A program made the position numbers and the translations under genes. A DNA stretch of 64,000 nt from NCBI GenBank assembly GCA_902617625.1, contig CACMXJ010000004.1, positions 29,206 through 93,205 of the forward strand, in the 5' to 3' direction. The first letter of the stretch is position 1. Every line of letters begins with the position of its first letter. The notes below the pieces were generated by a model, which searched no databases, was not told where the DNA came from, and saw only the letters and a program-made list of their open reading frames with translations. Below are positions 1 to 64,000 of this stretch, piece after piece. This DNA is from an uncultured Pelagibacteraceae bacterium. GTDB lineage: Bacteria > Pseudomonadota > Alphaproteobacteria > Pelagibacterales > Pelagibacteraceae.

Positions 1-195
1 AACAAATAATGGAATTTGTAATCCAAAGTTTGTTAGTATCGCTTTATCTTTGCTCATAAATCCAGCTATAGTCCATCCAACAACTCCTAATCCATGAAAA
101 TATATATTTAATGGATATATATTTAAGTTTGTAAGAAGTATTCCTACTAAAACTAAGAATGTACTAATCCACTTTAGATATTTTTTTATAAACAT
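1..195 (-). CDS. Partial CDS (first 65 codons; continues past the window start): small hydrophobic membrane protein, function unknown
   Basis: My own reverse-complement read gives ATG at 195-193, then MFIKKYLKWISTFLVLVGILLTNLNIYPLNIYFHGLGVVGWTIAGFMSKDKAILTNFGLQIPLFV, open to position 1. It is absent from the ORF track because it is truncated. Two hydrophobic segments. Confidence 0.4.
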   Translation of the reverse strand, partial: MFIKKYLKWISTFLVLVGILLTNLNIYPLNIYFHGLGVVGWTIAGFMSKDKAILTNFGLQIPLFV

Positions 196-265
196 GAAAC
201 TCTCCTTTAGCTTTTATTATTTTAGTTATGTTAAGAATTTATTACAGTTTGAAGGAAAAATAATC

Positions 266-997
266 TTATTTGTTGTCTTCCCAATCAAATCTTGGAAAAG
301 AATCAAAAATTTTAAAGATACCACTAGACCATTGATCACAGACCTTAGAATATTCGGTATCAGTAATATTTAGGCATTTTTGTGAAGCGATTTTATATTC
401 ATCTTTTTTATAGACAGCAAAATCAATAGGAGGGCCTACGGTTAAATCACTTTTTAAAGTTGAGTCCATTGAGATTAGAGCACAACGTGATGCATCACCA
501 ATAGATACGCTTGGTTTTATAACTCTATCTAAAATAGGTTTGCCGTATTTTACTTCACCAATAACCAAATAAGGTTTGCTGTCAGCTGGTTTTATATAAT
601 TTCCTTGCGAGTATACTAAGTATAATTCTAAAGGTTGACCTTTGATTTGACCACCAACTAGAAATGTAGATCCCAATAAAACTGTATCAGTATTTATTCC
701 TTTAGGTGATGAATGTTCAATATTTAAAGATCCTATATATGATGCAATTTGATCAAAGTCTTTACATGTATTTAAATTCATTATTCCGCTGTCGTCTTTA
801 AGATCTTTTTCAATAGATTTATATACTGCTTGAGATGTACCTAAGTTTCCAGAAGTAACTATAATGACACTCCTATCACCAACGTCATGAACAAACATTT
901 TTGAGTAAATATTAACATTATCTAGTCCAGCATTTGTTCTAGAGTCTGAGGCGAAAACAATTCCGTCTTGAGCTTTAATTCCAACACAGTAAGTCAT
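266..997 (-). CDS. Proteasome-type N-terminal-nucleophile protease, Anbu-like (COG3484 family)
   Basis: 243 aa. The N-terminus is MTYCVGIKAQDGIVFASDSRTNAG, with Thr2 directly after Met and a proteasome beta-subunit-like fold signature. It is divergent from an ATP-grasp gene, the usual Anbu partner. Confidence 0.75.
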   Translation of the reverse strand: MTYCVGIKAQDGIVFASDSRTNAGLDNVNIYSKMFVHDVGDRSVIIVTSGNLGTSQAVYKSIEKDLKDDSGIMNLNTCKDFDQIASYIGSLNIEHSSPKGINTDTVLLGSTFLVGGQIKGQPLELYLVYSQGNYIKPADSKPYLVIGEVKYGKPILDRVIKPSVSIGDASRCALISMDSTLKSDLTVGPPIDFAVYKKDEYKIASQKCLNITDTEYSKVCDQWSSGIFKIFDSFPRFDWEDNK

Positions 998-1105
998 TTG
1001 AACTATTAATAATTAATAATTAAGTAACATATAATTAAATTCAAGCATAGCTGATATAACTAGATCGCAATTGATTGTTTAAGCTTATTATTAAAAAATC
1101 CTCAA

Positions 1106-2548
1106 ATGAGCAGTAAACTTTGGAATAATTATAATGCTACTAAAGCGTATGATGGTTATTTTACTAGTGAGAATAAACTAAGAAAACATGCAGTTATAAT
1201 CTCGAATATTTTAGAAAGATATGGAAAAGATAAACTTCAAGAAATTGAAAAAAATTGTCAAAGCACAATAAGCGCCAGAGGTATTAATTTTAGAGTTTAT
1301 GCTGCTAATAACAGGGCGGAGGAAAAGAAATGGCCATTAGATATTATTCCAAGGATAATTCCAAAATCACAATGGAATAAGGTAACCAAAGGTCTAAAGC
1401 AAAGAGTAAAAGCTTTAAATTTATTTATAGATGATGTTTATAATCAAAAGAAAATTTTTAAAGACAATATTATACCTAGAGAAATTATTTTTAATTCACC
1501 CTATTATGTTAAGGAATGTGAGGGATTTTCACCAAAATATAAATCTTGGGCGAATATATCTGGGGTAGATTTAATCAGAAATAAGAGCGGGGAATATTTA
1601 GTTCTTGAGGACAATCTTAGAGTTCCTTCAGGTGTTTCTTATATGCTTGAAAATAGAATGGTAATGAGAGATGTCTTTCCTGAACTTTTTACAAGGTATA
1701 AAGTTGCATCTATACACCAATATACTAATAAACTTTTTAATTGTATGAACGAGTGTATACCGAAAAAAACTGCTAACCCGCACATGGTTGTATTAACTCC
1801 TGGAATTTATAATTCTGCGTATTTTGAACATTCTTTTTTAGCTGAACAAATGGGTGTTGCATTGGTAGAAGGAAAAGATCTTTTTGTAGAAAACGATATG
1901 GTTTACATGAAAACTGTAAAAGGTCCTTTAAAAGTTGACTGCATCTATAGAAGACTAGACGATAATTTCTTAGATCCTAAAGCCTTTAATAAAGACTCTT
2001 TAATTGGTGTTCCAGGACTTTTTAAGTGTTGGTTGAAAAAAAATGTTGGTATTGTGAATGCAATAGGTACAGGTATAGCTGATGATAAAGTAGTTTATTC
2101 ATACGTAAATAAAATGATTGTTTATTATTTGGGAGAACAACCCATATTAAATCAGGTTGAAACTTATTTATGTCATGACAAAATACAAAGAGATTATGTG
2201 TTAGAAAATATGTCTAGATTAGTTGTAAAACCAGCTAATGCTTCCGGTGGATATGGAATAATGATAGGTCCGAAGGCTTCTTTAAAAGAGAGAACGGAAG
2301 TAGCTGAGAAAATTAAAAAAAATCCAAGAGAATATATCGCTCAACCTTTGGAAACACTGTCTACAGCTCCAACTATTACTGAAAAAAATATAGAGCCAAG
2401 ACATTTGGATTTAAGACCATTTATTTTAAGTGGGAAAACAAACTATGTAACAACTGGTGGCCTAACTAGAGTTGCTCTTAGAAAAGGAAGTACAATCGTA
2501 AATAGTTCTCAAGGCGGGGGATCGAAAGACACCCTAATAGTAGAATAG
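1106..2548 (+). CDS. Circularly permuted type-2 ATP-grasp protein (COG2308 family)
   Basis: 480 aa, the typical length for this family. Conserved stretches include LEDNLRVPSGVSYMLENR and KPANASGGYGI. Pairs with the Anbu-like gene. Confidence 0.75.
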   Translation: MSSKLWNNYNATKAYDGYFTSENKLRKHAVIISNILERYGKDKLQEIEKNCQSTISARGINFRVYAANNRAEEKKWPLDIIPRIIPKSQWNKVTKGLKQRVKALNLFIDDVYNQKKIFKDNIIPREIIFNSPYYVKECEGFSPKYKSWANISGVDLIRNKSGEYLVLEDNLRVPSGVSYMLENRMVMRDVFPELFTRYKVASIHQYTNKLFNCMNECIPKKTANPHMVVLTPGIYNSAYFEHSFLAEQMGVALVEGKDLFVENDMVYMKTVKGPLKVDCIYRRLDDNFLDPKAFNKDSLIGVPGLFKCWLKKNVGIVNAIGTGIADDKVVYSYVNKMIVYYLGEQPILNQVETYLCHDKIQRDYVLENMSRLVVKPANASGGYGIMIGPKASLKERTEVAEKIKKNPREYIAQPLETLSTAPTITEKNIEPRHLDLRPFILSGKTNYVTTGGLTRVALRKGSTIVNSSQGGGSKDTLIVE

Positions 2549-2599
2549 ATTAATATTAATATTAATTTTAATTTTCAAATTTTTTGAAGAGATGCAGTA

Positions 2600-2938
2600 T
2601 TAAAAAAAATTGGTTATATATTTATGAATAAAGAAACCAACAATTATAAATCCTAAGCCTGTGCCATAAATTAGGAAGAAATTCATATTAAATGATTTCG
2701 CAAAAAAGAACGGTAAAAAAAATAAATAACTCACAGGTACCGCAACCAGTATACTTTTAGTAAATAGAATTGTTTTTTCTATATCATTATGCTCATAGTA
2801 GGAAAAAGCTATAGCTATGAGTGATACAAGAGGCAAGGCGATAATAAAACCTGCAAGTTTTGGATTTTGACCAGAAAGCCAGCTAGCAAAGGCTATTATA
2901 ATTGCAGCAAGTACAATCTTTAAAGTAAAAAATATCAT
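2600..2938 (-). CDS. Small integral membrane protein (4 predicted TM segments), function unknown
   Basis: 112 aa and strongly hydrophobic. Same strand as znuCB-zur and directly downstream of it. The start codon is embedded in a 16-bp palindrome. Confidence 0.6.
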   Translation of the reverse strand: MIFFTLKIVLAAIIIAFASWLSGQNPKLAGFIIALPLVSLIAIAFSYYEHNDIEKTILFTKSILVAVPVSYLFFLPFFFAKSFNMNFFLIYGTGLGFIIVGFFIHKYITNFF

Positions 2939-2978
2939 CGATGATATGACTTTATTAAAAAAATATCATTAATGATAT
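2932..2978. promoter_or_regulatory. Two copies of a perfect 16-bp palindrome, ATATCAT-NN-ATGATAT (2932-2947 and 2963-2978): candidate operator pair
   Basis: Read directly: aATATCATCGATGATATgactttattaaaaaaATATCATTAATGATATgg. Centres are 31 bp apart. The first copy overlaps the start codon (2938-2936) of the 112-aa membrane gene. The second lies 5 nt after the zur stop. Confidence 0.45.
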
Positions 2979-2982
2979 GGTT

Positions 2983-3390
2983 TTATTTAAGTGTACACTT
3001 TTTGCATAAACCAAAAAACTCAAGATTATATTTACTGTATTTCATACCATCTTTGTCTTTGAAGTTAGCTAAGTATTTGGAAAGACCTGCGCTACTTATT
3101 TCTGTTACTTTCTCACAAATCTCACAGATTGAAAATGCAGTAGCTTTAGCCACCTGACAATTTGAATTATGACATGCAATAAAGGCATTTCTACTTTCAA
3201 TTTTATGAATTTTACCTATTTCAACTAACTTATCTAATGCTCGATACACTTGCAGAGGAGCTTTAATACCTTTTTTTTGAACATTATAGAGTATTGAGTA
3301 GGCCTTAAGTGGCTGAGGTGATTTATCAATTAAATCAAAAATAATTTTCTGATTTTTGGTGAGATTATGCTCTTTGTGCATTTTATTCAT
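2983..3390 (-). CDS. zur: Fur-family zinc uptake regulator Zur
   Basis: 135 aa with a winged-helix N-terminal half, paired Cys motifs (CHNSNC, CEICEK, CKKC) and a position downstream of znuCB, as in other alphaproteobacteria. Confidence 0.8.
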   Translation of the reverse strand: MNKMHKEHNLTKNQKIIFDLIDKSPQPLKAYSILYNVQKKGIKAPLQVYRALDKLVEIGKIHKIESRNAFIACHNSNCQVAKATAFSICEICEKVTEISSAGLSKYLANFKDKDGMKYSKYNLEFFGLCKKCTLK

Positions 3391-3405
3391 TTTACTGATT
3401 CCTCA

Positions 3406-4209
3406 TTAGTTTTTCAATTTAATCGTTTGTTTTATTTTTAGTAATGAGATTATAAACAGCGCTAATGCAGCAGTAATTATTGATGGACCCGATGGAGTGT
3501 TGAATTCTAAAGATGAAAATAGACCTATCACTACTGACAACAAGCCACCAATAATTGAAAAAAAAACCATCTTTTGAGGATTGTCTGAAAGGTTTCTGGC
3601 CATAGCAGTTGGTATAATTAACATTCCTGTTATCAACAATACTCCAACTAATTTAATTGAAATGGCAATTATTGCTGCTAATAAGATTGTAAACACTGCT
3701 TTTGCTCTATCAGGTTTAAGACCTTCTGCTTCTGCTAATTCATAATTTACAGTTGAAGCAAATAATGGCCTCCAGATTAATCTTAAAACCAGTAAAATTA
3801 AGCTTCCTCCAACCCATATAGTCACTAAATCTTTTTTGCTAACAGCCAAAATATCTCCGAACAATAGTCCCATTATATCAAATCTAATGAATGCTAAAAA
3901 CCCAATCACAACCAACCCAACTGCTAGAGATGAGTGAGCCAAAAGACCTAACAATGCATCACTTGGTAAATTAGTTTTTTTTTGTAGTTGTATTAAAATT
4001 AATGCAATTACTGACGAAATTAAAAATATTGAAACAGCAATATTAAATTCTAATGAATAAGCAATTGTTACACCCAGCAACGCAGAGTGGGCAAGTGTGT
4101 CTCCAAAATAAGATAATCTTCTCCAAACAACAAAACAACCAAGAGGACCAGCAACAAAAGCAATACCAATTCCTGCAACCAATGCTCTTATAAAAAAATC
4201 ATCAAGCAT
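3406..4209 (-). CDS. znuB: Zinc ABC transporter permease ZnuB
   Basis: 267 aa polytopic membrane protein of the ABC-3 family (GDTLAHSALLGV). Abuts znuC, leaving a 1-nt gap. Confidence 0.9.
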   Translation of the reverse strand: MLDDFFIRALVAGIGIAFVAGPLGCFVVWRRLSYFGDTLAHSALLGVTIAYSLEFNIAVSIFLISSVIALILIQLQKKTNLPSDALLGLLAHSSLAVGLVVIGFLAFIRFDIMGLLFGDILAVSKKDLVTIWVGGSLILLVLRLIWRPLFASTVNYELAEAEGLKPDRAKAVFTILLAAIIAISIKLVGVLLITGMLIIPTAMARNLSDNPQKMVFFSIIGGLLSVVIGLFSSLEFNTPSGPSIITAALALFIISLLKIKQTIKLKN

Positions 4210-4210
4210 G

Positions 4211-4957
4211 TTAATTTTTTTTTATATCTCCATCAATAGTATGAACATGATCATGATTATGTTCATATCTTGTAAGTATTTGAGCTGCTTTTTCTCCAAA
4301 TAAAGCTTTATATTCATTATTTTTTGCAACATCTATAGGTGATCCTGAACAACATACATGGCCATTTAAACAAACTACGTGGTCAGTAGCGCTCATTACA
4401 GTATGAAGATCGTGTGAGACTAATAAAATACCACAATTTAATTCATCAGAGATTTTTTTAATTAATTCGTATAAAGCAATCTCTCCAGTAAAATCTACTC
4501 CTTGAACGGGTTCATCAAGAACTAATAATTCTGGTTTTTTTGAAATAGCTCTTGCCAATAAAACTCTTTGAAATTCACCTCCTGATAAATTACCTAAATT
4601 TTTATCTTTAAGATTTATCACACCAGTTGATGATAAAGCCTCATTTACTGCCTCATCCTCAATGTTTTCCGTTAGCAACATAAAATCATGAACTCTTAGA
4701 GGCAATGTCCAATCGATTGATATTTTTTGAGGAACATAGCCAATTTTATCAGTATATTTTTCAACCTCGCCATCAATTTTTTTATGTATACCTAGGGCAA
4801 TTTTTGCAATGGTGCTTTTGCCTGAACCATTTGGTCCAATGAGAGTTACAATTTTGCCTTTTTCAATGATAAAAGACACATCCCGAACAAGCCATTTATT
4901 TTTATGACGGTACCCAGCATTATTTAACTTTATTAGTATATTATTATTTAAACTCAT
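4211..4957 (-). CDS. znuC: Zinc ABC transporter ATPase ZnuC
   Basis: Walker A GPNGSGKST, signature LSGGEFQR, Walker B LLVLDEP, and a His-rich C-terminal tail (HNHDHVH). Confidence 0.9.
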   Translation of the reverse strand: MSLNNNILIKLNNAGYRHKNKWLVRDVSFIIEKGKIVTLIGPNGSGKSTIAKIALGIHKKIDGEVEKYTDKIGYVPQKISIDWTLPLRVHDFMLLTENIEDEAVNEALSSTGVINLKDKNLGNLSGGEFQRVLLARAISKKPELLVLDEPVQGVDFTGEIALYELIKKISDELNCGILLVSHDLHTVMSATDHVVCLNGHVCCSGSPIDVAKNNEYKALFGEKAAQILTRYEHNHDHVHTIDGDIKKN

Positions 4958-4973
4958 TTTATTGCTTGACTTT

Positions 4974-5010
4974 GAAATGTTATATTATTACATAATGTTA
5001 TATTATAACA
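4974..5010. promoter_or_regulatory. Tandem Zur boxes in the znuCB-zur / znuA divergent promoter
   Basis: TGTTATATTATAACA (4996-5010) is a perfect 7-1-7 palindrome matching the core of the enterobacterial Zur consensus GAAATGTTATAWTATAACATTTC. ATGTTATATTATTACAT (4977-4993) pairs at 7 of 8 positions. The 13-nt AATGTTATATTAT occurs twice (4976-4988 and 4994-5006). Confidence 0.65.
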
Positions 5011-5030
5011 ATAACTAAACGCTTTAAATT

Positions 5031-6113
5031 ATGACAAAACTCAAAAAAATTCCATTAATTTTATCAATTTTATCAATTATAACTTTTTTTTCACCATTAA
5101 ACGCTGAAATAAAAGTTGTAGCCTCTATTAAACCAATACATTCTCTTGCTGCTTATTTAATGGATGGTGTAAACAAACCAGAATTAATAGTTGATGGATA
5201 TTCCTCTCCTCACGGATTTGCATTAAAACCGTCTCACGCAAAAATGTTACAAGAGGCTGATCTTATATTTTGGGTTGGCGAAGACTTAGAAAATTTTTTA
5301 GAAAAACCATTAGGTTCAATTGCTAAAAAGGCAGAAAAAATTGAATTGTTAGAAATAAAGGGTCTCACAAAATTAAAGTTTAGAGAAAGAAATATTTTTG
5401 ATGGTCACGACGATCATGGTCATAAAGATGACGATCACGATGATCACGATAAGCAAGCAAAAAAAGACGACCACGATGACCACGATCATGACAAAGAAGG
5501 TCATAAAGAAGATGATCATGATGATCATGATCATGACAAAGAAGGCAAAAAGAAAGATGACCACGATGATCATGGACATGATGAACACGGACATGAAGGT
5601 CATGCACATGGAGAATTTGATCCACATATTTGGTTGGATCCAATGAATGCAAAAATTATACTAAAAGAAATGGCTGAGCATTTGATTGAAAAAGATCAAA
5701 AAAATTCATCTATCTATAAAAGAAATCTTAAAAAAGGATTAAAAGATTTAGACAAATTAACAAGTGATGTAAAATCTGATTTAAATAAAGAATTTAAATC
5801 AATTGTATTCCACGATGCATATCAATATTTTGAGAAAAGATTTGATGTAAATGTATTAGGAGCTTTTACAGTGAATACCGATGTTTTGCCAGGTGCCGAG
5901 CAGTTATCTGAAATTAGAGAAATAATCGAACATGATAAAGTAAGCTGTATATTTTCAGAGCCACAGTTTAACCCTGATATTATTAAGGCTGTAGCAAAAG
6001 ATACTAACGTTGCAACAGGCGTAATTGATCCATTAGGGGCAACACTTAACCCTGGCAAAGATCTATACTTCGATTTAATTGGCAATATGTCTAAATCTTT
6101 TAAAGGCTGTTAA
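5031..6113 (+). CDS. znuA: Periplasmic zinc-binding protein ZnuA with a long His/Asp-rich loop
   Basis: 360 aa with a signal peptide and a cluster-9 solute-binding fold (HGFALKPS, DPHIWLDP, FHDAYQYF). A His/Asp loop of about 70 aa lies in the middle. Confidence 0.9.
   Translation: MTKLKKIPLILSILSIITFFSPLNAEIKVVASIKPIHSLAAYLMDGVNKPELIVDGYSSPHGFALKPSHAKMLQEADLIFWVGEDLENFLEKPLGSIAKKAEKIELLEIKGLTKLKFRERNIFDGHDDHGHKDDDHDDHDKQAKKDDHDDHDHDKEGHKEDDHDDHDHDKEGKKKDDHDDHGHDEHGHEGHAHGEFDPHIWLDPMNAKIILKEMAEHLIEKDQKNSSIYKRNLKKGLKDLDKLTSDVKSDLNKEFKSIVFHDAYQYFEKRFDVNVLGAFTVNTDVLPGAEQLSEIREIIEHDKVSCIFSEPQFNPDIIKAVAKDTNVATGVIDPLGATLNPGKDLYFDLIGNMSKSFKGC
5461..5595 (+). repeat. Three imperfect 45-nt (15-codon) tandem repeats encoding KKDDHDDHDHDKEGH / KEDDHDDHDHDKEGK / KKDDHDDHGHDEHGH inside znuA
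   Basis: Read from the DNA and the translation. The copies differ mainly at synonymous gac/gat and cac/cat positions. Confidence 0.6.
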
Positions 6114-6120
6114 TTAATTA

Positions 6121-7095
6121 ATGGAAGAAACCGATAGACAGGTTCCGGTCACTGTATTAACAGGTTTTCTTGGTGCTGGAAAAACTACACTTCTTAATAG
6201 AATTCTTACAGAACAGCACGGCAAGAAATACGCCGTTATTGTAAATGAATTTGGTGAACAAGGTATTGATAATGACCTTGTAGTGGATGCTGACGAGGAA
6301 GTTTTTGAAATGAACAATGGCTGTATATGCTGCACAGTCAGAGGTGACCTAATTAGAATACTTAGTGGGTTAATGAAGCGAGCTGATAAACTTGATGCAA
6401 TTATAGTTGAAACAACTGGTTTAGCAGATCCAGCTCCTGTGGCTCAAACCTTCTTTGTAGATCAAGATGTAGCAAATAAAACAAAGCTAGATGCAATTGT
6501 TACAGTTGCAGATGCAGTTCATTTAAGCTCACAAATTGAGGATCATCACGAAGCTGAGGAACAAATTGCTTTTGGTGATGTAATATTACTAAATAAAATA
6601 GATCTTGTGAAAGATGAGAATATAGAGGTAGTGACAAAGAGAATTCGTAAAATTAATCCTTTTGCAAAAATTATTAAAACTACAAAATGTGGAGCACCAC
6701 TTAAGGAAATTCTTAATCTTGATGCTTTTAGTTTAAAACGTATTTTAGAGGTAGAACCAGATTTTCTTGAGTCAGATCATGACCATGAACATGATGATGA
6801 TGTTACAAGTTTATCATTCGTATCTAATACACCCCTTGATATGGAAAAATTTCAAAACTGGTTTGGAAAACTTTTACAGACAAAAGGTCAAGATATTATG
6901 AGAACTAAGGGAATACTTGATTTTAAAGATGAAAATGATCGATATGTATTTCAAGGCGTTCATATGTTGATGGATGCTTCTCCTATGGGAAAATGGCCCG
7001 AAAATAAAGAACGTAGTTCTAGACTAGTTTTTATTGGACGTAACTTAGATACAATGAATTTAAAAGAGGGATTTGAAGCCTGTAAATCAGAATGA
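6121..7095 (+). CDS. COG0523-family GTPase (CobW/ZigA/YeiR-like putative zinc metallochaperone)
   Basis: P-loop GFLGAGKTTLLN, CxCC motif GCICCTV, and a His/Asp stretch SDHDHEHDDD before the C-terminal domain. Starts 7 nt after the znuA stop. Confidence 0.85.
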   Translation: MEETDRQVPVTVLTGFLGAGKTTLLNRILTEQHGKKYAVIVNEFGEQGIDNDLVVDADEEVFEMNNGCICCTVRGDLIRILSGLMKRADKLDAIIVETTGLADPAPVAQTFFVDQDVANKTKLDAIVTVADAVHLSSQIEDHHEAEEQIAFGDVILLNKIDLVKDENIEVVTKRIRKINPFAKIIKTTKCGAPLKEILNLDAFSLKRILEVEPDFLESDHDHEHDDDVTSLSFVSNTPLDMEKFQNWFGKLLQTKGQDIMRTKGILDFKDENDRYVFQGVHMLMDASPMGKWPENKERSSRLVFIGRNLDTMNLKEGFEACKSE

Positions 7096-8126
7096 CAACT
7101 GATTTAAATCAATTTCCAGAGCTAGATAAAACTAAATTTGAACAAAGAGGAATTCAGTTAGAAATTGGAGTTCCAGTTACCTGCGCGGTTTCAATTGGTA
7201 ATAATATAGCTGCTGGTTTTGGTGATGGTACTGTAAGAATTTTCAGTTCTGGAGAAAAACACAAAACTTTAAAGGCTCATAAGGGTGTTATACTTTGCAT
7301 GTCAAAGGATGGTGATAGTATTTTAACTGGTGGTGATGATGGTTATTTTTTAAAAATTTCACTTAATGGAGAAATTAATGAAATTACAAACTTTGGTTCA
7401 CGATGGGTAGACCACGTTGCAGCATATAATGGAAACCTAGTCTGTTCCTCAGGTAAGGTAGTTTACTATTGGGATAAAAATAAAAAAGAACCAAAATCTT
7501 TAAATCATGATAGTACGATTGGAGGTTTAGCATTTGATGCTAAAGGAAGACGGTTGGCTGTATCTAGATACGGAGGTGTTACAATTTGGAAAAAAGATTA
7601 CAGTAATAAATGGAAATCAACAAAATTAGATTGGAAAGGTTCTCACAACAAAGTGAGTTTTAGCCCAGATGGTAAATACTTGGTAACGTCTATGCAAGAA
7701 AATGTACTTCGATGCTGGCGTTTAAAAGATAAGCTTGATTTTGCTATGTCAGGATATGGCTCAAAAGTTAAAAGTTTTGCATTCATTAGTGATACAAGTT
7801 ACTTGGTAACATCAGGAGCGATAGATGCAATATGTTGGCCCTTTGACGGTGAAGGACCAATGGGACGTAAACCTATTTGTCTTCCTTATATAGGAAATAA
7901 ACAAGTTACATTTATCGAACCATTTCCTGATGAAAAAGCAATTTTTGCTGGTTTGAGTGATGGTTCTGTTTTTTTATCTCAAATTGAAAATGAAAATAAC
8001 ACTATAATAATTAGAAGTTTCACAGGTTCTGAAGTTAGTGCAATCGCAATGACTCATGATAAATCAAGTATATTTATTGGTGACATGAATGGAAATACTT
8101 TATGGACTTCAATTTGGGATCAATAA
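7092..8126 (+). CDS. WD40/beta-propeller repeat protein, function unknown
   Basis: 344 aa with repeated propeller-blade-like units (GFGDGTVRIFS, LTGGDDGYFLK, FSPDGKYLVTS, AGLSDGSVFLS, FIGDMNGNTLW). ATGA overlap with the COG0523 stop. Confidence 0.7.
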   Translation: MTTDLNQFPELDKTKFEQRGIQLEIGVPVTCAVSIGNNIAAGFGDGTVRIFSSGEKHKTLKAHKGVILCMSKDGDSILTGGDDGYFLKISLNGEINEITNFGSRWVDHVAAYNGNLVCSSGKVVYYWDKNKKEPKSLNHDSTIGGLAFDAKGRRLAVSRYGGVTIWKKDYSNKWKSTKLDWKGSHNKVSFSPDGKYLVTSMQENVLRCWRLKDKLDFAMSGYGSKVKSFAFISDTSYLVTSGAIDAICWPFDGEGPMGRKPICLPYIGNKQVTFIEPFPDEKAIFAGLSDGSVFLSQIENENNTIIIRSFTGSEVSAIAMTHDKSSIFIGDMNGNTLWTSIWDQ

Positions 8127-8129
8127 AAA

Positions 8130-8372
8130 ATGTTTAATAAAAAAAAACCAAATTTAGAAACAATTCAGGATTTAAAAAATTATTTTATAAAAAAATATGA
8201 AATACCAGAAAGTACAATTTTAAGCATTGCTGAATTAAATTGTCACGAACCTGATTGTCCTCCGACAGAAACAGTAGTAACTGCTAGATCAATAGATGGA
8301 TCTACCCAAAACTGGAAAATCCATAAACCTATAGATGAAATAAGTGAAAATGACGTTAATGATTTAGAATAA
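8130..8372 (+). CDS. Small hypothetical protein with a CHEPDC (C-x4-C) motif
   Basis: 80 aa. Starts 3 nt after the WD40 stop on the same strand. I recognise no family. Confidence 0.5.
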   Translation: MFNKKKPNLETIQDLKNYFIKKYEIPESTILSIAELNCHEPDCPPTETVVTARSIDGSTQNWKIHKPIDEISENDVNDLE

Positions 8373-8410
8373 AAATTGATCTTTAGTTATAAATAATATC
8401 TAATAATGGG

Positions 8411-9409
8411 ATGAGTACAGTTCCCCTTACATTAGATGAAATATTTGATTTAGCTAGAAAGACCTTACTAGCTAATGGGTGTGATGAAGAAACAGCTTCA
8501 ATTCTGTCAGATTTAATTAGAAATGCTGAAAGAGACGGATCTTTATCTCATGGTTTGTTTAGGTTACCTGCATATGTGAGTGGTTTAAAAAGTGGAAAAA
8601 TTAATGGTAAAGGAAAACCTGAAGTAAAAAAGATTTCTTCATCAGTAATAAAAGTTCTAGGGAATAATTGTTTAGCTCCTGTAGTTTTAAATAAAGGGCT
8701 ACCTGAATTAGCAAAAGCTGCAAAAGAAAATGGTGTTGCTGTCCTTGCAATTAACAATTCACATCATATGGCTGCAATGTGGCCTGAAACAGAAAAATTG
8801 GCAGAAGATGGTTTAGTTGCCTTTGCTTGCACATCATACAAGCCTGCTGTAGCACCCGCTGGAGCTATCAAACCCTTGTTTGGAACAAATCCAATTTCTT
8901 TTGCATGGCCACGACCAGGAAAAACTCCTGTAGTTTACGATATGGCAACTGCATCAATGGCAATGGGTGAAGTTCAAGTTGCCAAAAGAGAAGGGCATAA
9001 AGTTCCACTTGGAACTGGTTTAACTAAGGATGGTAAAGAAACAAATGACCCAGGAGCAATAGCTGATGGTGGTGTACTACTTCCTTTTGGTGGATATAAA
9101 GGTTCTGCAATAGCAATGATGGTAGAATTAATGGCTGGCGCACTAGTTGGTGATAATTTTAGCTTTGAGACAGCTGCAAAAGACAATAATGATGGCGGAC
9201 CTCCTAGTGGTGGAGAATTTATTCTTGCAATTTCACCTGATAAAACTTCAGGAACTGATTGGCAAAAACACGCTGATGAATTTTTTAATAAAATGAAATC
9301 ATTTGAAGGAGTTAGACTTCCAGGAGAGAGAAGACATAAAAATAGATTAGATAAGGGCCCTCGAAATATTAATGAAGAGCTGGTTAAAAAAATTAAATCT
9401 TTAAGCTAA
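8411..9409 (+). CDS. Ldh_2-family NAD(P)H oxidoreductase (malate/L-lactate dehydrogenase type 2; Delta1-piperideine/pyrroline-2-carboxylate reductase-like)
   Basis: 332 aa with SHGLFRLP, FGTNPISFA, MATSxxAxGEV and GGYKGSAIAMMVE. Confidence 0.8.
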   Translation: MSTVPLTLDEIFDLARKTLLANGCDEETASILSDLIRNAERDGSLSHGLFRLPAYVSGLKSGKINGKGKPEVKKISSSVIKVLGNNCLAPVVLNKGLPELAKAAKENGVAVLAINNSHHMAAMWPETEKLAEDGLVAFACTSYKPAVAPAGAIKPLFGTNPISFAWPRPGKTPVVYDMATASMAMGEVQVAKREGHKVPLGTGLTKDGKETNDPGAIADGGVLLPFGGYKGSAIAMMVELMAGALVGDNFSFETAAKDNNDGGPPSGGEFILAISPDKTSGTDWQKHADEFFNKMKSFEGVRLPGERRHKNRLDKGPRNINEELVKKIKSLS

Positions 9410-10177
9410 AGTAATTTCTATTGGTGTATGGTCCGATGGTTTTTCACGGCCTCTTGGATCTTTATTAATATTAATAGCTTTAACTTGGTCTATTAAAGAA
9501 TTAGATACTAAAAAATGATCTATTCTCATTCCATTATTTTTCTGCCATGCACCCCTCATGTAATCCCAAAAAGTATATCCTTCTTTAGTTTCATTAAAAT
9601 GTCTATAAACATCGTTAAAACCTAGATTAATCATTTCTCTTAATTTTTTTCTTATTTCCAATCTAAATAGAGCATCGTCTTCGAAGCTTTTTGGATTATA
9701 GACATCCTCAGCTGTAGGAATAATATTAAAATCACCACCAAGAATTATATTTTGATTTTTTTTGGTTAAAGCTTTTAATTGTTTAATTAAATCATCAAGC
9801 CATTTTTTTTTGTAATCATATTTTTCAGTATCAACAGGATTACCATTTGGTGTATAGATATTGATTAATTGAATATTTTTCTTTTTGTGTTCAAGTTCAG
9901 CTGAGATTATTCTTGATTGTTTTAGTTTATCTTTGATTAAGTCTGTTTTAACATTTTTTAATTTTCCTTTTGAAATAATAGCAACACCATTGTAACTTTT
10001 TTGACCAAATACATGACTTTCATAGTCCATTGAGGAAAAATCATCATAAGGAAAGTTTACATCCTCAGTTTTAATTTCTTGCATCATCACAACATCAGGT
10101 TTGTATTTTAGTAGATAACTTTTGATATTTTCAATACGTGCTCGCACAGAATTTACATTCCACGAGGAAATAATCAT
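9401..10177 (-). CDS. xthA: Exodeoxyribonuclease III
   Basis: MIISSWNVNSVRAR..., QEIK, GDFNI and PSDHTPI motifs. I place the start at 10177 (TAATG overlap with the erpA stop) rather than the track's 10207. Confidence 0.9.
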   Translation of the reverse strand: MIISSWNVNSVRARIENIKSYLLKYKPDVVMMQEIKTEDVNFPYDDFSSMDYESHVFGQKSYNGVAIISKGKLKNVKTDLIKDKLKQSRIISAELEHKKKNIQLINIYTPNGNPVDTEKYDYKKKWLDDLIKQLKALTKKNQNIILGGDFNIIPTAEDVYNPKSFEDDALFRLEIRKKLREMINLGFNDVYRHFNETKEGYTFWDYMRGAWQKNNGMRIDHFLVSNSLIDQVKAININKDPRGREKPSDHTPIEITLA

Positions 10178-10494
10178 TAAAGAGAAAACGAAACACCACA
10201 ACCACAAGAAGATTTGGTTTGCGGATTAGTTATTTTGAATTGTTCACCAATTAATTCAGAAACATAGTCTATTTCTGATCCTTTTAATAAATCTGCAGAG
10301 GTTTTATCTATCAATATATTTTCATAATTTAAATCATCGGCTGCTTTTTCTTTGTCAAAAGTAAATTCATATTGGAAGCCTGAGCAACCACCACCTTTGA
10401 TAGCGATTCTAAAAAACGACCCTTTGTCTTTTTTAGACAGCAAAACATTGATCTGTTTTAGAGCCTTATCAGTAAATTTAATTTCTTTAATCAT
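10177..10494 (-). CDS. erpA: Iron-sulfur cluster insertion protein (HesB/IscA/ErpA family)
   Basis: 105 aa with GGGCSGFQY and a C-terminal CGCGVSF. Confidence 0.85.
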   Translation of the reverse strand: MIKEIKFTDKALKQINVLLSKKDKGSFFRIAIKGGGCSGFQYEFTFDKEKAADDLNYENILIDKTSADLLKGSEIDYVSELIGEQFKITNPQTKSSCGCGVSFSL

Positions 10495-10544
10495 TATTGA
10501 TCACTGGTATTACTAATATAATACTTAAATTTTAATTTTAAAGG

Positions 10545-11663
10545 ATGAAAAAATACTCAAAGATTGCTCTTACTAAAAGCAAAGGAAGAATATTCAAAGA
10601 ATCTGTATCAAAATATAGATCGCCATTTCAAAGAGATAGAGATCGAATAGTTCACAGCGCCTCATTTCGAAGGCTCAAACACAAGACACAAGTATTTGTA
10701 AACACAGAAGGTGATCATTACAGAACAAGATTAACCCATTCAATGGAAGTTGCTCAAATTGCACGATCTATTGCAATATATCTTGAATTGAATGAAGATC
10801 TAGCTGAAACCTTGAGTTTGGCACATGATTTGGGCCACCCACCTTTTGGTCATGCTGGTGAGGACTCTCTTAATGAATGTATGGAAGATTATGGAGGCTT
10901 TGATCATAATTTACAAACTCTTCGTGTGGTTATGTTTTTGGAGAATAAATATCTTAAATATACTGGATTAAATCTTTCAATTGAAACCTTAGAGGGATTG
11001 CTTAAGCATAATGGTCCTGTTTATGAATTGGACTTAGTTGATAGTCTTATTGGTGTAAAAAAATTCAATCATAAGATTAATTTTGAGACTTATCCATCAT
11101 TAGAGGCTCAAGTTTCAGCTATTTCAGATGATATAGCTTATAACAACCATGATATTCAAGATGGTATAAATGCAAATTTATTTAAACTAGAGGAGTTAAT
11201 TGAAATTAACTTTTTTAAAGATATTTATAAAAAATATAAAAAAAAGATAAACAAACAAAACTATAAAATTGCAACATATCAGATTATAAGAGATTCTATT
11301 GATCGAATGATTAGAGATTTAATTAAAAATACCAAAACTAATTTGAAGATTAATAAAATAAAAAATTATAAAGATATTACTAAAGCAAATTTAACAATGG
11401 TAGATTTTTCTGAAAAAGTCAAAGATTCTGTGGATGAAATAAGATTTTTTTTAAAAACAAAGATGTATAATAATAATGCAGTTCTGAAAAAAAACGATAA
11501 TGGCAAATTAATAATTAAAAAACTGTTTAATAAAATACAAAAAAACCCTAAAAAATTTATTTCAAAAGATCATCTCTCAAAGGATAAATATAGAGCAATT
11601 TCAGATTTTATATCAGGAATGACAGACAGATATGCAATCAACCTTCACAAAAACTTTAAATGA
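10545..11663 (+). CDS. dgt: dGTPase-like HD-domain triphosphohydrolase
   Basis: FQRDRDRIVHSASFRRLKHKTQVF, RLTHSMEVAQIARS and HDLGHPPFGH. Confidence 0.85.
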   Translation: MKKYSKIALTKSKGRIFKESVSKYRSPFQRDRDRIVHSASFRRLKHKTQVFVNTEGDHYRTRLTHSMEVAQIARSIAIYLELNEDLAETLSLAHDLGHPPFGHAGEDSLNECMEDYGGFDHNLQTLRVVMFLENKYLKYTGLNLSIETLEGLLKHNGPVYELDLVDSLIGVKKFNHKINFETYPSLEAQVSAISDDIAYNNHDIQDGINANLFKLEELIEINFFKDIYKKYKKKINKQNYKIATYQIIRDSIDRMIRDLIKNTKTNLKINKIKNYKDITKANLTMVDFSEKVKDSVDEIRFFLKTKMYNNNAVLKKNDNGKLIIKKLFNKIQKNPKKFISKDHLSKDKYRAISDFISGMTDRYAINLHKNFK

Positions 11664-13390
11664 ATATTTTTGAACAGTATTTAGATAAAATAAAAGAAAT
11701 CCTTTCAACACTATCTTCAAATGGAGATTTAATTTTACCAGATTCACTAAACGGGATAACTGCTGAAATTCCACCTTCAAAATTTGATAGTGATATTTCT
11801 ACCAATGTAGCCATGGTCCTTTCTAAGATTAATAATAAATCTCCATCAGATCTGGCCTCAATTTTGGCAGAAAAAATCAAAAAAGAGGATAAATTTATTG
11901 AAGAGATATCAGTTGTAAAACCTGGTTTTATCAACATTAAATTTAAACCTATTTTTTGGACAAATTTTATTAAAGAGATGATTAAAAATTCTAAATCTTT
12001 TGGAACAAATAAAAATATAAAAAGAAATTACCTAATAGAATTTGTATCTGCTAATCCAACTGGCCCTTTACATGTTGGCCATTGTAGAGGAGCAATATTA
12101 GGCGATGTGATGGCTAATCTTTTATTATTTAATAATAATAAAGTTACAAAAGAGTATTATATAAACGACTACGGTAATCAGATTATAAATTTTACAAAGT
12201 CAGTTTATTATAGAATAAGAGAGATTTCTTTTAATGAACCTTTTCCAATAGATAATGAAGATTTATATCCTGGAGACTATTTAATTGACTTTGCTCAAAA
12301 CATTTTAAACTCAAATAAAAATATTGATTTTAATAATTTTGACAAAATATCTCAAGAATTGACTTCTTTAGCTATTGACGAGGCATTAAAGTTAATCAAA
12401 AGTAATCTTAAAAGTCTTGGTATTAATCATGATAACTTTGTCAGTGAAAAGAAAATAGTTGAAAATCAAGAAGTGGAAAAAGTTGTTGAATTTCTTCAAA
12501 AAAACAAATTTGTTTATAAAGGAAAAATAAAGGCACCAGCAGGTGAAGATGATATTAATTGGGTTGAGCGTGAGCAGTTGCTTTTTCGATCGACTGATTT
12601 TGGAGATGACAAAGATAGAGCATTACAAAAATCTGATGGCGCTTGGACTTATTTTGCAAGTGATGTTGCATACCACAAAAATAAATTAGACAGAAAATTT
12701 GATAGGCTTATTAATATTTTAGGTGCAGATCATGCTGGTTATATAAAAAGAATTTCATCATCTGTCGAAGCTCTATCAAACTCTAAAGATAGATTAATTT
12801 GTAAAGTTAGCCAACTTGTTAAACTTATTAAAGATAAGAAACCCTTTAAAATGTCTAAAAGAAAAGGGGACTATATAACTATAGATGATTTAATTAATGA
12901 GGTAGGAAAAGATGCAACAAGATTTATAATGTTAAATCGAAGTAGTGATGTTGAACTCGATTTTGATTTTGATAACGTTATAGAAAAATCAAAAGATAAC
13001 CCCCTTTATTACGTTCAATATTGTTATGCAAGAATATGTTCAGTATACAGACATCTTGATAAAGATTTAAAATCAGATCTAGATATTACTAAGTACGATT
13101 TTGAATATTCGAATGATGAAATAAAAATCTTAAAAAAATTATCTGAATGGCCCAAGTGTATTGATGTATCTTGTAATAAGCTTGAGCCGCATAGAATACC
13201 GACTTATTTATATGAATTAGCCTCTTTATTCCATTCATATTGGAATTTAGGTAAGGAAAATCCAGACAAAAGATTTATCAATGATCAAAAAAAAATAACC
13301 GATGATAAATTGATTTTTCTAAAAGCTATTTCCAATGTAGTAAAATCTGGGATGAATATAGTTGGAGTGTCTACGCCAGATAAAATGTGA
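11660..13390 (+). CDS. argS: Arginyl-tRNA synthetase
   Basis: 576 aa with SANPTGPLHVGH (HIGH motif) and a KMSKRKG-type loop. ATGA overlap with dgt. Confidence 0.95.
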   Translation: MNIFEQYLDKIKEILSTLSSNGDLILPDSLNGITAEIPPSKFDSDISTNVAMVLSKINNKSPSDLASILAEKIKKEDKFIEEISVVKPGFINIKFKPIFWTNFIKEMIKNSKSFGTNKNIKRNYLIEFVSANPTGPLHVGHCRGAILGDVMANLLLFNNNKVTKEYYINDYGNQIINFTKSVYYRIREISFNEPFPIDNEDLYPGDYLIDFAQNILNSNKNIDFNNFDKISQELTSLAIDEALKLIKSNLKSLGINHDNFVSEKKIVENQEVEKVVEFLQKNKFVYKGKIKAPAGEDDINWVEREQLLFRSTDFGDDKDRALQKSDGAWTYFASDVAYHKNKLDRKFDRLINILGADHAGYIKRISSSVEALSNSKDRLICKVSQLVKLIKDKKPFKMSKRKGDYITIDDLINEVGKDATRFIMLNRSSDVELDFDFDNVIEKSKDNPLYYVQYCYARICSVYRHLDKDLKSDLDITKYDFEYSNDEIKILKKLSEWPKCIDVSCNKLEPHRIPTYLYELASLFHSYWNLGKENPDKRFINDQKKITDDKLIFLKAISNVVKSGMNIVGVSTPDKM

Positions 13391-13644
13391 TGCTAAAAGA
13401 GATTAAATATTTAATATTTTTATTACTCATCAGTTTTTTCATTTTTTTTACAGGTAAGTATTATTTTTCAGATGATAATAAAAAAAATTCTTTTAGATCT
13501 TTGAGTAATATTGACAAAAAAATTGATATTTATTCTGAAAAATTGCCAGTTTTAGAAAATGATACTAAAGACATCATTCAATATGTAGAAAAATCTAATA
13601 AAGATAAAAAGAAAAAATTTAATTTTTGGAAACTTCTTGATTAA
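13387..13644 (+). CDS. Small membrane-anchored hypothetical protein
   Basis: 85 aa with an N-terminal TM segment and a Lys-rich tail. Overlaps argS and nagZ at both ends, which argues for real coding. Confidence 0.5.
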   Translation: MMLKEIKYLIFLLLISFFIFFTGKYYFSDDNKKNSFRSLSNIDKKIDIYSEKLPVLENDTKDIIQYVEKSNKDKKKKFNFWKLLD

Positions 13645-14591
13645 TGAATAATCGAAGATCTTTTATTATCGGCATTAAATCGACAAAACTTAACCTGAGA
13701 GAAAAGAATTTTATTAGAAAATATAAGCCATGGGGAGTAATTTTATTTACTAGAAACATAAAAGATATTAAACAGGCAAAACAATTAACTACGTCTATAC
13801 GCAAGATCTTTAATGACGATAAATATCCAATCTTAATTGATCAAGAAGGTGGTAGAGTAAACCGACTTAAAAATATTATATCTTTTGAAAATCTAACCTC
13901 TGAATTTTTTGGCAAAAAGTTTATAAAAAAACCTAAAGAATTTAATTTTTTCTATAAACTATTTATTGATAAAACTTCATATTTATTAAAATTGATAGGA
14001 GTTAATATTAATACTTGTCCTGTTTTAGATCTTAGAAAGAAAGGTTCATCATCAATTATTGGAGACAGATCTTTCTCTAGTAATCCCAAAATAGTTTCAA
14101 AAATTGGTGATTATTGCATTAACTATCACCATAATAATGGCGTAGGAACTATTATTAAACATATACCAGGACATGGTTTAGCAAAAGTTGATAGTCACCA
14201 TTTTACACCCGTAATTAATAAAAATTTAGATTACTTAATAAAAAATGATTTTTTTCCTTTCAAAAGAAAAAATTCTTTTTTTGCAATGACAGCTCATATC
14301 ATATTCAAAAAGATCGATTTAAAAAATACAGTAACGCATTCTAAGAAAATGATAAAATTAATAAGATATAAAATAGGTTTTAAAAATATTTTGATTTCTG
14401 ACGATATATCGATGAAAAGTTTAAAAGGTAAAATTAAAGAAAATACAATCAATGCGTTTAATGCTGGTTGTGATCTTGTTTTACATTGTAATGCCAAACA
14501 AAATGAGATGGAAATTGTTGCTCAAAATTCACCTTTCATAAGCAAATTTGTAATAAAAAAAACATCACAATTTTATAAGATAATAAGTTAG
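13644..14591 (+). CDS. nagZ: Beta-N-acetylhexosaminidase (GH3, NagZ)
   Basis: LIDQEGGRVNRL, KHIPGHG and a GH3 N-terminal domain layout. Confidence 0.85.
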   Translation: MNNRRSFIIGIKSTKLNLREKNFIRKYKPWGVILFTRNIKDIKQAKQLTTSIRKIFNDDKYPILIDQEGGRVNRLKNIISFENLTSEFFGKKFIKKPKEFNFFYKLFIDKTSYLLKLIGVNINTCPVLDLRKKGSSSIIGDRSFSSNPKIVSKIGDYCINYHHNNGVGTIIKHIPGHGLAKVDSHHFTPVINKNLDYLIKNDFFPFKRKNSFFAMTAHIIFKKIDLKNTVTHSKKMIKLIRYKIGFKNILISDDISMKSLKGKIKENTINAFNAGCDLVLHCNAKQNEMEIVAQNSPFISKFVIKKTSQFYKIIS

Positions 14592-14600
14592 TATTCACTT

Positions 14601-15338
14601 ATGACAGAAAATGATTCCTCACTTTTTAGTGTTGATATTGAAAATTATAACGGTCCATTAGATATATTGTTAGACCTTGCAAAATCTCAAAAGGTTAATT
14701 TAGAAAATATTTCTATTACAAAACTAGCAGATCAATTTCATGATTTTATAACAAACCAAAAAAATCTAAATCTAGAGTCTGCCTCTGAGTATTTACTTAT
14801 GGCCACATGGCTTGCTTATTTGAAATCTAAACTTCTTTTACCTGGAACACCTGAGGAGGAGTTTAAAGTTCAAGAAGTGGCAGAAAAATTAAAACTCCAA
14901 CTTAAAAAATTAGAATTAATCAGATTATTATCAGAGCAAATGTTAAAGCGTAAAAGATTAGGTCGTGAAATCAGAACAAGAGGTGTAAGGGCAGGCATTA
15001 GACCCATTTATAACAGTGAAATTAAAGTAAATTTATTTGAATTACTTAAGACATATTCAACTATTATTATGACTAAAGATTTTCAAAAAATAAATATTCC
15101 TAAACTTCCTGTTTTTACAACTGAAGAAGGGATTAAAACAATCAGAGATTTTTTTGGAAAATTAACAGATTGGAAAAAATTAGAGGACTTGATACCTAAA
15201 AATTTTAAGAGTGTTACAAAGTACAAAAAAACTGGTACAGCAGGTATATTTGCAGGATCACTTGAACTTGTTAAAGAAGGTAATTTAAAGATTAAACAAG
15301 AAAATTTATTTGATGATATTTTTATTAAGGAAAAATAA
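14601..15338 (+). CDS. scpA: Segregation and condensation protein A
   Basis: FSVDIENYNGPLDILLDLAKSQKVNL. Directly followed by scpB. Confidence 0.85.
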   Translation: MTENDSSLFSVDIENYNGPLDILLDLAKSQKVNLENISITKLADQFHDFITNQKNLNLESASEYLLMATWLAYLKSKLLLPGTPEEEFKVQEVAEKLKLQLKKLELIRLLSEQMLKRKRLGREIRTRGVRAGIRPIYNSEIKVNLFELLKTYSTIIMTKDFQKINIPKLPVFTTEEGIKTIRDFFGKLTDWKKLEDLIPKNFKSVTKYKKTGTAGIFAGSLELVKEGNLKIKQENLFDDIFIKEK

Positions 15339-16045
15339 TGATTAAAAAAATTACAAAAAAAGATAATGTTATTGATTTTCCTAATAAATTATCCTCAATT
15401 GAAAAAGAAATTGAAGCAATAGTTTTTGCAGCTGCTGAGCCACTTGATATTGAAACTATAGAAAATAAGATTTCAAAAAAAACTAATGTCGAAAAAATTT
15501 TATTAAAATTACAAAACGAATATTCCAATCGAGGTATTAATTTAGTGTGTATCTCAAAAAAATGGTCATTTAGAACATCGCCAAATCTTTCTGAAATTAT
15601 GAAACAGGAAAAAACTATTGAAAAAAAATTATCAAGAGCTGCAATTGAAACACTTGCAATCATTGTTTATCATCAACCAGTAACACGTGCTGAAATTGAA
15701 GAAATTAGAGGTGTTGCATTCGGCACAAATACTCTTGAAATTTTGATGGAGTTAAACTGGGTAAAACCAGGGGGTAGAAAAGATGTCCCCGGAAAACCAA
15801 TTCAATATGTTACAACTGATGATTTTTTAAGTCATTTTAATCTTCAAAAGTTATCCGATTTACCAACCGTTGATGAATTGGGTGCCGCTGGTCTTATCGA
15901 TAGTACAAATATTGATAATGCAATTTTTGGAACTGGTAAATTTTATAAAGAGAAACAAGATGGTAAAAAAGAGGATATTTATTCGAATATTGATGAAATG
16001 CTAAGCAGCACTTTAGACTCTGAGGAGAAAAATAAGAATTCATAA
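15338..16045 (+). CDS. scpB: Segregation and condensation protein B
   Basis: IEAIVFAAAEPL, LSRAAIETLAIIVYHQPVTRAEIEEIRG. Confidence 0.85.
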   Translation: MIKKITKKDNVIDFPNKLSSIEKEIEAIVFAAAEPLDIETIENKISKKTNVEKILLKLQNEYSNRGINLVCISKKWSFRTSPNLSEIMKQEKTIEKKLSRAAIETLAIIVYHQPVTRAEIEEIRGVAFGTNTLEILMELNWVKPGGRKDVPGKPIQYVTTDDFLSHFNLQKLSDLPTVDELGAAGLIDSTNIDNAIFGTGKFYKEKQDGKKEDIYSNIDEMLSSTLDSEEKNKNS

Positions 16046-16100
16046 CTTAGGTTAAAAAAAGTCACTTTTAAATTGAGAGTAAAAGATATATAACTTTTCT

Positions 16101-16301
16101 ATGAGCATAGGAATTTGGCAGATAGCAATTGTTGTTATACTTGTAGTTTTACTTTTTGGAAGAGGTAAGATCTCAAGTTTGATGGGAGATGTTGCTAAAG
16201 GAATTAAGAGCTTTAAAAAAGGTATGGCATCAGATGTTACTGATGACAACGAACCTAAAAATATTTCCGAAGATAATCAAGATAATAACAAAAAAGATTA
16301 A
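16101..16301 (+). CDS. tatA: Twin-arginine translocase subunit TatA
   Basis: 66 aa. [24 protein letters not shown] matches the TatA/E signature. Confidence 0.85.
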
Positions 16302-16306
16302 ATCAC

Positions 16307-16522
16307 ATGCCTACTATTGGTTGGTTTGAGATTTTAATTATCGTAGCAATAGCCATTGTTGTTCTTGGACCAAAAGATTTCCCAATAATGTTAAAAAAAG
16401 TTGGCTCATGGATTGGTACAATTAAGAATTATATCAATAATGTCCAAAATGAAGTTTCAAATATTGATATTGAAAATGATAAAATAGAAAAAAAAGAAGA
16501 AAAAAAACATGAGTCAGAATGA
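16307..16522 (+). CDS. tatB: Twin-arginine translocase subunit TatB (short form)
   Basis: 71 aa, WFEILIIVAIAIVVLGPKDFP. Lies between tatA and tatC. Confidence 0.75.
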   Translation: MPTIGWFEILIIVAIAIVVLGPKDFPIMLKKVGSWIGTIKNYINNVQNEVSNIDIENDKIEKKEEKKHESE

Positions 16523-17279
16523 TAAAGAGGGTGGTTTTGTAAGCCATTTAGCTGAACTAAGAAAAAGACTTATACATAGTTTTATTTTTCTAATTGTTTT
16601 TTTTGTTGGATGTTATTTTTTTGCAGAACATTTATATGGTTTTTTAGTAGATCCTTTCGCTCAAGCCGTTAAAGATGATGGAACTGACAGACGATTAATA
16701 TTTACTGCTCTTCAAGAAACCTTTTTAACATATCTAAAGATTTCTTTCTTTACAGCATTCTTTGTCACTTGCCCGTTTATACTTATGCAAATTTGGAAAT
16801 TTATAGCGCCTGGTTTATATAAACATGAAAAACATGCAATATTACCTTATCTAATATTAACTCCAGTGCTTTTTTTTCTTGGAGGAATGTTAGTTTATTA
16901 TTTGATAATGCCTTTAGCGATAAAGTTTTTTTTATCATTTGAAAGCACAGGTTTATCCACAAATTTACCGATACAACTTGAAGCTAAGGTAAATGAGTAT
17001 TTATCATTAGTCATGAAACTTATTTTCGCTTTTGGTATAAGTTTTCAATTACCTGTGGTTTTAAGTTTACTAGCTAGAATTGGTGTTGTTGATTCTGAAT
17101 TTTTAAAGAAAAGAAGAAAATACGTTGTAGTTATAATTTTTGCAGCAGCAGCATTATTAACACCACCTGACCCTATAACCCAAATTGGTTTAGCGATTCC
17201 ATTATTAATTTTATATGAATTATCAATTTTTTCTGTAAAGTTTATAGAGGATAAGAAATTTAAAGATTCTAATGCATAA
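16509..17279 (+). CDS. tatC: Twin-arginine translocase subunit TatC
   Basis: 256 aa, 6 TM segments, HLAELRKRLI, and TPPDPITQ near the C-terminus. Confidence 0.9.
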   Translation: MSQNDKEGGFVSHLAELRKRLIHSFIFLIVFFVGCYFFAEHLYGFLVDPFAQAVKDDGTDRRLIFTALQETFLTYLKISFFTAFFVTCPFILMQIWKFIAPGLYKHEKHAILPYLILTPVLFFLGGMLVYYLIMPLAIKFFLSFESTGLSTNLPIQLEAKVNEYLSLVMKLIFAFGISFQLPVVLSLLARIGVVDSEFLKKRRKYVVVIIFAAAALLTPPDPITQIGLAIPLLILYELSIFSVKFIEDKKFKDSNA

Positions 17280-18531
17280 CTTAAAGGAAATAAGAAAAAA
17301 TTTCGATGATTTTAAAAACGCGCTAAAAGGTAGATTTCTTAAAATAGATTTTAATGAACTTAAAGACTTAGATATAAAAAATAGAAATTTTATCCAAAAA
17401 AAAGAGTCTTTGGAAAATGAAAAAAAAGAAATTTCAAAATCTAAAGATGAAAAATTATTTAAAAAATCAAAAGAAATTTCAAATGAAATAGACGAAATAT
17501 CAAAACAGCAACAAATAATAAAAGACCAATTAGATAAAATTTTATCATTTATCCCAAATATTCCTCATAAAGATGTTCCGAATGGAAAAGATGAAAATGA
17601 TAACGTAGAAATAATGAAATCGGGTCAAATACCAAATTTTGATTTTAAACCCTTATCACACTATGAATTAGGTGAAAAACTTGGAATGCTTGATTTTGAC
17701 CTAGCCACTAAAACTACAGGTGCACGGTTTGTATTCGTAAAAAATAAACTGGCCTTATTAGAAAGAGCTATTTCAAATTTCATGTTAGATACGCACATAT
17801 TAAAAAATGGTTATGAAGAAATTTCACCACCTTTATTCGCTTCTGAAAGTACAATGTTTGGTACAGGTCAACTTCCTAAATTTGAAAATGATCAATTTGA
17901 AATCAAACTAGATGATAATGGGGAAAGAAAGTTTTTGATACCTACTGCAGAAGTGATTTTAACTAATATTGTTAAAGATCAGATGATTAATCAAAAAGAT
18001 CTACCAATGAGATTTGTTGCATCTACACCATGCTTCAGAAAAGAGGCAGGTAGTTATGGCAAAGATACAAAAGGTATGATTAGACAGCATCAGTTTTACA
18101 AAGTTGAAATGGTTAGTATCGTCGAACAAGAAAAATGTCTAGAAGAACTTGAGAGAATGACGAAATGTGCAACATCAATTTTAGATCTACTAGAATTACC
18201 ATACAGAAAAATGATCCTATGCAGCGGTGACATGGGATTTAGTGCTGAAAAAACTTATGACATTGAAGTTTGGCTACCTTCAGAGAAAAAATATAGAGAA
18301 ATCTCTTCTTGTTCATCTTGTTCAACTTTTCAAGCTGTGAGAATGAAAGCAAGATATAAGAATCAGAAAAAAGAAACTCTTTATGTTGGTACTTTAAATG
18401 GGAGTGGTCTAGCTGTGGGTAGAACTTTAATAGCAGTTATAGAAAATTATCAACAAAAAGATGGTTCAATAATAATTCCAAAAGTTTTAAGACCGTATAT
18501 GGACAATTTGGAAAAAATTTCTGTCAAATAA
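17272..18531 (+). CDS. serS: Seryl-tRNA synthetase
   Basis: 419 aa with an N-terminal coiled-coil arm and class II motifs (FRKEAGS, GSGLAVGRT). Confidence 0.95.
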   Translation: MHNLKEIRKNFDDFKNALKGRFLKIDFNELKDLDIKNRNFIQKKESLENEKKEISKSKDEKLFKKSKEISNEIDEISKQQQIIKDQLDKILSFIPNIPHKDVPNGKDENDNVEIMKSGQIPNFDFKPLSHYELGEKLGMLDFDLATKTTGARFVFVKNKLALLERAISNFMLDTHILKNGYEEISPPLFASESTMFGTGQLPKFENDQFEIKLDDNGERKFLIPTAEVILTNIVKDQMINQKDLPMRFVASTPCFRKEAGSYGKDTKGMIRQHQFYKVEMVSIVEQEKCLEELERMTKCATSILDLLELPYRKMILCSGDMGFSAEKTYDIEVWLPSEKKYREISSCSSCSTFQAVRMKARYKNQKKETLYVGTLNGSGLAVGRTLIAVIENYQQKDGSIIIPKVLRPYMDNLEKISVK

Positions 18532-18585
18532 AGTTGTTTTAATCTTTTAGATAGTATAAATAATCAATTTTAATTAAGGAGATTT

Positions 18586-18873
18586 ATGGATAGTGCAGGA
18601 ATAGGACAATTTATACCATTAATTTTAATTTTTGTTATTTTTTATTTTTTCTTAATAAGACCTCAGCAAAAAAAAGTTAAAGAACATAAAGCCATGGTTG
18701 AGAGCTTAAAAAAAGGTGACAAAATTGTAACGTCTGGTGGTATTACAGGAACGATTTCTAGAGTTGTAGATAATGATAAAATTGAAGTAGAGATTGCTGA
18801 CAACGTAACAGTTGAGGTGATTAGAGGTACTGGTGTTCAAAGTCTAATGAACTCTCAAGAAGTAAAAAAATAA
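18586..18873 (+). CDS. yajC: Preprotein translocase subunit YajC
   Basis: 95 aa, FLIRPQQKKVKEHKAM, GDKIVTSGGI. AAGGAG Shine-Dalgarno upstream. Confidence 0.9.
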   Translation: MDSAGIGQFIPLILIFVIFYFFLIRPQQKKVKEHKAMVESLKKGDKIVTSGGITGTISRVVDNDKIEVEIADNVTVEVIRGTGVQSLMNSQEVKK

Positions 18874-18889
18874 TTTTTTTGAATTTAAA

Positions 18890-20443
18890 GTGTTATATTT
18901 TTCAAAACTAAGAATTATTTTTATTACTTTAATTTCCTTACTTTTTATTATATTTGCTTTATCAAACCTTTTTAATTTTGATAACAAAATATTAAATAAA
19001 AAAATTAATTTAGGTTTAGATCTACAAGGAGGATCTTATCTTTTGCTGGAAATTGATAATGATCCAGTAATCGAGCAAAAACTTCAAAATTTAACAGTTA
19101 CGATAAGAAATTTTTTTAAAGAAAAAAATGTCAGAATTACAAATTTTAAACTTTCAAATCAGACCTTATCATTTACTTCAGATGAAAATTCAAAACAAAC
19201 TATCTTGGATGAATTTGCGTCAGAAGAAAGTGAATTAAATCCTTATTACCAAAGATTTAAATCACATCAATTAGATATAGTTGAGGAAAATAATTTTTTT
19301 AAGGTTTCTTTCTCAAAGCAAGGAATTATTAATCTAAAAACATCATCTCAAGATCAAGCGCTAGAAATAGTTAGAAGAAGAATAGATGAAATCGGTACAA
19401 ATGAACCCAATATTTTAAAAAGAGGTAATGATAGAATATTAGTTGAGTTACCAGGATTAGATGATCCAATGAGAATAAAATCTTTACTTGGAAAAACTGC
19501 AAATTTAACATTTAGATTTGTTACCAATGATACCGAAGGTTCATTCGGTGCAGAAAAATTAGAATTTGAAGATGGTACCGAGGAAGCAATAGTTAGTAAA
19601 AGAATTATACTAAGTGGTGAAAATCTTTTAGATGCTCAACCAAGAATGGATACAGAAAACAATGAGACTGTTGTGACCTTTTCACTGGATAGGGTAGGAG
19701 CAAAAAGATTTGGTAAAGCCACCTCTACAGGTATTGGTAAAAGATTAGCTATAGTTTTGGATGGAAAAGTTATTAGTGCTCCAGTTATCAGAGACACAAT
19801 TGCTACTGGTTCTGGCCAAATCAGTGGAGGATTTACATTTCAATCAGCAACTGATCTTGCCTTACTTTTAAGATCAGGTGCATTACCTGCCCCTCTAAAT
19901 ATTATTGAAGAAAGAACTGTTGGTCCAGATTTAGGACAGGACTCTATAAACGCAGGAATGATTGCTTTGTTGATTGGTTTTATATTGGTCATACTTTATA
20001 TTTTTGTTAAATATAAAATCTTTGGAATCATCACTAATATTGCTTTAATTTTAAATCTTTTCATATTAGTTGGAATACTAACCATTTTTGAAGCAACTTT
20101 AACATTACCTGGTATAGCAGGAATAATTCTTACCGTGGGTATGGCTGTTGATGCAAATGTTCTAATTTTTGAAAGAATTAAAGAGGAGTTAAAGAGTGAA
20201 AAAAATAATTTAATAGCATTTGATAGTGGTTATACAAAATCCAGAACTGCTATATTAGATGCGAATATTACTACTTTATTAGCAGCGATTATTTTATTCT
20301 TTATGGGATCAGGTCCAATTAAAGGTTTTTCATTAACACTAGGAATTGGGATATTTACAACATTATTCACTGTCTATTTTATAGCAAGATTATTGACCGT
20401 TTTGTATGTATCGAAAAATAAAGAAAAAGAGGGACTGATTTAG
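18890..20443 (+). CDS. secD: Protein translocase subunit SecD
   Basis: 517 aa, LGLDLQGG, and a C-terminal 6-TM domain containing GMAVDANVLIFERI. Confidence 0.95.
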   Translation: MLYFSKLRIIFITLISLLFIIFALSNLFNFDNKILNKKINLGLDLQGGSYLLLEIDNDPVIEQKLQNLTVTIRNFFKEKNVRITNFKLSNQTLSFTSDENSKQTILDEFASEESELNPYYQRFKSHQLDIVEENNFFKVSFSKQGIINLKTSSQDQALEIVRRRIDEIGTNEPNILKRGNDRILVELPGLDDPMRIKSLLGKTANLTFRFVTNDTEGSFGAEKLEFEDGTEEAIVSKRIILSGENLLDAQPRMDTENNETVVTFSLDRVGAKRFGKATSTGIGKRLAIVLDGKVISAPVIRDTIATGSGQISGGFTFQSATDLALLLRSGALPAPLNIIEERTVGPDLGQDSINAGMIALLIGFILVILYIFVKYKIFGIITNIALILNLFILVGILTIFEATLTLPGIAGIILTVGMAVDANVLIFERIKEELKSEKNNLIAFDSGYTKSRTAILDANITTLLAAIILFFMGSGPIKGFSLTLGIGIFTTLFTVYFIARLLTVLYVSKNKEKEGLI

Positions 20444-21328
20444 ATGATAGCCTTTAACAAATATTATAATAAATTTAATATTCTTTCAGTATCTTTAGTA
20501 ATTGTTTCTTTATTATTACTTACGTTTAAAGGTTTAAATTTTGGAATAGATTTTAAAGGTGGAACTCTTATTGAATTAAGATCTACAGACAGTAAGATTA
20601 ATGTTTCCTCACTAAGGGATAATTTAAGTCAAATGAATTTGGGCGATGTATCTGTTAAAAACTTTGGTAATGAGACTGATTTTTTAATTAAGTTTGAAAA
20701 TAATGAAAATAAAAATGTAATTGAAGAAATTAAGAAGAATTTAGATAAATCATTCGGGAACAGCTTCAATTTCAGAAGAGTAGAAAATGTTGGCCCTAAA
20801 GTTAGTGCTGAATTATTAAGATCAGGTGTTATTGCAATATCAGTGGCTTTGTTTTTGATGCTTGTATATATTTGGATAAGATTTGAGTGGCAATTCAGCT
20901 TGGGTGCTATAGCAGCTTTATTCCATGACGTTATTGTTACACTTGGTCTCTTTTCTTTATTAGGTTTGGAGATTAATCTTTCAATAATTGCAGCTGTGCT
21001 TACAATAGTTGGTTATTCAATGAACGATACAGTTGTAATTTTTGATAGAGTAAGAGAAAATTTAAGAAAATATTCAGACATAAAAATTTTTGAATTAACA
21101 AATATTTCTATAAACGAAACTTTATCTAGAACTTTGATTACTTCTGTAACAACTCTATTAGCCTTACTCTCAATATTCTTTTTTGGTGGTGAAGTATTAA
21201 AAGGTTTTTCTTTAGCTATGATATTCGGGGTAATTTTTGGAACCTATTCATCAATTTATATTGCAAATACAGTGCTAGTTAGACTCAATGTGTCTCAAAA
21301 AACAGTCCTTAGAGAAGATAAAAATTAA
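20444..21328 (+). CDS. secF: Protein translocase subunit SecF
   Basis: 294 aa, GIDFKGGT, GYSMNDTVVIFDRVREN. Starts at the base after the secD stop. Confidence 0.95.
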   Translation: MIAFNKYYNKFNILSVSLVIVSLLLLTFKGLNFGIDFKGGTLIELRSTDSKINVSSLRDNLSQMNLGDVSVKNFGNETDFLIKFENNENKNVIEEIKKNLDKSFGNSFNFRRVENVGPKVSAELLRSGVIAISVALFLMLVYIWIRFEWQFSLGAIAALFHDVIVTLGLFSLLGLEINLSIIAAVLTIVGYSMNDTVVIFDRVRENLRKYSDIKIFELTNISINETLSRTLITSVTTLLALLSIFFFGGEVLKGFSLAMIFGVIFGTYSSIYIANTVLVRLNVSQKTVLREDKN

Positions 21329-21927
21329 TATAAATTTTGAGCTGCTACCATTGAAAGTAGCATCGGTAAAGATAACAAAGTATTTGTTCTTGAAAATAGC
21401 ATAGCTGTCTTAGCTGATTTTGCTTTCACCTCAGGTTCACATTCTACTATACCTAAAGCTTTTTTCTGATTTGGCCAAATTACAAACCATACATTAAAAG
21501 CCATAACAACACCTAGCCACATTCCAATTCCAATTGCGGTATGTTTTGGCACCCCTGAGCCTATACTCAAAGTCATTGCGTCATGAAGATATCCATTTAA
21601 CCACGCAAGTATAAATCCTGATAGGATTGTAAGTGCTGCTGCCCATCTAAAATAAAAAAGAGCAGCTGGAGCAATTACCTTACCAATAGCTGGCTTTTGT
21701 TCATCAGGTATTTTACCCATATTAGGAATTTGAACGAAATTAAAATACCACAAAAGACCTATCCACATTATAGCTACTACGACGTGAAAAAATCTTGTCA
21801 ACCAAGACCAGAAGAGTCTATCGAAACTAAATCCGTCATTTTGATAGAACAATCCTATAAAAACAACTAAAGCTAATGCTAATGAAGCATGAATTGTTCT
21901 TGGTAGAGAGCCTAATAATTTATCCAT
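21325..21927 (-). CDS. Conserved integral membrane protein, function unknown (possibly Urate_ox_N/CopD-like)
   Basis: 200 aa, 4-5 TM segments, Trp-rich (HVVVAIMWIGLLWYFNFVQ). The family assignment is a weak recollection only. Confidence 0.55.
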   Translation of the reverse strand: MDKLLGSLPRTIHASLALALVVFIGLFYQNDGFSFDRLFWSWLTRFFHVVVAIMWIGLLWYFNFVQIPNMGKIPDEQKPAIGKVIAPAALFYFRWAAALTILSGFILAWLNGYLHDAMTLSIGSGVPKHTAIGIGMWLGVVMAFNVWFVIWPNQKKALGIVECEPEVKAKSAKTAMLFSRTNTLLSLPMLLSMVAAQNLY

Positions 21928-21971
21928 ATTTAAATATACTAATTTTGATTATGTTTAACAATGATTTTTTT

Positions 21972-24827
21972 TTAATTTAAAAGTTGTTTCAAAAATTTTC
22001 CAGTATAACTTTCATTAATTTTACAAATTTCCTCTGGCTTTCCTTCTGCGATAATTTTTCCACCTTTGACACCACCCTCAGGTCCCATATCAACAATATA
22101 ATCTGCTGTTTTTATAACATCTAAATTATGTTCAATTACAACAACAGTATTTCCTAAAGCTACAAATGTATGGAGAATTTCAAGTAATTTTTTTATATCA
22201 TGTTGATGTAAACCGGTAGTTGGTTCATCTAGTATATACATTGTTCTTCCTGTAGATCTTTTTGATAACTCTTTAGCTAATTTAATTCTCTGAGCTTCAC
22301 CACCTGATAAAGTTGTAGCTTGTTGGCCGATTTTTATATACCCTAAACCAACTTTCTTTAATGTTAGTAATTTTGTTTTAATATTAGATATATTTTCAAA
22401 GTATTCACATCCCTCATCGACTGTCATGTTTAAAACATCAGCGATACTCTTGTCTTTAAATTTGATTTCTAAGGTTTCTCTGTTGTATCTAGTGCCTTTG
22501 CATTCATCGCATTGAATATAAACATCTGGTAGAAAGTGCATTTCATAGGTTATCACTCCATCACCTTCACATGCTTCACATCTACCACCTTTAACATTAA
22601 ATGAAAATCTACCAGGCTTATAACCTCTAGACTTTGACTCAGGTAAACCTGTAAACCAGTCTCTAATAGGACCAAAGGCGCCTGTATAAGTAGCAGGATT
22701 AGATCTTGGAGTTCTTCCGATAGGTGATTGATCAATATCGATGATTTTATCAATCAACTCTGTTCCTTTAAAACCTTTAAATGGCTTTGGAATTTTTCTA
22801 GACTTATTATTGTTTAATGTTAGATTTAAAGCATTGTAAAGCGTCTGCAATACAAGAGTAGATTTTCCGCTACCTGATACTCCTGTTACACAAGTTAAAC
22901 TTCCTAATGGAATTTTTAAATTAACATTATTAAGATTATTTCCAGTTGCACCAGTAATTTCTAAAAATCTTCCATTCTTGGCCAACCTTCTTTTTGAGGG
23001 CACATTTATTTTTAATTTGTTTGATAGATATTTTCCAGTAATACTATTTTGATTTTGACTTATTTCTTTAATTGAACCTGCTGCAACAACTTCACCACCT
23101 TTGTTACCGGCTTCTGGCCCAAGATCAATTATATGATCTGCATTCTCCATTGTTTCAGTATCATGTTCAACTACTATAACTGTATTGCCTAAATCTCTTA
23201 ATCTTTTTAAGGCATTAATTAGCTTTACATTATCTTTTTGATGAAGACCTATTGATGGTTCATCTAAAACATATAAAACACCAGTTAAACCAGAACCAAT
23301 CTGTGATGCTAATCTTATTCTTTGTGCTTCACCACCAGATAAAGTTCCAGACTCTCTTGAAAGAGTAAGATAATCAAGACCAACATTGAGTAAAAAATTT
23401 AATCTTTCGTTAATTTCTTTTAAAATATGTTCAGCAATTTTAACTTGTCTTCTGTCTAAATTATTTTTTAAATTATCAAACCATATTGCAGCATCTGAAA
23501 TTGATTTTTCTGTAACCTCACTGATATGAAGACCATCAATTTTTACACATAATGCCTCATCTTTTAATCTATGACCATTACATCTTTCACATTTGGTGTC
23601 TGATTGATATTGAGCAATTTCTTCTCTTTTCCAATCACTATCTGTCTCTAGGTATCTTCTTTCTAAGTTGTTTATTACACCTTCAAAAGTTTTTTTATGT
23701 GAATATTTTTCGTAACCATCGTCATACGTAAATTTTATTTCTTCATCATCAGATCCATAAAGGATAATATCTTTTATCTTTTTTGGTAATTTTGACCATT
23801 TTTCTTCTAGAGAAAATCCATAATGCTTAGCTAAAGAACTTAATGTTTGAGCATAATACAATGTTGTTGTTTTTGCCCAGGGTTCAATTGCACCATCAAT
23901 TATACTTTTTTTCTCATTTGGTATAACCAAATTTGGATCAACATTAAGCTTTATCCCGATACCCTCACATTCCTCACAAGCACCAAATGGACTATTGAAA
24001 GAAAATAATCTTGGTTCAATTTCTTCTATGGTAAATCCACTTTCAGGACATGCAAATTTGGTTGAAAATATCAATTTTTCCAGTTTTCTAAATTTTTTTG
24101 GTAAAGTTTCATCTTCATATTCAACAAACAAAAGACCATTAGCTAGCTGTATTGAAGTCTCTATACCTTCTGCAAGTCGATTTCCTAAAGATGAGTTTAG
24201 AACTATTCTATCAACAAGTATTGAAATATCATGTTTAATTTTCTTATTTAACTCTGGAACTTTTTCAATATCATATAAAACATCATCAATTTTGATTTTT
24301 CTAAAACCTCTTTTTTTATAATTTAAAATCTCTTTTCTATATTCACCTTTTCTTCCTCTGACTACAGGTGCATAAAGATAAATAGTTGATTTTTTTGGTA
24401 GTTTTTTAATCTTATCTACTATTTGACTAACAGTTTGTGACTCAATTGGTTTACCAGTAAAAGGTGAATAGGGAATACCAGCTCTAGCATATAACACTCT
24501 CATATAATCATAAATTTCGGTAACTGTTGCAACTGTAGATCTAGGATTTTTTGATGTATTTTTTTGCTCTATTGATATTGCAGGACTTAAACCCTCTATA
24601 AGATCAACATTTGGTTTTTTCATTTTATCCAAAAATTGTCTTGCATATGCCGATAAACTCTCGACATATCTTCTTTGACCTTCAGCATAAATTGTATCAA
24701 ACGCCAATGAAGATTTTCCTGACCCAGATAGTCCGGTAATTACAATAAATTTATCCTTTGGAATTTCTAAAGATATATTTTTTAAATTATGTTCTTTTGC
24801 ACCCTTTATAACTATCTTTTTGATCAT
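21972..24827 (-). CDS. uvrA: Excinuclease ABC subunit A
   Basis: 951 aa with two ABC modules ([18 protein letters not shown]; LSGGEAQR twice) and CxxC zinc modules. Confidence 0.97.
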
Positions 24828-24917
24828 AATTTATGTTGCTTTGGCCTAATAAAATTAATATTCAGAGTAAAATTGTGATATAAATTAATTAACTAATAAA
24901 ATAAATATTAAAATATT

Positions 24918-25373
24918 ATGGCTGGAAGTTTAAATAAAGTACTTTTAATTGGTCGTTTAGGCGCAGATCCCGAAATCAAGCAAATGGTGAATGGAAAAAG
25001 CGTTGCAAGATTAAGTCTTGCAACAAGTCAATCATGGAAAGATAAAAATACGGGCGAAAAAAAAGAAAAAACTGAATGGCACCGTATAGTTGTATTTAAT
25101 GAAGGTTTAGTAAATGTTGTTCAACAATATCTTAAAAAAGGTGCTCAAGTTTATGTTGAGGGTCAAATATCAACAAGAAAATGGAAAGATGAACAATCTG
25201 GACAAGACAAATATTCAACTGAAGTAGTTATACAAGGCTACAATTCTTCTCTTACTATGCTTGGAGGTGGAAATTCAGGTGGCGGTATAGCAAATGACAA
25301 TTCACAAATATCAAATAATGCTGAGGATCTATCTCAAGTTCAAAATGATATGGACGACGATATTCCATTTTAA
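24918..25373 (+). CDS. ssb: Single-stranded DNA-binding protein
   Basis: [12 protein letters not shown] fold, a Gly-rich linker and an acidic tail DDDIPF. Confidence 0.95.
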
Positions 25374-25378
25374 TCATT

Positions 25379-27958
25379 ATGGAAAAAAACGAAGTTTCTA
25401 AAGATAAAAATATAAAATTAATTTCAATGCATGATGAGATGAGCTCATCTTATCTCTCATATGCAATGAGTGTTATTGTTAGTAGAGCTCTCCCAGATGT
25501 TAGAGATGGCTTAAAACCTGTGCACAGAAGAATATTATATGCAATGTATAAGGGTGGTTATGATTGGACGAAACAATTTAGAAAATGTGCAAGAATTGTT
25601 GGGGATGTAATAGGTAAATATCACCCACATGGTGATCAATCAGTTTATGATGCCCTTGTTCGTATGGTTCAGGATTTTTCAATGAGTTTACCTCTCGTTG
25701 ATGGTCAAGGTAATTTTGGATCTATAGATGGTGATCCAGCAGCCGCTATGAGATATACAGAAACTAGATTATCAAAAGTTTCGCAATTTTTAATTGATGA
25801 TATTGAAAAAAATACAATTGAATTTAAAAGCAATTATGATGAAACAGAAAAAGAGCCGTCTGTATTACCTGCGCAGTTTCCAAATCTATTAGTAAATGGA
25901 GCAGGAGGTATCGCCGTTGGTATGGCGACAAGTATTCCACCTCATAATTTAGGAGAGATTATTAACGGTACATTAGCTTTAATTGATAACAAAGATATCA
26001 AGATTAAAGATTTAATGAAGCACATACCTGGACCTGATTTTCCTACAGGTGGTGTAATTATTGGTAAAGATATTATTAAACAGGGTTATAACAAAGGTAG
26101 AGGCTCTTTTAAAATTAGAGGTGAAATATCAAACGAAACTCTTAAAAATGGTAGAGATAGATTAGTTATAAATTCTATTCCTTATCAAGTTAATAAATCT
26201 GTGTTGAATGAGAGAATAGCACAATTAGTTAGAGAAAAGAAAATAGAGGGTATTAGAGATATACGAGATGAGTCCAACAGAGAAGGTATCAGAGTTTCAA
26301 TAGATTTACGAACAGGAGTTGAACCTGAGACTGTCAAAAGACAATTATACAAAAATACTCAAATAGAAAGTTCATTTGGGTTTAATACTCTTGCAATAGT
26401 AGATGGAAAGCCAAAGACTTGTAATCTTAAAGAATTTTTAGAAAATTTTTTAGAATTTAGAGAAGACGTTGTACTAAAGAAAACAAAATTTGATCTCAAT
26501 AAAGCAGAAGATAGAGCACATATCTTAATTGGTTTATCCGTATCTGTTGAAAATTTAGATAAAGTAATAAAGATTATAAGAGGTTCAAAAACTCCAGATG
26601 ACGCAAAAAAATCTTTATTAAATACTAAATGGAAAATTAATAAATCAAAAAAAATGGTTTCATTAATAGAGAGCAAAAATTCAAAAGGTTTATATAATTT
26701 ATCAGTTGTACAAGTTGAAGCTATATTAGAATTAAGATTACAAAAATTAACAGCACTTGGTATTAATGAAATAGAAGTTGAAATAAAAAAACTATCCGAA
26801 TTAATTTCTTCGTTAAAAAAAATCATATCTTCAAAAAAAGAATTATTAAAAGTAATCAGTAATGAACTTAAGGAAATAAAAGATAGATACGCAACACCAA
26901 GAAGAACAAAAATTATTGATGCAGTGCTAAATTATGACATTGAGGAAACAATACAAAAAGAAACTGTTCTTATAACTGTTACCTTACAAGGTTATATAAA
27001 AAGAGGATCACTTAAAACTGTAAAGATTCAAAAAAGAGGAGGTAAAGGTAAAACTGGTATCACAACTAGAAATGAAGACTCTGTAGTTCAAACTCTATCA
27101 GTTAATACTCATACTTCTGTTCTATTTTTTTCTACTGAAGGTCTTGTTTATAAAGTAAAAGCATGGAAAATACCTGAAGGTTCAGCATCATCAAAAGGCA
27201 AATCTCTATTTAATATTTTGCCACTTAAAAATCATCAATCAATAAGTTCAATTATGCCATTTCCTGAAAGTGACGAAGATTCAACTAAATACCAGATAGT
27301 TTTTGCAACTTCACAAGGCAAAGTTAGAAAAAATAGTTTAGAAGATTTCGCTTCAATTAATACATCAGGAAAAATAGCAATGAAGCTAGATACTAATGAT
27401 AAAATAATTGGAGTTAAGATTTGTAAAGATGATCAAGATATAATCTTAAGTACAAAATTTGGAAAGTGTATTAGATTTGAGTCTAAAAAGTTAAGAATAT
27501 TTAAGGGAAGGTCATCAAAAGGTATTAAAGGGATAGAATTAACACCTAACGATGAAATAGTCTCTTTATCAATTATTGATAATAATAAGTTAAAGAAAAA
27601 TGGAAAAAATACAAAAGATGATAAGTCTGAATTAGCAGCAAAACAAAAATTTATTTTATCTATTAGTGAAAATGGTTTTGGCAAAAAAACCTCACATTAT
27701 GATTACAGAACAACAAATAGAGGTGGTAAAGGAATTATTGGAATTATTAATTCACCGAGAAATGGGAATATTGCATCATCGTTCCCTGTATATGAGGGAG
27801 ACGAAATAATGATTTCAACAAACAAGGGTAGAGTGATAAGACTAGCAGTTAAAGAAATTAGAACGGCAGGAAGAAATACACAAGGAGTAAGAATAATTAA
27901 GTTATCTGGTGATGAAAAAGTGGTTTCAGCAATTAAAATTGATGATAATTTAATATAA
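25379..27958 (+). CDS. gyrA: DNA gyrase subunit A
   Basis: 859 aa, [14 protein letters not shown], the AAMRYTE active-site Tyr region, and C-terminal beta-pinwheel repeats. Confidence 0.97.
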
Positions 27959-28452
27959 TGTCTAAGACAGCTATCTATCCAGGCACATTTGATCCAATTA
28001 CTTTTGGTCATATTGATGTAATAAAAAAAGCATTAAAATTATTTGATAAAATTGTTGTGGCCGTCTCAGACGGTGAAAATAAAGATTATCTTTTTGATGC
28101 TGAGGAAAGATTAGAAATTGTAAGAAATGCTCTTTTTAAAGATCTAAAAATGAATAAAAAAAAAATAACTTTGATTTCATTTAAATCATTAACAACTAGT
28201 CTTTGTAAAAAATACAAATCCAATATTATATTGAGAGGTTTAAGAGCAGTATCAGATTTTGAATACGAGTTTCAACTTGCTGGTATGAATAGAAAATTGA
28301 ATAATAATATTGAAACTTTATTTTTGATGTCAGATGTTGAAAATCAAATTATTTCTTCAAAGTTTGTTAAAGAAATCATTAAACTTAATGGAGATATAAA
28401 AAAATTTACAACTAAGAGTACTATTAAAGCTTTAAAAGATAAATATGAGTAA
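27958..28452 (+). CDS. coaD: Phosphopantetheine adenylyltransferase
   Basis: AIYPGTFDPITFGHIDV. 164 aa. Confidence 0.9.
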   Translation: MSKTAIYPGTFDPITFGHIDVIKKALKLFDKIVVAVSDGENKDYLFDAEERLEIVRNALFKDLKMNKKKITLISFKSLTTSLCKKYKSNIILRGLRAVSDFEYEFQLAGMNRKLNNNIETLFLMSDVENQIISSKFVKEIIKLNGDIKKFTTKSTIKALKDKYE

Positions 28453-29005
28453 ACTTTTAATAAAGATATTAATTATTTTTTTATTTACAATTAATCAATC
28501 GTTAACAGAGGAGAATATAATGATTTTAAAATTAAAAGATGGTGATGTAAAGATAGAATTATTTTCAGACACAGCACCCAATCATGTCAAAAGAATAAAA
28601 GAATTGGCTGATGCTGGTAAGTATGACAATGTTGTGTTTCATAGAGTAATTGATGGCTTTATGGCACAAACAGGCGATGTTAAATTTGGCAATTCAAATT
28701 CAGATGATTTTGATTTAAGGAGAGCTGGAATGGGTGGATCAAATTTACCTGACCTTAAACAAGAATTTAGTAATCTTCCTCATGATCGAGGTACATTGTC
28801 TATGGCTAGATCATCAGATCCTAATAGTGCGAATAGTCAATTTTTTATATGTTTTAAACCAGCACCATTTCTTGATAATCAATATACTGTTTTTGGAAAA
28901 GTTATCGAAGGAATGGAATTTGTTGATAAGATCAAAAGAGGTGATGAAAATAATAATGGTGCAGTAACAGATCCTGATAAAATTATCAGTTTCAAATCTT
29001 TATAA
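28445..29005 (+). CDS. Cyclophilin-type peptidyl-prolyl cis-trans isomerase (secreted)
   Basis: FHRVIDGFMAQTGD, SMARSSDPNSANSQFFI and an N-terminal signal peptide. Confidence 0.9.
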   Translation: MSKLLIKILIIFLFTINQSLTEENIMILKLKDGDVKIELFSDTAPNHVKRIKELADAGKYDNVVFHRVIDGFMAQTGDVKFGNSNSDDFDLRRAGMGGSNLPDLKQEFSNLPHDRGTLSMARSSDPNSANSQFFICFKPAPFLDNQYTVFGKVIEGMEFVDKIKRGDENNNGAVTDPDKIISFKSL

Positions 29006-29019
29006 TATTCTAATTTCAA

Positions 29020-30126
29020 TTGAAAAAATTTGAATTTAAAGTTTTAAAAAAAAATAAATTTGCAAGACGTGGTTTAATTGAAACTCACAGAGGTAAAATT
29101 GAAACACCAGTTTTTATGCCTGTGGGAACTCAAGCTACAGTGAAAGCTTGTACAATAGATGACATAAAAAAAACTGGTTCTCAAATTATTCTATCAAATA
29201 CTTATCATTTAATGATACGGCCAGGTGTTAAAAGAATTGAAGATGCAGGCGGACTTCACCAATTTATGAATTGTGATTTACCAATTCTTACAGACTCTGG
29301 TGGCTTTCAAGTCATGTCTTTATCAAAACTGAACAAAATAGATAAAGAAAAAGGGGCAATTTTTAATTCTCATATTGATGGAAAAAAATTTTATCTTAGT
29401 CCAGAGGAAAGTATAAAAATTCAATTAGGACTTAATTCGGATATTGTAATGGTTATGGATGAGTGTCCAAAAAAATCAAATGACTACTCAACTATAGATA
29501 AATCTATGAATTTGTCTTTGTATTGGGCTGAAAGATCTAAGAAAGCTTTTGGGCATAACCCTCACAAAGCTTTATTTGGTATTGTACAAGGAGGTCTATT
29601 TAAAGATTTGAGACAAAAATCCTTAAAAGGACTTTTGGAAATTGGATTTGATGGTTATGCATTAGGTGGTTTAGCTGTAGGAGAAACTCAAGATGAAATG
29701 TTCACTGTTTTAGATGATATTAAAGAACATTTACCCGATGATAAACCTCACTATTTAATGGGTGTAGGTACCCCAAACGATATCTTGGGCGCTGTTAAAA
29801 GAGGTGTTGATATGTTCGATTGTGTTCTTCCAACTAGATCAGGTAGAACTGGACTTGCTTTTACTTGGCAGGGAAGAGTAAATATTAAAAATAATAAATA
29901 CCAAAATGACAATACTCCTCTAGATCCAGAGTGTAAAAATCTAAATTTGAATAAATATTCTAAAAATTATCTAAATCACTTGTTTAATACAAATGAGATT
30001 CTTGGATCAATGTTGTTGACATTACACAATATAAATTTCTATCAAGAATTAATGAGATCGATTAGAGAGAATATCCAAAATGACACATTTGATACTTTTC
30101 ATGATAAATACATAGATAAGTTGTAA
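29020..30126 (+). CDS. tgt: Queuine tRNA-ribosyltransferase
   Basis: 368 aa, TPVFMPVGT, DSGGFQV, LGGLAVGE. TTG start according to the ORF track. Confidence 0.95.
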   Translation: MKKFEFKVLKKNKFARRGLIETHRGKIETPVFMPVGTQATVKACTIDDIKKTGSQIILSNTYHLMIRPGVKRIEDAGGLHQFMNCDLPILTDSGGFQVMSLSKLNKIDKEKGAIFNSHIDGKKFYLSPEESIKIQLGLNSDIVMVMDECPKKSNDYSTIDKSMNLSLYWAERSKKAFGHNPHKALFGIVQGGLFKDLRQKSLKGLLEIGFDGYALGGLAVGETQDEMFTVLDDIKEHLPDDKPHYLMGVGTPNDILGAVKRGVDMFDCVLPTRSGRTGLAFTWQGRVNIKNNKYQNDNTPLDPECKNLNLNKYSKNYLNHLFNTNEILGSMLLTLHNINFYQELMRSIRENIQNDTFDTFHDKYIDKL

Positions 30127-30205
30127 ATAGTTCAGTTTTTTTTTTAAATTCGTGTTTGAAATATTTAGATTATTCTATATATAGACTTCATTCTAAAGTG
30201 AATAT

Positions 30206-30281
<76 letters not shown>

Positions 30282-30291
30282 CTTATATGTA

Positions 30292-31116
30292 TTAAATTTT
30301 TAGTGGTGGATATTTTAAAATAATTTCATTCATACGACTGTTAATCATTTTAATTCTATTTTCAGCTGATGGATGAGTACTCATAAACTCAGGTGGCGCC
30401 TTACCTTTATTTTGTTCTTTCATTCTTTCCCATATCTTAACAGTTTCGCGAATATCGTAGCCTGAAAGAGAAGAAAAAATCATACCAAGATAATCCGCCT
30501 CGCTTTCTTGTTTTCGATTAAAAGGGTTCATAATTCCTATTTGAGATAATAATCCAATAGTATTCATACCAGTAACACGATTAACACTTGATAATTTTCC
30601 GCCACTTAAAATATCAATCACTTGAGTACTTGTATTTAATAAAACTCCTCTACTAGCTCTTTCAACAGAATGTTTTGCAACCGCATGTGCAATTTCATGA
30701 CCCATAACAGCAGCCAATCCGTTTGTATTTTTTGTTATATCAAGCATTCCTGTGTAAACAGCTATTTTTCCACCAGGCATACACCACGCATTTTTGACTT
30801 TTTTATTTTCAATTAAAATATATTCCCAATCAAAATAGATAGTCGGATCTGGTATATTGGAATTTTCAAAATAGATTGATATTGCATCTTCCATTTTTTT
30901 TCCGATTTCTTTTATTTCATTAAGGGACTTAGTATCTTTACTTAATTTTTCTTTCTCTTTAATTTTTTCGTAAATTTGAGCAGCTTGAGCATTTAATTTT
31001 GCCTCTGGAATCAGCTTTAATTGTTTCCTATCTGTAATAGGGGCAGTAGTACAAGAGTTAATTAAGAAACCGCAACAACCACAACCTACATAAGTTAAAA
31101 ATTTTCTTCTATTCAT
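30292..31116 (-). CDS. M48-family zinc metalloprotease, exported lipoprotein-like
   Basis: HEIAHAV (HExxH) plus a downstream E(SEADYLG). The N-terminus MNRRKFLTYVGCGCCGFLINSC looks Tat/lipobox-like. Confidence 0.85.
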   Translation of the reverse strand: MNRRKFLTYVGCGCCGFLINSCTTAPITDRKQLKLIPEAKLNAQAAQIYEKIKEKEKLSKDTKSLNEIKEIGKKMEDAISIYFENSNIPDPTIYFDWEYILIENKKVKNAWCMPGGKIAVYTGMLDITKNTNGLAAVMGHEIAHAVAKHSVERASRGVLLNTSTQVIDILSGGKLSSVNRVTGMNTIGLLSQIGIMNPFNRKQESEADYLGMIFSSLSGYDIRETVKIWERMKEQNKGKAPPEFMSTHPSAENRIKMINSRMNEIILKYPPLKI

Positions 31117-31222
31117 TTTTTATGACATTGGTATTATATAATATAATGAATCTAAATAATAAAATATTATTAATATTATTCATAATAGCAATAGCTTTTG
31201 TGATATTTTCGAGTTTTAGATA

Positions 31223-31843
31223 ATGGCAAAACAGAAGAAAAAAAAATCAATTAGTTTAATTCTTAGAAATTATTTTATTACTGGCGTGGTAGTTTTAATA
31301 CCTATTGGTTTCACTTTATATTTAAGTAAAATATTAATTGGAATTTCATCTAAAGTAATTCCAGAAAATATAAATCCAAATAGTTATCTTCCATTTGAAA
31401 TTCCTGGATTAGAAATTATAATTTCAGTAATTTTTATTACTATTGTTGGTGGTTTATCTCTATCTTTTTTGGGTAAACGAATTCTTAAACTTATCGATGA
31501 TCTATTTAAAAGAATTCCAGTTCTAAGAACCATTTACTCTGCAATAGTACAAATGACAGAAACATTTTCTAATAAAGACCAGAATGATAAAAAAAGTGTA
31601 GTTTTAGTAGAATATCCTAGAAAAGGGGTGTGGGCTGTTGGTTTTGCGACAAAAGAAAATAAAGGCGAGATGGCAGAAAAAACTAATAAAAAATTAATTA
31701 ATGTTTTTGTTCCAACTACACCTAATCCAACAAGTGGTTTTTTACTTATGTTTCCAATTGATGAAGTTATTTATCTAAATATGACATTTGAAGAGGCATC
31801 TAAATTTATTGTTTCCGCTGGAACTTCAACAAGCAAGAATTAA
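31223..31843 (+). CDS. DUF502-family membrane protein
   Basis: 206 aa, two N-terminal TM segments, IPVLRTIYSA, PTTPNPTSGF. Confidence 0.75.
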   Translation: MAKQKKKKSISLILRNYFITGVVVLIPIGFTLYLSKILIGISSKVIPENINPNSYLPFEIPGLEIIISVIFITIVGGLSLSFLGKRILKLIDDLFKRIPVLRTIYSAIVQMTETFSNKDQNDKKSVVLVEYPRKGVWAVGFATKENKGEMAEKTNKKLINVFVPTTPNPTSGFLLMFPIDEVIYLNMTFEEASKFIVSAGTSTSKN

Positions 31844-33885
31844 GCAATATCATTTATTATATCAGCTCTATCATATAATTTTATTAATGGTTTGAATTTA
31901 CTTATATCTTCATTAAGATTTTCAATTCTTTTGATTTCTTTCTCAGCTAGAATAAAAAGATCATGATTGTGAACTGGATCAGCTAATTTAAAGTTCTTTA
32001 TACCACTTTGTTTAAAACCTAGAATGTCACCAAAACCTCTCAGCTTCATATCTTCTTCAGATATTTTAAAGCCATCATTAGAATCTTTGAGTATATTTAT
32101 TCTTTTTTTTGCATTTTCACTTAAATTAGACTTAAACATTAAAATGCATGATGACTCTTTGTTGCCTCTTCCAACTCTACCTCTCAGCTGATGTAGTTGA
32201 GATAAACCAAATTTATTTGCATTTTCAATAATTATTACATTTGCGTTTGGAAAATCTATACCAACTTCAATTATAGTGGTCGAAACTAAAATCTTAAATT
32301 CATTTTTTAGAAATTTATTCAAGATTATTTCTTTTTCCTCAGTTGTAGTTTTACCGTGAAGAAGAAAAACTTGCTTAGGAAATAATTTATTTAAGTACTC
32401 TGATTTTTTAACTGCAGAAGAGTGATCAAGTTTTTTAGACTCTTCAATTAAGGGGCATACCCAAAATATTTGATTACCTAGTTTGATTTCCTTCTTTATG
32501 AATTTTATTACATCATTAATCTTATTTTCAGGTTTACTGTAGGTTTTTACAGGTTTACGATTATTGGGTTTTTCACGAATTATTGAAAGATCCATATCGC
32601 CATAAATTGTCATTGTTAAAGTACGTGGGATTGGTGTAGCAGTCATCAAAAGAACATCACAATCTTTTCCAGCTTTATCAGACAATTTTTTTCTTTGATT
32701 TACACCAAATTTATGTTGTTCATCTATTATTATTAATCCAAGTTTTTTAAATTCTACTTTTTTTTGAAAAAGTGCATGTGTTCCAAAAATTATATCAATT
32801 TGTTTATTGAATATTTTATTGAGGATTACTTTTTTATCTTTGTGTGTAGATTTCCCTGATAGTAATTCAATCCTAATATTTTTGGAGAATAGTTTTTTAG
32901 CTAAAAGAAAATGCTGTCTAGCTAATATTTCAGTTGGTGCCATTACTGCTACTTGAAAACCTGAATTAATTGTATTGAATGCTGACAGCAAAGATACAAT
33001 TGTCTTTCCACTACCCACATCACCCTGAAGCAATCTAAACATTTTATTTTCAGAGCATAAATCTCTATTTATTTCACTTAATGTTTTATTTTGGTCATTT
33101 GTTAATTTGAAATTAAGTTTAGATATAATTTCATTTTGTTTTTTTATATTAAAGTTTTTTTTTGTTTTTTTTATTCTTTTTATTTTTTTTCTTATTTCTG
33201 AGTTTACTAAAAATGTGGAGAAAATTTCATCATAAGCAAGTCTTTGATAAAAATTTTCTTTAAATTTACCAATATTTTCTGGTTCATGTAATTTTTTGAT
33301 TGAGTCATTCCAACCTATATTGTTGAATTTTTTTAATATATCTTTTGAGTGCCATTCTTCAATTTTAGGTAAATTATTTAATATTTGTAAAATTATCTTA
33401 TTATAAACTTTTTCACTGATACCCTCTGTTAATGAATAACTATTGTGTGTTTGTTTAATTATCGAGGAGTCCTCTGAAATATATTTTGGATTTGTTAATT
33501 GATATTTATTTCTAAAGTATTTAATTTTCCCACTAATTGTTACCTCTTTGCCAATAGGTAATATTTTTTTAATATAACCCTCATAACTGTTAAAAAAAAC
33601 ACAATTTATCTCACCAGTGTCATCTTTGCATAAAACTCTATTCGGTAAGTTTCTAACTCTTGGGAATGAATATTTTAGAGGTATTACGGTTATGGTCTGT
33701 ATTTCATCTATTTTTAAATCTTTTATTTTAGATGATAAACTTCTATCAGTATAAGATTTCGGCAATTTCAATAATAAATCAAAAATAGTATTTACCTTTT
33801 TTTTCTTTAATAAATTTGAAGTTTTGGTTCCTACACCTTTTAGTAAACTGAGATCAGACAATAAGTACTCATAATTTCTTTTCAT
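31840..33885 (-). CDS. recG: ATP-dependent DNA helicase RecG
   Basis: 681 aa, LTNDQ, GDVGSGKT, DEQHKFG, QLRGRVGRG. Confidence 0.95.
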   Translation of the reverse strand: MKRNYEYLLSDLSLLKGVGTKTSNLLKKKKVNTIFDLLLKLPKSYTDRSLSSKIKDLKIDEIQTITVIPLKYSFPRVRNLPNRVLCKDDTGEINCVFFNSYEGYIKKILPIGKEVTISGKIKYFRNKYQLTNPKYISEDSSIIKQTHNSYSLTEGISEKVYNKIILQILNNLPKIEEWHSKDILKKFNNIGWNDSIKKLHEPENIGKFKENFYQRLAYDEIFSTFLVNSEIRKKIKRIKKTKKNFNIKKQNEIISKLNFKLTNDQNKTLSEINRDLCSENKMFRLLQGDVGSGKTIVSLLSAFNTINSGFQVAVMAPTEILARQHFLLAKKLFSKNIRIELLSGKSTHKDKKVILNKIFNKQIDIIFGTHALFQKKVEFKKLGLIIIDEQHKFGVNQRKKLSDKAGKDCDVLLMTATPIPRTLTMTIYGDMDLSIIREKPNNRKPVKTYSKPENKINDVIKFIKKEIKLGNQIFWVCPLIEESKKLDHSSAVKKSEYLNKLFPKQVFLLHGKTTTEEKEIILNKFLKNEFKILVSTTIIEVGIDFPNANVIIIENANKFGLSQLHQLRGRVGRGNKESSCILMFKSNLSENAKKRINILKDSNDGFKISEEDMKLRGFGDILGFKQSGIKNFKLADPVHNHDLFILAEKEIKRIENLNEDISKFKPLIKLYDRADIINDIA

Positions 33886-33913
33886 ATCAATAAACTGATA
33901 TTATATTCTTATT

Positions 33914-34171
33914 ATGACTGTTGATATAGAACAAATTAAAAAAAAAATTATTTACAGATCAAATTATCGTGGCACAAAAGAAATGGATAAACTTCTAGGC
34001 GCATTCACAAGAAAATATCTAGATCAATTAGATGAGGAAGATTTAAATCAATTGATTAAGCTTTTAGAAGTTGATGATAATAATCTTTATAATTTCTATA
34101 ATGGTTTAAACACAGACATTCAATTTGAAGATAATAAGATTAATAATTTATTTAAAAATTTTAAATATTGA
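33914..34171 (+). CDS. sdhE: Succinate dehydrogenase flavinylation factor (SdhE/SDHAF2 family)
   Basis: 85 aa. YRSNYRGTKEMDKLLGAF carries the RGxxE motif. Confidence 0.8.
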   Translation: MTVDIEQIKKKIIYRSNYRGTKEMDKLLGAFTRKYLDQLDEEDLNQLIKLLEVDDNNLYNFYNGLNTDIQFEDNKINNLFKNFKY

Positions 34172-34180
34172 AACTTTTGA

Positions 34181-34270
34181 TGGCGGAGAGACTGGGATTC
34201 GAACCCAGGAAAGAGTTGCCCCTTTGCCGGTTTTCAAGACCGGTGCTTTCAACCGCTCAGCCATCTCTCC
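34181..34270 (-). tRNA. tRNA-Ser (anticodon UGA), class II with a long variable arm
   Basis: Reverse complement: GGAGAGATGGCTGAGCGGTTGAAAGCACCGGTCTTGAAAACCGG...GGGTTCGAATCCCAGTCTCTCCGCCA. The anticodon loop is CTTGAAA. Confidence 0.9.
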
Positions 34271-34347
34271 GTGAGCAAGGTTTTATAATTATAATTATTT
34301 AATTCAACCATAAAATAGTCTATTAAACGTTTATTATCTATTTCATT

Positions 34348-35226
34348 ATGAACCAGCATTTTAATAAAGGATTAATACTTACATCTTTGGGATCCTTTTG
34401 GTGGGGTTTTATTGGTGTTATATATTTTGAGTATGTTGCCTTTATAGGACATGTTGAGTTAGTTGTTCACAGATGTTTATGGACTGCTGTTATGTTAGTC
34501 ATGACGACTCTCTTTTTTAAAAAATGGAAACTTTTTATTAAAAGTATTTCAAATAAAAAAAATCTTTTTTATCTTTTTATCTCAGGTTCATTAATATTTA
34601 TTAATTGGGCTATTTGGATTTACGCTGTAGCTACGGAAAGAATAATAGATGCTAGTTTTGGTTACTTTATTATGCCAATTATAAGTGTTTTATTGGGATA
34701 CATTTTTTTTAAGGAAAAATTGAATAAAAAAAGATTTTTTTCAATTTTATTAGTAATCATATCTATTTTGATTATGATTTTTCTTAATATAAAAACACTT
34801 CCATGGGTTGGTATTATCGTAGCTTTGAGCTGGGCATTTTATAATCTAGTAAGAAAAAAAATTGATATAGAAACTGATATAGGACTTTTAATAGAAAGTT
34901 TATATATTTTCCCTTTTGCTCTTATTGTCTTTTACTTTATTTTTGATAATGGATTAAATGACTTTAGTTTGTCTAACCCAGGACTTAGTATTTTTCTATT
35001 ATTAGCGGGACCCATGACTGTGATTCCTTTATTTTTATATGTAAGAGGTGTTGAATTAATTGGTCTTGGAGCTACAGGAATGATTTTTTATATTACACCT
35101 ACGTTGCAGTTTATTTTAGGCTACTTTTATTACAATGAGGATTTTTCACTTATTAAATTAGTGAGTTTTATTATTATCTGGATTGCTGTAATCATATATC
35201 TTAAAGATCTTTATGAAACTAATTAG
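34348..35226 (+). CDS. rarD: EamA/DMT-family transporter, RarD-like
   Basis: 292 aa, 10 TM segments, and an N-terminus KGLILTSLGSFWWGF typical of RarD. Confidence 0.75.
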   Translation: MNQHFNKGLILTSLGSFWWGFIGVIYFEYVAFIGHVELVVHRCLWTAVMLVMTTLFFKKWKLFIKSISNKKNLFYLFISGSLIFINWAIWIYAVATERIIDASFGYFIMPIISVLLGYIFFKEKLNKKRFFSILLVIISILIMIFLNIKTLPWVGIIVALSWAFYNLVRKKIDIETDIGLLIESLYIFPFALIVFYFIFDNGLNDFSLSNPGLSIFLLLAGPMTVIPLFLYVRGVELIGLGATGMIFYITPTLQFILGYFYYNEDFSLIKLVSFIIIWIAVIIYLKDLYETN

Positions 35227-36214
35227 CCACATATTTTTTTTATTTTTACTAACAATATTGAATTGTTATTCTAGTGAAAATATCAATTTCAATGAATGGA
35301 AAAAGAATTTCAAAAAAGTGGCATTAGCAAATGATATTTCAGAAAAGACTTTTGATACAGCAATGCAAAATGCAAGATTTTTACCTAAAGTTATTGAATA
35401 CGATAGATTTCAACCAGAGTTTTATGAGGACACAAAAACATATATTGGCAAACGTACTTCAACTAAAAAATTAAAAAAGGGTGTAGATTTTTACGAAAAT
35501 AATTCAAATCTTATAAATTTAGTTGAAAAAAATTTTGGAGTAGAAAAAGAATTACTTTTATCTTTAATGGGTATTGAGACTAACTTTGGTACTTATGTTG
35601 GAAAAATGGATATAATATCATCATTAGCAACATTAAGTTATGATAAAAGAAGATCAGAGTTTTTTTCAAACGAACTCTTAACTTTATTGAGATTAATTGA
35701 TGATAATCAAATAGATTATAAAACATTATATGGTTCATGGGCAGGTGCATTTGGTTTTTTTCAGTTTATGCCATCAACAATAAAGAATTATGCTTTTGAC
35801 TACAATAAAGATAATTATATTGATTTGAAAAATTCCGAAGATGCATATGCATCTGCTGCTAATTATTTAAACAAGATTGGGTGGAAAAAAAATGATCTTT
35901 GTTTTAAGAAAATTGAATTAGATGAAGATATTCCAATTAAATTTTTGAACGTATCAGCTAGAAAATTACATAGTAAAAAGAAAATTAAATCTTTTAAAAA
36001 ATATATTAAGAATTATTCTGATTTAAACATAAATAACGAAAATCAGGAAATAGCAATAATAACCCCTGACAAAGATATTATTCCTAATGCTCAAACTTTG
36101 AGTCCCGCTTATATAGTTTTTGAAAATTACGAAATTATTTTACAATGGAATAGATCTTTAAGATTTGCACTTGCCGTATGTACTCTAAAGGATAAATTTA
36201 AAAATGAAATTTAA
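35213..36214 (+). CDS. Lytic murein transglycosylase (MltB/Slt-B family)
   Basis: 333 aa, LLSLMGIETNFG, GAFGFFQFMPST. Confidence 0.85.
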   Translation: MKLISHIFFLFLLTILNCYSSENINFNEWKKNFKKVALANDISEKTFDTAMQNARFLPKVIEYDRFQPEFYEDTKTYIGKRTSTKKLKKGVDFYENNSNLINLVEKNFGVEKELLLSLMGIETNFGTYVGKMDIISSLATLSYDKRRSEFFSNELLTLLRLIDDNQIDYKTLYGSWAGAFGFFQFMPSTIKNYAFDYNKDNYIDLKNSEDAYASAANYLNKIGWKKNDLCFKKIELDEDIPIKFLNVSARKLHSKKKIKSFKKYIKNYSDLNINNENQEIAIITPDKDIIPNAQTLSPAYIVFENYEIILQWNRSLRFALAVCTLKDKFKNEI

Positions 36215-36956
36215 TATTTTTATTATTTTAAGTACTTTATTTTTTTTATTAAGTTGCGATCAAACTACTATTGATCAAACTAAGAAATTAGACATTACAT
36301 TTGACAAAAAATATAAAAATAGTGGATTTTCTCTTATTTATAATGACGAATTAAAAATTAAGAAAATTGATCAAAGATCATTAACAATATTTCATAAAAA
36401 TCTTAAAAGAAAATCAAATGTAAAAATTACTAACCCTTTAAATGGAAAATCACTTATTGCAGTAGTAAAATCAAACAGAGTAAAATTTTCACCATTTTAC
36501 AATTCAATTATTACCCAAAGAATTGCTGAGGAATTAGAACTTGATTTAAACGAACCTTATATAGATATAGTCTTGATTTCAAAAAATTCTACATATATTG
36601 CCAAAAAAACTAAAACTTTTGAGGAAGAAAAAACAGTTGCTGAAAAGGCACCTATAGATGGTATTAAAATTAGTGATCTAAACTCATCCAATAAAACTAA
36701 AAAAAAATTACAAAAAAATAATAAATTTTCTTATTATATTAAGGTAGCTGATTTTTATTATAAAAAATCTGCTAAAAATATGAGTAATAGAATCAAAAAT
36801 GAAGTTAAATTGAAAAATATCAAAATCATTGAACTTACAAAAACTAATTATAGGTTATTATTGGGACCATTTAATGATATACAGTCTCTTAAAGACTCAT
36901 TTGAAAAAATGAATTCTTTGTATTTTGAAAATCTAGAAATAATTAAAGATGCTTAA
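36204..36956 (+). CDS. Lipoprotein with a C-terminal SPOR domain, in the RlpA position; the RlpA-like barrel appears truncated or degenerate
   Basis: LLSC lipobox. VKITNPLNGKSLIAVVKSNRVKF resembles the distal half of the RlpA DPBB domain. The C-terminal YYIKVADFYYKKSAKN...YRLLLGPF is SPOR-like. Synteny is mltB-rlpA-dac-tmk. Confidence 0.6.
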   Translation: MKFNIFIILSTLFFLLSCDQTTIDQTKKLDITFDKKYKNSGFSLIYNDELKIKKIDQRSLTIFHKNLKRKSNVKITNPLNGKSLIAVVKSNRVKFSPFYNSIITQRIAEELELDLNEPYIDIVLISKNSTYIAKKTKTFEEEKTVAEKAPIDGIKISDLNSSNKTKKKLQKNNKFSYYIKVADFYYKKSAKNMSNRIKNEVKLKNIKIIELTKTNYRLLLGPFNDIQSLKDSFEKMNSLYFENLEIIKDA

Positions 36957-38100
36957 AAAAATTTTAATCATTATCTCATTATATTTATCTCTAATTTTTT
37001 CTGTTAATGCAAATATTGACATAAAAGCTAGAACAGCAATATTACAAGATTTCTTATCTGGAGAAATTTTATATGAAAAAGATCCAGATAGATCAATTTA
37101 TCCAGCTTCAATGACTAAGATAATGACATCAATAATTGCTTTTGATTTAATAAAATCAGGTGATCTATCTTTAGATGATAAATTTATAATCTCTGAAAAA
37201 GCTTGGAGATTATCAACCGCAGGTTATTCATCTATGTTTATAATGGTAGGTGATGAAGTTTCTGTAGAGGATTTACTATTAGGTATAATAATTGCATCTG
37301 GTAATGACGCGTGTATTGCACTTGCGGAAGGAATAGCTGGCACTGAAGAAGAATTTGCAATCTTAATGACATCTAAAGCAAAAGAGCTTGGAATGGAAAA
37401 TACAAATTTTGCTAATTCATCTGGTATCAACGATCCAGACAATTATTCAACCGTTAGAGATATTTTGATTATGTCTAATTATTTAATTAAGGAACATCCA
37501 AAATATTATGAGTGGTTTGCTGAAAAAGAATTTACATGGAATAGAACCGGAGGTGATCCAATCACACAAGGTAACAGAAACCCTCTTCTTTATAAAAATA
37601 TTGGTGCCGATGGTATTAAAACAGGATACTTAGCTGTTGAAAAATATTCATTAGCGTCGTCAATTAATAGAAAGGGGAGAAGATTAATAGCTGTTGGAAG
37701 TGGATTTGAAACCAAAGGTTCAAGATCAAGAGAAAGTTCAAGGTTATTAACTTATGGATTAACAAATTTTGATTTAGTTGAGATAAATAAAGCGAATAAA
37801 CCTATTGATAAAGTAGAGGTATGGCTTGGTAAACAAAGCTATGTTGATGTTCATGTTGATACTGATATTTATAAAACAATCAAAAAAGCAAAAAAAAGAT
37901 TATTAAAGATATCCTTGAAATATGATGGACCAGTAGAAGCGCCGATTAAAAAAAATCAAAAAATTGGAACTTACAGAATAGTATATGATCAAGAATTGAT
38001 AGGTGAATATGATCTATTGGCATCTAGCGATGTTCAAAAAGTAAATATTTTTACTAGATTAATTAAATCATTGAATTATTTAATCTGGGGCGATGTCTAG
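36949..38100 (+). CDS. D-alanyl-D-alanine carboxypeptidase (PBP5/6 class, S11)
   Basis: SMTK (SxxK), SGND (SxN), KTGY (KTG) and a signal peptide. Confidence 0.9.
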   Translation: MLKKILIIISLYLSLIFSVNANIDIKARTAILQDFLSGEILYEKDPDRSIYPASMTKIMTSIIAFDLIKSGDLSLDDKFIISEKAWRLSTAGYSSMFIMVGDEVSVEDLLLGIIIASGNDACIALAEGIAGTEEEFAILMTSKAKELGMENTNFANSSGINDPDNYSTVRDILIMSNYLIKEHPKYYEWFAEKEFTWNRTGGDPITQGNRNPLLYKNIGADGIKTGYLAVEKYSLASSINRKGRRLIAVGSGFETKGSRSRESSRLLTYGLTNFDLVEINKANKPIDKVEVWLGKQSYVDVHVDTDIYKTIKKAKKRLLKISLKYDGPVEAPIKKNQKIGTYRIVYDQELIGEYDLLASSDVQKVNIFTRLIKSLNYLIWGDV

Positions 38101-38707
38101 AAAGCCTGTTATTGTTTTCGAGGGCATTGAAGGTAGTGGAAAGACTCACCATTTAAATAAAATTTCAAAATATCTAAAAAAAAGAAAACTTTCTTTTATC
38201 AAGATAAGAGAACCAGGAGGAAGTTTAAATTCAGAAAAAATTAGAAAATTGATACTTAATAAAAAATCCAATTTTAATAAAAATACAGATTTGCTACTTT
38301 ATTTAGCATCTAGAAGTGAAAATATAAATCTACTAAGAAAATATTATAAAAAAAGAATTATATTAATAGATAGATTTGTTGATTCAACTATTTCATATCA
38401 ACATTACGGTATGGGTGTAAATTTAGATTTAATAAATACTATAAACAAACATATCTTATCAAACTTTAAAGTCTCTTTTACTTTTTTAAACCTAGTAAAT
38501 CATAAAAATATGGTAAAGCGACTTAGATTAAGAAAATCTACTAATAGGTATGATAATTTCGAAAAAAACTTTTACAATAAAGTTCAAAAAGGTTTTATAA
38601 AACTATCAAATAAGAATAAAAGAAAATATCAAATAATTGACTCAAATTTAGATATTAAGCTGAATGAAAAATTAGTTTTAAAGAAAATTGAAAAATTGAT
38701 AAAATGA
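38093..38707 (+). CDS. tmk: Thymidylate kinase
   Basis: FEGIEGSGKTH P-loop, DRF motif. 204 aa. Confidence 0.9.
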   Translation: MSRKPVIVFEGIEGSGKTHHLNKISKYLKKRKLSFIKIREPGGSLNSEKIRKLILNKKSNFNKNTDLLLYLASRSENINLLRKYYKKRIILIDRFVDSTISYQHYGMGVNLDLINTINKHILSNFKVSFTFLNLVNHKNMVKRLRLRKSTNRYDNFEKNFYNKVQKGFIKLSNKNKRKYQIIDSNLDIKLNEKLVLKKIEKLIK

Positions 38708-39633
38708 GCCTAGGTCCAATAAATCAAACTAATTTGTTTTCACTCGATAACTATCTGTTGGAATTTGTCGAACTTTATAAGAAAAAAAGTTTACCTACAA
38801 AAATTTTACTAAGCGGTGACAAAGGTTTAGGTAAGTCAACTTTAGCATTTCATTTAGTAAATTATATATTATCCATTAACGAAGAACATCCCTATATTAT
38901 TAAAGAATCTAAAATTAATCCTGACAATAAATCTTATAAGCTTACAATAAATGGATCGAATCCCAACTTATTATTAGTTGATACCGCAAATGAAAAAAAA
39001 AATATTGATATTAATCAAATTAGAGAATTAATTAATAATTTGAATAAATCATCATTTAATAATAAGGAAAGATTTATAATTATAGATAATATCGAAAAAT
39101 TAAATATTTCCTCTATTAACGCGCTTTTAAAAGTTTTAGAGGAACCACCATCAAACACTTATTTTATATTGATAAATAATGACAGGTTTATTCTACCAAC
39201 TTTAAAATCAAGATGTATCAATTTTAAAATATCTTTAGATCACAAAACTTCAATTTCAGTTATTAATAAGATTTTAGATAATGATATAATGAAATTTATT
39301 AATAAAGATTTGATAAACTACTATTTAACACCTGGACAAATATATTATTTAATTGAATTTTTTAAAATACAAAAACATGATTTAAAAGATTATGATTTAA
39401 AAAGTTTTCTAAAACTTGTTATTAAAGATAATTTGTATAAAAAAGACGCTTTAATTAAAGATATAATATTTCAATATTTTGAGTTTTATTTTTTAACAAA
39501 AGTAAAATTAGCAAAATCAAGAACTTTTGAATATTATGATTATTTTTTGAAGAGAATAAATGACACTAAAAAATTTAATTTAGATGAAGAGTCTTTATTT
39601 ATGGAATTTGAATATAAAATTTTAAATGGATAA
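38704..39633 (+). CDS. holB: DNA polymerase III delta-prime subunit
   Basis: LLSGDKGLGKSTLA, LLKVLEEPP, SRC. Sits between tmk and metG. Confidence 0.8.
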   Translation: MSLGPINQTNLFSLDNYLLEFVELYKKKSLPTKILLSGDKGLGKSTLAFHLVNYILSINEEHPYIIKESKINPDNKSYKLTINGSNPNLLLVDTANEKKNIDINQIRELINNLNKSSFNNKERFIIIDNIEKLNISSINALLKVLEEPPSNTYFILINNDRFILPTLKSRCINFKISLDHKTSISVINKILDNDIMKFINKDLINYYLTPGQIYYLIEFFKIQKHDLKDYDLKSFLKLVIKDNLYKKDALIKDIIFQYFEFYFLTKVKLAKSRTFEYYDYFLKRINDTKKFNLDEESLFMEFEYKILNG

Positions 39634-41167
39634 AAATTTTTATATTACTACTCCAATATATTACCCATCTGGAAAACCTCATATGGGGCATGCATATTCG
39701 AGTATTATAGCTGACTTTTTTGCGCGATTTAAATTAATTGATGATTATAAAGTTCATTTTTTAACTGGTACAGATGAGCATGGTTTAAAGATACAAAGAT
39801 CAGCTGAAAAAGTGGGTAAGAAGCCTAAGGAATTCTGCGATCAAATTAGTCAAACATTTAAAGATCTCTCAAAAACATTAAATTTATCTAATACGGATTT
39901 TATAAGAACTACTGAGGATAGACATAAAAAAACAGTTCAGCATCTCTGGTCTCTTCTTGAAAAAAATGATGACATTTATTTATCAAATTATTCTGGATGG
40001 TATTCAGTCTCAGATGAGGCTTTTTACAATGAAGATGAAATAGAGGAAATAGATGGAAAAAAAATTGCAAAATCCTCAAAATCTAATGTTGAGTGGATAG
40101 AGGAAGAGTCTTATTTTTTTCGACTCTCTAAATGGCAAAAACCCTTATTAGAATTTTATGAAAATAATCCAGATTTTATATTGCCTGAGTCTAGAAAAAA
40201 CGAAGTAATAAGTTTTGTAAAAAGTGGTCTTAAAGATCTTTCTGTAAGTCGTAAAACTTTTACATGGGGAATTCCAGTTCCTAGTAACGATAAACATATT
40301 ATTTATGTATGGCTCGATGCATTAACAAATTATTTAAGTGCTTTAAATTATCCAGATACAAATGATGAACTTTTTAAAAAATTTTGGCCAGCATCTATCC
40401 ATTTGATTGGTAAAGATATCTTAAGATTTCATGCAGTTTATTGGCCTGCTTTTCTTTTAGCTGCTAAAATTGAATTACCAAAAAAAGTTTATGGTCATGG
40501 TTGGATATTATCTGGTGAAGAAAAAATGTCAAAATCTAAGGGAAACATTTTAGATCCATTAAAAATTATTGAACAATACGGTTTAGACCCTTTGCGATAT
40601 TATTTGGTTAAGGAAGTTTCATTTGGAAACGATGGTAATATTTCTCAAGAAAGACTTGAAGATTGTATAAATAGTGATTTAGCAAATAATTATGGTAATT
40701 TATGTCAAAGAGTTACTGCTTTTGCGATGAAAAATTGTGATGGAAAAATTCCTGCAAAAATTGATTTTCAACCAGATGATTTAAAGATATTAAATAAATT
40801 TCAAGAAAATTTAGATACTATAAGGTCTAAAATAAATGAACAAAATATAAATTTTTATATAGATTTCATTGTTAATTCTCTGTTTGACGCAAACAAATAC
40901 TTTAATGATCAAGAACCATGGAAAAAAAAAGATAATTTAATTAGGTTAAATACTATAGTTTATACAACGTTAGAAATAATCAGGAAAATTAGCTTTTTAC
41001 TTTATCCAATTATTCCCGAAACATCATTAAAAGCATTAAAAATTTTTAATTTATCAGAAAAAGATATCAAATTAGAAACTATTTCTAATAATGAATTTAT
41101 AATTAAAGGTAATATGATAAATAAAATAGATATATTAATTAAGAAAATAGAAAAAGAAAATGATTGA
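39626..41167 (+). CDS. metG: Methionyl-tRNA synthetase
   Basis: 513 aa with PSGKPHMGHAYS (HIGH-type) and KMSKSKGN. Confidence 0.95.
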   Translation: MDKNFYITTPIYYPSGKPHMGHAYSSIIADFFARFKLIDDYKVHFLTGTDEHGLKIQRSAEKVGKKPKEFCDQISQTFKDLSKTLNLSNTDFIRTTEDRHKKTVQHLWSLLEKNDDIYLSNYSGWYSVSDEAFYNEDEIEEIDGKKIAKSSKSNVEWIEEESYFFRLSKWQKPLLEFYENNPDFILPESRKNEVISFVKSGLKDLSVSRKTFTWGIPVPSNDKHIIYVWLDALTNYLSALNYPDTNDELFKKFWPASIHLIGKDILRFHAVYWPAFLLAAKIELPKKVYGHGWILSGEEKMSKSKGNILDPLKIIEQYGLDPLRYYLVKEVSFGNDGNISQERLEDCINSDLANNYGNLCQRVTAFAMKNCDGKIPAKIDFQPDDLKILNKFQENLDTIRSKINEQNINFYIDFIVNSLFDANKYFNDQEPWKKKDNLIRLNTIVYTTLEIIRKISFLLYPIIPETSLKALKIFNLSEKDIKLETISNNEFIIKGNMINKIDILIKKIEKEND

Positions 41168-41921
41168 CTCACATTGCCATCTAGATCATGAACCACTACT
41201 AAGTGACCTTTCAAATGTACTCAAAAGATCTAAAAATGTTGGTATTAAAAAGTTATTAACTATATCTACATCTTTTGAGAGTTTTTCTAGAATTAAAGAT
41301 ATAGTCAACAAAGATGAGATCATATATGGAACAGTAGGCATACATCCACATGAAAGTGACACTAATACAATAACTAAGAATGAAATAGTTAAAAGTCTTA
41401 AAGAAAACCCTAAAATAATTGGAATAGGAGAAACGGGATTAGATTATTATTATAATAACAGTGATAAAGAGAAACAAATAACTAGTTTTAAAACACATAT
41501 TGAAGCAGCGATAGAGTGTGACGTTCCTATTATCATACATTCAAGAGATGCAGAAGATGACACTTTTAATATACTCAATGAGTATAAAAGACATAATCCT
41601 AGAATTTTAATGCACTGCTTCACTGGATCAAAAAAATTTTCAGAAAAACTTCTTACATTGAATTCTTATTTTTCAGCAAGTGGAATTATAACTTTTAAAA
41701 ATTCAGTTGATCTTCAAGAAACCTTTAGATCTCTACCATTAGATAAACTTTTAATAGAAACTGATAGTCCATATTTGGCACCTGTGCCTAATCGAGGAAA
41801 AAAAAATGAACCATCCTTTATTGATTTTACAGCAGAAAAATTAGCGCAAATTAAAGATGTATCCAAATCAGATCTTATAGAATTCACTTCGAACAACTTT
41901 AATAAATTATTCTTTAATTAA
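41160..41921 (+). CDS. tatD: TatD-family metal-dependent hydrolase/DNase
   Basis: IDSHCHLD, GETGLDYYY, IHSRDA, ETDSPYL. Confidence 0.9.
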   Translation: MIDSHCHLDHEPLLSDLSNVLKRSKNVGIKKLLTISTSFESFSRIKDIVNKDEIIYGTVGIHPHESDTNTITKNEIVKSLKENPKIIGIGETGLDYYYNNSDKEKQITSFKTHIEAAIECDVPIIIHSRDAEDDTFNILNEYKRHNPRILMHCFTGSKKFSEKLLTLNSYFSASGIITFKNSVDLQETFRSLPLDKLLIETDSPYLAPVPNRGKKNEPSFIDFTAEKLAQIKDVSKSDLIEFTSNNFNKLFFN

Positions 41922-41927
41922 AATATT

Positions 41928-42698
41928 ATGAAATTTATCATTCTAGGATGTGGGAGTTCAATGGGTGTGCCAAGACCAGATGGTTTCTTTGGAAATTGTG
42001 ATCCAAAAAACAAAAAAAATTATCGTTCAAGATGTTCTAGTTTTATAAAGACCTCTTCTGAAAATATTCTTATCGATACATCACCAGATTTAAGAGATCA
42101 ATTACTAAGACACAAAATTAAAAAAATAGATAAAGTTTTATATTCACATATGCATGGAGATCAAACACATGGTATAAATGATTTAAGGGCATTTTATATA
42201 AATTCAAAAAAACAAGTGAATGTATATGCTGATAAAGACACTTCTAATTATTTAAAAAAAACTTTTTCATATATTTTTAAAAGTTACTCAAGAGAATATC
42301 CAGCAACTTTAAAATTACATATACTAAAAAAAATTTTATCAGTTAAAAATCACAATAAAATTATAAAGATAAGATCAATTAAAGTTGATCATGGTAAAGT
42401 CAAATCAAATTGTTTTATAATAGATAAAAAAATTGCATATATAAGTGATGTAAGTAAAATTTATAAAAAAGATTACAAATATTTCAAAAATCTCAAATTT
42501 TTGGTAATTGATTGTTTATGGTACAAACCACACCCATCTCATTTCAATTTAGAAACATCTTTATCAATGATAAAAAAATTTAATCCTAAGAAAGCAATCT
42601 TGACGAATTTATCTCCAGTGTTAGATTATAATGAGCTGAAGAGAGTTTTACCAAAAAATGTTATTCCTGCTCATGATGGATTAACAATTAACTTATAA
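41928..42698 (+). CDS. MBL-fold metallo-hydrolase (PhnP-like)
   Basis: ILGCGSSMGVP, HMHGDQTHG. Conserved position after tatD in alphaproteobacteria. Confidence 0.8.
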   Translation: MKFIILGCGSSMGVPRPDGFFGNCDPKNKKNYRSRCSSFIKTSSENILIDTSPDLRDQLLRHKIKKIDKVLYSHMHGDQTHGINDLRAFYINSKKQVNVYADKDTSNYLKKTFSYIFKSYSREYPATLKLHILKKILSVKNHNKIIKIRSIKVDHGKVKSNCFIIDKKIAYISDVSKIYKKDYKYFKNLKFLVIDCLWYKPHPSHFNLETSLSMIKKFNPKKAILTNLSPVLDYNELKRVLPKNVIPAHDGLTINL

Positions 42699-43238
42699 GA
42701 TTTTTTCAATTATATTTGTTATTTTCTTAGACATTGGATTTGTAAATGATGAAAAGGTATTTTCAATTTTTCCTTGTCGATTAATTAGAATTTTATAAAA
42801 ATTCCATTTTGGAATTGCTGATTTTCCATAATTTTCTTTTGCCCAATGATATATTTCATGAGCATTTTCACCTTTTACATCGGTAATTGATGTTAATGGA
42901 AAATCTATATCAAAATTTACTTCACAAAATTCTTTAATTTCGGAATTTGAATTTTTTTCTTGGTTAAAAGAATTAGATGGAATACCCAAAATAATTAAAC
43001 CCTTGGATTTGTATTTCTCCCAAAGTGTTTGCAACTCAGCATATTGTTTTGTAAAACCACAATAACTAGCGGTGTTTACAATCAAAACAACCTTATCTTT
43101 ATAGTCATTTAAATTAATAACCTCTCCAGTGATACTATTTATCTTAAAGTCAAAAAAAGTTCTGTCATAATTTGCAGCAACTGAATTTTTAAAAAAAAAC
43201 ATAATTATAGTTATTCCTATGATTGTAAATTTTTTCAT
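42693..43238 (-). CDS. Glutathione peroxidase (Cys type), exported
   Basis: NTASYCGFT, GIPSNSFNQE, WNFYKIL and an N-terminal signal peptide. Confidence 0.9.
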   Translation of the reverse strand: MKKFTIIGITIIMFFFKNSVAANYDRTFFDFKINSITGEVINLNDYKDKVVLIVNTASYCGFTKQYAELQTLWEKYKSKGLIILGIPSNSFNQEKNSNSEIKEFCEVNFDIDFPLTSITDVKGENAHEIYHWAKENYGKSAIPKWNFYKILINRQGKIENTFSSFTNPMSKKITNIIEKIL

Positions 43239-43247
43239 TTTTATAAA

Positions 43248-44420
43248 TCACTTATTTGGTGTGAGTAATATCAAAAAGTAGCCAAATAAAGTGGATAATA
43301 GTGACCCGGTTAATACACCTATTTTTACGCCATCCATATACTGCATATTTTCAACAAAAGCTAAATTTCCCACAAAAAGACTCATCGTGAAGCCAATACC
43401 AGTTAATACACCTACACCATAAAAATTATACCAACTTGTATTATTTGGCATTTGGGCAATTTTTGTTTTTATAGCAACATATGAAAAAACAAATACACCT
43501 AATTGCTTACCTAAAAATAACCCTAAAACTATTCCTAATGGCACTTTATCTAGCAAAGAACTAAGAGATAAACCTTCTAATGAAACACCAGCGTTTGCAA
43601 AAGCAAATAAAGGCATGATACCAAAAGCAACATAAGGGCTTATTGCATGTTCAATTTTGATTAATAAAGAAAAATCTTTTTCTTTTTTTCGATGAGGAAT
43701 TGTCATCGCTAACAAAACACCTGCTATTGTTGCGTGTATTCCTGAATTATGTGTAAAATCCCAAAGGAAAATACCAATAATTAAATAAGGTAAGAATTTT
43801 TTAATGTTAAATTTATTTATAACTAGTAAAATTAAAAATGCTAACAACATTAGACTTAAATATTTAATACTTAAGTCTCCTGAATAAAATAGTGCTATAA
43901 TTACTATAGCACCCAAATCATCAATAATTGCAAGAGCTGTTAAAAAAACTTTTAATGATAAAGGTACCCTTTTTCCTAATAAAGATAATACACCAAGTGA
44001 AAAAGCGATATCTGTAGCAGAGGGTATTGCCCATCCATTCATAGTTTCGCTATCTCCAAAATTGATCAATACATAAAATAATGCAGGTACTAACATTCCA
44101 CCAACTGCTGCAATTATTGGGAGTAAAGCTTGTTTTATATTAGAAAGTTCACCTTGTAAAAATTCTCTTTTTATCTCAAGAGTGACAAAAAAAAAGAATA
44201 TTGCCATTAAAGCATCATTTATCCAATGAAGAACTGATAATTTTAATCCAAAATTGTTTATGCCAATGAATAAATATTGATTTAAAGTTGAAAAATATAA
44301 TTCTGATAAACCTGAATTACTTATTATTAAAGCAATAATTGCCGCGAATAATAAAACTAAACCACTAGCGGCTTCAAGCTTAAAAAACCAAATAAAGGGT
44401 TTGGATAAATAATTAATCAT
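43248..44420 (-). CDS. nhaA: Na+/H+ antiporter NhaA
   Basis: 390 aa, WINDALMAIFFF, ALAIIDDLGAI. Confidence 0.95.
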   Translation of the reverse strand: MINYLSKPFIWFFKLEAASGLVLLFAAIIALIISNSGLSELYFSTLNQYLFIGINNFGLKLSVLHWINDALMAIFFFFVTLEIKREFLQGELSNIKQALLPIIAAVGGMLVPALFYVLINFGDSETMNGWAIPSATDIAFSLGVLSLLGKRVPLSLKVFLTALAIIDDLGAIVIIALFYSGDLSIKYLSLMLLAFLILLVINKFNIKKFLPYLIIGIFLWDFTHNSGIHATIAGVLLAMTIPHRKKEKDFSLLIKIEHAISPYVAFGIMPLFAFANAGVSLEGLSLSSLLDKVPLGIVLGLFLGKQLGVFVFSYVAIKTKIAQMPNNTSWYNFYGVGVLTGIGFTMSLFVGNLAFVENMQYMDGVKIGVLTGSLLSTLFGYFLILLTPNK

Positions 44421-44867
44421 TTAATTAAGATCTTTAGCAAAAAGTATTAAATCTCTCAAGGTTTCAAATAAATTATATAATACAAGTTCTAAACTCGGGA
44501 AAATATTGCTTAATGGTTCCTTGAATGTGTCTAATACAATTATGATTGCAACAAAAGTTATTATAGAAACAATTATATAACTTAAAAATTTTCCAAAGGT
44601 AAAATTATATTTTGGTTTATATTTGACTAATTCTGATCCTGGTTTTAAAGATGCTTTGGATACTGCTTTATTAATATTTTCATCTTTATATAAAAATTTT
44701 TTTTTTTTAGCAGGCTTATCAATTAATGGCTCTGGTTGTTCGCTAACATTTTTATTAAAGAACCATGTTTGATCACATGATCCACATTTCAATAATCTGC
44801 CTTTATCTGGAATTAAGTTTTCATCTACCTTGAATTTTTTTTCACCGCATGGACAAATTATTATCAT
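44421..44867 (-). CDS. MJ0042-type zinc-ribbon protein with a C-terminal TM segment
   Basis: MIIICPCGEKKFKV...LKCGSCDQTWFF has two CxxC-like pairs. One TM helix. Confidence 0.65.
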   Translation of the reverse strand: MIIICPCGEKKFKVDENLIPDKGRLLKCGSCDQTWFFNKNVSEQPEPLIDKPAKKKKFLYKDENINKAVSKASLKPGSELVKYKPKYNFTFGKFLSYIIVSIITFVAIIIVLDTFKEPLSNIFPSLELVLYNLFETLRDLILFAKDLN

Positions 44868-44960
44868 TAGCTCTATATAACAGATTCTGATTAAAAATCC
44901 CTTGTTTTACACATCTTTATACATTGAAAAAATAAATAACTACTGTATTAGTACTTCATT

Positions 44961-45037
<77 letters not shown>

Positions 45038-45043
45038 GCAATT

Positions 45044-45325
45044 ATGAAAAAAGCAAAAATTTATAAACCTAATAAAACAGCCATGCAATCTGGGTTAGGC
45101 AAAATCGATAAATGGGTTCTAGAATTTAAAACTAAAGATCCTACAACAAATCCTTTAATGGGATGGGAAAGCTCATCTGATACTTATACTGAATTAAAAT
45201 TAGAATTTACTACCAAAGAACTAGCGATTACTTATGCAAAAAAAAACAAAATTGATTTTGAAATAATAGAACCAAAGCAAAGAAAAGTAGTAAAAAAATC
45301 ATATGCAGATAATTTTTTAAAATAA
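45044..45325 (+). CDS. ETC complex I NDUFS4 (18 kDa subunit)-like protein
   Basis: 93 aa, AKIYKPNKTAMQSG...NPLMGWESSSD. Starts 6 nt after the tRNA-Pro CCA. Confidence 0.8.
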   Translation: MKKAKIYKPNKTAMQSGLGKIDKWVLEFKTKDPTTNPLMGWESSSDTYTELKLEFTTKELAITYAKKNKIDFEIIEPKQRKVVKKSYADNFLK

Positions 45326-45329
45326 ATTT

Positions 45330-46328
45330 ATGTTTAAATTTTTTACAGATAAAAGATGGCATTTATGGAGTATAGGAGGTACTATACTTATTCTTGCTGC
45401 TACGTGGTATCAAGTTCAACTAGATGTAAGAATTAATGAATGGTTTGGAGAGTTTTATGATACTTTGCAAAAAGCATTAGCAGAGCCGGGTGCAGTTACT
45501 GAAAAAGAATTTATTGTTTATCTTTTTACATTTGCGAAAATTGCGGCTGTTTATATTCTAGTTGTTATATTTAGTGATTATTTTACCAGTCATTGGACTT
45601 TTAGGTGGCGAACAGCTATGGCTGATTTTTATCATGATAAATGGACTTTTGCTTCATCAATAGAGGGTGCATCTCAAAGAGTTCAAGAAGACACTCTTAA
45701 GTTTGCCAGAATAATGGAAGGCTTAGGCGCAGAACTTTTAAGAAGTGTAATGACATTAATCGCATTCACTCCGATTTTATGGGGTTTGTCTAAAAGTATT
45801 ACTGTACTGCCATGGATAGGTGAGGTTAATCATGCTTTAGTTTGGGTAGCTATTATCTCTGCTTTAGGTGGTACTTTTATACTCGCTGCTGTTGGGATCA
45901 AATTACCTGGTATTGAATATGATATTCAAAAAGAGGAGGCTGCATACAGAAAAGAGTTAGTTCTTGGTGAAGAATTTAAAGAGAATGCGCAACCTGTGAG
46001 AATTGATGACTTATACGGTGGTGTAAGAAAAATTCATTATAAAATGTACTTTCATTATCTTTATTTTAACGCTGTTAAATGGAGCTATTTACAAGGAATG
46101 GTAATTGTTCCATACTTAGCTTTAGCTCCAACAATCGTAACTGGAGCAATAACATTAGGTTTTGTTCAACAAATTATCAGAGCATTTGGTAGAGTAGAAA
46201 CTTCATTACAGTATTTGGTAAGAAGTTGGCCAATAATTGTTGAATTAATTTCAGTATGGAAAAGATTAAATGAATTTGAAAACAGACTTAAAATTAATAC
46301 AGAAAAAACCTTAAAAGAAAAAATTTAG
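45330..46328 (+). CDS. SbmA/BacA-like family transporter (membrane domain only)
   Basis: 332 aa, WYQVQLDVRINEWFGEFYD, IEGASQRVQEDT. Confidence 0.8.
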   Translation: MFKFFTDKRWHLWSIGGTILILAATWYQVQLDVRINEWFGEFYDTLQKALAEPGAVTEKEFIVYLFTFAKIAAVYILVVIFSDYFTSHWTFRWRTAMADFYHDKWTFASSIEGASQRVQEDTLKFARIMEGLGAELLRSVMTLIAFTPILWGLSKSITVLPWIGEVNHALVWVAIISALGGTFILAAVGIKLPGIEYDIQKEEAAYRKELVLGEEFKENAQPVRIDDLYGGVRKIHYKMYFHYLYFNAVKWSYLQGMVIVPYLALAPTIVTGAITLGFVQQIIRAFGRVETSLQYLVRSWPIIVELISVWKRLNEFENRLKINTEKTLKEKI

Positions 46329-47278
46329 TGGCTCTAAATAAAGAATTAATTGATAAAATTGTAAAAGTAACTTCTAAAGCTGCAATATCTTGCCATAAAT
46401 TTATTGGTAAAAATGATAAAATAAAAGCTGATAAAGCTGCAACAGACGCAATGAGAAAAGAAATTAATAAACTTAACTTTAATGGAGAAGTTGTAATTGG
46501 GGAAGGTGAACTTGATAAGGCACCAATGTTGTATATTGGAGAAAAATTAGGAGCAGGTGGAAATTTAGATATTGATATTGCTGTTGATCCTCTTGAAGGA
46601 ACAAATTTTGTAGCAAAAAATTTACCTGGTGCATTATCTGTTATATCGATTGCAGAAAAAGGGAATCTTTTTAATGCACCTGAAACTTACATGGATAAAA
46701 TTGCTACTTCCAATGAAGTACCCATTGATGCGATAGATCTAGATTTTCCACTTGAGAAAAATATTAGAAATATAGCAGACTCTTTAAATAAAGATATTAA
46801 AGATATAAATGCATGTTTGCTTGATAGACCAAGGCATAAAGAAATAATCGATAAACTCAATGAAATGAATGTTAAAATGAAATTAATTCCTGATGGTGAT
46901 GTATCTGGAGTGTTAATGGTTACAGATAAAAAATATAAAGTAGATATTTTTTTGGGAATTGGTGGTGGTCCTGAGGGTGTTCTGGCAGCCTCAGCTATTG
47001 ATGCTTATGGATGTAAATTTCAAGGAAGATTCCTTTTTGAAAAGGAAGAAGACATTTCTAGGGCAAAAAAAATGGGCATAAAAGATTTAAAAAAAAAATA
47101 TGATTTAAATGAAATCGTTAAAGGTGACTCGATTTTTTGTGCAACTGGTATTACTTCGGGAGATCTTGTTAAGGGTGTAGATTTAATTGATAATAGTTAT
47201 ATTACCGAAACACTAGTTACTCACAAAAGCTCTAAAACATGTAAAATTTTTATAACTGAAGACATTATAAAAACTTGA
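46328..47278 (+). CDS. glpX: Class II fructose-1,6-bisphosphatase GlpX
   Basis: 316 aa, ADKAATDAMR, DPLEGTNF, GIGGGPEGV. GTG start overlapping the previous stop. Confidence 0.9.
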   Translation: MALNKELIDKIVKVTSKAAISCHKFIGKNDKIKADKAATDAMRKEINKLNFNGEVVIGEGELDKAPMLYIGEKLGAGGNLDIDIAVDPLEGTNFVAKNLPGALSVISIAEKGNLFNAPETYMDKIATSNEVPIDAIDLDFPLEKNIRNIADSLNKDIKDINACLLDRPRHKEIIDKLNEMNVKMKLIPDGDVSGVLMVTDKKYKVDIFLGIGGGPEGVLAASAIDAYGCKFQGRFLFEKEEDISRAKKMGIKDLKKKYDLNEIVKGDSIFCATGITSGDLVKGVDLIDNSYITETLVTHKSSKTCKIFITEDIIKT

Positions 47279-47313
47279 TAAATATAATTTTTTACAATAA
47301 AAGGTCCAGATTT

Positions 47314-47388
47314 GGTCCCTTCGTCTATCGGTTAGGACACGTGGTTTTCATCCTCGAAAGAGGGGTTCGATTCCCCTAGGGACCGCCA
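47314..47388 (+). tRNA. tRNA-Glu (anticodon UUC)
   Basis: GGTCCCT/AGGGACC acceptor, anticodon loop TTTTCAT, GAGGGG-TTCGATT-CCCCT T arm, encoded CCA. Confidence 0.9.
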
Positions 47389-47391
47389 ATA

Positions 47392-47643
47392 ATGTCATAT
47401 TTTGTATACTTAATTGTTTCAAATCTCAAAAAAAACAAAAAAATCTCATATGTTGGATATACAAATAACTTAAAGAAAAGGCTAAGTTTACATAATTCAG
47501 GAAAAGGAGCAAAATTTACTAGAGGTAAAAAATGGAAGCTAGTTTACTATAAAAGATATGATTCGAGAGCTATTGCAATGAAAAATGAATTTTTATTAAA
47601 AAAAAATTATAAACTTAGAAAAAAACTTAAAACAAATATATGA
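47392..47643 (+). CDS. GIY-YIG nuclease-superfamily small protein (UPF0213-like)
   Basis: YFVYLIV...YVGYTNNLKKRLSLHNSG. Starts 3 nt after the tRNA-Glu CCA. ATGA overlap with the next gene. Confidence 0.85.
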   Translation: MSYFVYLIVSNLKKNKKISYVGYTNNLKKRLSLHNSGKGAKFTRGKKWKLVYYKRYDSRAIAMKNEFLLKKNYKLRKKLKTNI

Positions 47644-49769
47644 AGATATCTATTTTACTGCCGTTAAAGGAGAATTTTTCACCTTCTTATGCTGGAGCCG
47701 TATCTTTATTTATAAATGATACATTAAAATTCAGTAAGTTTAGAAAAGATATAACCGTTTTTGGATATACAGAATATAAAAAAAAATTTAATCAAAAATA
47801 TTTTAATATAGATATTAAAAAAAATTTTTTTTCAAGCCAAAATAAAGAATATGTAAAAAAATTTATTGAAATTGAAAAAAAAAATAATTCTAAAATTATA
47901 GAATTACATAATAGACCGATTTATCTAAAATATCTCGTCAATGATTTAAAAGAAAAGGATTATATTCTGTATTTTCATAATGACCCTTTAACGATGTCTG
48001 GTTCTAAAAGTATCAAAGAAAGATCATTTTTGTTAAATAATTGTTACAGAATAGTTTTTAATAGTAATTGGTCAAAAAAAAGATTTTTACAAAAAATGAA
48101 GTCTGATGCGATTAATAGTGAAAAATTAATTGTAATCAACCAGTCAGCCTCAAAAAATAAAATTAACTTTAAAGATAAAAAAAAATTAATTACTTTTGTT
48201 GGAAAACTTAATAGATCTAAAGGTTATGATCTTTTTGGCAATGCAGTAATTAAAATTCTAAGAAAATATAAAGATTGGTATGCATACGTTGTTGGAGATG
48301 AACCAAGAGATAAACTTAATTTTAAACATAGTCGACTTAAAATTTTTGGGTTTAAAGAACATAAAGAAGTTATAAAGATTTATAAAAAAACTAGTATAGC
48401 TGTTGTTTGTTCTAGATGGGATGAACCTTTCGGCAGGACAAGTCTAGAAGCTGCAGCAAACGGATGTGCGGTTATAATAAGTAATAGGGGAGGTTTACCC
48501 GAAACAATTACTAATGGTCGAATACTTAAAAACTTAAATGTTCATAATGTTTATAAGAATATTGATAATTTAATTAAAAATTCATCTATTAGAAAAAAAT
48601 ATCAAAAATTGTCCTATAAAAACTTTTATTTGTCTCATGAACATGTATCAGAAGAAATAGATAAAATTAGAAATAATTTAATTAAGATAAGCAGACCTTT
48701 TTTGTCTAATTCACAATCAAATTTAAGAATATTGCATATTACTAATTTTAATGAGAGACATAATGGTAGACTTTTTTTTAATACTGGGAGAAGATTGAAT
48801 AACGGCTTTATTAGACTTGGACATAGTGTTTTAGAATTTAGTGACAGAGATATTGTAAGCAGAGGGAAATCTCTAAAGGATTTTTATGGGTCTGATACAT
48901 TAAATGATAAATTAATTAAAACTTGTTATCATTTTAAACCAGATTTAATTGTTTTAGGGCATGCAGATATGATATCAAAAGATATTTTATACAATCTTAA
49001 AAAAGATTACTCAAATCTAAAAATAGCTCAATGGTTTCTTGATCCTTTGAACAAAAATGGTCCTGATTTTCAGAAAAATAAGAGACGAATTCTAGATAAA
49101 TCCGAAGTAATAGATACAAATTTCTTAACTACTTCTCCTGATGCTTTGGGTTTTTTACCTAAAAATAAATCAAATTATTTCATACCAAATCCATCAGATC
49201 AATCGATGGAAACGCTTAATAACTTTAAAAAAAATTGCTCTAATGATGTTTTTTTTGCCCTAAGTCATGGAGTACACAGAGGTCAATTAAAAAGTCGATC
49301 ATCTGATGATAGGGAAAAATTCATTAAATCTCTAATCAATAAATGTAAGAATATAAGATTTGACATTTTTGGTATGAATAATATTCAACCAATCTGGGCT
49401 GATCAATATTTCAAGAATATATCCAATTCAAAAATGGGTCTTAATTTAAGTAGGGGAACACCAATAAAATATTATAGCAGTGATAGAATTACTCAAATTA
49501 TAGGTAATGGTTTAGTAACATTAATTGATGAAAAAACTTGTTATGGTGATTTTTTTGATGATACTGAAATGGTTTTTTATAAGAATATAACAGATCTATC
49601 CGAAAAAATTGAGAAGATTTCAGAAGATGAAAAGCTCCGTAAGACAATTGGACACAAAGGTAAAACTAAATACATGAAATATTTTAATTCAACTCTTGTA
49701 GCAGATTTTATTATTAATAAGACTTATGAAATAAATGGCGCAAAAAAATATTTATGGCATAAACCATAA
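47640..49769 (+). CDS. Two-domain glycosyltransferase: N-terminal GT4/GT1-fold plus a C-terminal CgeB-like (Glyco_trans_1_2-type) domain
   Basis: 709 aa. EPFGRTSLEAAANGCAVIISNRGGLPE is the E-x7-E region. The second half (LRILHITNF..., YYSSDRITQIIGNGLV) resembles a second Rossmann-type GT module. Confidence 0.75.
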   Translation: MKISILLPLKENFSPSYAGAVSLFINDTLKFSKFRKDITVFGYTEYKKKFNQKYFNIDIKKNFFSSQNKEYVKKFIEIEKKNNSKIIELHNRPIYLKYLVNDLKEKDYILYFHNDPLTMSGSKSIKERSFLLNNCYRIVFNSNWSKKRFLQKMKSDAINSEKLIVINQSASKNKINFKDKKKLITFVGKLNRSKGYDLFGNAVIKILRKYKDWYAYVVGDEPRDKLNFKHSRLKIFGFKEHKEVIKIYKKTSIAVVCSRWDEPFGRTSLEAAANGCAVIISNRGGLPETITNGRILKNLNVHNVYKNIDNLIKNSSIRKKYQKLSYKNFYLSHEHVSEEIDKIRNNLIKISRPFLSNSQSNLRILHITNFNERHNGRLFFNTGRRLNNGFIRLGHSVLEFSDRDIVSRGKSLKDFYGSDTLNDKLIKTCYHFKPDLIVLGHADMISKDILYNLKKDYSNLKIAQWFLDPLNKNGPDFQKNKRRILDKSEVIDTNFLTTSPDALGFLPKNKSNYFIPNPSDQSMETLNNFKKNCSNDVFFALSHGVHRGQLKSRSSDDREKFIKSLINKCKNIRFDIFGMNNIQPIWADQYFKNISNSKMGLNLSRGTPIKYYSSDRITQIIGNGLVTLIDEKTCYGDFFDDTEMVFYKNITDLSEKIEKISEDEKLRKTIGHKGKTKYMKYFNSTLVADFIINKTYEINGAKKYLWHKP

Positions 49770-49770
49770 T

Positions 49771-50604
49771 ATGATTTCCATATTAATTCCAACCTTTAAT
49801 AATTTAGATTATCTAAAACTTTGTTTAAAAAGCTTGAAGAAAAATTCTTCTTTTAATCATGAAATTATAATTCATATTAATGACGGTTCAGATGGCACAT
49901 TAGATTTTATTAAAACTAACAATTACAAACACACAAGTTCACATAACAATATTGGACTTTGCTCTTCAATTAATAAAGCTGCTAAATTAGCTTCGAGTCA
50001 ATATATTCTTTATAGCCACGATGATATGTATTTTTGTCCAGAATGGGATAAAGTTTTGATGAATGAAGTTGAAAGTTTAAACCATGATAAATTTTATCTA
50101 TCTGGTACAATGATTGAACAAAACTCTGGACATATAGTTTACGATTTTGGAATTGACCTAGAAAATTTTAAGGAAGATGAATTACTCTCAAAATATAAGA
50201 GTGTTAACTTTTATGATCATCAGGGTACCCATTTCGCTCCACATTTAGTTTCAAAAAAAATGTGGAATAAGGTAGGTGGTTTTAGTGAGGAGTTTAATCC
50301 TGGTATTGCATCTGATCCAGATTTTAATATGAAATTATGGAAAGAAGGTGTGAGAATATTTAAAGGTTTAAATGATTTCAAAGTTTATCATTTCGGCTCA
50401 TTAACAACTAGAAAAAAAAAGAATTTAATCCAAAATAGGGGAGACAAGACATTTTTAAAAAAATGGGGCTTTTCTACAAAATTTTTTAAAAAATATTATT
50501 TAAAATCTAAAACAAAATATGAAGGTCCTTTAAGTGAACCAAAAAAAACTTTTAATTATTTCTTAGATTTATTAATTTGTAAAATAAGATTATTTTTCAC
50601 ATAA
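49771..50604 (+). CDS. Family 2 glycosyltransferase
   Basis: MISILIPTFNNLDYL and SHDDMYF (DxD-like). I prefer the ATG at 49771, 1 nt after the upstream stop, over the track start at 49735. Confidence 0.8.
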   Translation: MISILIPTFNNLDYLKLCLKSLKKNSSFNHEIIIHINDGSDGTLDFIKTNNYKHTSSHNNIGLCSSINKAAKLASSQYILYSHDDMYFCPEWDKVLMNEVESLNHDKFYLSGTMIEQNSGHIVYDFGIDLENFKEDELLSKYKSVNFYDHQGTHFAPHLVSKKMWNKVGGFSEEFNPGIASDPDFNMKLWKEGVRIFKGLNDFKVYHFGSLTTRKKKNLIQNRGDKTFLKKWGFSTKFFKKYYLKSKTKYEGPLSEPKKTFNYFLDLLICKIRLFFT

Positions 50605-50610
50605 AATTTT

Positions 50611-51306
50611 ATGTCTAAATTTATTGATAAATTAAGTATCTTTAAAAAAAAAATTTATTCTGCTAAAAAAAGTTATTCTTTTGGTGGATGTGATTTATTA
50701 ATTGATTATATTTTTAAATCAAAAAAAAGGGGGTTTTACCTAGATGTAGGTTGTCAACATCCCGTATCTAATAATAACACATATTTACTTTATAAAAGAG
50801 GTTGGAGCGGAATAAATATTGACTTAGACCCAAAAAATATAAGATTATTTGATTTAGAAAGACCAAATGAAATAAATATTTGTAAATGTGTATCTTCCGA
50901 TAATTCGGAAAAAGATTTATTTTTTTTTCACTCTGGATCACCGATTAACTCATTAGAAAAAAAAACTACCAAAGATAAATCAAATTTTTCCTTAAAAAAA
51001 ATTGAGACATTTACACTTAATTCAATTTTAGAAGATTATAAGATACAACATATAGACTATTTTAATCTAGATGTTGAAGGTCATGAATTAGATGTTTTAA
51101 ATAATTTCAATATTCAAAAGTATAAACCAAAAGTTATCTCTGTTGAATTTATCGATTTTCAAATGAGTGAATTAGAATTTAGAAATAACAATGTAGATAG
51201 AATACTTAAATCAGAACTGTACAAATATTTTACATCAAACAATTATCATTTTGTCAATTGGACACATGCAGATTTAATTTTTGTTCACGAAACTTTTAGA
51301 GATTAG
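50611..51306 (+). CDS. FkbM-family SAM-dependent methyltransferase
   Basis: FYLDVGCQHPVSNNNTY, DYFNLDVEGHELDVL. Confidence 0.8.
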   Translation: MSKFIDKLSIFKKKIYSAKKSYSFGGCDLLIDYIFKSKKRGFYLDVGCQHPVSNNNTYLLYKRGWSGINIDLDPKNIRLFDLERPNEINICKCVSSDNSEKDLFFFHSGSPINSLEKKTTKDKSNFSLKKIETFTLNSILEDYKIQHIDYFNLDVEGHELDVLNNFNIQKYKPKVISVEFIDFQMSELEFRNNNVDRILKSELYKYFTSNNYHFVNWTHADLIFVHETFRD

Positions 51307-52217
51307 ATCTTAATTTTATTTAATGCATTATTTTTAAATAGATTTGCTTCTTGTATATATCTTCTTACCATTTGAGTTGTTTTATGCCCTGTCATTGCCA
51401 TAATACTTCTTTCATCTGCACCTATTTCAGCTGTCGATGTCGCAAATCCAGATCTCAAACTATGACCGGCGTATTTTGTTTTATCCAACCCGGCTAGCAA
51501 TGCATATTTTTGAATTGTCAAAGCTACTGTTTTGTCAGATATGTTGAATACTTTACCGCTGTTAATTTTGGCATGTGTAATCCATTCTTTTAAAGACATA
51601 ACAGGACAATAGATTTTATTTTCAAAGTAGGGGATTGCCTTAGTCATTCCAAGACCAGTTTGATCTGTCTTTGACCTTTTTACCAATATTTTTACTCCTT
51701 CATTAACAAAATCAATATCCTCATATTCAATTGAGACTAGTTCTGATCTTCTAAAGCCTCCTGCAAATCCAATTAATAATAAAGCTCGATTTTGATATTT
51801 TTTATACTCATTTTTTTCTTCATTAATTACTTTAATAAGTAATTTTAAATCATTGATTAATAATGGTTTTTTAGATATTTGTTTTACTCCCATCTTTCTT
51901 TTTATTCCCATTAAATTTTCAGCAATGATTGGATGTTTTGTATCGATATAATGCCCTTTTAATCTATGAATAACTTTTATTGAGGCTAATCTTCGTTTCA
52001 AAGTGCTAAATTTACTAAAAGAGCTTAAATGAGTTAAGTATAAAGCTATAATTTTAGGATCACTCGGCATTGATGAAAAACCATTTTTTGTGCAGAAACT
52101 TGAAAAATCTTTGAAATCAGATTGATAAGCTCTCAATGTATTATTCGCTTTAGAATTTTTTAAATTCTTTAAAGTCTCTAATTCAAGGCTTTTTACGTTT
52201 GTTATTAGTTCATTCAT
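51303..52217 (-). mobile_element. Tyrosine site-specific recombinase/integrase (Cre-like subgroup, not XerC/D)
   Basis: 304 aa. LRAYQSDFKDFSSFC is a SAM-like N-terminal domain. GFAGGFRRSEL carries the catalytic Arg, HSLRSGFAT is HxxR, and TGHKTTQMVRRYI carries the catalytic Tyr. The stop overlaps the FkbM stop. Confidence 0.88.
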
Positions 52218-52223
52218 ATATTT

Positions 52224-52248
52224 TTCCGATAACCATTAATTATCGGAA
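52224..52248. promoter_or_regulatory. Perfect 9-bp inverted repeat TTCCGATAA-N7-TTATCGGAA, 7 nt upstream of the integrase start
   Basis: Read directly (52224-52232 and 52240-52248). Candidate operator, recombination-site arm or 5'-UTR hairpin. Confidence 0.35.
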
Positions 52249-52297
52249 GTTATATAATAAGTGATTTTTGATGTCAATAGTTTAAATTTAAATAATT

Positions 52298-52474
52298 ATG
52301 GGTTCTATAGATGGAGAAATTCCTGCGGTATGGTTTTTGATAAGTTCAATTGGTTTTATAATTTTAAGCTATATTCAGTATAAAAATACCGGAAAAAGTA
52401 TTAACACAATTTTTTTAACCATAATGGCTATTTTGTTTCTCTTGAGCTATTTTATATTGCTGTTTAAAACTTGA
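52298..52474 (+). CDS. Possible 58-aa two-TM micro-protein
   Basis: My own read: MGSIDGEIPAVWFLISSIGFIILSYIQYKNTGKSINTIFLTIMAILFLLSYFILLFKT*. It is below the ORF-track cutoff. Chance ORFs of this size are common in AT-rich DNA. Confidence 0.3.
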   Translation: MGSIDGEIPAVWFLISSIGFIILSYIQYKNTGKSINTIFLTIMAILFLLSYFILLFKT

Positions 52475-52569
52475 TTTATCCCCACTATTCACAAAGAAAT
52501 AAGAAAAATAAGAGAATCAACTAAAAAGTGATACATTAAATAAATACCATCTGTTATTGTCTTAATGAA

Positions 52570-52755
52570 TTAAGAGGCAACTCTTAACTGGCCAATTGGA
52601 GAAAAGCCGAGAGGTACAATTCCAGGGGGCAGAAAGCTTCACAAAGCATCGCTGAACATGTGGAGTGGGAGGCATGGCGGTAGCGCATCAACGACGTGCC
52701 AAAACAACTGTTCTTTGCACCCTTAAAAGTGCAAGGAAACAGGGGTTTTTTCTTC
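52570..52755. ncRNA. GC-rich structured element of unknown class: candidate ncRNA, tRNA-fragment scar or decayed coding remnant
   Basis: 61 of 110 nt are G+C in 52591-52700, against 13 of 60 in 52501-52560 (hand counts). Hairpins: TTAAGAG-GCAA-CTCTTAA (52570-52587), GCC-GAGA-GGT (52606-52615), GCTT-CACA-AAGC (52636-52647), CTTTGCAC-N8-GTGCAAGG (52713-52736), followed by GGGGTTTTTT. No ORF of 60 aa or more on either strand. Confidence 0.4.
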
Positions 52756-52756
52756 A

Positions 52757-53032
52757 ATGAAACTTAGAGGAACAAAATTTCAATTAAAAGTTTGGAAATA
52801 TCTCAAAACCATACCCAAAGGTAAGGTAAAAACTTACAAACAAGTGGCAATTAGCATAAAAAGGCCTAAATCAGCTCGAGCTGTGGCTAATGCTTGCGCT
52901 AAAAACCCATATGCCCCAAAAATACCTTGTCATAGAGTGATTAGATCAGATGGAGCTCTTGGAGGATACTCAGGAAGAGGTGGAATCAAGCAAAAGCTTA
53001 AATTACTTAGATCTGAAAAAGCAGCCATTTAA
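52757..53032 (+). CDS. ogt: Methylated-DNA--protein-cysteine methyltransferase, C-terminal (active-site) domain only
   Basis: 91 aa, GTKFQLKVWKYLKTIPKGKVKTYKQVA, NPYAPKIPCHRVI (PCHR active-site Cys). No N-terminal domain. An in-frame stop lies at 52724-52726. Confidence 0.85.
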   Translation: MKLRGTKFQLKVWKYLKTIPKGKVKTYKQVAISIKRPKSARAVANACAKNPYAPKIPCHRVIRSDGALGGYSGRGGIKQKLKLLRSEKAAI

Positions 53033-53043
53033 CCTTATTTTAA

Positions 53044-53066
53044 GGATTTTTTTCTTTAAAAAATCC
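53044..53066 (+). terminator. AT-rich hairpin GGATTTTT-N7-AAAAATCC, 11 nt after the ogt stop (weak candidate terminator)
   Basis: Read directly. 8-bp stem of only A/T plus GG/CC, with no clean downstream U-tract. Confidence 0.3.
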
Positions 53067-53492
53067 AGTAAAATCAACATTTTTTGACCTTTTTTTTTAA
53101 TTTTCTCTTAAATACCATAATTCACCCTTTAGTTGTACCATGTATCAGCCTACGCTTAAAATAGACCCCTATTTGGCCGTTTAAATGCTATATTCAATTA
53201 GTGCATCGCTCTACTATTTAACGATATCAACGCTTTTAGACTATCCCAAATATTCATGATTTCCCTTTTTATTATGCTTAAAAAGTCCCAATTTTAAATG
53301 ATAATTTAATATTTTTTAGATTTAGTTCAAAGTTTAAGCACTGAAACTAAAGTCAACTATGTTTTACATTTAAATATCAATTTCTATCAAATTCTTGTTA
53401 AATTTAATACTTTATAAAAATTTAATAATTACAATAGTTTACAATGTATAATTAATCTAATACTTTATATATTAGTAAATAAATAATACATA

Positions 53493-54344
53493 TTATTTAA
53501 TTTTTTTAACTATATTCTCTCTCCTAGAGATATAGATACCACTTAATACAATAATAGATAATCCTAAAAAAGTCCAATTATCTGGGAAATCACTAAAGAA
53601 GTAATAACCTATGATTATGTTGGTAACGATCTCAAAGTAGCTAAATGGTGCTAATTTAGAGGCATCAGCGTATTTTAGAGATAATATTAAAAATAAATGA
53701 CCTATACAGGCAAAAATTCCTATAGCTGCCATCATAGACCACTGATTTAAAGAAGGCGCAACCCAAACAAATGGCATTATTGTAGAAACTATTATGGCCC
53801 CCACTACACCAGTTAACAATAAAGTTAATAAAGGGTTATCTGAAGTGCTTAATTTACGAGTAATAATTAAATAAAACCCATACATTATTCCAGTTCCAAG
53901 AGCTGCTAAACTTGCTAAGTTAATTTCTACAAAACCAGGTCTTATAACTACTAATGAACCTATGAATCCTATAATTACCGCTGACCATCTTCTAAATCCC
54001 ACCCTCTCTCCTAAAAAAATTGGAGAAAAAGCTGTAACAATCAAAGGTGCAACAAAAGCTAAAGTTAATGCTTTTGCTAATGAAATTACTGAGATTGCAT
54101 AAAAAAAACAAATATTGGCTGTTAAAAGAATTATACCTCTTATAAATTGTAATTTTGGTTTATCTGTCCAAACAAGATTTTCTCTAAAAAAGAAAAACAT
54201 AATTGGAAGAGTAAATGCAACTGTAAAAAAATACCTTGCCCATGTAATTTGTAAAACAGGAAGGTCTGCACTTAAATACTTTGCAAATCCGTCCATAATT
54301 GGAAGCATTACCCACGCTAAAAGATTGAAAGTTATAGCCTTCAT
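53493..54344 (-). CDS. EamA/DMT-family transporter
   Basis: 283 aa, 10 TM segments, duplicated EamA-type halves. Confidence 0.85.
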   Translation of the reverse strand: MKAITFNLLAWVMLPIMDGFAKYLSADLPVLQITWARYFFTVAFTLPIMFFFFRENLVWTDKPKLQFIRGIILLTANICFFYAISVISLAKALTLAFVAPLIVTAFSPIFLGERVGFRRWSAVIIGFIGSLVVIRPGFVEINLASLAALGTGIMYGFYLIITRKLSTSDNPLLTLLLTGVVGAIIVSTIMPFVWVAPSLNQWSMMAAIGIFACIGHLFLILSLKYADASKLAPFSYFEIVTNIIIGYYFFSDFPDNWTFLGLSIIVLSGIYISRRENIVKKIK

Positions 54345-54362
54345 GAACTTAAAGGATATAGA

Positions 54363-55259
54363 TTAATTAAAGTATTTTAAAGCAAAGAATACAACAATTG
54401 GAATAGTTATAAAAGACATCAAAGTTGAAACAACTATTGTACTAGCAACACTATCAACAATTTTTTTTGGTGAATACATGCTGCCAACTAGATAATTCAA
54501 TATAGCGCTTGGCATTGCGCTTTGTATGAGTAAAACACCTGCAGCCAATCCAGACAAATCAAAATTATAAATCACAGCAAATGCTATTAAGGGTCCTATT
54601 ATTACCCTGCATAAGGATAAAATAATTGAGTTTTTCAATGAAAATCTAAATTTAGTAAGAGCAATACCTAATGACATTAAAACTAAGAAAATTGTTGCAT
54701 ATGTTAAAAGGAATGTTGTGTTTTCAAGAAATAAAGGTGTATCAATTTCAAAATATAAAAAGAAAACAGATATAATAATAGCGTACACGGGTGGACTTTT
54801 AATCAAAATATCAAAAGAAAAACTTTTTTTTGCTAAAAAAACACCTAGCGTAAAATGGAACAAAATTATGACAGAAGCTATAGCAGAAGCAACTCCAAGA
54901 CCTTGAGTGCCATATGCAAAAAGGCAAATTGGAACACCCATATTACCGGTATTTGGTAGAATTAATGGAGGAAGCTCCATACTTAAATCCTTTTTAAGAA
55001 AAAAAAGAAGCAAAAGCCCAATAATTGCAAAACCAGCAATCATTATTATAGCATATATAAAATAATGAATAAAAATATCTAAAGTAATTCCAGTTGTTGT
55101 CACCGTATAAAAAATCATTGCTGGTGTACCAATGTTGCCAGCAAAATTTGTTATGAAATTAGTATCGAATTTAGGGTTTTTCTTACCGAGATAATAACCC
55201 ACGCCAATAACAAAAAAAACAGGAAAAATAACTTCAAAAATTTTAATATAAATTTCCAT
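54363..55259 (-). CDS. AEC (auxin efflux carrier) family transporter
   Basis: 298 aa polytopic protein. The N-terminus IFEVIFPVFFVIGVGYYLGK is typical of the AEC family. Confidence 0.8.
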   Translation of the reverse strand: MEIYIKIFEVIFPVFFVIGVGYYLGKKNPKFDTNFITNFAGNIGTPAMIFYTVTTTGITLDIFIHYFIYAIIMIAGFAIIGLLLLFFLKKDLSMELPPLILPNTGNMGVPICLFAYGTQGLGVASAIASVIILFHFTLGVFLAKKSFSFDILIKSPPVYAIIISVFFLYFEIDTPLFLENTTFLLTYATIFLVLMSLGIALTKFRFSLKNSIILSLCRVIIGPLIAFAVIYNFDLSGLAAGVLLIQSAMPSAILNYLVGSMYSPKKIVDSVASTIVVSTLMSFITIPIVVFFALKYFN

Positions 55260-56551
55260 TAATTATATAATCTAATTAATGTTGGAAATTTTAAAATATT
55301 TCTATTCTTTTTAAATATCGATAAACAATTTCTTGCATTTTTTTCTGATGTTTTATGGGTAATTATAACTATAGTAGCTGAATTTCTTTTTTTATCAGGT
55401 GTTTGTATAATTCTTTTTACAGAAATTCTATATTTAGCCAGTCGATTAGTTATAGAAGAGAGGACACCTTGTTTATCTTTAACTTCAAATCTTAGATATA
55501 GAGAATTTGAATATTCATCATTATTAAAAGCCTTTACAGCTTTTCTTTTATTTGAGGAAATTCCAAAGGGATATTTTATGTTTCCTCTTAGAATAGACAA
55601 TAAATCAGATAATAAAGAAGATGAAGTAGGTCCTGGTCCTGCGCCCTCCCCTTGAAGTATACTTTCACCAACGGGCTTACCCTCCGTGATAACAGCGTTC
55701 ATGACACCATTTACATTACCTATGTATGTATCTTTACCAACTAAACATGGATGAACAGTCTCAAATAAACGATTATTTATCATTTCACATATACCAAGTA
55801 ACTTAATTCTAAGATTTAATTGATTTGCAATTTTAATATCTTTTAAATCAATATTTTCTATACCTTCCATTATAGATTTATGATGTGAAATTTGATTATT
55901 GAATGCAAGAGCTGATAAAATTCTAACTTTTGCAAAAGCATCAAACCCATTCAAATCTAATTTAGGATTACCTGGTTCAGCATAACCAAGTTCTTGAGCT
56001 TTTTTTAAGACTTTATCAAAAGTCTCATTTGAATTTTCCATCTCAGTTAAGATGTAATTAGTTGTTCCGTTTAAAATTCCATAGACTTTCTTTATCTTAT
56101 TTGTAGCTAAACCCTCTTTAATCGTTCTAAGTATTGGAACTCCTCCAGCAACAGAGGCTTCAAATTCTAAATTTACATTATTCTTCTCAGCTAATTTAGC
56201 TAATTCATTACCATGTTTTGAAATTAAAGCTTTATTTGGTGTTATAACATTAATCTTATTCTTTAATGCCATCACAACAATTTTTTTTGAAATTCCATCA
56301 GATTGACCAATAGACTCAAATAAGATGTCGATCTTTTTTTCTTTTAAAATTTTAAGAGGATTAGTATAAAAAATTTTCTTATTAATATTGTATTTTCTCT
56401 TTTTATTTTTATTTTTTGCAGAAATTGCAACGATATTTATCTTTTTCCCCGTTTTTATTTCTATTTCTTTTTTTTTTAACCTTAATTCATTGTAAAGATA
56501 AATGCCTATTTGACCCAAACCAACAATTGCAATGTTAACTATTTTATTCAT
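55259..56551 (-). CDS. hom: Homoserine dehydrogenase
   Basis: 430 aa, VGLGQIG NAD-binding site, LNGTTNYILT, and a C-terminal ACT domain. Confidence 0.92.
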   Translation of the reverse strand: MNKIVNIAIVGLGQIGIYLYNELRLKKKEIEIKTGKKINIVAISAKNKNKKRKYNINKKIFYTNPLKILKEKKIDILFESIGQSDGISKKIVVMALKNKINVITPNKALISKHGNELAKLAEKNNVNLEFEASVAGGVPILRTIKEGLATNKIKKVYGILNGTTNYILTEMENSNETFDKVLKKAQELGYAEPGNPKLDLNGFDAFAKVRILSALAFNNQISHHKSIMEGIENIDLKDIKIANQLNLRIKLLGICEMINNRLFETVHPCLVGKDTYIGNVNGVMNAVITEGKPVGESILQGEGAGPGPTSSSLLSDLLSILRGNIKYPFGISSNKRKAVKAFNNDEYSNSLYLRFEVKDKQGVLSSITNRLAKYRISVKRIIQTPDKKRNSATIVIITHKTSEKNARNCLSIFKKNRNILKFPTLIRLYN

Positions 56552-56705
56552 CTATATTTGGATAATCACTGTTATCTACGTAAACTTTTAAATTTGATTT
56601 AAATTCTTCAAAAGTTAGATCTTTTGAAAAATTAATCTTTTTCTCAGTTTGTACAGGGGCACAAGAAATAACTAAAAACAAAATTAATAATGGTAATTTT
56701 TTCAT
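56544..56705 (-). CDS. 53-aa putative lipoprotein micro-ORF between argC and hom
   Basis: My own read: MKKLPLLILFLVISCAPVQTEKKINFSKDLTFEEFKSNLKVYVDNSDYPNIDE*. LVISC is a lipobox. ATGA overlap with the argC stop and an 8-nt overlap with the hom start. Confidence 0.5.
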   Translation of the reverse strand: MKKLPLLILFLVISCAPVQTEKKINFSKDLTFEEFKSNLKVYVDNSDYPNIDE

Positions 56706-57724
56706 AATAATCCCTCATTATCTTTAAAACCAAATTTTAAATTCATATTTTGAACTGCTTGACCTGCTCCTCCTTTAATAAGATTATCAATGACCGATAA
56801 AATTATTATTTTATCTTTAAATTTAGTTCTGCAGACAGAAATTAAGCAATAATTAGTATTCATAACGTCATTTGTGCTTAAAAGAGAGTTAACACTCTTT
56901 ATTTTTACAAATTTATTCTTTTTATGAAATTTTTTCAAAATATTTTGCACATTATTTAAGGTAGAACCTGGTTTTAAATCTAAATAAATAGTGCTTAAAA
57001 TTCCTCTAAACATTGGAATAATATGAGGTGTAAAAGTAAAATTGATTTTTGAAGAAGTGTGATTTTTTAATTCTTGATGAATTTCTGAATTATGCCTATG
57101 AAATCCTACTCCATATGCACTAAGGGATTCGTATAAATTTTTATTTTTAAATTTTTGGTGTACTCCTCTACCCGCTCCAGAATATCCAGATTTTGAGTCT
57201 ATAATGATATTGTTAAAATTAATTGATCTTTTTTTGATTAATGGAATAAGTGGTAAAAGTATTGATGTAGGATAACAGCCTGGACATCCAATAATGCTAA
57301 ATTTTTTAACTAGTTTCCCTGTTATTTCAGGTAAAGCATAAATACTATTTTTTATATTACTTAATGCCTTATGTTTTTGTTTATACCATTTTAAATAATC
57401 AGAACCTTTTTTAAGTCTGAAATCTGCAGCTAAATCAATTAAAGTATTTTTTTTTAACAAATCCTTTGAGATTACTTGCGCTTCTCCATTCGGCAGAGCG
57501 GTAAAAATAATATTAACATTATTTAAGTATTTCTTATTATATTTTGTAATTTTAGGTAACTTTTTTGACTTTAACGAAGTGTCATAAGATGAGATTTTTT
57601 TTCCAACAGAGGAATTTCCACATAGATATTTAATATTAACATTCTTGTGTTTAATTAATAATTTAATTAATTGAACACCAATATATCCAGTTGATCCAGC
57701 AATTAGTACATTAAGCTTAGGCAT
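56702..57724 (-). CDS. argC: N-acetyl-gamma-glutamyl-phosphate reductase
   Basis: 340 aa, GSTGYIG, and GCPGCYPTS carrying the active-site Cys. Confidence 0.92.
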   Translation of the reverse strand: MPKLNVLIAGSTGYIGVQLIKLLIKHKNVNIKYLCGNSSVGKKISSYDTSLKSKKLPKITKYNKKYLNNVNIIFTALPNGEAQVISKDLLKKNTLIDLAADFRLKKGSDYLKWYKQKHKALSNIKNSIYALPEITGKLVKKFSIIGCPGCYPTSILLPLIPLIKKRSINFNNIIIDSKSGYSGAGRGVHQKFKNKNLYESLSAYGVGFHRHNSEIHQELKNHTSSKINFTFTPHIIPMFRGILSTIYLDLKPGSTLNNVQNILKKFHKKNKFVKIKSVNSLLSTNDVMNTNYCLISVCRTKFKDKIIILSVIDNLIKGGAGQAVQNMNLKFGFKDNEGLL

Positions 57725-57757
57725 TTTATATTATAACAGTTAAAAGTTAAAAAAGAA

Positions 57758-58195
57758 TTATCTTTTAGAAAATTGAAAGCTTCTTCTAGCTTTTTTTCGT
57801 CCAGGTTTTTTTCTTTCAACTGATCTGGAGTCTCTAGTGGTTAATTTTTCGGTTTTAAGTGTAGATTTCAATTTTTCATCAAATAAAACTAAAGCTTTAG
57901 AAATGCCATGAACCATTGCTCCTGCTTGTCCTGTTGGACCCCCACCTTTTACACTACACTTTACATCAAATTCTGTTGCCTGATTTATAAGTTCAAATGG
58001 TCTTACAATTTGCATTTTATGATTATCGCTTGAAAAATAATCACTAAAAAGCTTACCATTTACATAAATTTTACCCGAACCTTTTTTTAACCAAACTTTA
58101 GCTATAGAAGTTTTTCTTCTTCCAGTTGCATACTTACTATCTTTAAAGTCCAGTTTTATTTTTGGGGCTTTGGTTGGTGCTTGAGTATTTTCCAT
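57758..58195 (-). CDS. rpsI: 30S ribosomal protein S9
   Basis: GRRKTSIA, GGGPTGQAGA, and a C-terminal KR. Confidence 0.97.
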   Translation of the reverse strand: MENTQAPTKAPKIKLDFKDSKYATGRRKTSIAKVWLKKGSGKIYVNGKLFSDYFSSDNHKMQIVRPFELINQATEFDVKCSVKGGGPTGQAGAMVHGISKALVLFDEKLKSTLKTEKLTTRDSRSVERKKPGRKKARRSFQFSKR

Positions 58196-58196
58196 T

Positions 58197-58655
58197 TTAA
58201 TTTCGTGTAATATTTTTTGAGTTTAATTTATCCAACTGTATAACTTGAGGATTTTGAGCTGAATGAGGATGATCATTTCCTACATATATTTTCAATTTAG
58301 TAAGTTGTTTTTTTCCCAATACTCCTCCTGGGAGCATTCTTTTTACGGCAAGTTTTAAAGCCTCACCTGGTTTTTTTTCAAATAGTTTCTCTGGTGTAGT
58401 TTCTTTAATTCCACCAGGATGACCAGTGTGTCTGTAGTATTTTTTATTTTGAAATTTATTTCCAGTGAATTTGATTTGTTCGATGTTTTTAACAACTACA
58501 AAATCTCCATCGTCCATATGTGGTGTGAAAGTTGTTTTATTTTTACCTCTAATAATTTTTGATATAACAGTTGCTAATCTGCCTACCACAGCATTTTTAG
58601 CATCTATTTCATACCAATTTGACGATAATTGATCTTTTTTAAGGAATTTTGTCAT
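58197..58655 (-). CDS. rplM: 50S ribosomal protein L13
   Basis: WYEIDAKNAVVGRLA, YYRHTGHPGG. Confidence 0.97.
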   Translation of the reverse strand: MTKFLKKDQLSSNWYEIDAKNAVVGRLATVISKIIRGKNKTTFTPHMDDGDFVVVKNIEQIKFTGNKFQNKKYYRHTGHPGGIKETTPEKLFEKKPGEALKLAVKRMLPGGVLGKKQLTKLKIYVGNDHPHSAQNPQVIQLDKLNSKNITRN

Positions 58656-58738
58656 TGTGCCAGGATTAATACTATTAATAAGATCAAAGTCAAATTGATA
58701 TTTTTATTGTTTTAAGCCTTTTTTTTGTTATATTGATA

Positions 58739-58806
58739 TTGCCGATTTGTTCCTATTGCGGGCTTACAGCTAAAGAGGAAGTCATCATACAAACTCGGTA
58801 GGCATT
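58739..58806 (+). promoter_or_regulatory. SAM-II-like aptamer candidate (first of two related elements) in the metY leader
   Basis: The core ATTGCGGGCTTACAGCTAAAG (58755-58775) shares the pattern ATTG.G.G.CTT...AGCTAAAG with the downstream element. It is enclosed by TTCCT/AGGAA and CCGATTTGT/ACAAACTCGG helices. Confidence 0.45.
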
Positions 58807-58811
58807 TGAAC

Positions 58812-58855
58812 TATATTGTGCGCCTTGTATAAAGCTAAAGCACTAAAAAAGGAGT
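58812..58855 (+). promoter_or_regulatory. SAM-V (metY-type) riboswitch candidate overlapping the Shine-Dalgarno sequence
   Basis: ATTGTGCGCCTTGTATAAAGCTAAAGCACTAAAAAAGGAG. GTGC (58818-21) can pair with GCAC (58840-43). The A-rich tail runs into AAGGAG, 5 nt before the metY ATG. The SAM-V class was described upstream of Pelagibacter metY. Confidence 0.6.
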
Positions 58856-58858
58856 AAA

Positions 58859-60187
58859 ATGAGTAAAAAAAGAAATAATCCTGAAACCATTGCCATACAT
58901 GGTGGTGATTACAGAAGTGACCCAACAACTAATGCTGTTGCTGTACCAATATATAGAACAACATCATACCAATTTCAAAGTACTGAACATGCAGCAAATT
59001 TATTCGCATTAAAGGAATTTGGAAATATCTATACTAGGATTATGAATCCTACTAATGATGTTTTAGAAAAAAGAATTGCAGCATTGGAAGGTGGATTATC
59101 TTGTGTAACAGTTTCATCTGGACAAACTGCTTCAAGTTTTGCTGTTTTAAATGTAGCTCAATCAGGTGATAATATTGTTAGTTCAACAGATCTTTATGGT
59201 GGAACAGTTTCATTATTTACACATACATTGAGTAAACTTGGAATTGAAATAAGATATGCTGATCCAAGTGATCCTAAAAACTTTGAAAAGGCAATAGATA
59301 ATAAGACCAGAGCTTTTTATGGTGAGACATTACCTAATCCATATTTAAGAGTGTTCCCTATCAAAGAAGTTTCTGATATTGGAAGAAAATACAATATTCC
59401 ACTGATAATGGATAATACTGCTGCGCCAGTGATATGCAAACCAATAGAGCATGGAGCGGCCGTTGTTATACATTCATTAACAAAATATATTGGCGGACAT
59501 GGAACTGCTGTTGCTGGAAGCATAGTAGATAGTGGTAACTTTGACTGGACTGCAGATCCTAAGAGACAACCTTTATTTAATGAACCTGATGCAAGTTATG
59601 GTGGTGTAATTTGGGGAAAAGCTGTACCAGATTTAACAGGAGCTAATGTACCTTTTGCAGTCAGAGCAAGAGTTTGTTTGCTTAGAGATTTAGGTTCAGC
59701 TTTAGCACCAGATAACGCTTTTGCAATAATCCAAGGTCTCGAAACAGTGGCTTTAAGAATGAAACAACATTGCGAAAATGCTGGAAAAGTAGTTAATTTC
59801 TTAAAAAAACATAAAGAGGTCACTAAAGTTATATACTCAACAGAACATGAAAAGAAAATTGCAGATAGAGCTAAACAATATCTTAAAGGTGGAAACGGAC
59901 CAATGGTTGGTATTGAACTTAAAGGTGGTATTGAAGCTGGGAAAAGATTTATTGAGTCTTTAAAGATGTTCTATCATGTAGCAAACATTGGAGATGCAAG
60001 AAGTTTAGCTATACACCCTGCTAGCACTACCCATAGTCAATTAAATGAGAAAGAATTAGCAGCAACAGGTGTGACTCAAAGTTATGTTAGACTTTGTATA
60101 GGTATTGAGCACATTGATGATATTATTGATGATTTAGATCAAGCTTTAAACAAGTCCTCAAAAGGAAATTTAAAAGCTGTTAGTTAA
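58859..60187 (+). CDS. metY: O-acetylhomoserine sulfhydrylase (PLP-dependent)
   Basis: 442 aa, ETIAIHGG, HSLTKYIGGHG (PLP Lys), AIHPASTTH. Confidence 0.92.
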   Translation: MSKKRNNPETIAIHGGDYRSDPTTNAVAVPIYRTTSYQFQSTEHAANLFALKEFGNIYTRIMNPTNDVLEKRIAALEGGLSCVTVSSGQTASSFAVLNVAQSGDNIVSSTDLYGGTVSLFTHTLSKLGIEIRYADPSDPKNFEKAIDNKTRAFYGETLPNPYLRVFPIKEVSDIGRKYNIPLIMDNTAAPVICKPIEHGAAVVIHSLTKYIGGHGTAVAGSIVDSGNFDWTADPKRQPLFNEPDASYGGVIWGKAVPDLTGANVPFAVRARVCLLRDLGSALAPDNAFAIIQGLETVALRMKQHCENAGKVVNFLKKHKEVTKVIYSTEHEKKIADRAKQYLKGGNGPMVGIELKGGIEAGKRFIESLKMFYHVANIGDARSLAIHPASTTHSQLNEKELAATGVTQSYVRLCIGIEHIDDIIDDLDQALNKSSKGNLKAVS

Positions 60188-61196
60188 ATTTAGTATTTAA
60201 ATAAAAAAAATAAATACTTGAACTAACTAAAAAAATCGAACTTATTTGGTGCATAGATGCAATATAAATCTGTGCACCATATAATACTGTAAAAATACCT
60301 AATATAATTTGAAGGATTATAAATATTCCTAAATAGTTAATAGATTTATATAAATCATGCATCTTGTTTATATAAACCTTATATAAAATCAAAACATAAA
60401 AGACTCCAATCAAATAAGCTAAATTTCGGTGTATGAATTGTACTAAGGATGGATCACTTAAAGCAGTAACTTCAAAAAGATTATTTAAATTGTTATCATC
60501 AGGAAAATATGAGTTACCCATCAGAGGCCAGGAATTATAGATTTTTCCAGCATCCATACCCGAAACAAAGGCACCAATTGAAATTTGTAAAAAAATTAGA
60601 ATTAAGAACAATAAAGGAATAAATATATTTAGTTTGTTTGTAATGTTATTTGATACGTTAATTTTAAGATAATTCCAATAAATTAGAGATAAAATCAAAA
60701 AAGCAATAAGCAAGTGTGCAGATAATCTAAAGTGACTCACGTCTACCCTATTAATCAATCCACTACTAACCATATACCAACCAATGAAACCTTGAAAACA
60801 TATTAGAAAAAATATGAAATATAGATTTAATAATCGAGTGAACTTTATTTTAAAAGAAAAGTAAATTAATGGCATCAAATATGCAAGACCAATTAATCTA
60901 CCAAGAAATCTATGAGCCCATTCCCACCAAAAAATAACTTTAAATTCATTTAAAGTCATATTGTAATTTTGTAATTTAAATTCAGGAATTTGTTTATAAA
61001 GATTAAAATAAACAATCCAATCATTTTGATTGACAGGTGGAAAAAATCCAGAAAATAATTCCCACTTAGTTATGGAGAGACCCGAGTCTGTGAGTCTTGT
61101 TAAGCCACCAACAATTATCATGAAAGAAACAATCCAAAACATCGATATTAACCAAGTCGATAATTGATTGCTAATTTTTGGATTTGTTGTGTACAT
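60180..61196 (-). CDS. ctaA: Heme A synthase (COX15/CtaA)
   Basis: 338 aa, 8 TM segments, GGLTRLTDSGLS, WAHRFLGR, and conserved His pairs. Confidence 0.9.
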   Translation of the reverse strand: MYTTNPKISNQLSTWLISMFWIVSFMIIVGGLTRLTDSGLSITKWELFSGFFPPVNQNDWIVYFNLYKQIPEFKLQNYNMTLNEFKVIFWWEWAHRFLGRLIGLAYLMPLIYFSFKIKFTRLLNLYFIFFLICFQGFIGWYMVSSGLINRVDVSHFRLSAHLLIAFLILSLIYWNYLKINVSNNITNKLNIFIPLLFLILIFLQISIGAFVSGMDAGKIYNSWPLMGNSYFPDDNNLNNLFEVTALSDPSLVQFIHRNLAYLIGVFYVLILYKVYINKMHDLYKSINYLGIFIILQIILGIFTVLYGAQIYIASMHQISSIFLVSSSIYFFYLNTKFN

Positions 61197-61239
61197 GGGA
61201 GGATAAATATAATAATTTTATTATAATCCAAATATATAA

Positions 61240-61530
61240 ATGTCGCCTTTAAAAAGAAAAAAACTCGTTAAAATAAGATCAGAATTAGACAAATTAGATA
61301 ATTCTTTAATCAAACTTATTAAAAAAAGAACTAATCTTGTAAATCGAGTTTTAAAACTAAAGGATAAAAAAAAAGAAATTATAGATAATAAAAGAATTAA
61401 TATCATTTTAAGAAATATTAGAAAAAAATCTATCGCAAATAAAATAGATCCTAAAATTACCAACCGAATTTGGAAAAATATGATCTGGTCTTATATTGAT
61501 TACGAAAAAAGAAATTTTAAAAAAAAATAA
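61240..61530 (+). CDS. AroQ-type chorismate mutase (small, CM_2 domain)
   Basis: 96 aa, IRSELDKLDNSLIKLIKKRTNL...DNKRINIIL, with an all-helical Lys-rich pattern. Preferred over the antisense ORF at 61221..61463. Confidence 0.7.
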   Translation: MSPLKRKKLVKIRSELDKLDNSLIKLIKKRTNLVNRVLKLKDKKKEIIDNKRINIILRNIRKKSIANKIDPKITNRIWKNMIWSYIDYEKRNFKKK

Positions 61531-61722
61531 TTATTTACTGTGAGGAGGAAGTTTTTTTTCAACAAAAACTTCATGTTTTCTAGTGCTTGGATTATATTTA
61601 CGCGCTGAAAGTTTTACTTTTGCTTTTTCACCGCCTGCTGGTTTTTTTACGTAATAAAAAAAAGAACTGTCAGGTTTACTCTCTGGAACTAATCTAACCT
61701 TCACGTGTGTTTTTTTTGCCAT
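61531..61722 (-). CDS. rpmG: 50S ribosomal protein L33 (Cys-less form)
   Basis: MAKKTHVKVRLV...FFYYVKK...KYNPSTRKHEVFVEKKL follows the L33 pattern. No Cys residues. Confidence 0.8.
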   Translation of the reverse strand: MAKKTHVKVRLVPESKPDSSFFYYVKKPAGGEKAKVKLSARKYNPSTRKHEVFVEKKLPPHSK

Positions 61723-62105
61723 TATTTGTATTTATTTAAATTTTTTACAATTTTAGAAATTTTTATAACTTTATTTTTAAAATTGTCACTTCTTATAGAA
61801 TTATTTGAAATTTCGTCAAGATTTAAAGTGTCGTTATTATTTGGATTATCTAAGATTTTTTTAACTCCATTTATAGTCATGCCCTGGTCTTTAAGAAGAA
61901 ATTTTATTTTTTTTAAAATATCTATAGTTTTTTGATCATAATATCTTCTATTTGAATTTAATAATTTAGGTTTAATCTGTTTAAACTGAGTTTCCCAAAA
62001 TCGAATGGTGTGAGTTGAGAAAACTCCAGCTTTTTTTGACTTTAATTCTAAAATTTCAGCTACTTCCCCAATTGTTTTGTAAGCATTCTCAGATTTATCA
62101 GACAT
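61722..62105 (-). CDS. MerR-family transcriptional regulator
   Basis: YKTIGEVAEILELK...HTIRFWE helix-turn-helix. Conserved position downstream of ihfA in alphaproteobacteria. Confidence 0.85.
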   Translation of the reverse strand: MSDKSENAYKTIGEVAEILELKSKKAGVFSTHTIRFWETQFKQIKPKLLNSNRRYYDQKTIDILKKIKFLLKDQGMTINGVKKILDNPNNNDTLNLDEISNNSIRSDNFKNKVIKISKIVKNLNKYK

Positions 62106-62394
62106 CTTTATTATTTATAAATTCCTTAAATTCTTTTGATGGCTTAAATAATACTACATCTCTACTTGAAATTACTTTGGGCTCTCTAGTTTTAGGGTTT
62201 CTGCCAACTCTGGAATTCTTTTTTCTTATCGAAAAAGTTCCAAATCCTGATAATTTAATTTTTTTTTCCTTTTTTAAGTTAAGAATTATTGTTGAAAAAA
62301 AATCATTAATAAGATTTTCAGATACTAGTTTTGAAAAACCTAACTGCATATAAATTTGATTAATTAAATCTTTTTTAGTTAAATTTATTCTCAT
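62098..62394 (-). CDS. ihfA: Integration host factor alpha subunit
   Basis: 98 aa, LTKKDLI, LSGFGTFSIRKK..RVGRNPKT. Confidence 0.9.
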   Translation of the reverse strand: MRINLTKKDLINQIYMQLGFSKLVSENLINDFFSTIILNLKKEKKIKLSGFGTFSIRKKNSRVGRNPKTREPKVISSRDVVLFKPSKEFKEFINNKDV

Positions 62395-62397
62395 CTT

Positions 62398-63399
62398 TTA
62401 AATATTATATTTTATTTTTTCTATCAAATTTCCTTTAACTATCCTGTTACAAACATCTAAAGAATTTGAAAAACCTATAAAATCTGTACCACCGTGACTT
62501 TTGACAACTGGTGAGTCTAAACCTAAAAAAATTGCGCCATTATATAGTCTTGGATCTAGTCTTTTTTTAAATTTCTTTAAATTATAAAAATTTAATATTG
62601 AAGAAATTTTTCCTATGACTGAACCGGTCATTGTTTTTTTCAACTCTTTAATAATAAAATTTGCAGTTCCTTCAGCAGTTTTCAAAGCTATATTTCCGGT
62701 AAATCCATCTGAAATTATTACATTTATTTTACCATCCATTATTTGGTTACCTTCGATATATCCTGCAAAATTATAGTTTTCTGATTTTTTATCACTCAAT
62801 ATTTTAAAAGTTTCTTTAATAGTTTCATTTCCCTTAAGTTCTTCCGAACCAATATTAAGTAAACCTATGTTTGGTTTTTTATCTGGATATAAAGATGTAT
62901 AAAGTGATGCACCCATAATTGAAAAATCAAATAAATTTTTTGAACTACACTCAATATTAGCCCCTAAATCTAATACCACGCTCATTCCATCTTTATTGGG
63001 CCATAATGCTGATAACGCAGGCTTATCAATATTTTGGATCATTTTTAAATTTAATTTTGCAATGACTAGCAAAGCTCCAGTATTGCCTGCAGAAATAACT
63101 ATATCCGCTTCTTTTTTTTTTACACTTTCTATTGATAGCCACATACTTGTATCTTTACCCTTTTTTGCTGCCTCTAAAGGACTATCTGTGCTCAAAACAG
63201 AATTTCCTGTATGAATTATCTCATAATATTTACTTTCAATTTCATCATTAAGTAATGAAATAATCTTATTTTTGTCACCAAAAATTTTGAAAAAATTTTC
63301 TTTATTATTTTTGTGGTTATGAATTATGCCATCAATAATTTTTTTAGGAGAATCATCTCCACCCATTGCATCTACTGCAATTTTAATCAAATCAGCCAT
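62398..63399 (-). CDS. plsX: Phosphate acyltransferase PlsX
   Basis: IAVDAMGGD, SAGNTGA, SDGFTGN, VKSHG. Confidence 0.95.
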   Translation of the reverse strand: MADLIKIAVDAMGGDDSPKKIIDGIIHNHKNNKENFFKIFGDKNKIISLLNDEIESKYYEIIHTGNSVLSTDSPLEAAKKGKDTSMWLSIESVKKKEADIVISAGNTGALLVIAKLNLKMIQNIDKPALSALWPNKDGMSVVLDLGANIECSSKNLFDFSIMGASLYTSLYPDKKPNIGLLNIGSEELKGNETIKETFKILSDKKSENYNFAGYIEGNQIMDGKINVIISDGFTGNIALKTAEGTANFIIKELKKTMTGSVIGKISSILNFYNLKKFKKRLDPRLYNGAIFLGLDSPVVKSHGGTDFIGFSNSLDVCNRIVKGNLIEKIKYNI

Positions 63400-63417
63400 A
63401 ACTTAATATTAAATTAT

Positions 63418-63600
63418 TTAATCTTTGGGGTCTATAACTTGACGGCCTTTATACATACCAGTTTTTAAATCTAAATGGTGAGATAATCTGTATTCACCTG
63501 ATTTTTTATCTTCAATTATATTTTTAGCTGAAAATTTCATATTTTTAGCTCTTCTCATTCCGGTCCTTGAAGGAGTTTGTTTGCGTTTTGGAACTGCCAT
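63418..63600 (-). CDS. rpmF: 50S ribosomal protein L32 (Cys-less form)
   Basis: [18 protein letters not shown]. 60 aa. Confidence 0.95.
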
Positions 63601-63602
63601 AA

Positions 63603-64000
63603 TTATGGGTTAATTACACTTTTTAAATAAGAATTCAAAGTATTTTTTGATAAATCTAAATAATAAATATTAAAATAATCCACTAATTCCTCAATATTCT
63701 TAAAATTTTCCAAAAATTTAGATACTATTTCTCTTTTTTTAGCATCTTCTAAATTATCCCAAAAATGAATATCAGACACAATGGCATGAAATACATTAAT
63801 ATAATCTTTCATCTTTTTATTAATAGATTGATCTCCATATCCAATTTCTCTTATACTTAATTCTAATTGTCTGAAATTAAAATCATATATTTCCTGTAAT
63901 TTTTTTTCATTCTCTTCGGATTTAAATACTTTTAAAAAAAAAGCGAAGTGAAATAAGAAAAGTAACAATCTGTCATTAAAACTATCTTGTTTATCAAGGC
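63603..64000 (-). CDS. Ubiquinol-cytochrome c chaperone (CBP3-like) family protein, partial (N-terminus beyond the window end)
   Basis: [21 protein letters not shown]. The frame stays open upstream of the track's TTG start (..[18 protein letters not shown]) to position 64000. Confidence 0.7.

Follow-up and report, generated by a model that had tools for sequence, protein, structure and literature searches.

The acronym IMES stands for "Identified in Marine Environmental Sequences," and one RNA of that name, IMES-2, was reportedly described from such sequences by Weinberg, Perreault, Meyer, and Breaker in Nature in 2009; the same work is said to have found it at high abundance in ocean metatranscriptomes. 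The RNA was later reportedly noted in the SAR11 isolate HIMB114. Its metatranscriptome abundance is reportedly very high, like that of abundant protein-binding bacterial small RNAs. To our knowledge, IMES-2 is an orphan RNA to which no function has been assigned, and we know of no partner protein. A literature search on IMES-2 and RF02035, its Rfam entry, yielded nothing useful, and the RNA is not described among the P. ubique RNA motifs of Meyer et al. (2009).

Here, we report on an IMES-2 locus in a stretch of 64,000 nucleotides from an uncultured Pelagibacteraceae bacterium (below, the window). The Rfam model and the window locus share the same four hairpins, the conserved loops, and an origin in marine SAR11, but the model ends at position 52702, so that a fifth hairpin and terminator of the window locus lie outside it. 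Three details of the locus may go beyond the Rfam model, namely, this P5 terminator, a set of conserved boxes in the upstream DNA, and a kissing pairing between loops L3 and L4. The features are collected in Table 1.

Table 1. Features of the IMES-2 locus and its neighbors, with positions in the window
Feature	Position	Strand	Support
Tyrosine recombinase, divergent from orf58 and IMES-2	51303-52217	-	Pfam Phage_integrase and SAM-like N-terminal domain
orf58, conserved 58-aa hydrophobic small ORF	52298-52474	+	tblastn: 56 of the loci listed; ends ~92 nt before the RNA
Upstream box 1, TTATCCCCACTATTCACA, ~87 nt before the RNA	52476-52493	+	Position kept
Upstream box 2, ATCAACTAAAAAGTGATAC, -47 to -29, overlapping the expected -35 region	52516-52534	+	At least 90% conservation in 117 of the loci listed
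Extended -10-like element, TGTTATTGT	52552-52560	+	TG and TA positions conserved in the upstream alignment
IMES-2 core P1-P4, with GCAA and GAGA tetraloops	52563-52702	+	Full RF02035 model; RNAalifold
P1, 7-bp hairpin, GCAA tetraloop	52570-52587	+	100% of cells paired (118 sequences); 2 pairs double-changed
P2, long hairpin, GAGA tetraloop	52588-52632	+	10 of 15 pairs compensatory; 92-94% of cells paired
P3, 8-bp hairpin, 15-nt loop L3	52636-52666	+	8 of 8 pairs covary; 96.6% of cells paired
L3-L4 kissing interaction	52649-52654 with 52681-52686	+	Covariation in metagenome copies
P4, 9-position hairpin, 12-nt loop L4	52671-52700	+	3 pairs double-changed
P5 putative terminator: 13-bp hairpin with one bulged A (52708-52742), GGG, T6 (52746-52751)	52708-52751	+	Covariation
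ogtC, 91-aa stand-alone O6-alkylguanine-DNA-alkyltransferase-like gene	52757-53032	+	Pfam DNA_binding_1, E = 1.6e-32

Identity and secondary structure of the GC-rich region

The window as a whole has a GC content of 28.4%, and a level of at least 50% per 110 nt is reached at three places only: tRNA-Ser, tRNA-Pro, and the IMES-2 region, which is the highest (55.5%). A sequence-only reading of the window had already singled out this region, counting by hand 61 G+C among the 110 nt of 52591-52700 and 13 among the 60 nt of 52501-52560 (both exact on recount), and had taken it for a structured but unclassified, possibly novel, RNA on the plus strand; it had also suggested a search with Infernal against Rfam, a comparison of folding energies with shuffled sequences, and a test for covariation. 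When the entire window was run through cmscan with Rfam 15, the IMES-2 RNA motif, RF02035, was matched at 52563-52702 on the plus strand with 142.4 bits (E = 6.4e-37), compared to a gathering score of 54.7 bits; the match covered positions 1 to 141 of the 141 in the model, was not truncated, and had posterior probabilities near 1.0. This settled the question of identity, and the label "unclassified" has to be dropped for a full-length member of a described family. A permissive scan of the region (E <= 10) returned no other Rfam family except for a chance miRNA match of 13 bits. Elsewhere in the window, the Rfam scan placed a SAM-V riboswitch of the Pelagibacter type at 58791-58857.

The structured nature of the RNA and its strand were confirmed by folding as well. 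The plus strand of 52563-52756 reached -65.4 kcal/mol versus -48.7 +/- 3.8 kcal/mol for dinucleotide shuffles (z = -4.45), with none of 200 shuffles doing as well, and the minus strand was unremarkable (z = -0.96). We are confident that 52563-52751 on the plus strand, taken as a whole, is best explained as the gene for IMES-2, a small noncoding RNA of about 185 nt from marine SAR11. Since a routine Rfam scan already names the region, IMES-2 is not new here: the RNA is catalogued, and the locus represents a rediscovery.

To collect relatives, the conserved 5' half was turned into a degenerate pattern and run on one genome per GTDB species. At least 120 loci were obtained, no two of them from the same assembly, and all of these assemblies are Pelagibacteraceae (SAR11) SAGs or MAGs; the window and 117 of the listed genome loci made up a covariation alignment of 118 sequences. 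Across this alignment, the Rfam helices plus the fifth hairpin were paired in 92.4% of 6,721 cells and double changes occurred in 35 pairs; none of 500 shuffles reached the observed pairing, and controls with slid partners were paired at 33 to 42%. Helices P1 to P4 were paired in 89 to 100% of cells, with double changes in every one of them, so compensatory changes were found in every Rfam helix. RNAalifold, left unguided, returned the same P1 to P4, with compensatory changes in 26 of its 36 pairs.

Some of the helices drawn in the sequence-only reading fit this covariation, namely, TTAAGAG-GCAA-CTCTTAA (P1), GCC-GAGA-GGT (the tip of P2), and GGCA...TGCC (the outer part of P4). Others, i.e., CTGG/CCAG plus AATTG/CAATT and GCTT-CACA-AAGC, exist in this one sequence only; the pairings supported by covariation are CUG/CAG, CC/GG, and UUGGA/UCCAG in P2 and GCUUCACA/UGUGGAGU in P3. 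Besides the helices, the internal-loop strands of P2 (GAAA and CAA) are conserved, and a G.A mismatch in P4 is invariant, with that one position being noncanonical in 118 of 118 sequences.

The same alignment bears on a coding reading of the region, as a fragment either decayed or left unannotated. A 57-aa open reading frame does run antisense through it (52584-52757, minus strand), and GC-rich DNA in an AT-rich genome has, by nature, few stop codons. However, the substitutions are compensatory in helices and not codon patterned, no frame is reliably open in the 118 sequences (the minimum open stretch is 17 to 22 codons in every frame), and the region matches an Rfam model over its full length. 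Because no frame is kept open across the family, the 57-aa ORF is a by-product of composition, and the earlier remark that the GC-rich island holds no ORF was essentially right. The coding reading is already refuted by the covariation pattern, and the chance that it is correct is, in our view, negligible.

Pairing between loops L3 and L4

In the family, (U)AGCGCU(A) is present in each of the two loops, L3 and L4, and AGUACU takes its place in both loops of three sequences of the genome set. The consensus L3 strand, GCGCUA, can form a helix of 6 bp with L4. The helix is weaker in the window, where L3 reads UCGCUG and L4 reads UAGCGC, giving four Watson-Crick pairs, one G.U pair, and one U.C mismatch; L3 of the window is GCAUCGCU compared to a family consensus of GUAGCGCU.

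The pairing was examined in a one-sided manner, using a metagenome search pattern that forced the core of L3 off the majority sequence and left L4 unconstrained. The scan for copies with an altered L3 yielded about 27 true IMES-2 copies, and L4 had changed to match every time; the 12 metagenome variants tested were all above the Rfam threshold, at 113 to 149 bits. Five combinations of L3 and L4 cores were found (GCGC/GCGC, GUAC/GUAC, GUGC/GCAC, GAAC/GUUC, and GUUC/GAAC), nonpalindromic ones among them, and the altered strands were GUACUA/UAGUAC, GUGCUA/UAGCAC, GAACUA/UAGUUC, and GUUCUA/UAGAAC; two sequences had GUGCUA/UAGCAA, in which five of six pairs can form. In a 50-sequence alignment, the central pair 88-123 was CG in 24, UA in 23, and AU in 3 sequences, and the other central pair, 89-122, was GC in 29, AU in 19, and UA in 2, with no unpaired cell at either. 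The L3-L4 helix as a whole was 97.7% paired versus 87.3% in shuffles (none of 500 reached the observed value) and 5 to 60% when the partner was slid. The nonpalindromic variants exclude the explanation that the same motif is merely recognized twice, and we conclude from this covariation that L3 of IMES-2 pairs with L4.

Covariation alone is compatible with pairing within one molecule or between two. The stems match in length (8 and 9 positions) and are joined by a linker of 4 nt, which fits an intramolecular arrangement with P3 and P4 side by side. A likeness exists to the L2-L3 interaction of the purine riboswitch, where adjacent, matched hairpins likewise have loops that pair by Watson-Crick covariation; unlike the riboswitch, IMES-2 has no closing helix, no three-way junction, and no consistent downstream gene, and the comparison implies no ligand. 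The structure line that cmscan prints for the Rfam model shows no loop-loop pairing, although the seed or the original description may already annotate a pseudoknot. If it was not annotated before, the kissing loop would be a small structural refinement of the known IMES-2 family.

As most IMES-2 members carry the self-complementary UAGCGCUA, both intramolecular and intermolecular pairing would be allowed. Pairing between molecules could, in principle, build symmetric dimers or larger RNA-only particles, and RNA-only assemblies have recently been shown for the "exceptional" bacterial RNAs ROOL, GOLLD, and OLE; if true, such assembly could account for the reported extreme abundance of IMES-2. 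Alternatively, the kissing helix might act as a tRNA mimic and would then capture a tRNA-binding factor. Its strands resemble the D-arm of tRNA, with an 11-nt identity to the tRNA-Pro of this genome, and IMES-2 also shares a 10-mer with tRNA-Ser; a search of the IMES-2 region for tRNA matches, subthreshold ones included, found none at E <= 10. Taken jointly, we consider these two possibilities improbable and keep to the arrangement of P3 and P4 side by side in one molecule as the one that fits the stems and linker.

Proposed flanking control elements and the two chromosomal sites

Hairpin P5, which is part of the minimum-free-energy fold, covaries in 10 of its 13 pairs, and its sequence turns over completely between lineages while the structure is kept. 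We read P5 and the U-run behind it as a putative intrinsic terminator; the 3' helix of the sequence-only reading, CTTTGCAC-N8-GTGCAAGG followed by a T-run, corresponds to this hairpin. A generic promoter and terminator scan reported no terminator, having missed P5 because the T-run begins 3 nt past the stem, and it returned weak promoters only, among which the -10-like element was not listed.

The DNA upstream of the RNA is conserved over about 90 nt, and its boxes accompany IMES-2 in both genomic contexts described below. Box 1, with the family consensus TTATCC(A/C)C-N3-ATT(C/A)ACA, keeps its position (about -91 to -68) in the 118 loci listed, 87 of which are within one mismatch of TTATCCACA, and the conservation in both contexts indicates that it is a DNA element of the IMES-2 gene's own control region. 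We considered box 1 as a DnaA box and rejected this: the likeness is a resemblance only, because the ninth base is variable and one-mismatch matches occur at chance frequency (23 found elsewhere in the window versus 23.1 expected). Box 2 has the family form TCAACnAnAAAGTGATAC, and AGTGAT is found at -34 to -37 in 108 of the 118 loci listed, in both contexts. A helix between boxes 1 and 2 at the RNA level was likewise rejected; copies in the second context break the pairing, and since the two boxes do not covary, we read box 2 as DNA. The extended -10-like element takes the form TGnTAnnnT across the family, at -11 to -3, and puts the predicted transcription start close to 52566-52568, immediately ahead of P1.

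IMES-2 lies at one of two conserved positions on the chromosome, depending on the lineage. In context A, that of the window and of about two-thirds of the genome loci listed, a variable glycosyltransferase block is followed by the tyrosine recombinase (minus strand), orf58 (plus), IMES-2 (plus), and the 91-aa ogt-like gene (plus), beyond which EamA, Mem_trans, hom, argC, and rpsI lie on the minus strand. Context B is that of about one-third (some 35) of the genome loci listed and of almost every divergent copy from metagenomes, in which the flanking proteins share no more than 48 to 73% identity. There, recX, cysQ (minus), and mnmA (plus) lie upstream, with mnmA ending about 64 to 106 nt before IMES-2 (plus), and a convergent gene for a 233-aa membrane protein ends near +175 downstream, beyond which come a metC-like gene and an MFS gene. 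Many context B copies have no clean U-run behind P5, and termination may differ in them.

Evidently, IMES-2 changed its chromosomal site at least once, which, together with the recombinase, could be taken to favor another proposal of the sequence-only reading, i.e., that the adjacent integrase uses the RNA gene for attachment or that this gene is the cargo of an integrative element. Genes for tRNA and tmRNA do serve as attachment sites for genomic islands; a tyrosine recombinase is located 346 nt upstream of IMES-2 in about two-thirds of the loci listed, and beyond it lies the glycosyltransferase block of variable length (GIY-YIG at 2.35 to 7.1 kb from the RNA). However, no direct repeat of any part of IMES-2 or of tRNA-Glu bounds the region, and a search for direct and inverted repeats near the recombinase, tRNA-Glu, and the RNA (44000-56000 and 47200-53100) found AT-rich low-complexity sequence only. 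A blastn search of 52475-52760 against phage records gave no match, and a looser pattern for the 5' half, tried on viral contigs, hit 13 loci, all of them chance matches and none IMES-2 by cmscan. The recombinase, moreover, is stable and syntenic rather than sporadic, being 60 to 91% identical in the same position in 49 of the 81 loci listed with enough flank, and IMES-2 is equally conserved in context B, where there is no recombinase nearby. Because the RNA lies there without it, the recombinase is not a required partner. We thus find no support for a target or cargo role and regard it as very unlikely, although an old relocation of the recombinase-orf58-IMES-2 block as a unit is possible.

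A similar comparison can be made with the IS110 bridge RNA and HEARO/omega RNAs, structured RNAs whose genes adjoin that of the recombinase or nuclease they guide; IMES-2 resembles these in being complex, in having two similar loops, and in lying beside a recombinase at the edge of a variable region. Yet the loops of IMES-2 covary with each other and not with flanking DNA, the neighbor is a tyrosine recombinase that is divergently transcribed, and the RNA is fully conserved without it. As for the recombinase itself, assignment to XerC or XerD was rejected (78 bits versus 330, far below the NCBIfam cutoffs), and an exact look-up of its sequence found no record. The sequence-only reading was correct in placing an integrase here, except that a conserved 58-aa ORF intervenes between it and the RNA; orf58, for which a Pfam search matched no family, adjoins IMES-2 in context A only.

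On the other side of the RNA, what had been called a truncated ogt turned out to be a conserved, stand-alone protein of 91 aa with a PCHRV motif and not a decayed fragment; it scores 100 bits with NCBIfam TIGR00589 (cutoff, 46.4), and in a protein search for the ogtC-EamA locus in genomes of the mnmA context, the relatives listed were all at least 90% identical, with the same synteny. The gene, ogtC, is a neighbor and not part of the RNA. Its position nevertheless raises the question of whether IMES-2 is a riboswitch or attenuator leader that controls ogtC through the P5 terminator: the ATG lies 5 nt past the T-run, leaving no room for a promoter, the start is kept at +185 to +198 in 68 of the 105 loci listed with enough flank, and a folded core followed by a terminator resembles an aptamer with its expression platform. 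This spacing, in about two-thirds of loci, counts against a strictly stand-alone gene and shows that IMES-2 also doubles as a 5' leader in this lineage. A consistent same-strand position before one class of regulated gene was, however, not found, ogtC being downstream in only those 68 of 105 loci. In context B, which covers about a third of the genome loci listed and almost every divergent copy from metagenomes, the gene that follows is convergent and nothing lies downstream to regulate, and in one locus (L069) ogtC is about 190 nt farther from the RNA. The sequence of P5 changes wholly between lineages, and by inspection we saw neither a matching change in the core, as of an antiterminator, nor an alternative pairing of a P5 strand with the core; in addition, conserved upstream boxes belonging to the RNA itself accompany it in each context. 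Since context B offers no downstream gene on its strand, IMES-2 is not an obligatory ogt leader, and a cis-acting role of this kind as the function of the RNA appears unlikely to us.

Proposed mode of action and meaning for SAR11

We favor a stand-alone unit, because contexts A and B share these upstream boxes, with the next gene convergent in context B, and because P5 varies freely in sequence while its base pairing is retained and, by inspection, has no alternative partner in the core. IMES-2 would thus be transcribed from a start near 52566, under the control of an extended -10-type promoter, and would end at the P5 terminator, with the conserved boxes acting as a putative regulator-binding region over the promoter. 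The body of the RNA would be compact, with P3 and P4 held side by side by two GNRA tetraloops together with the kissing helix of L3 and L4. In context A, which leaves no space for a separate ogtC promoter, the gene probably relies on read-through past the IMES-2 terminator, which would be the most likely source of ogtC transcripts.

Conservation is strongest in the tetraloops, at internal loops and junctions, and in the loop-loop helix, a distribution that favors a role dependent on shape; besides the two GNRA tetraloops and the kissing helix, the conserved elements comprise purines of the internal loops and junctions and the G.A in P4, which never varies. From this architecture, we tentatively suggest that IMES-2 might work through its shape, as a particle binding a protein or some other partner, in the manner of a ribonucleoprotein component or a sponge, a proposal that could well be wrong. 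Compared with such a partner-binding particle, we rate both a linear antisense regulator and an ogt riboswitch as less likely. For one conserved linker, GCAGAAAG, the only linker tested, no complement was present in the window apart from its own site.

In its possible way of working, IMES-2 could be likened to 6S RNA, CsrB/RsmZ, and Y RNA, which likewise are stand-alone genes with their own promoter (predicted, in the case of IMES-2) and terminator, and in which conservation likewise lies in shape-defining elements and not in a linear seed. This likeness is one of possible working only, and IMES-2 has no sequence or structural similarity to these RNAs.

IMES-2, a conserved and elaborately folded RNA that is still an orphan, belongs to SAR11, which no other group of bacteria in the ocean equals in abundance. 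The anatomy added here, i.e., a host range of at least 120 Pelagibacteraceae species representatives and a unit of upstream boxes, core, and terminator, offers handles for experiments in cultivable Pelagibacter, to which the loop-loop helix identified by covariation adds another. The two conserved chromosomal sites, finally, argue against a cis-regulatory role for this RNA.

Sequence features of the IMES-2 RNA

Within hairpin P4 of IMES-2 (Rfam RF02035), a G.A mismatch at window positions 52677/52694 (RNA positions 115/132) was found in 118/118 sequences, comprising the window and 117 loci of other Pelagibacteraceae genomes (alignment columns 120/138). That a noncanonical pair is invariant suggests that it takes part in a specific tertiary contact or in recognition. 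The loop of the same hairpin, L4, contains an 11-nucleotide stretch, GGUAGCGCAUC (52678 to 52688), identical to part of the D-arm of the tRNA-Pro encoded in the same window (44978 to 44988), a length of identity that was reached by 13 of 2,000 shuffles. Similarly, 10 nucleotides of hairpin P1, GGCAACUCUU (52576 to 52585), recur in the variable arm of a tRNA-Ser (34181 to 34270, minus strand). A covariance-model search of the IMES-2 region returned no tRNA-like match, even at E ≤ 10. These short identities could represent tRNA mimicry, chance, or a common hairpin vocabulary.

In context B, where IMES-2 follows mnmA and faces a convergent membrane-protein gene, many copies (L021, L028, and similar loci; approximately +145 to +200) have a covarying fifth hairpin, 3' of the Rfam model, without a clean U-run (e.g., ...AAAUUUAAGUGGUUCUCUUCC), and the end of the convergent gene falls exactly at this hairpin. 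Formation of the 3' end may differ here from that in context A, the arrangement seen in the window; alternatively, the fifth hairpin may terminate transcription from both directions. Finally, in L047 (CACDDC010000019.1; SAG AG-365-E11), the 5' half of IMES-2, up to approximately nucleotide 95, is joined to a recombinase gene copy that is inverted and has lost its N-terminal part (fused region, approximately 263 to 1180 in IMES-2 orientation). This inverted join (~600 nucleotides) resembles a chimera produced by multiple-displacement amplification more than a true rearrangement.

Genes and conserved spacer flanking IMES-2

The hydrophobic product of orf58, directly upstream of IMES-2, is conserved in 56 context-A loci (51 to 93% identity). 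A family search gave no match; orf58 probably encodes a genuine small membrane protein. On the other side, the ogt-like gene, described as truncated in the sequence-only reading, turned out not to be a pseudogene: its product has equal length and 68 to 95% identity in 78 loci and keeps its active-site motif.

Features of the window
Feature	Position	Strand	Description
Glycosyltransferase block	47392-51306		GT1, GT2, FkbM methyltransferase; between GIY-YIG/tRNA-Glu and recombinase
orf58	52298-52474	+	58 aa
ogt-like gene	52757-53032	+	91 aa; stand-alone alkyltransferase C-terminal domain; PCHRV motif
SAM-V riboswitch aptamer	58791-58857	+	RF01826; 80.8 bits vs 41

The ogt-like and EamA genes are convergent and separated by ~460 nucleotides (53033 to 53492), a long spacer by streamlined-genome standards. 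Within it, a block of ~125 nucleotides (core, 53120 to 53245) shows ≥90% conservation across 43 loci. This block yielded no Rfam match at E ≤ 5, no folding signal (z = −0.30 and +0.76 on the two strands), no open reading frame of at least 30 amino acids, and no inverted repeats.

Chromosomal setting and variable gene content

Between approximately 46000 and 58200, genes lie on the plus strand as far as 53032 and on the minus strand from 53493 onward, and cumulative GC skew peaks at ~50 to 53 kb; this combination would fit a replication terminus. A tyrosine recombinase of non-XerC/D type is encoded ~1 kb away. P. ubique has been reported to lack a dif/Xer system (Carnoy and Roten 2009; PMC2731167), and no dif-like palindrome was found around the strand switch (approximately 46000 to 58200). 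Farther downstream, the SAM-V aptamer, followed by a metC-like region (approximately 58919 to 60013), is consistent with a Pelagibacter origin of the window.

The glycosyltransferase block differs in size and gene content among genomes (the window and loci L014 to L133), and because of this variation, the distance from GIY-YIG to IMES-2 ranges from 2.35 to 7.1 kb. The block has the appearance of a small, flexible island for surface glycosylation, its edge marked by the conserved recombinase.
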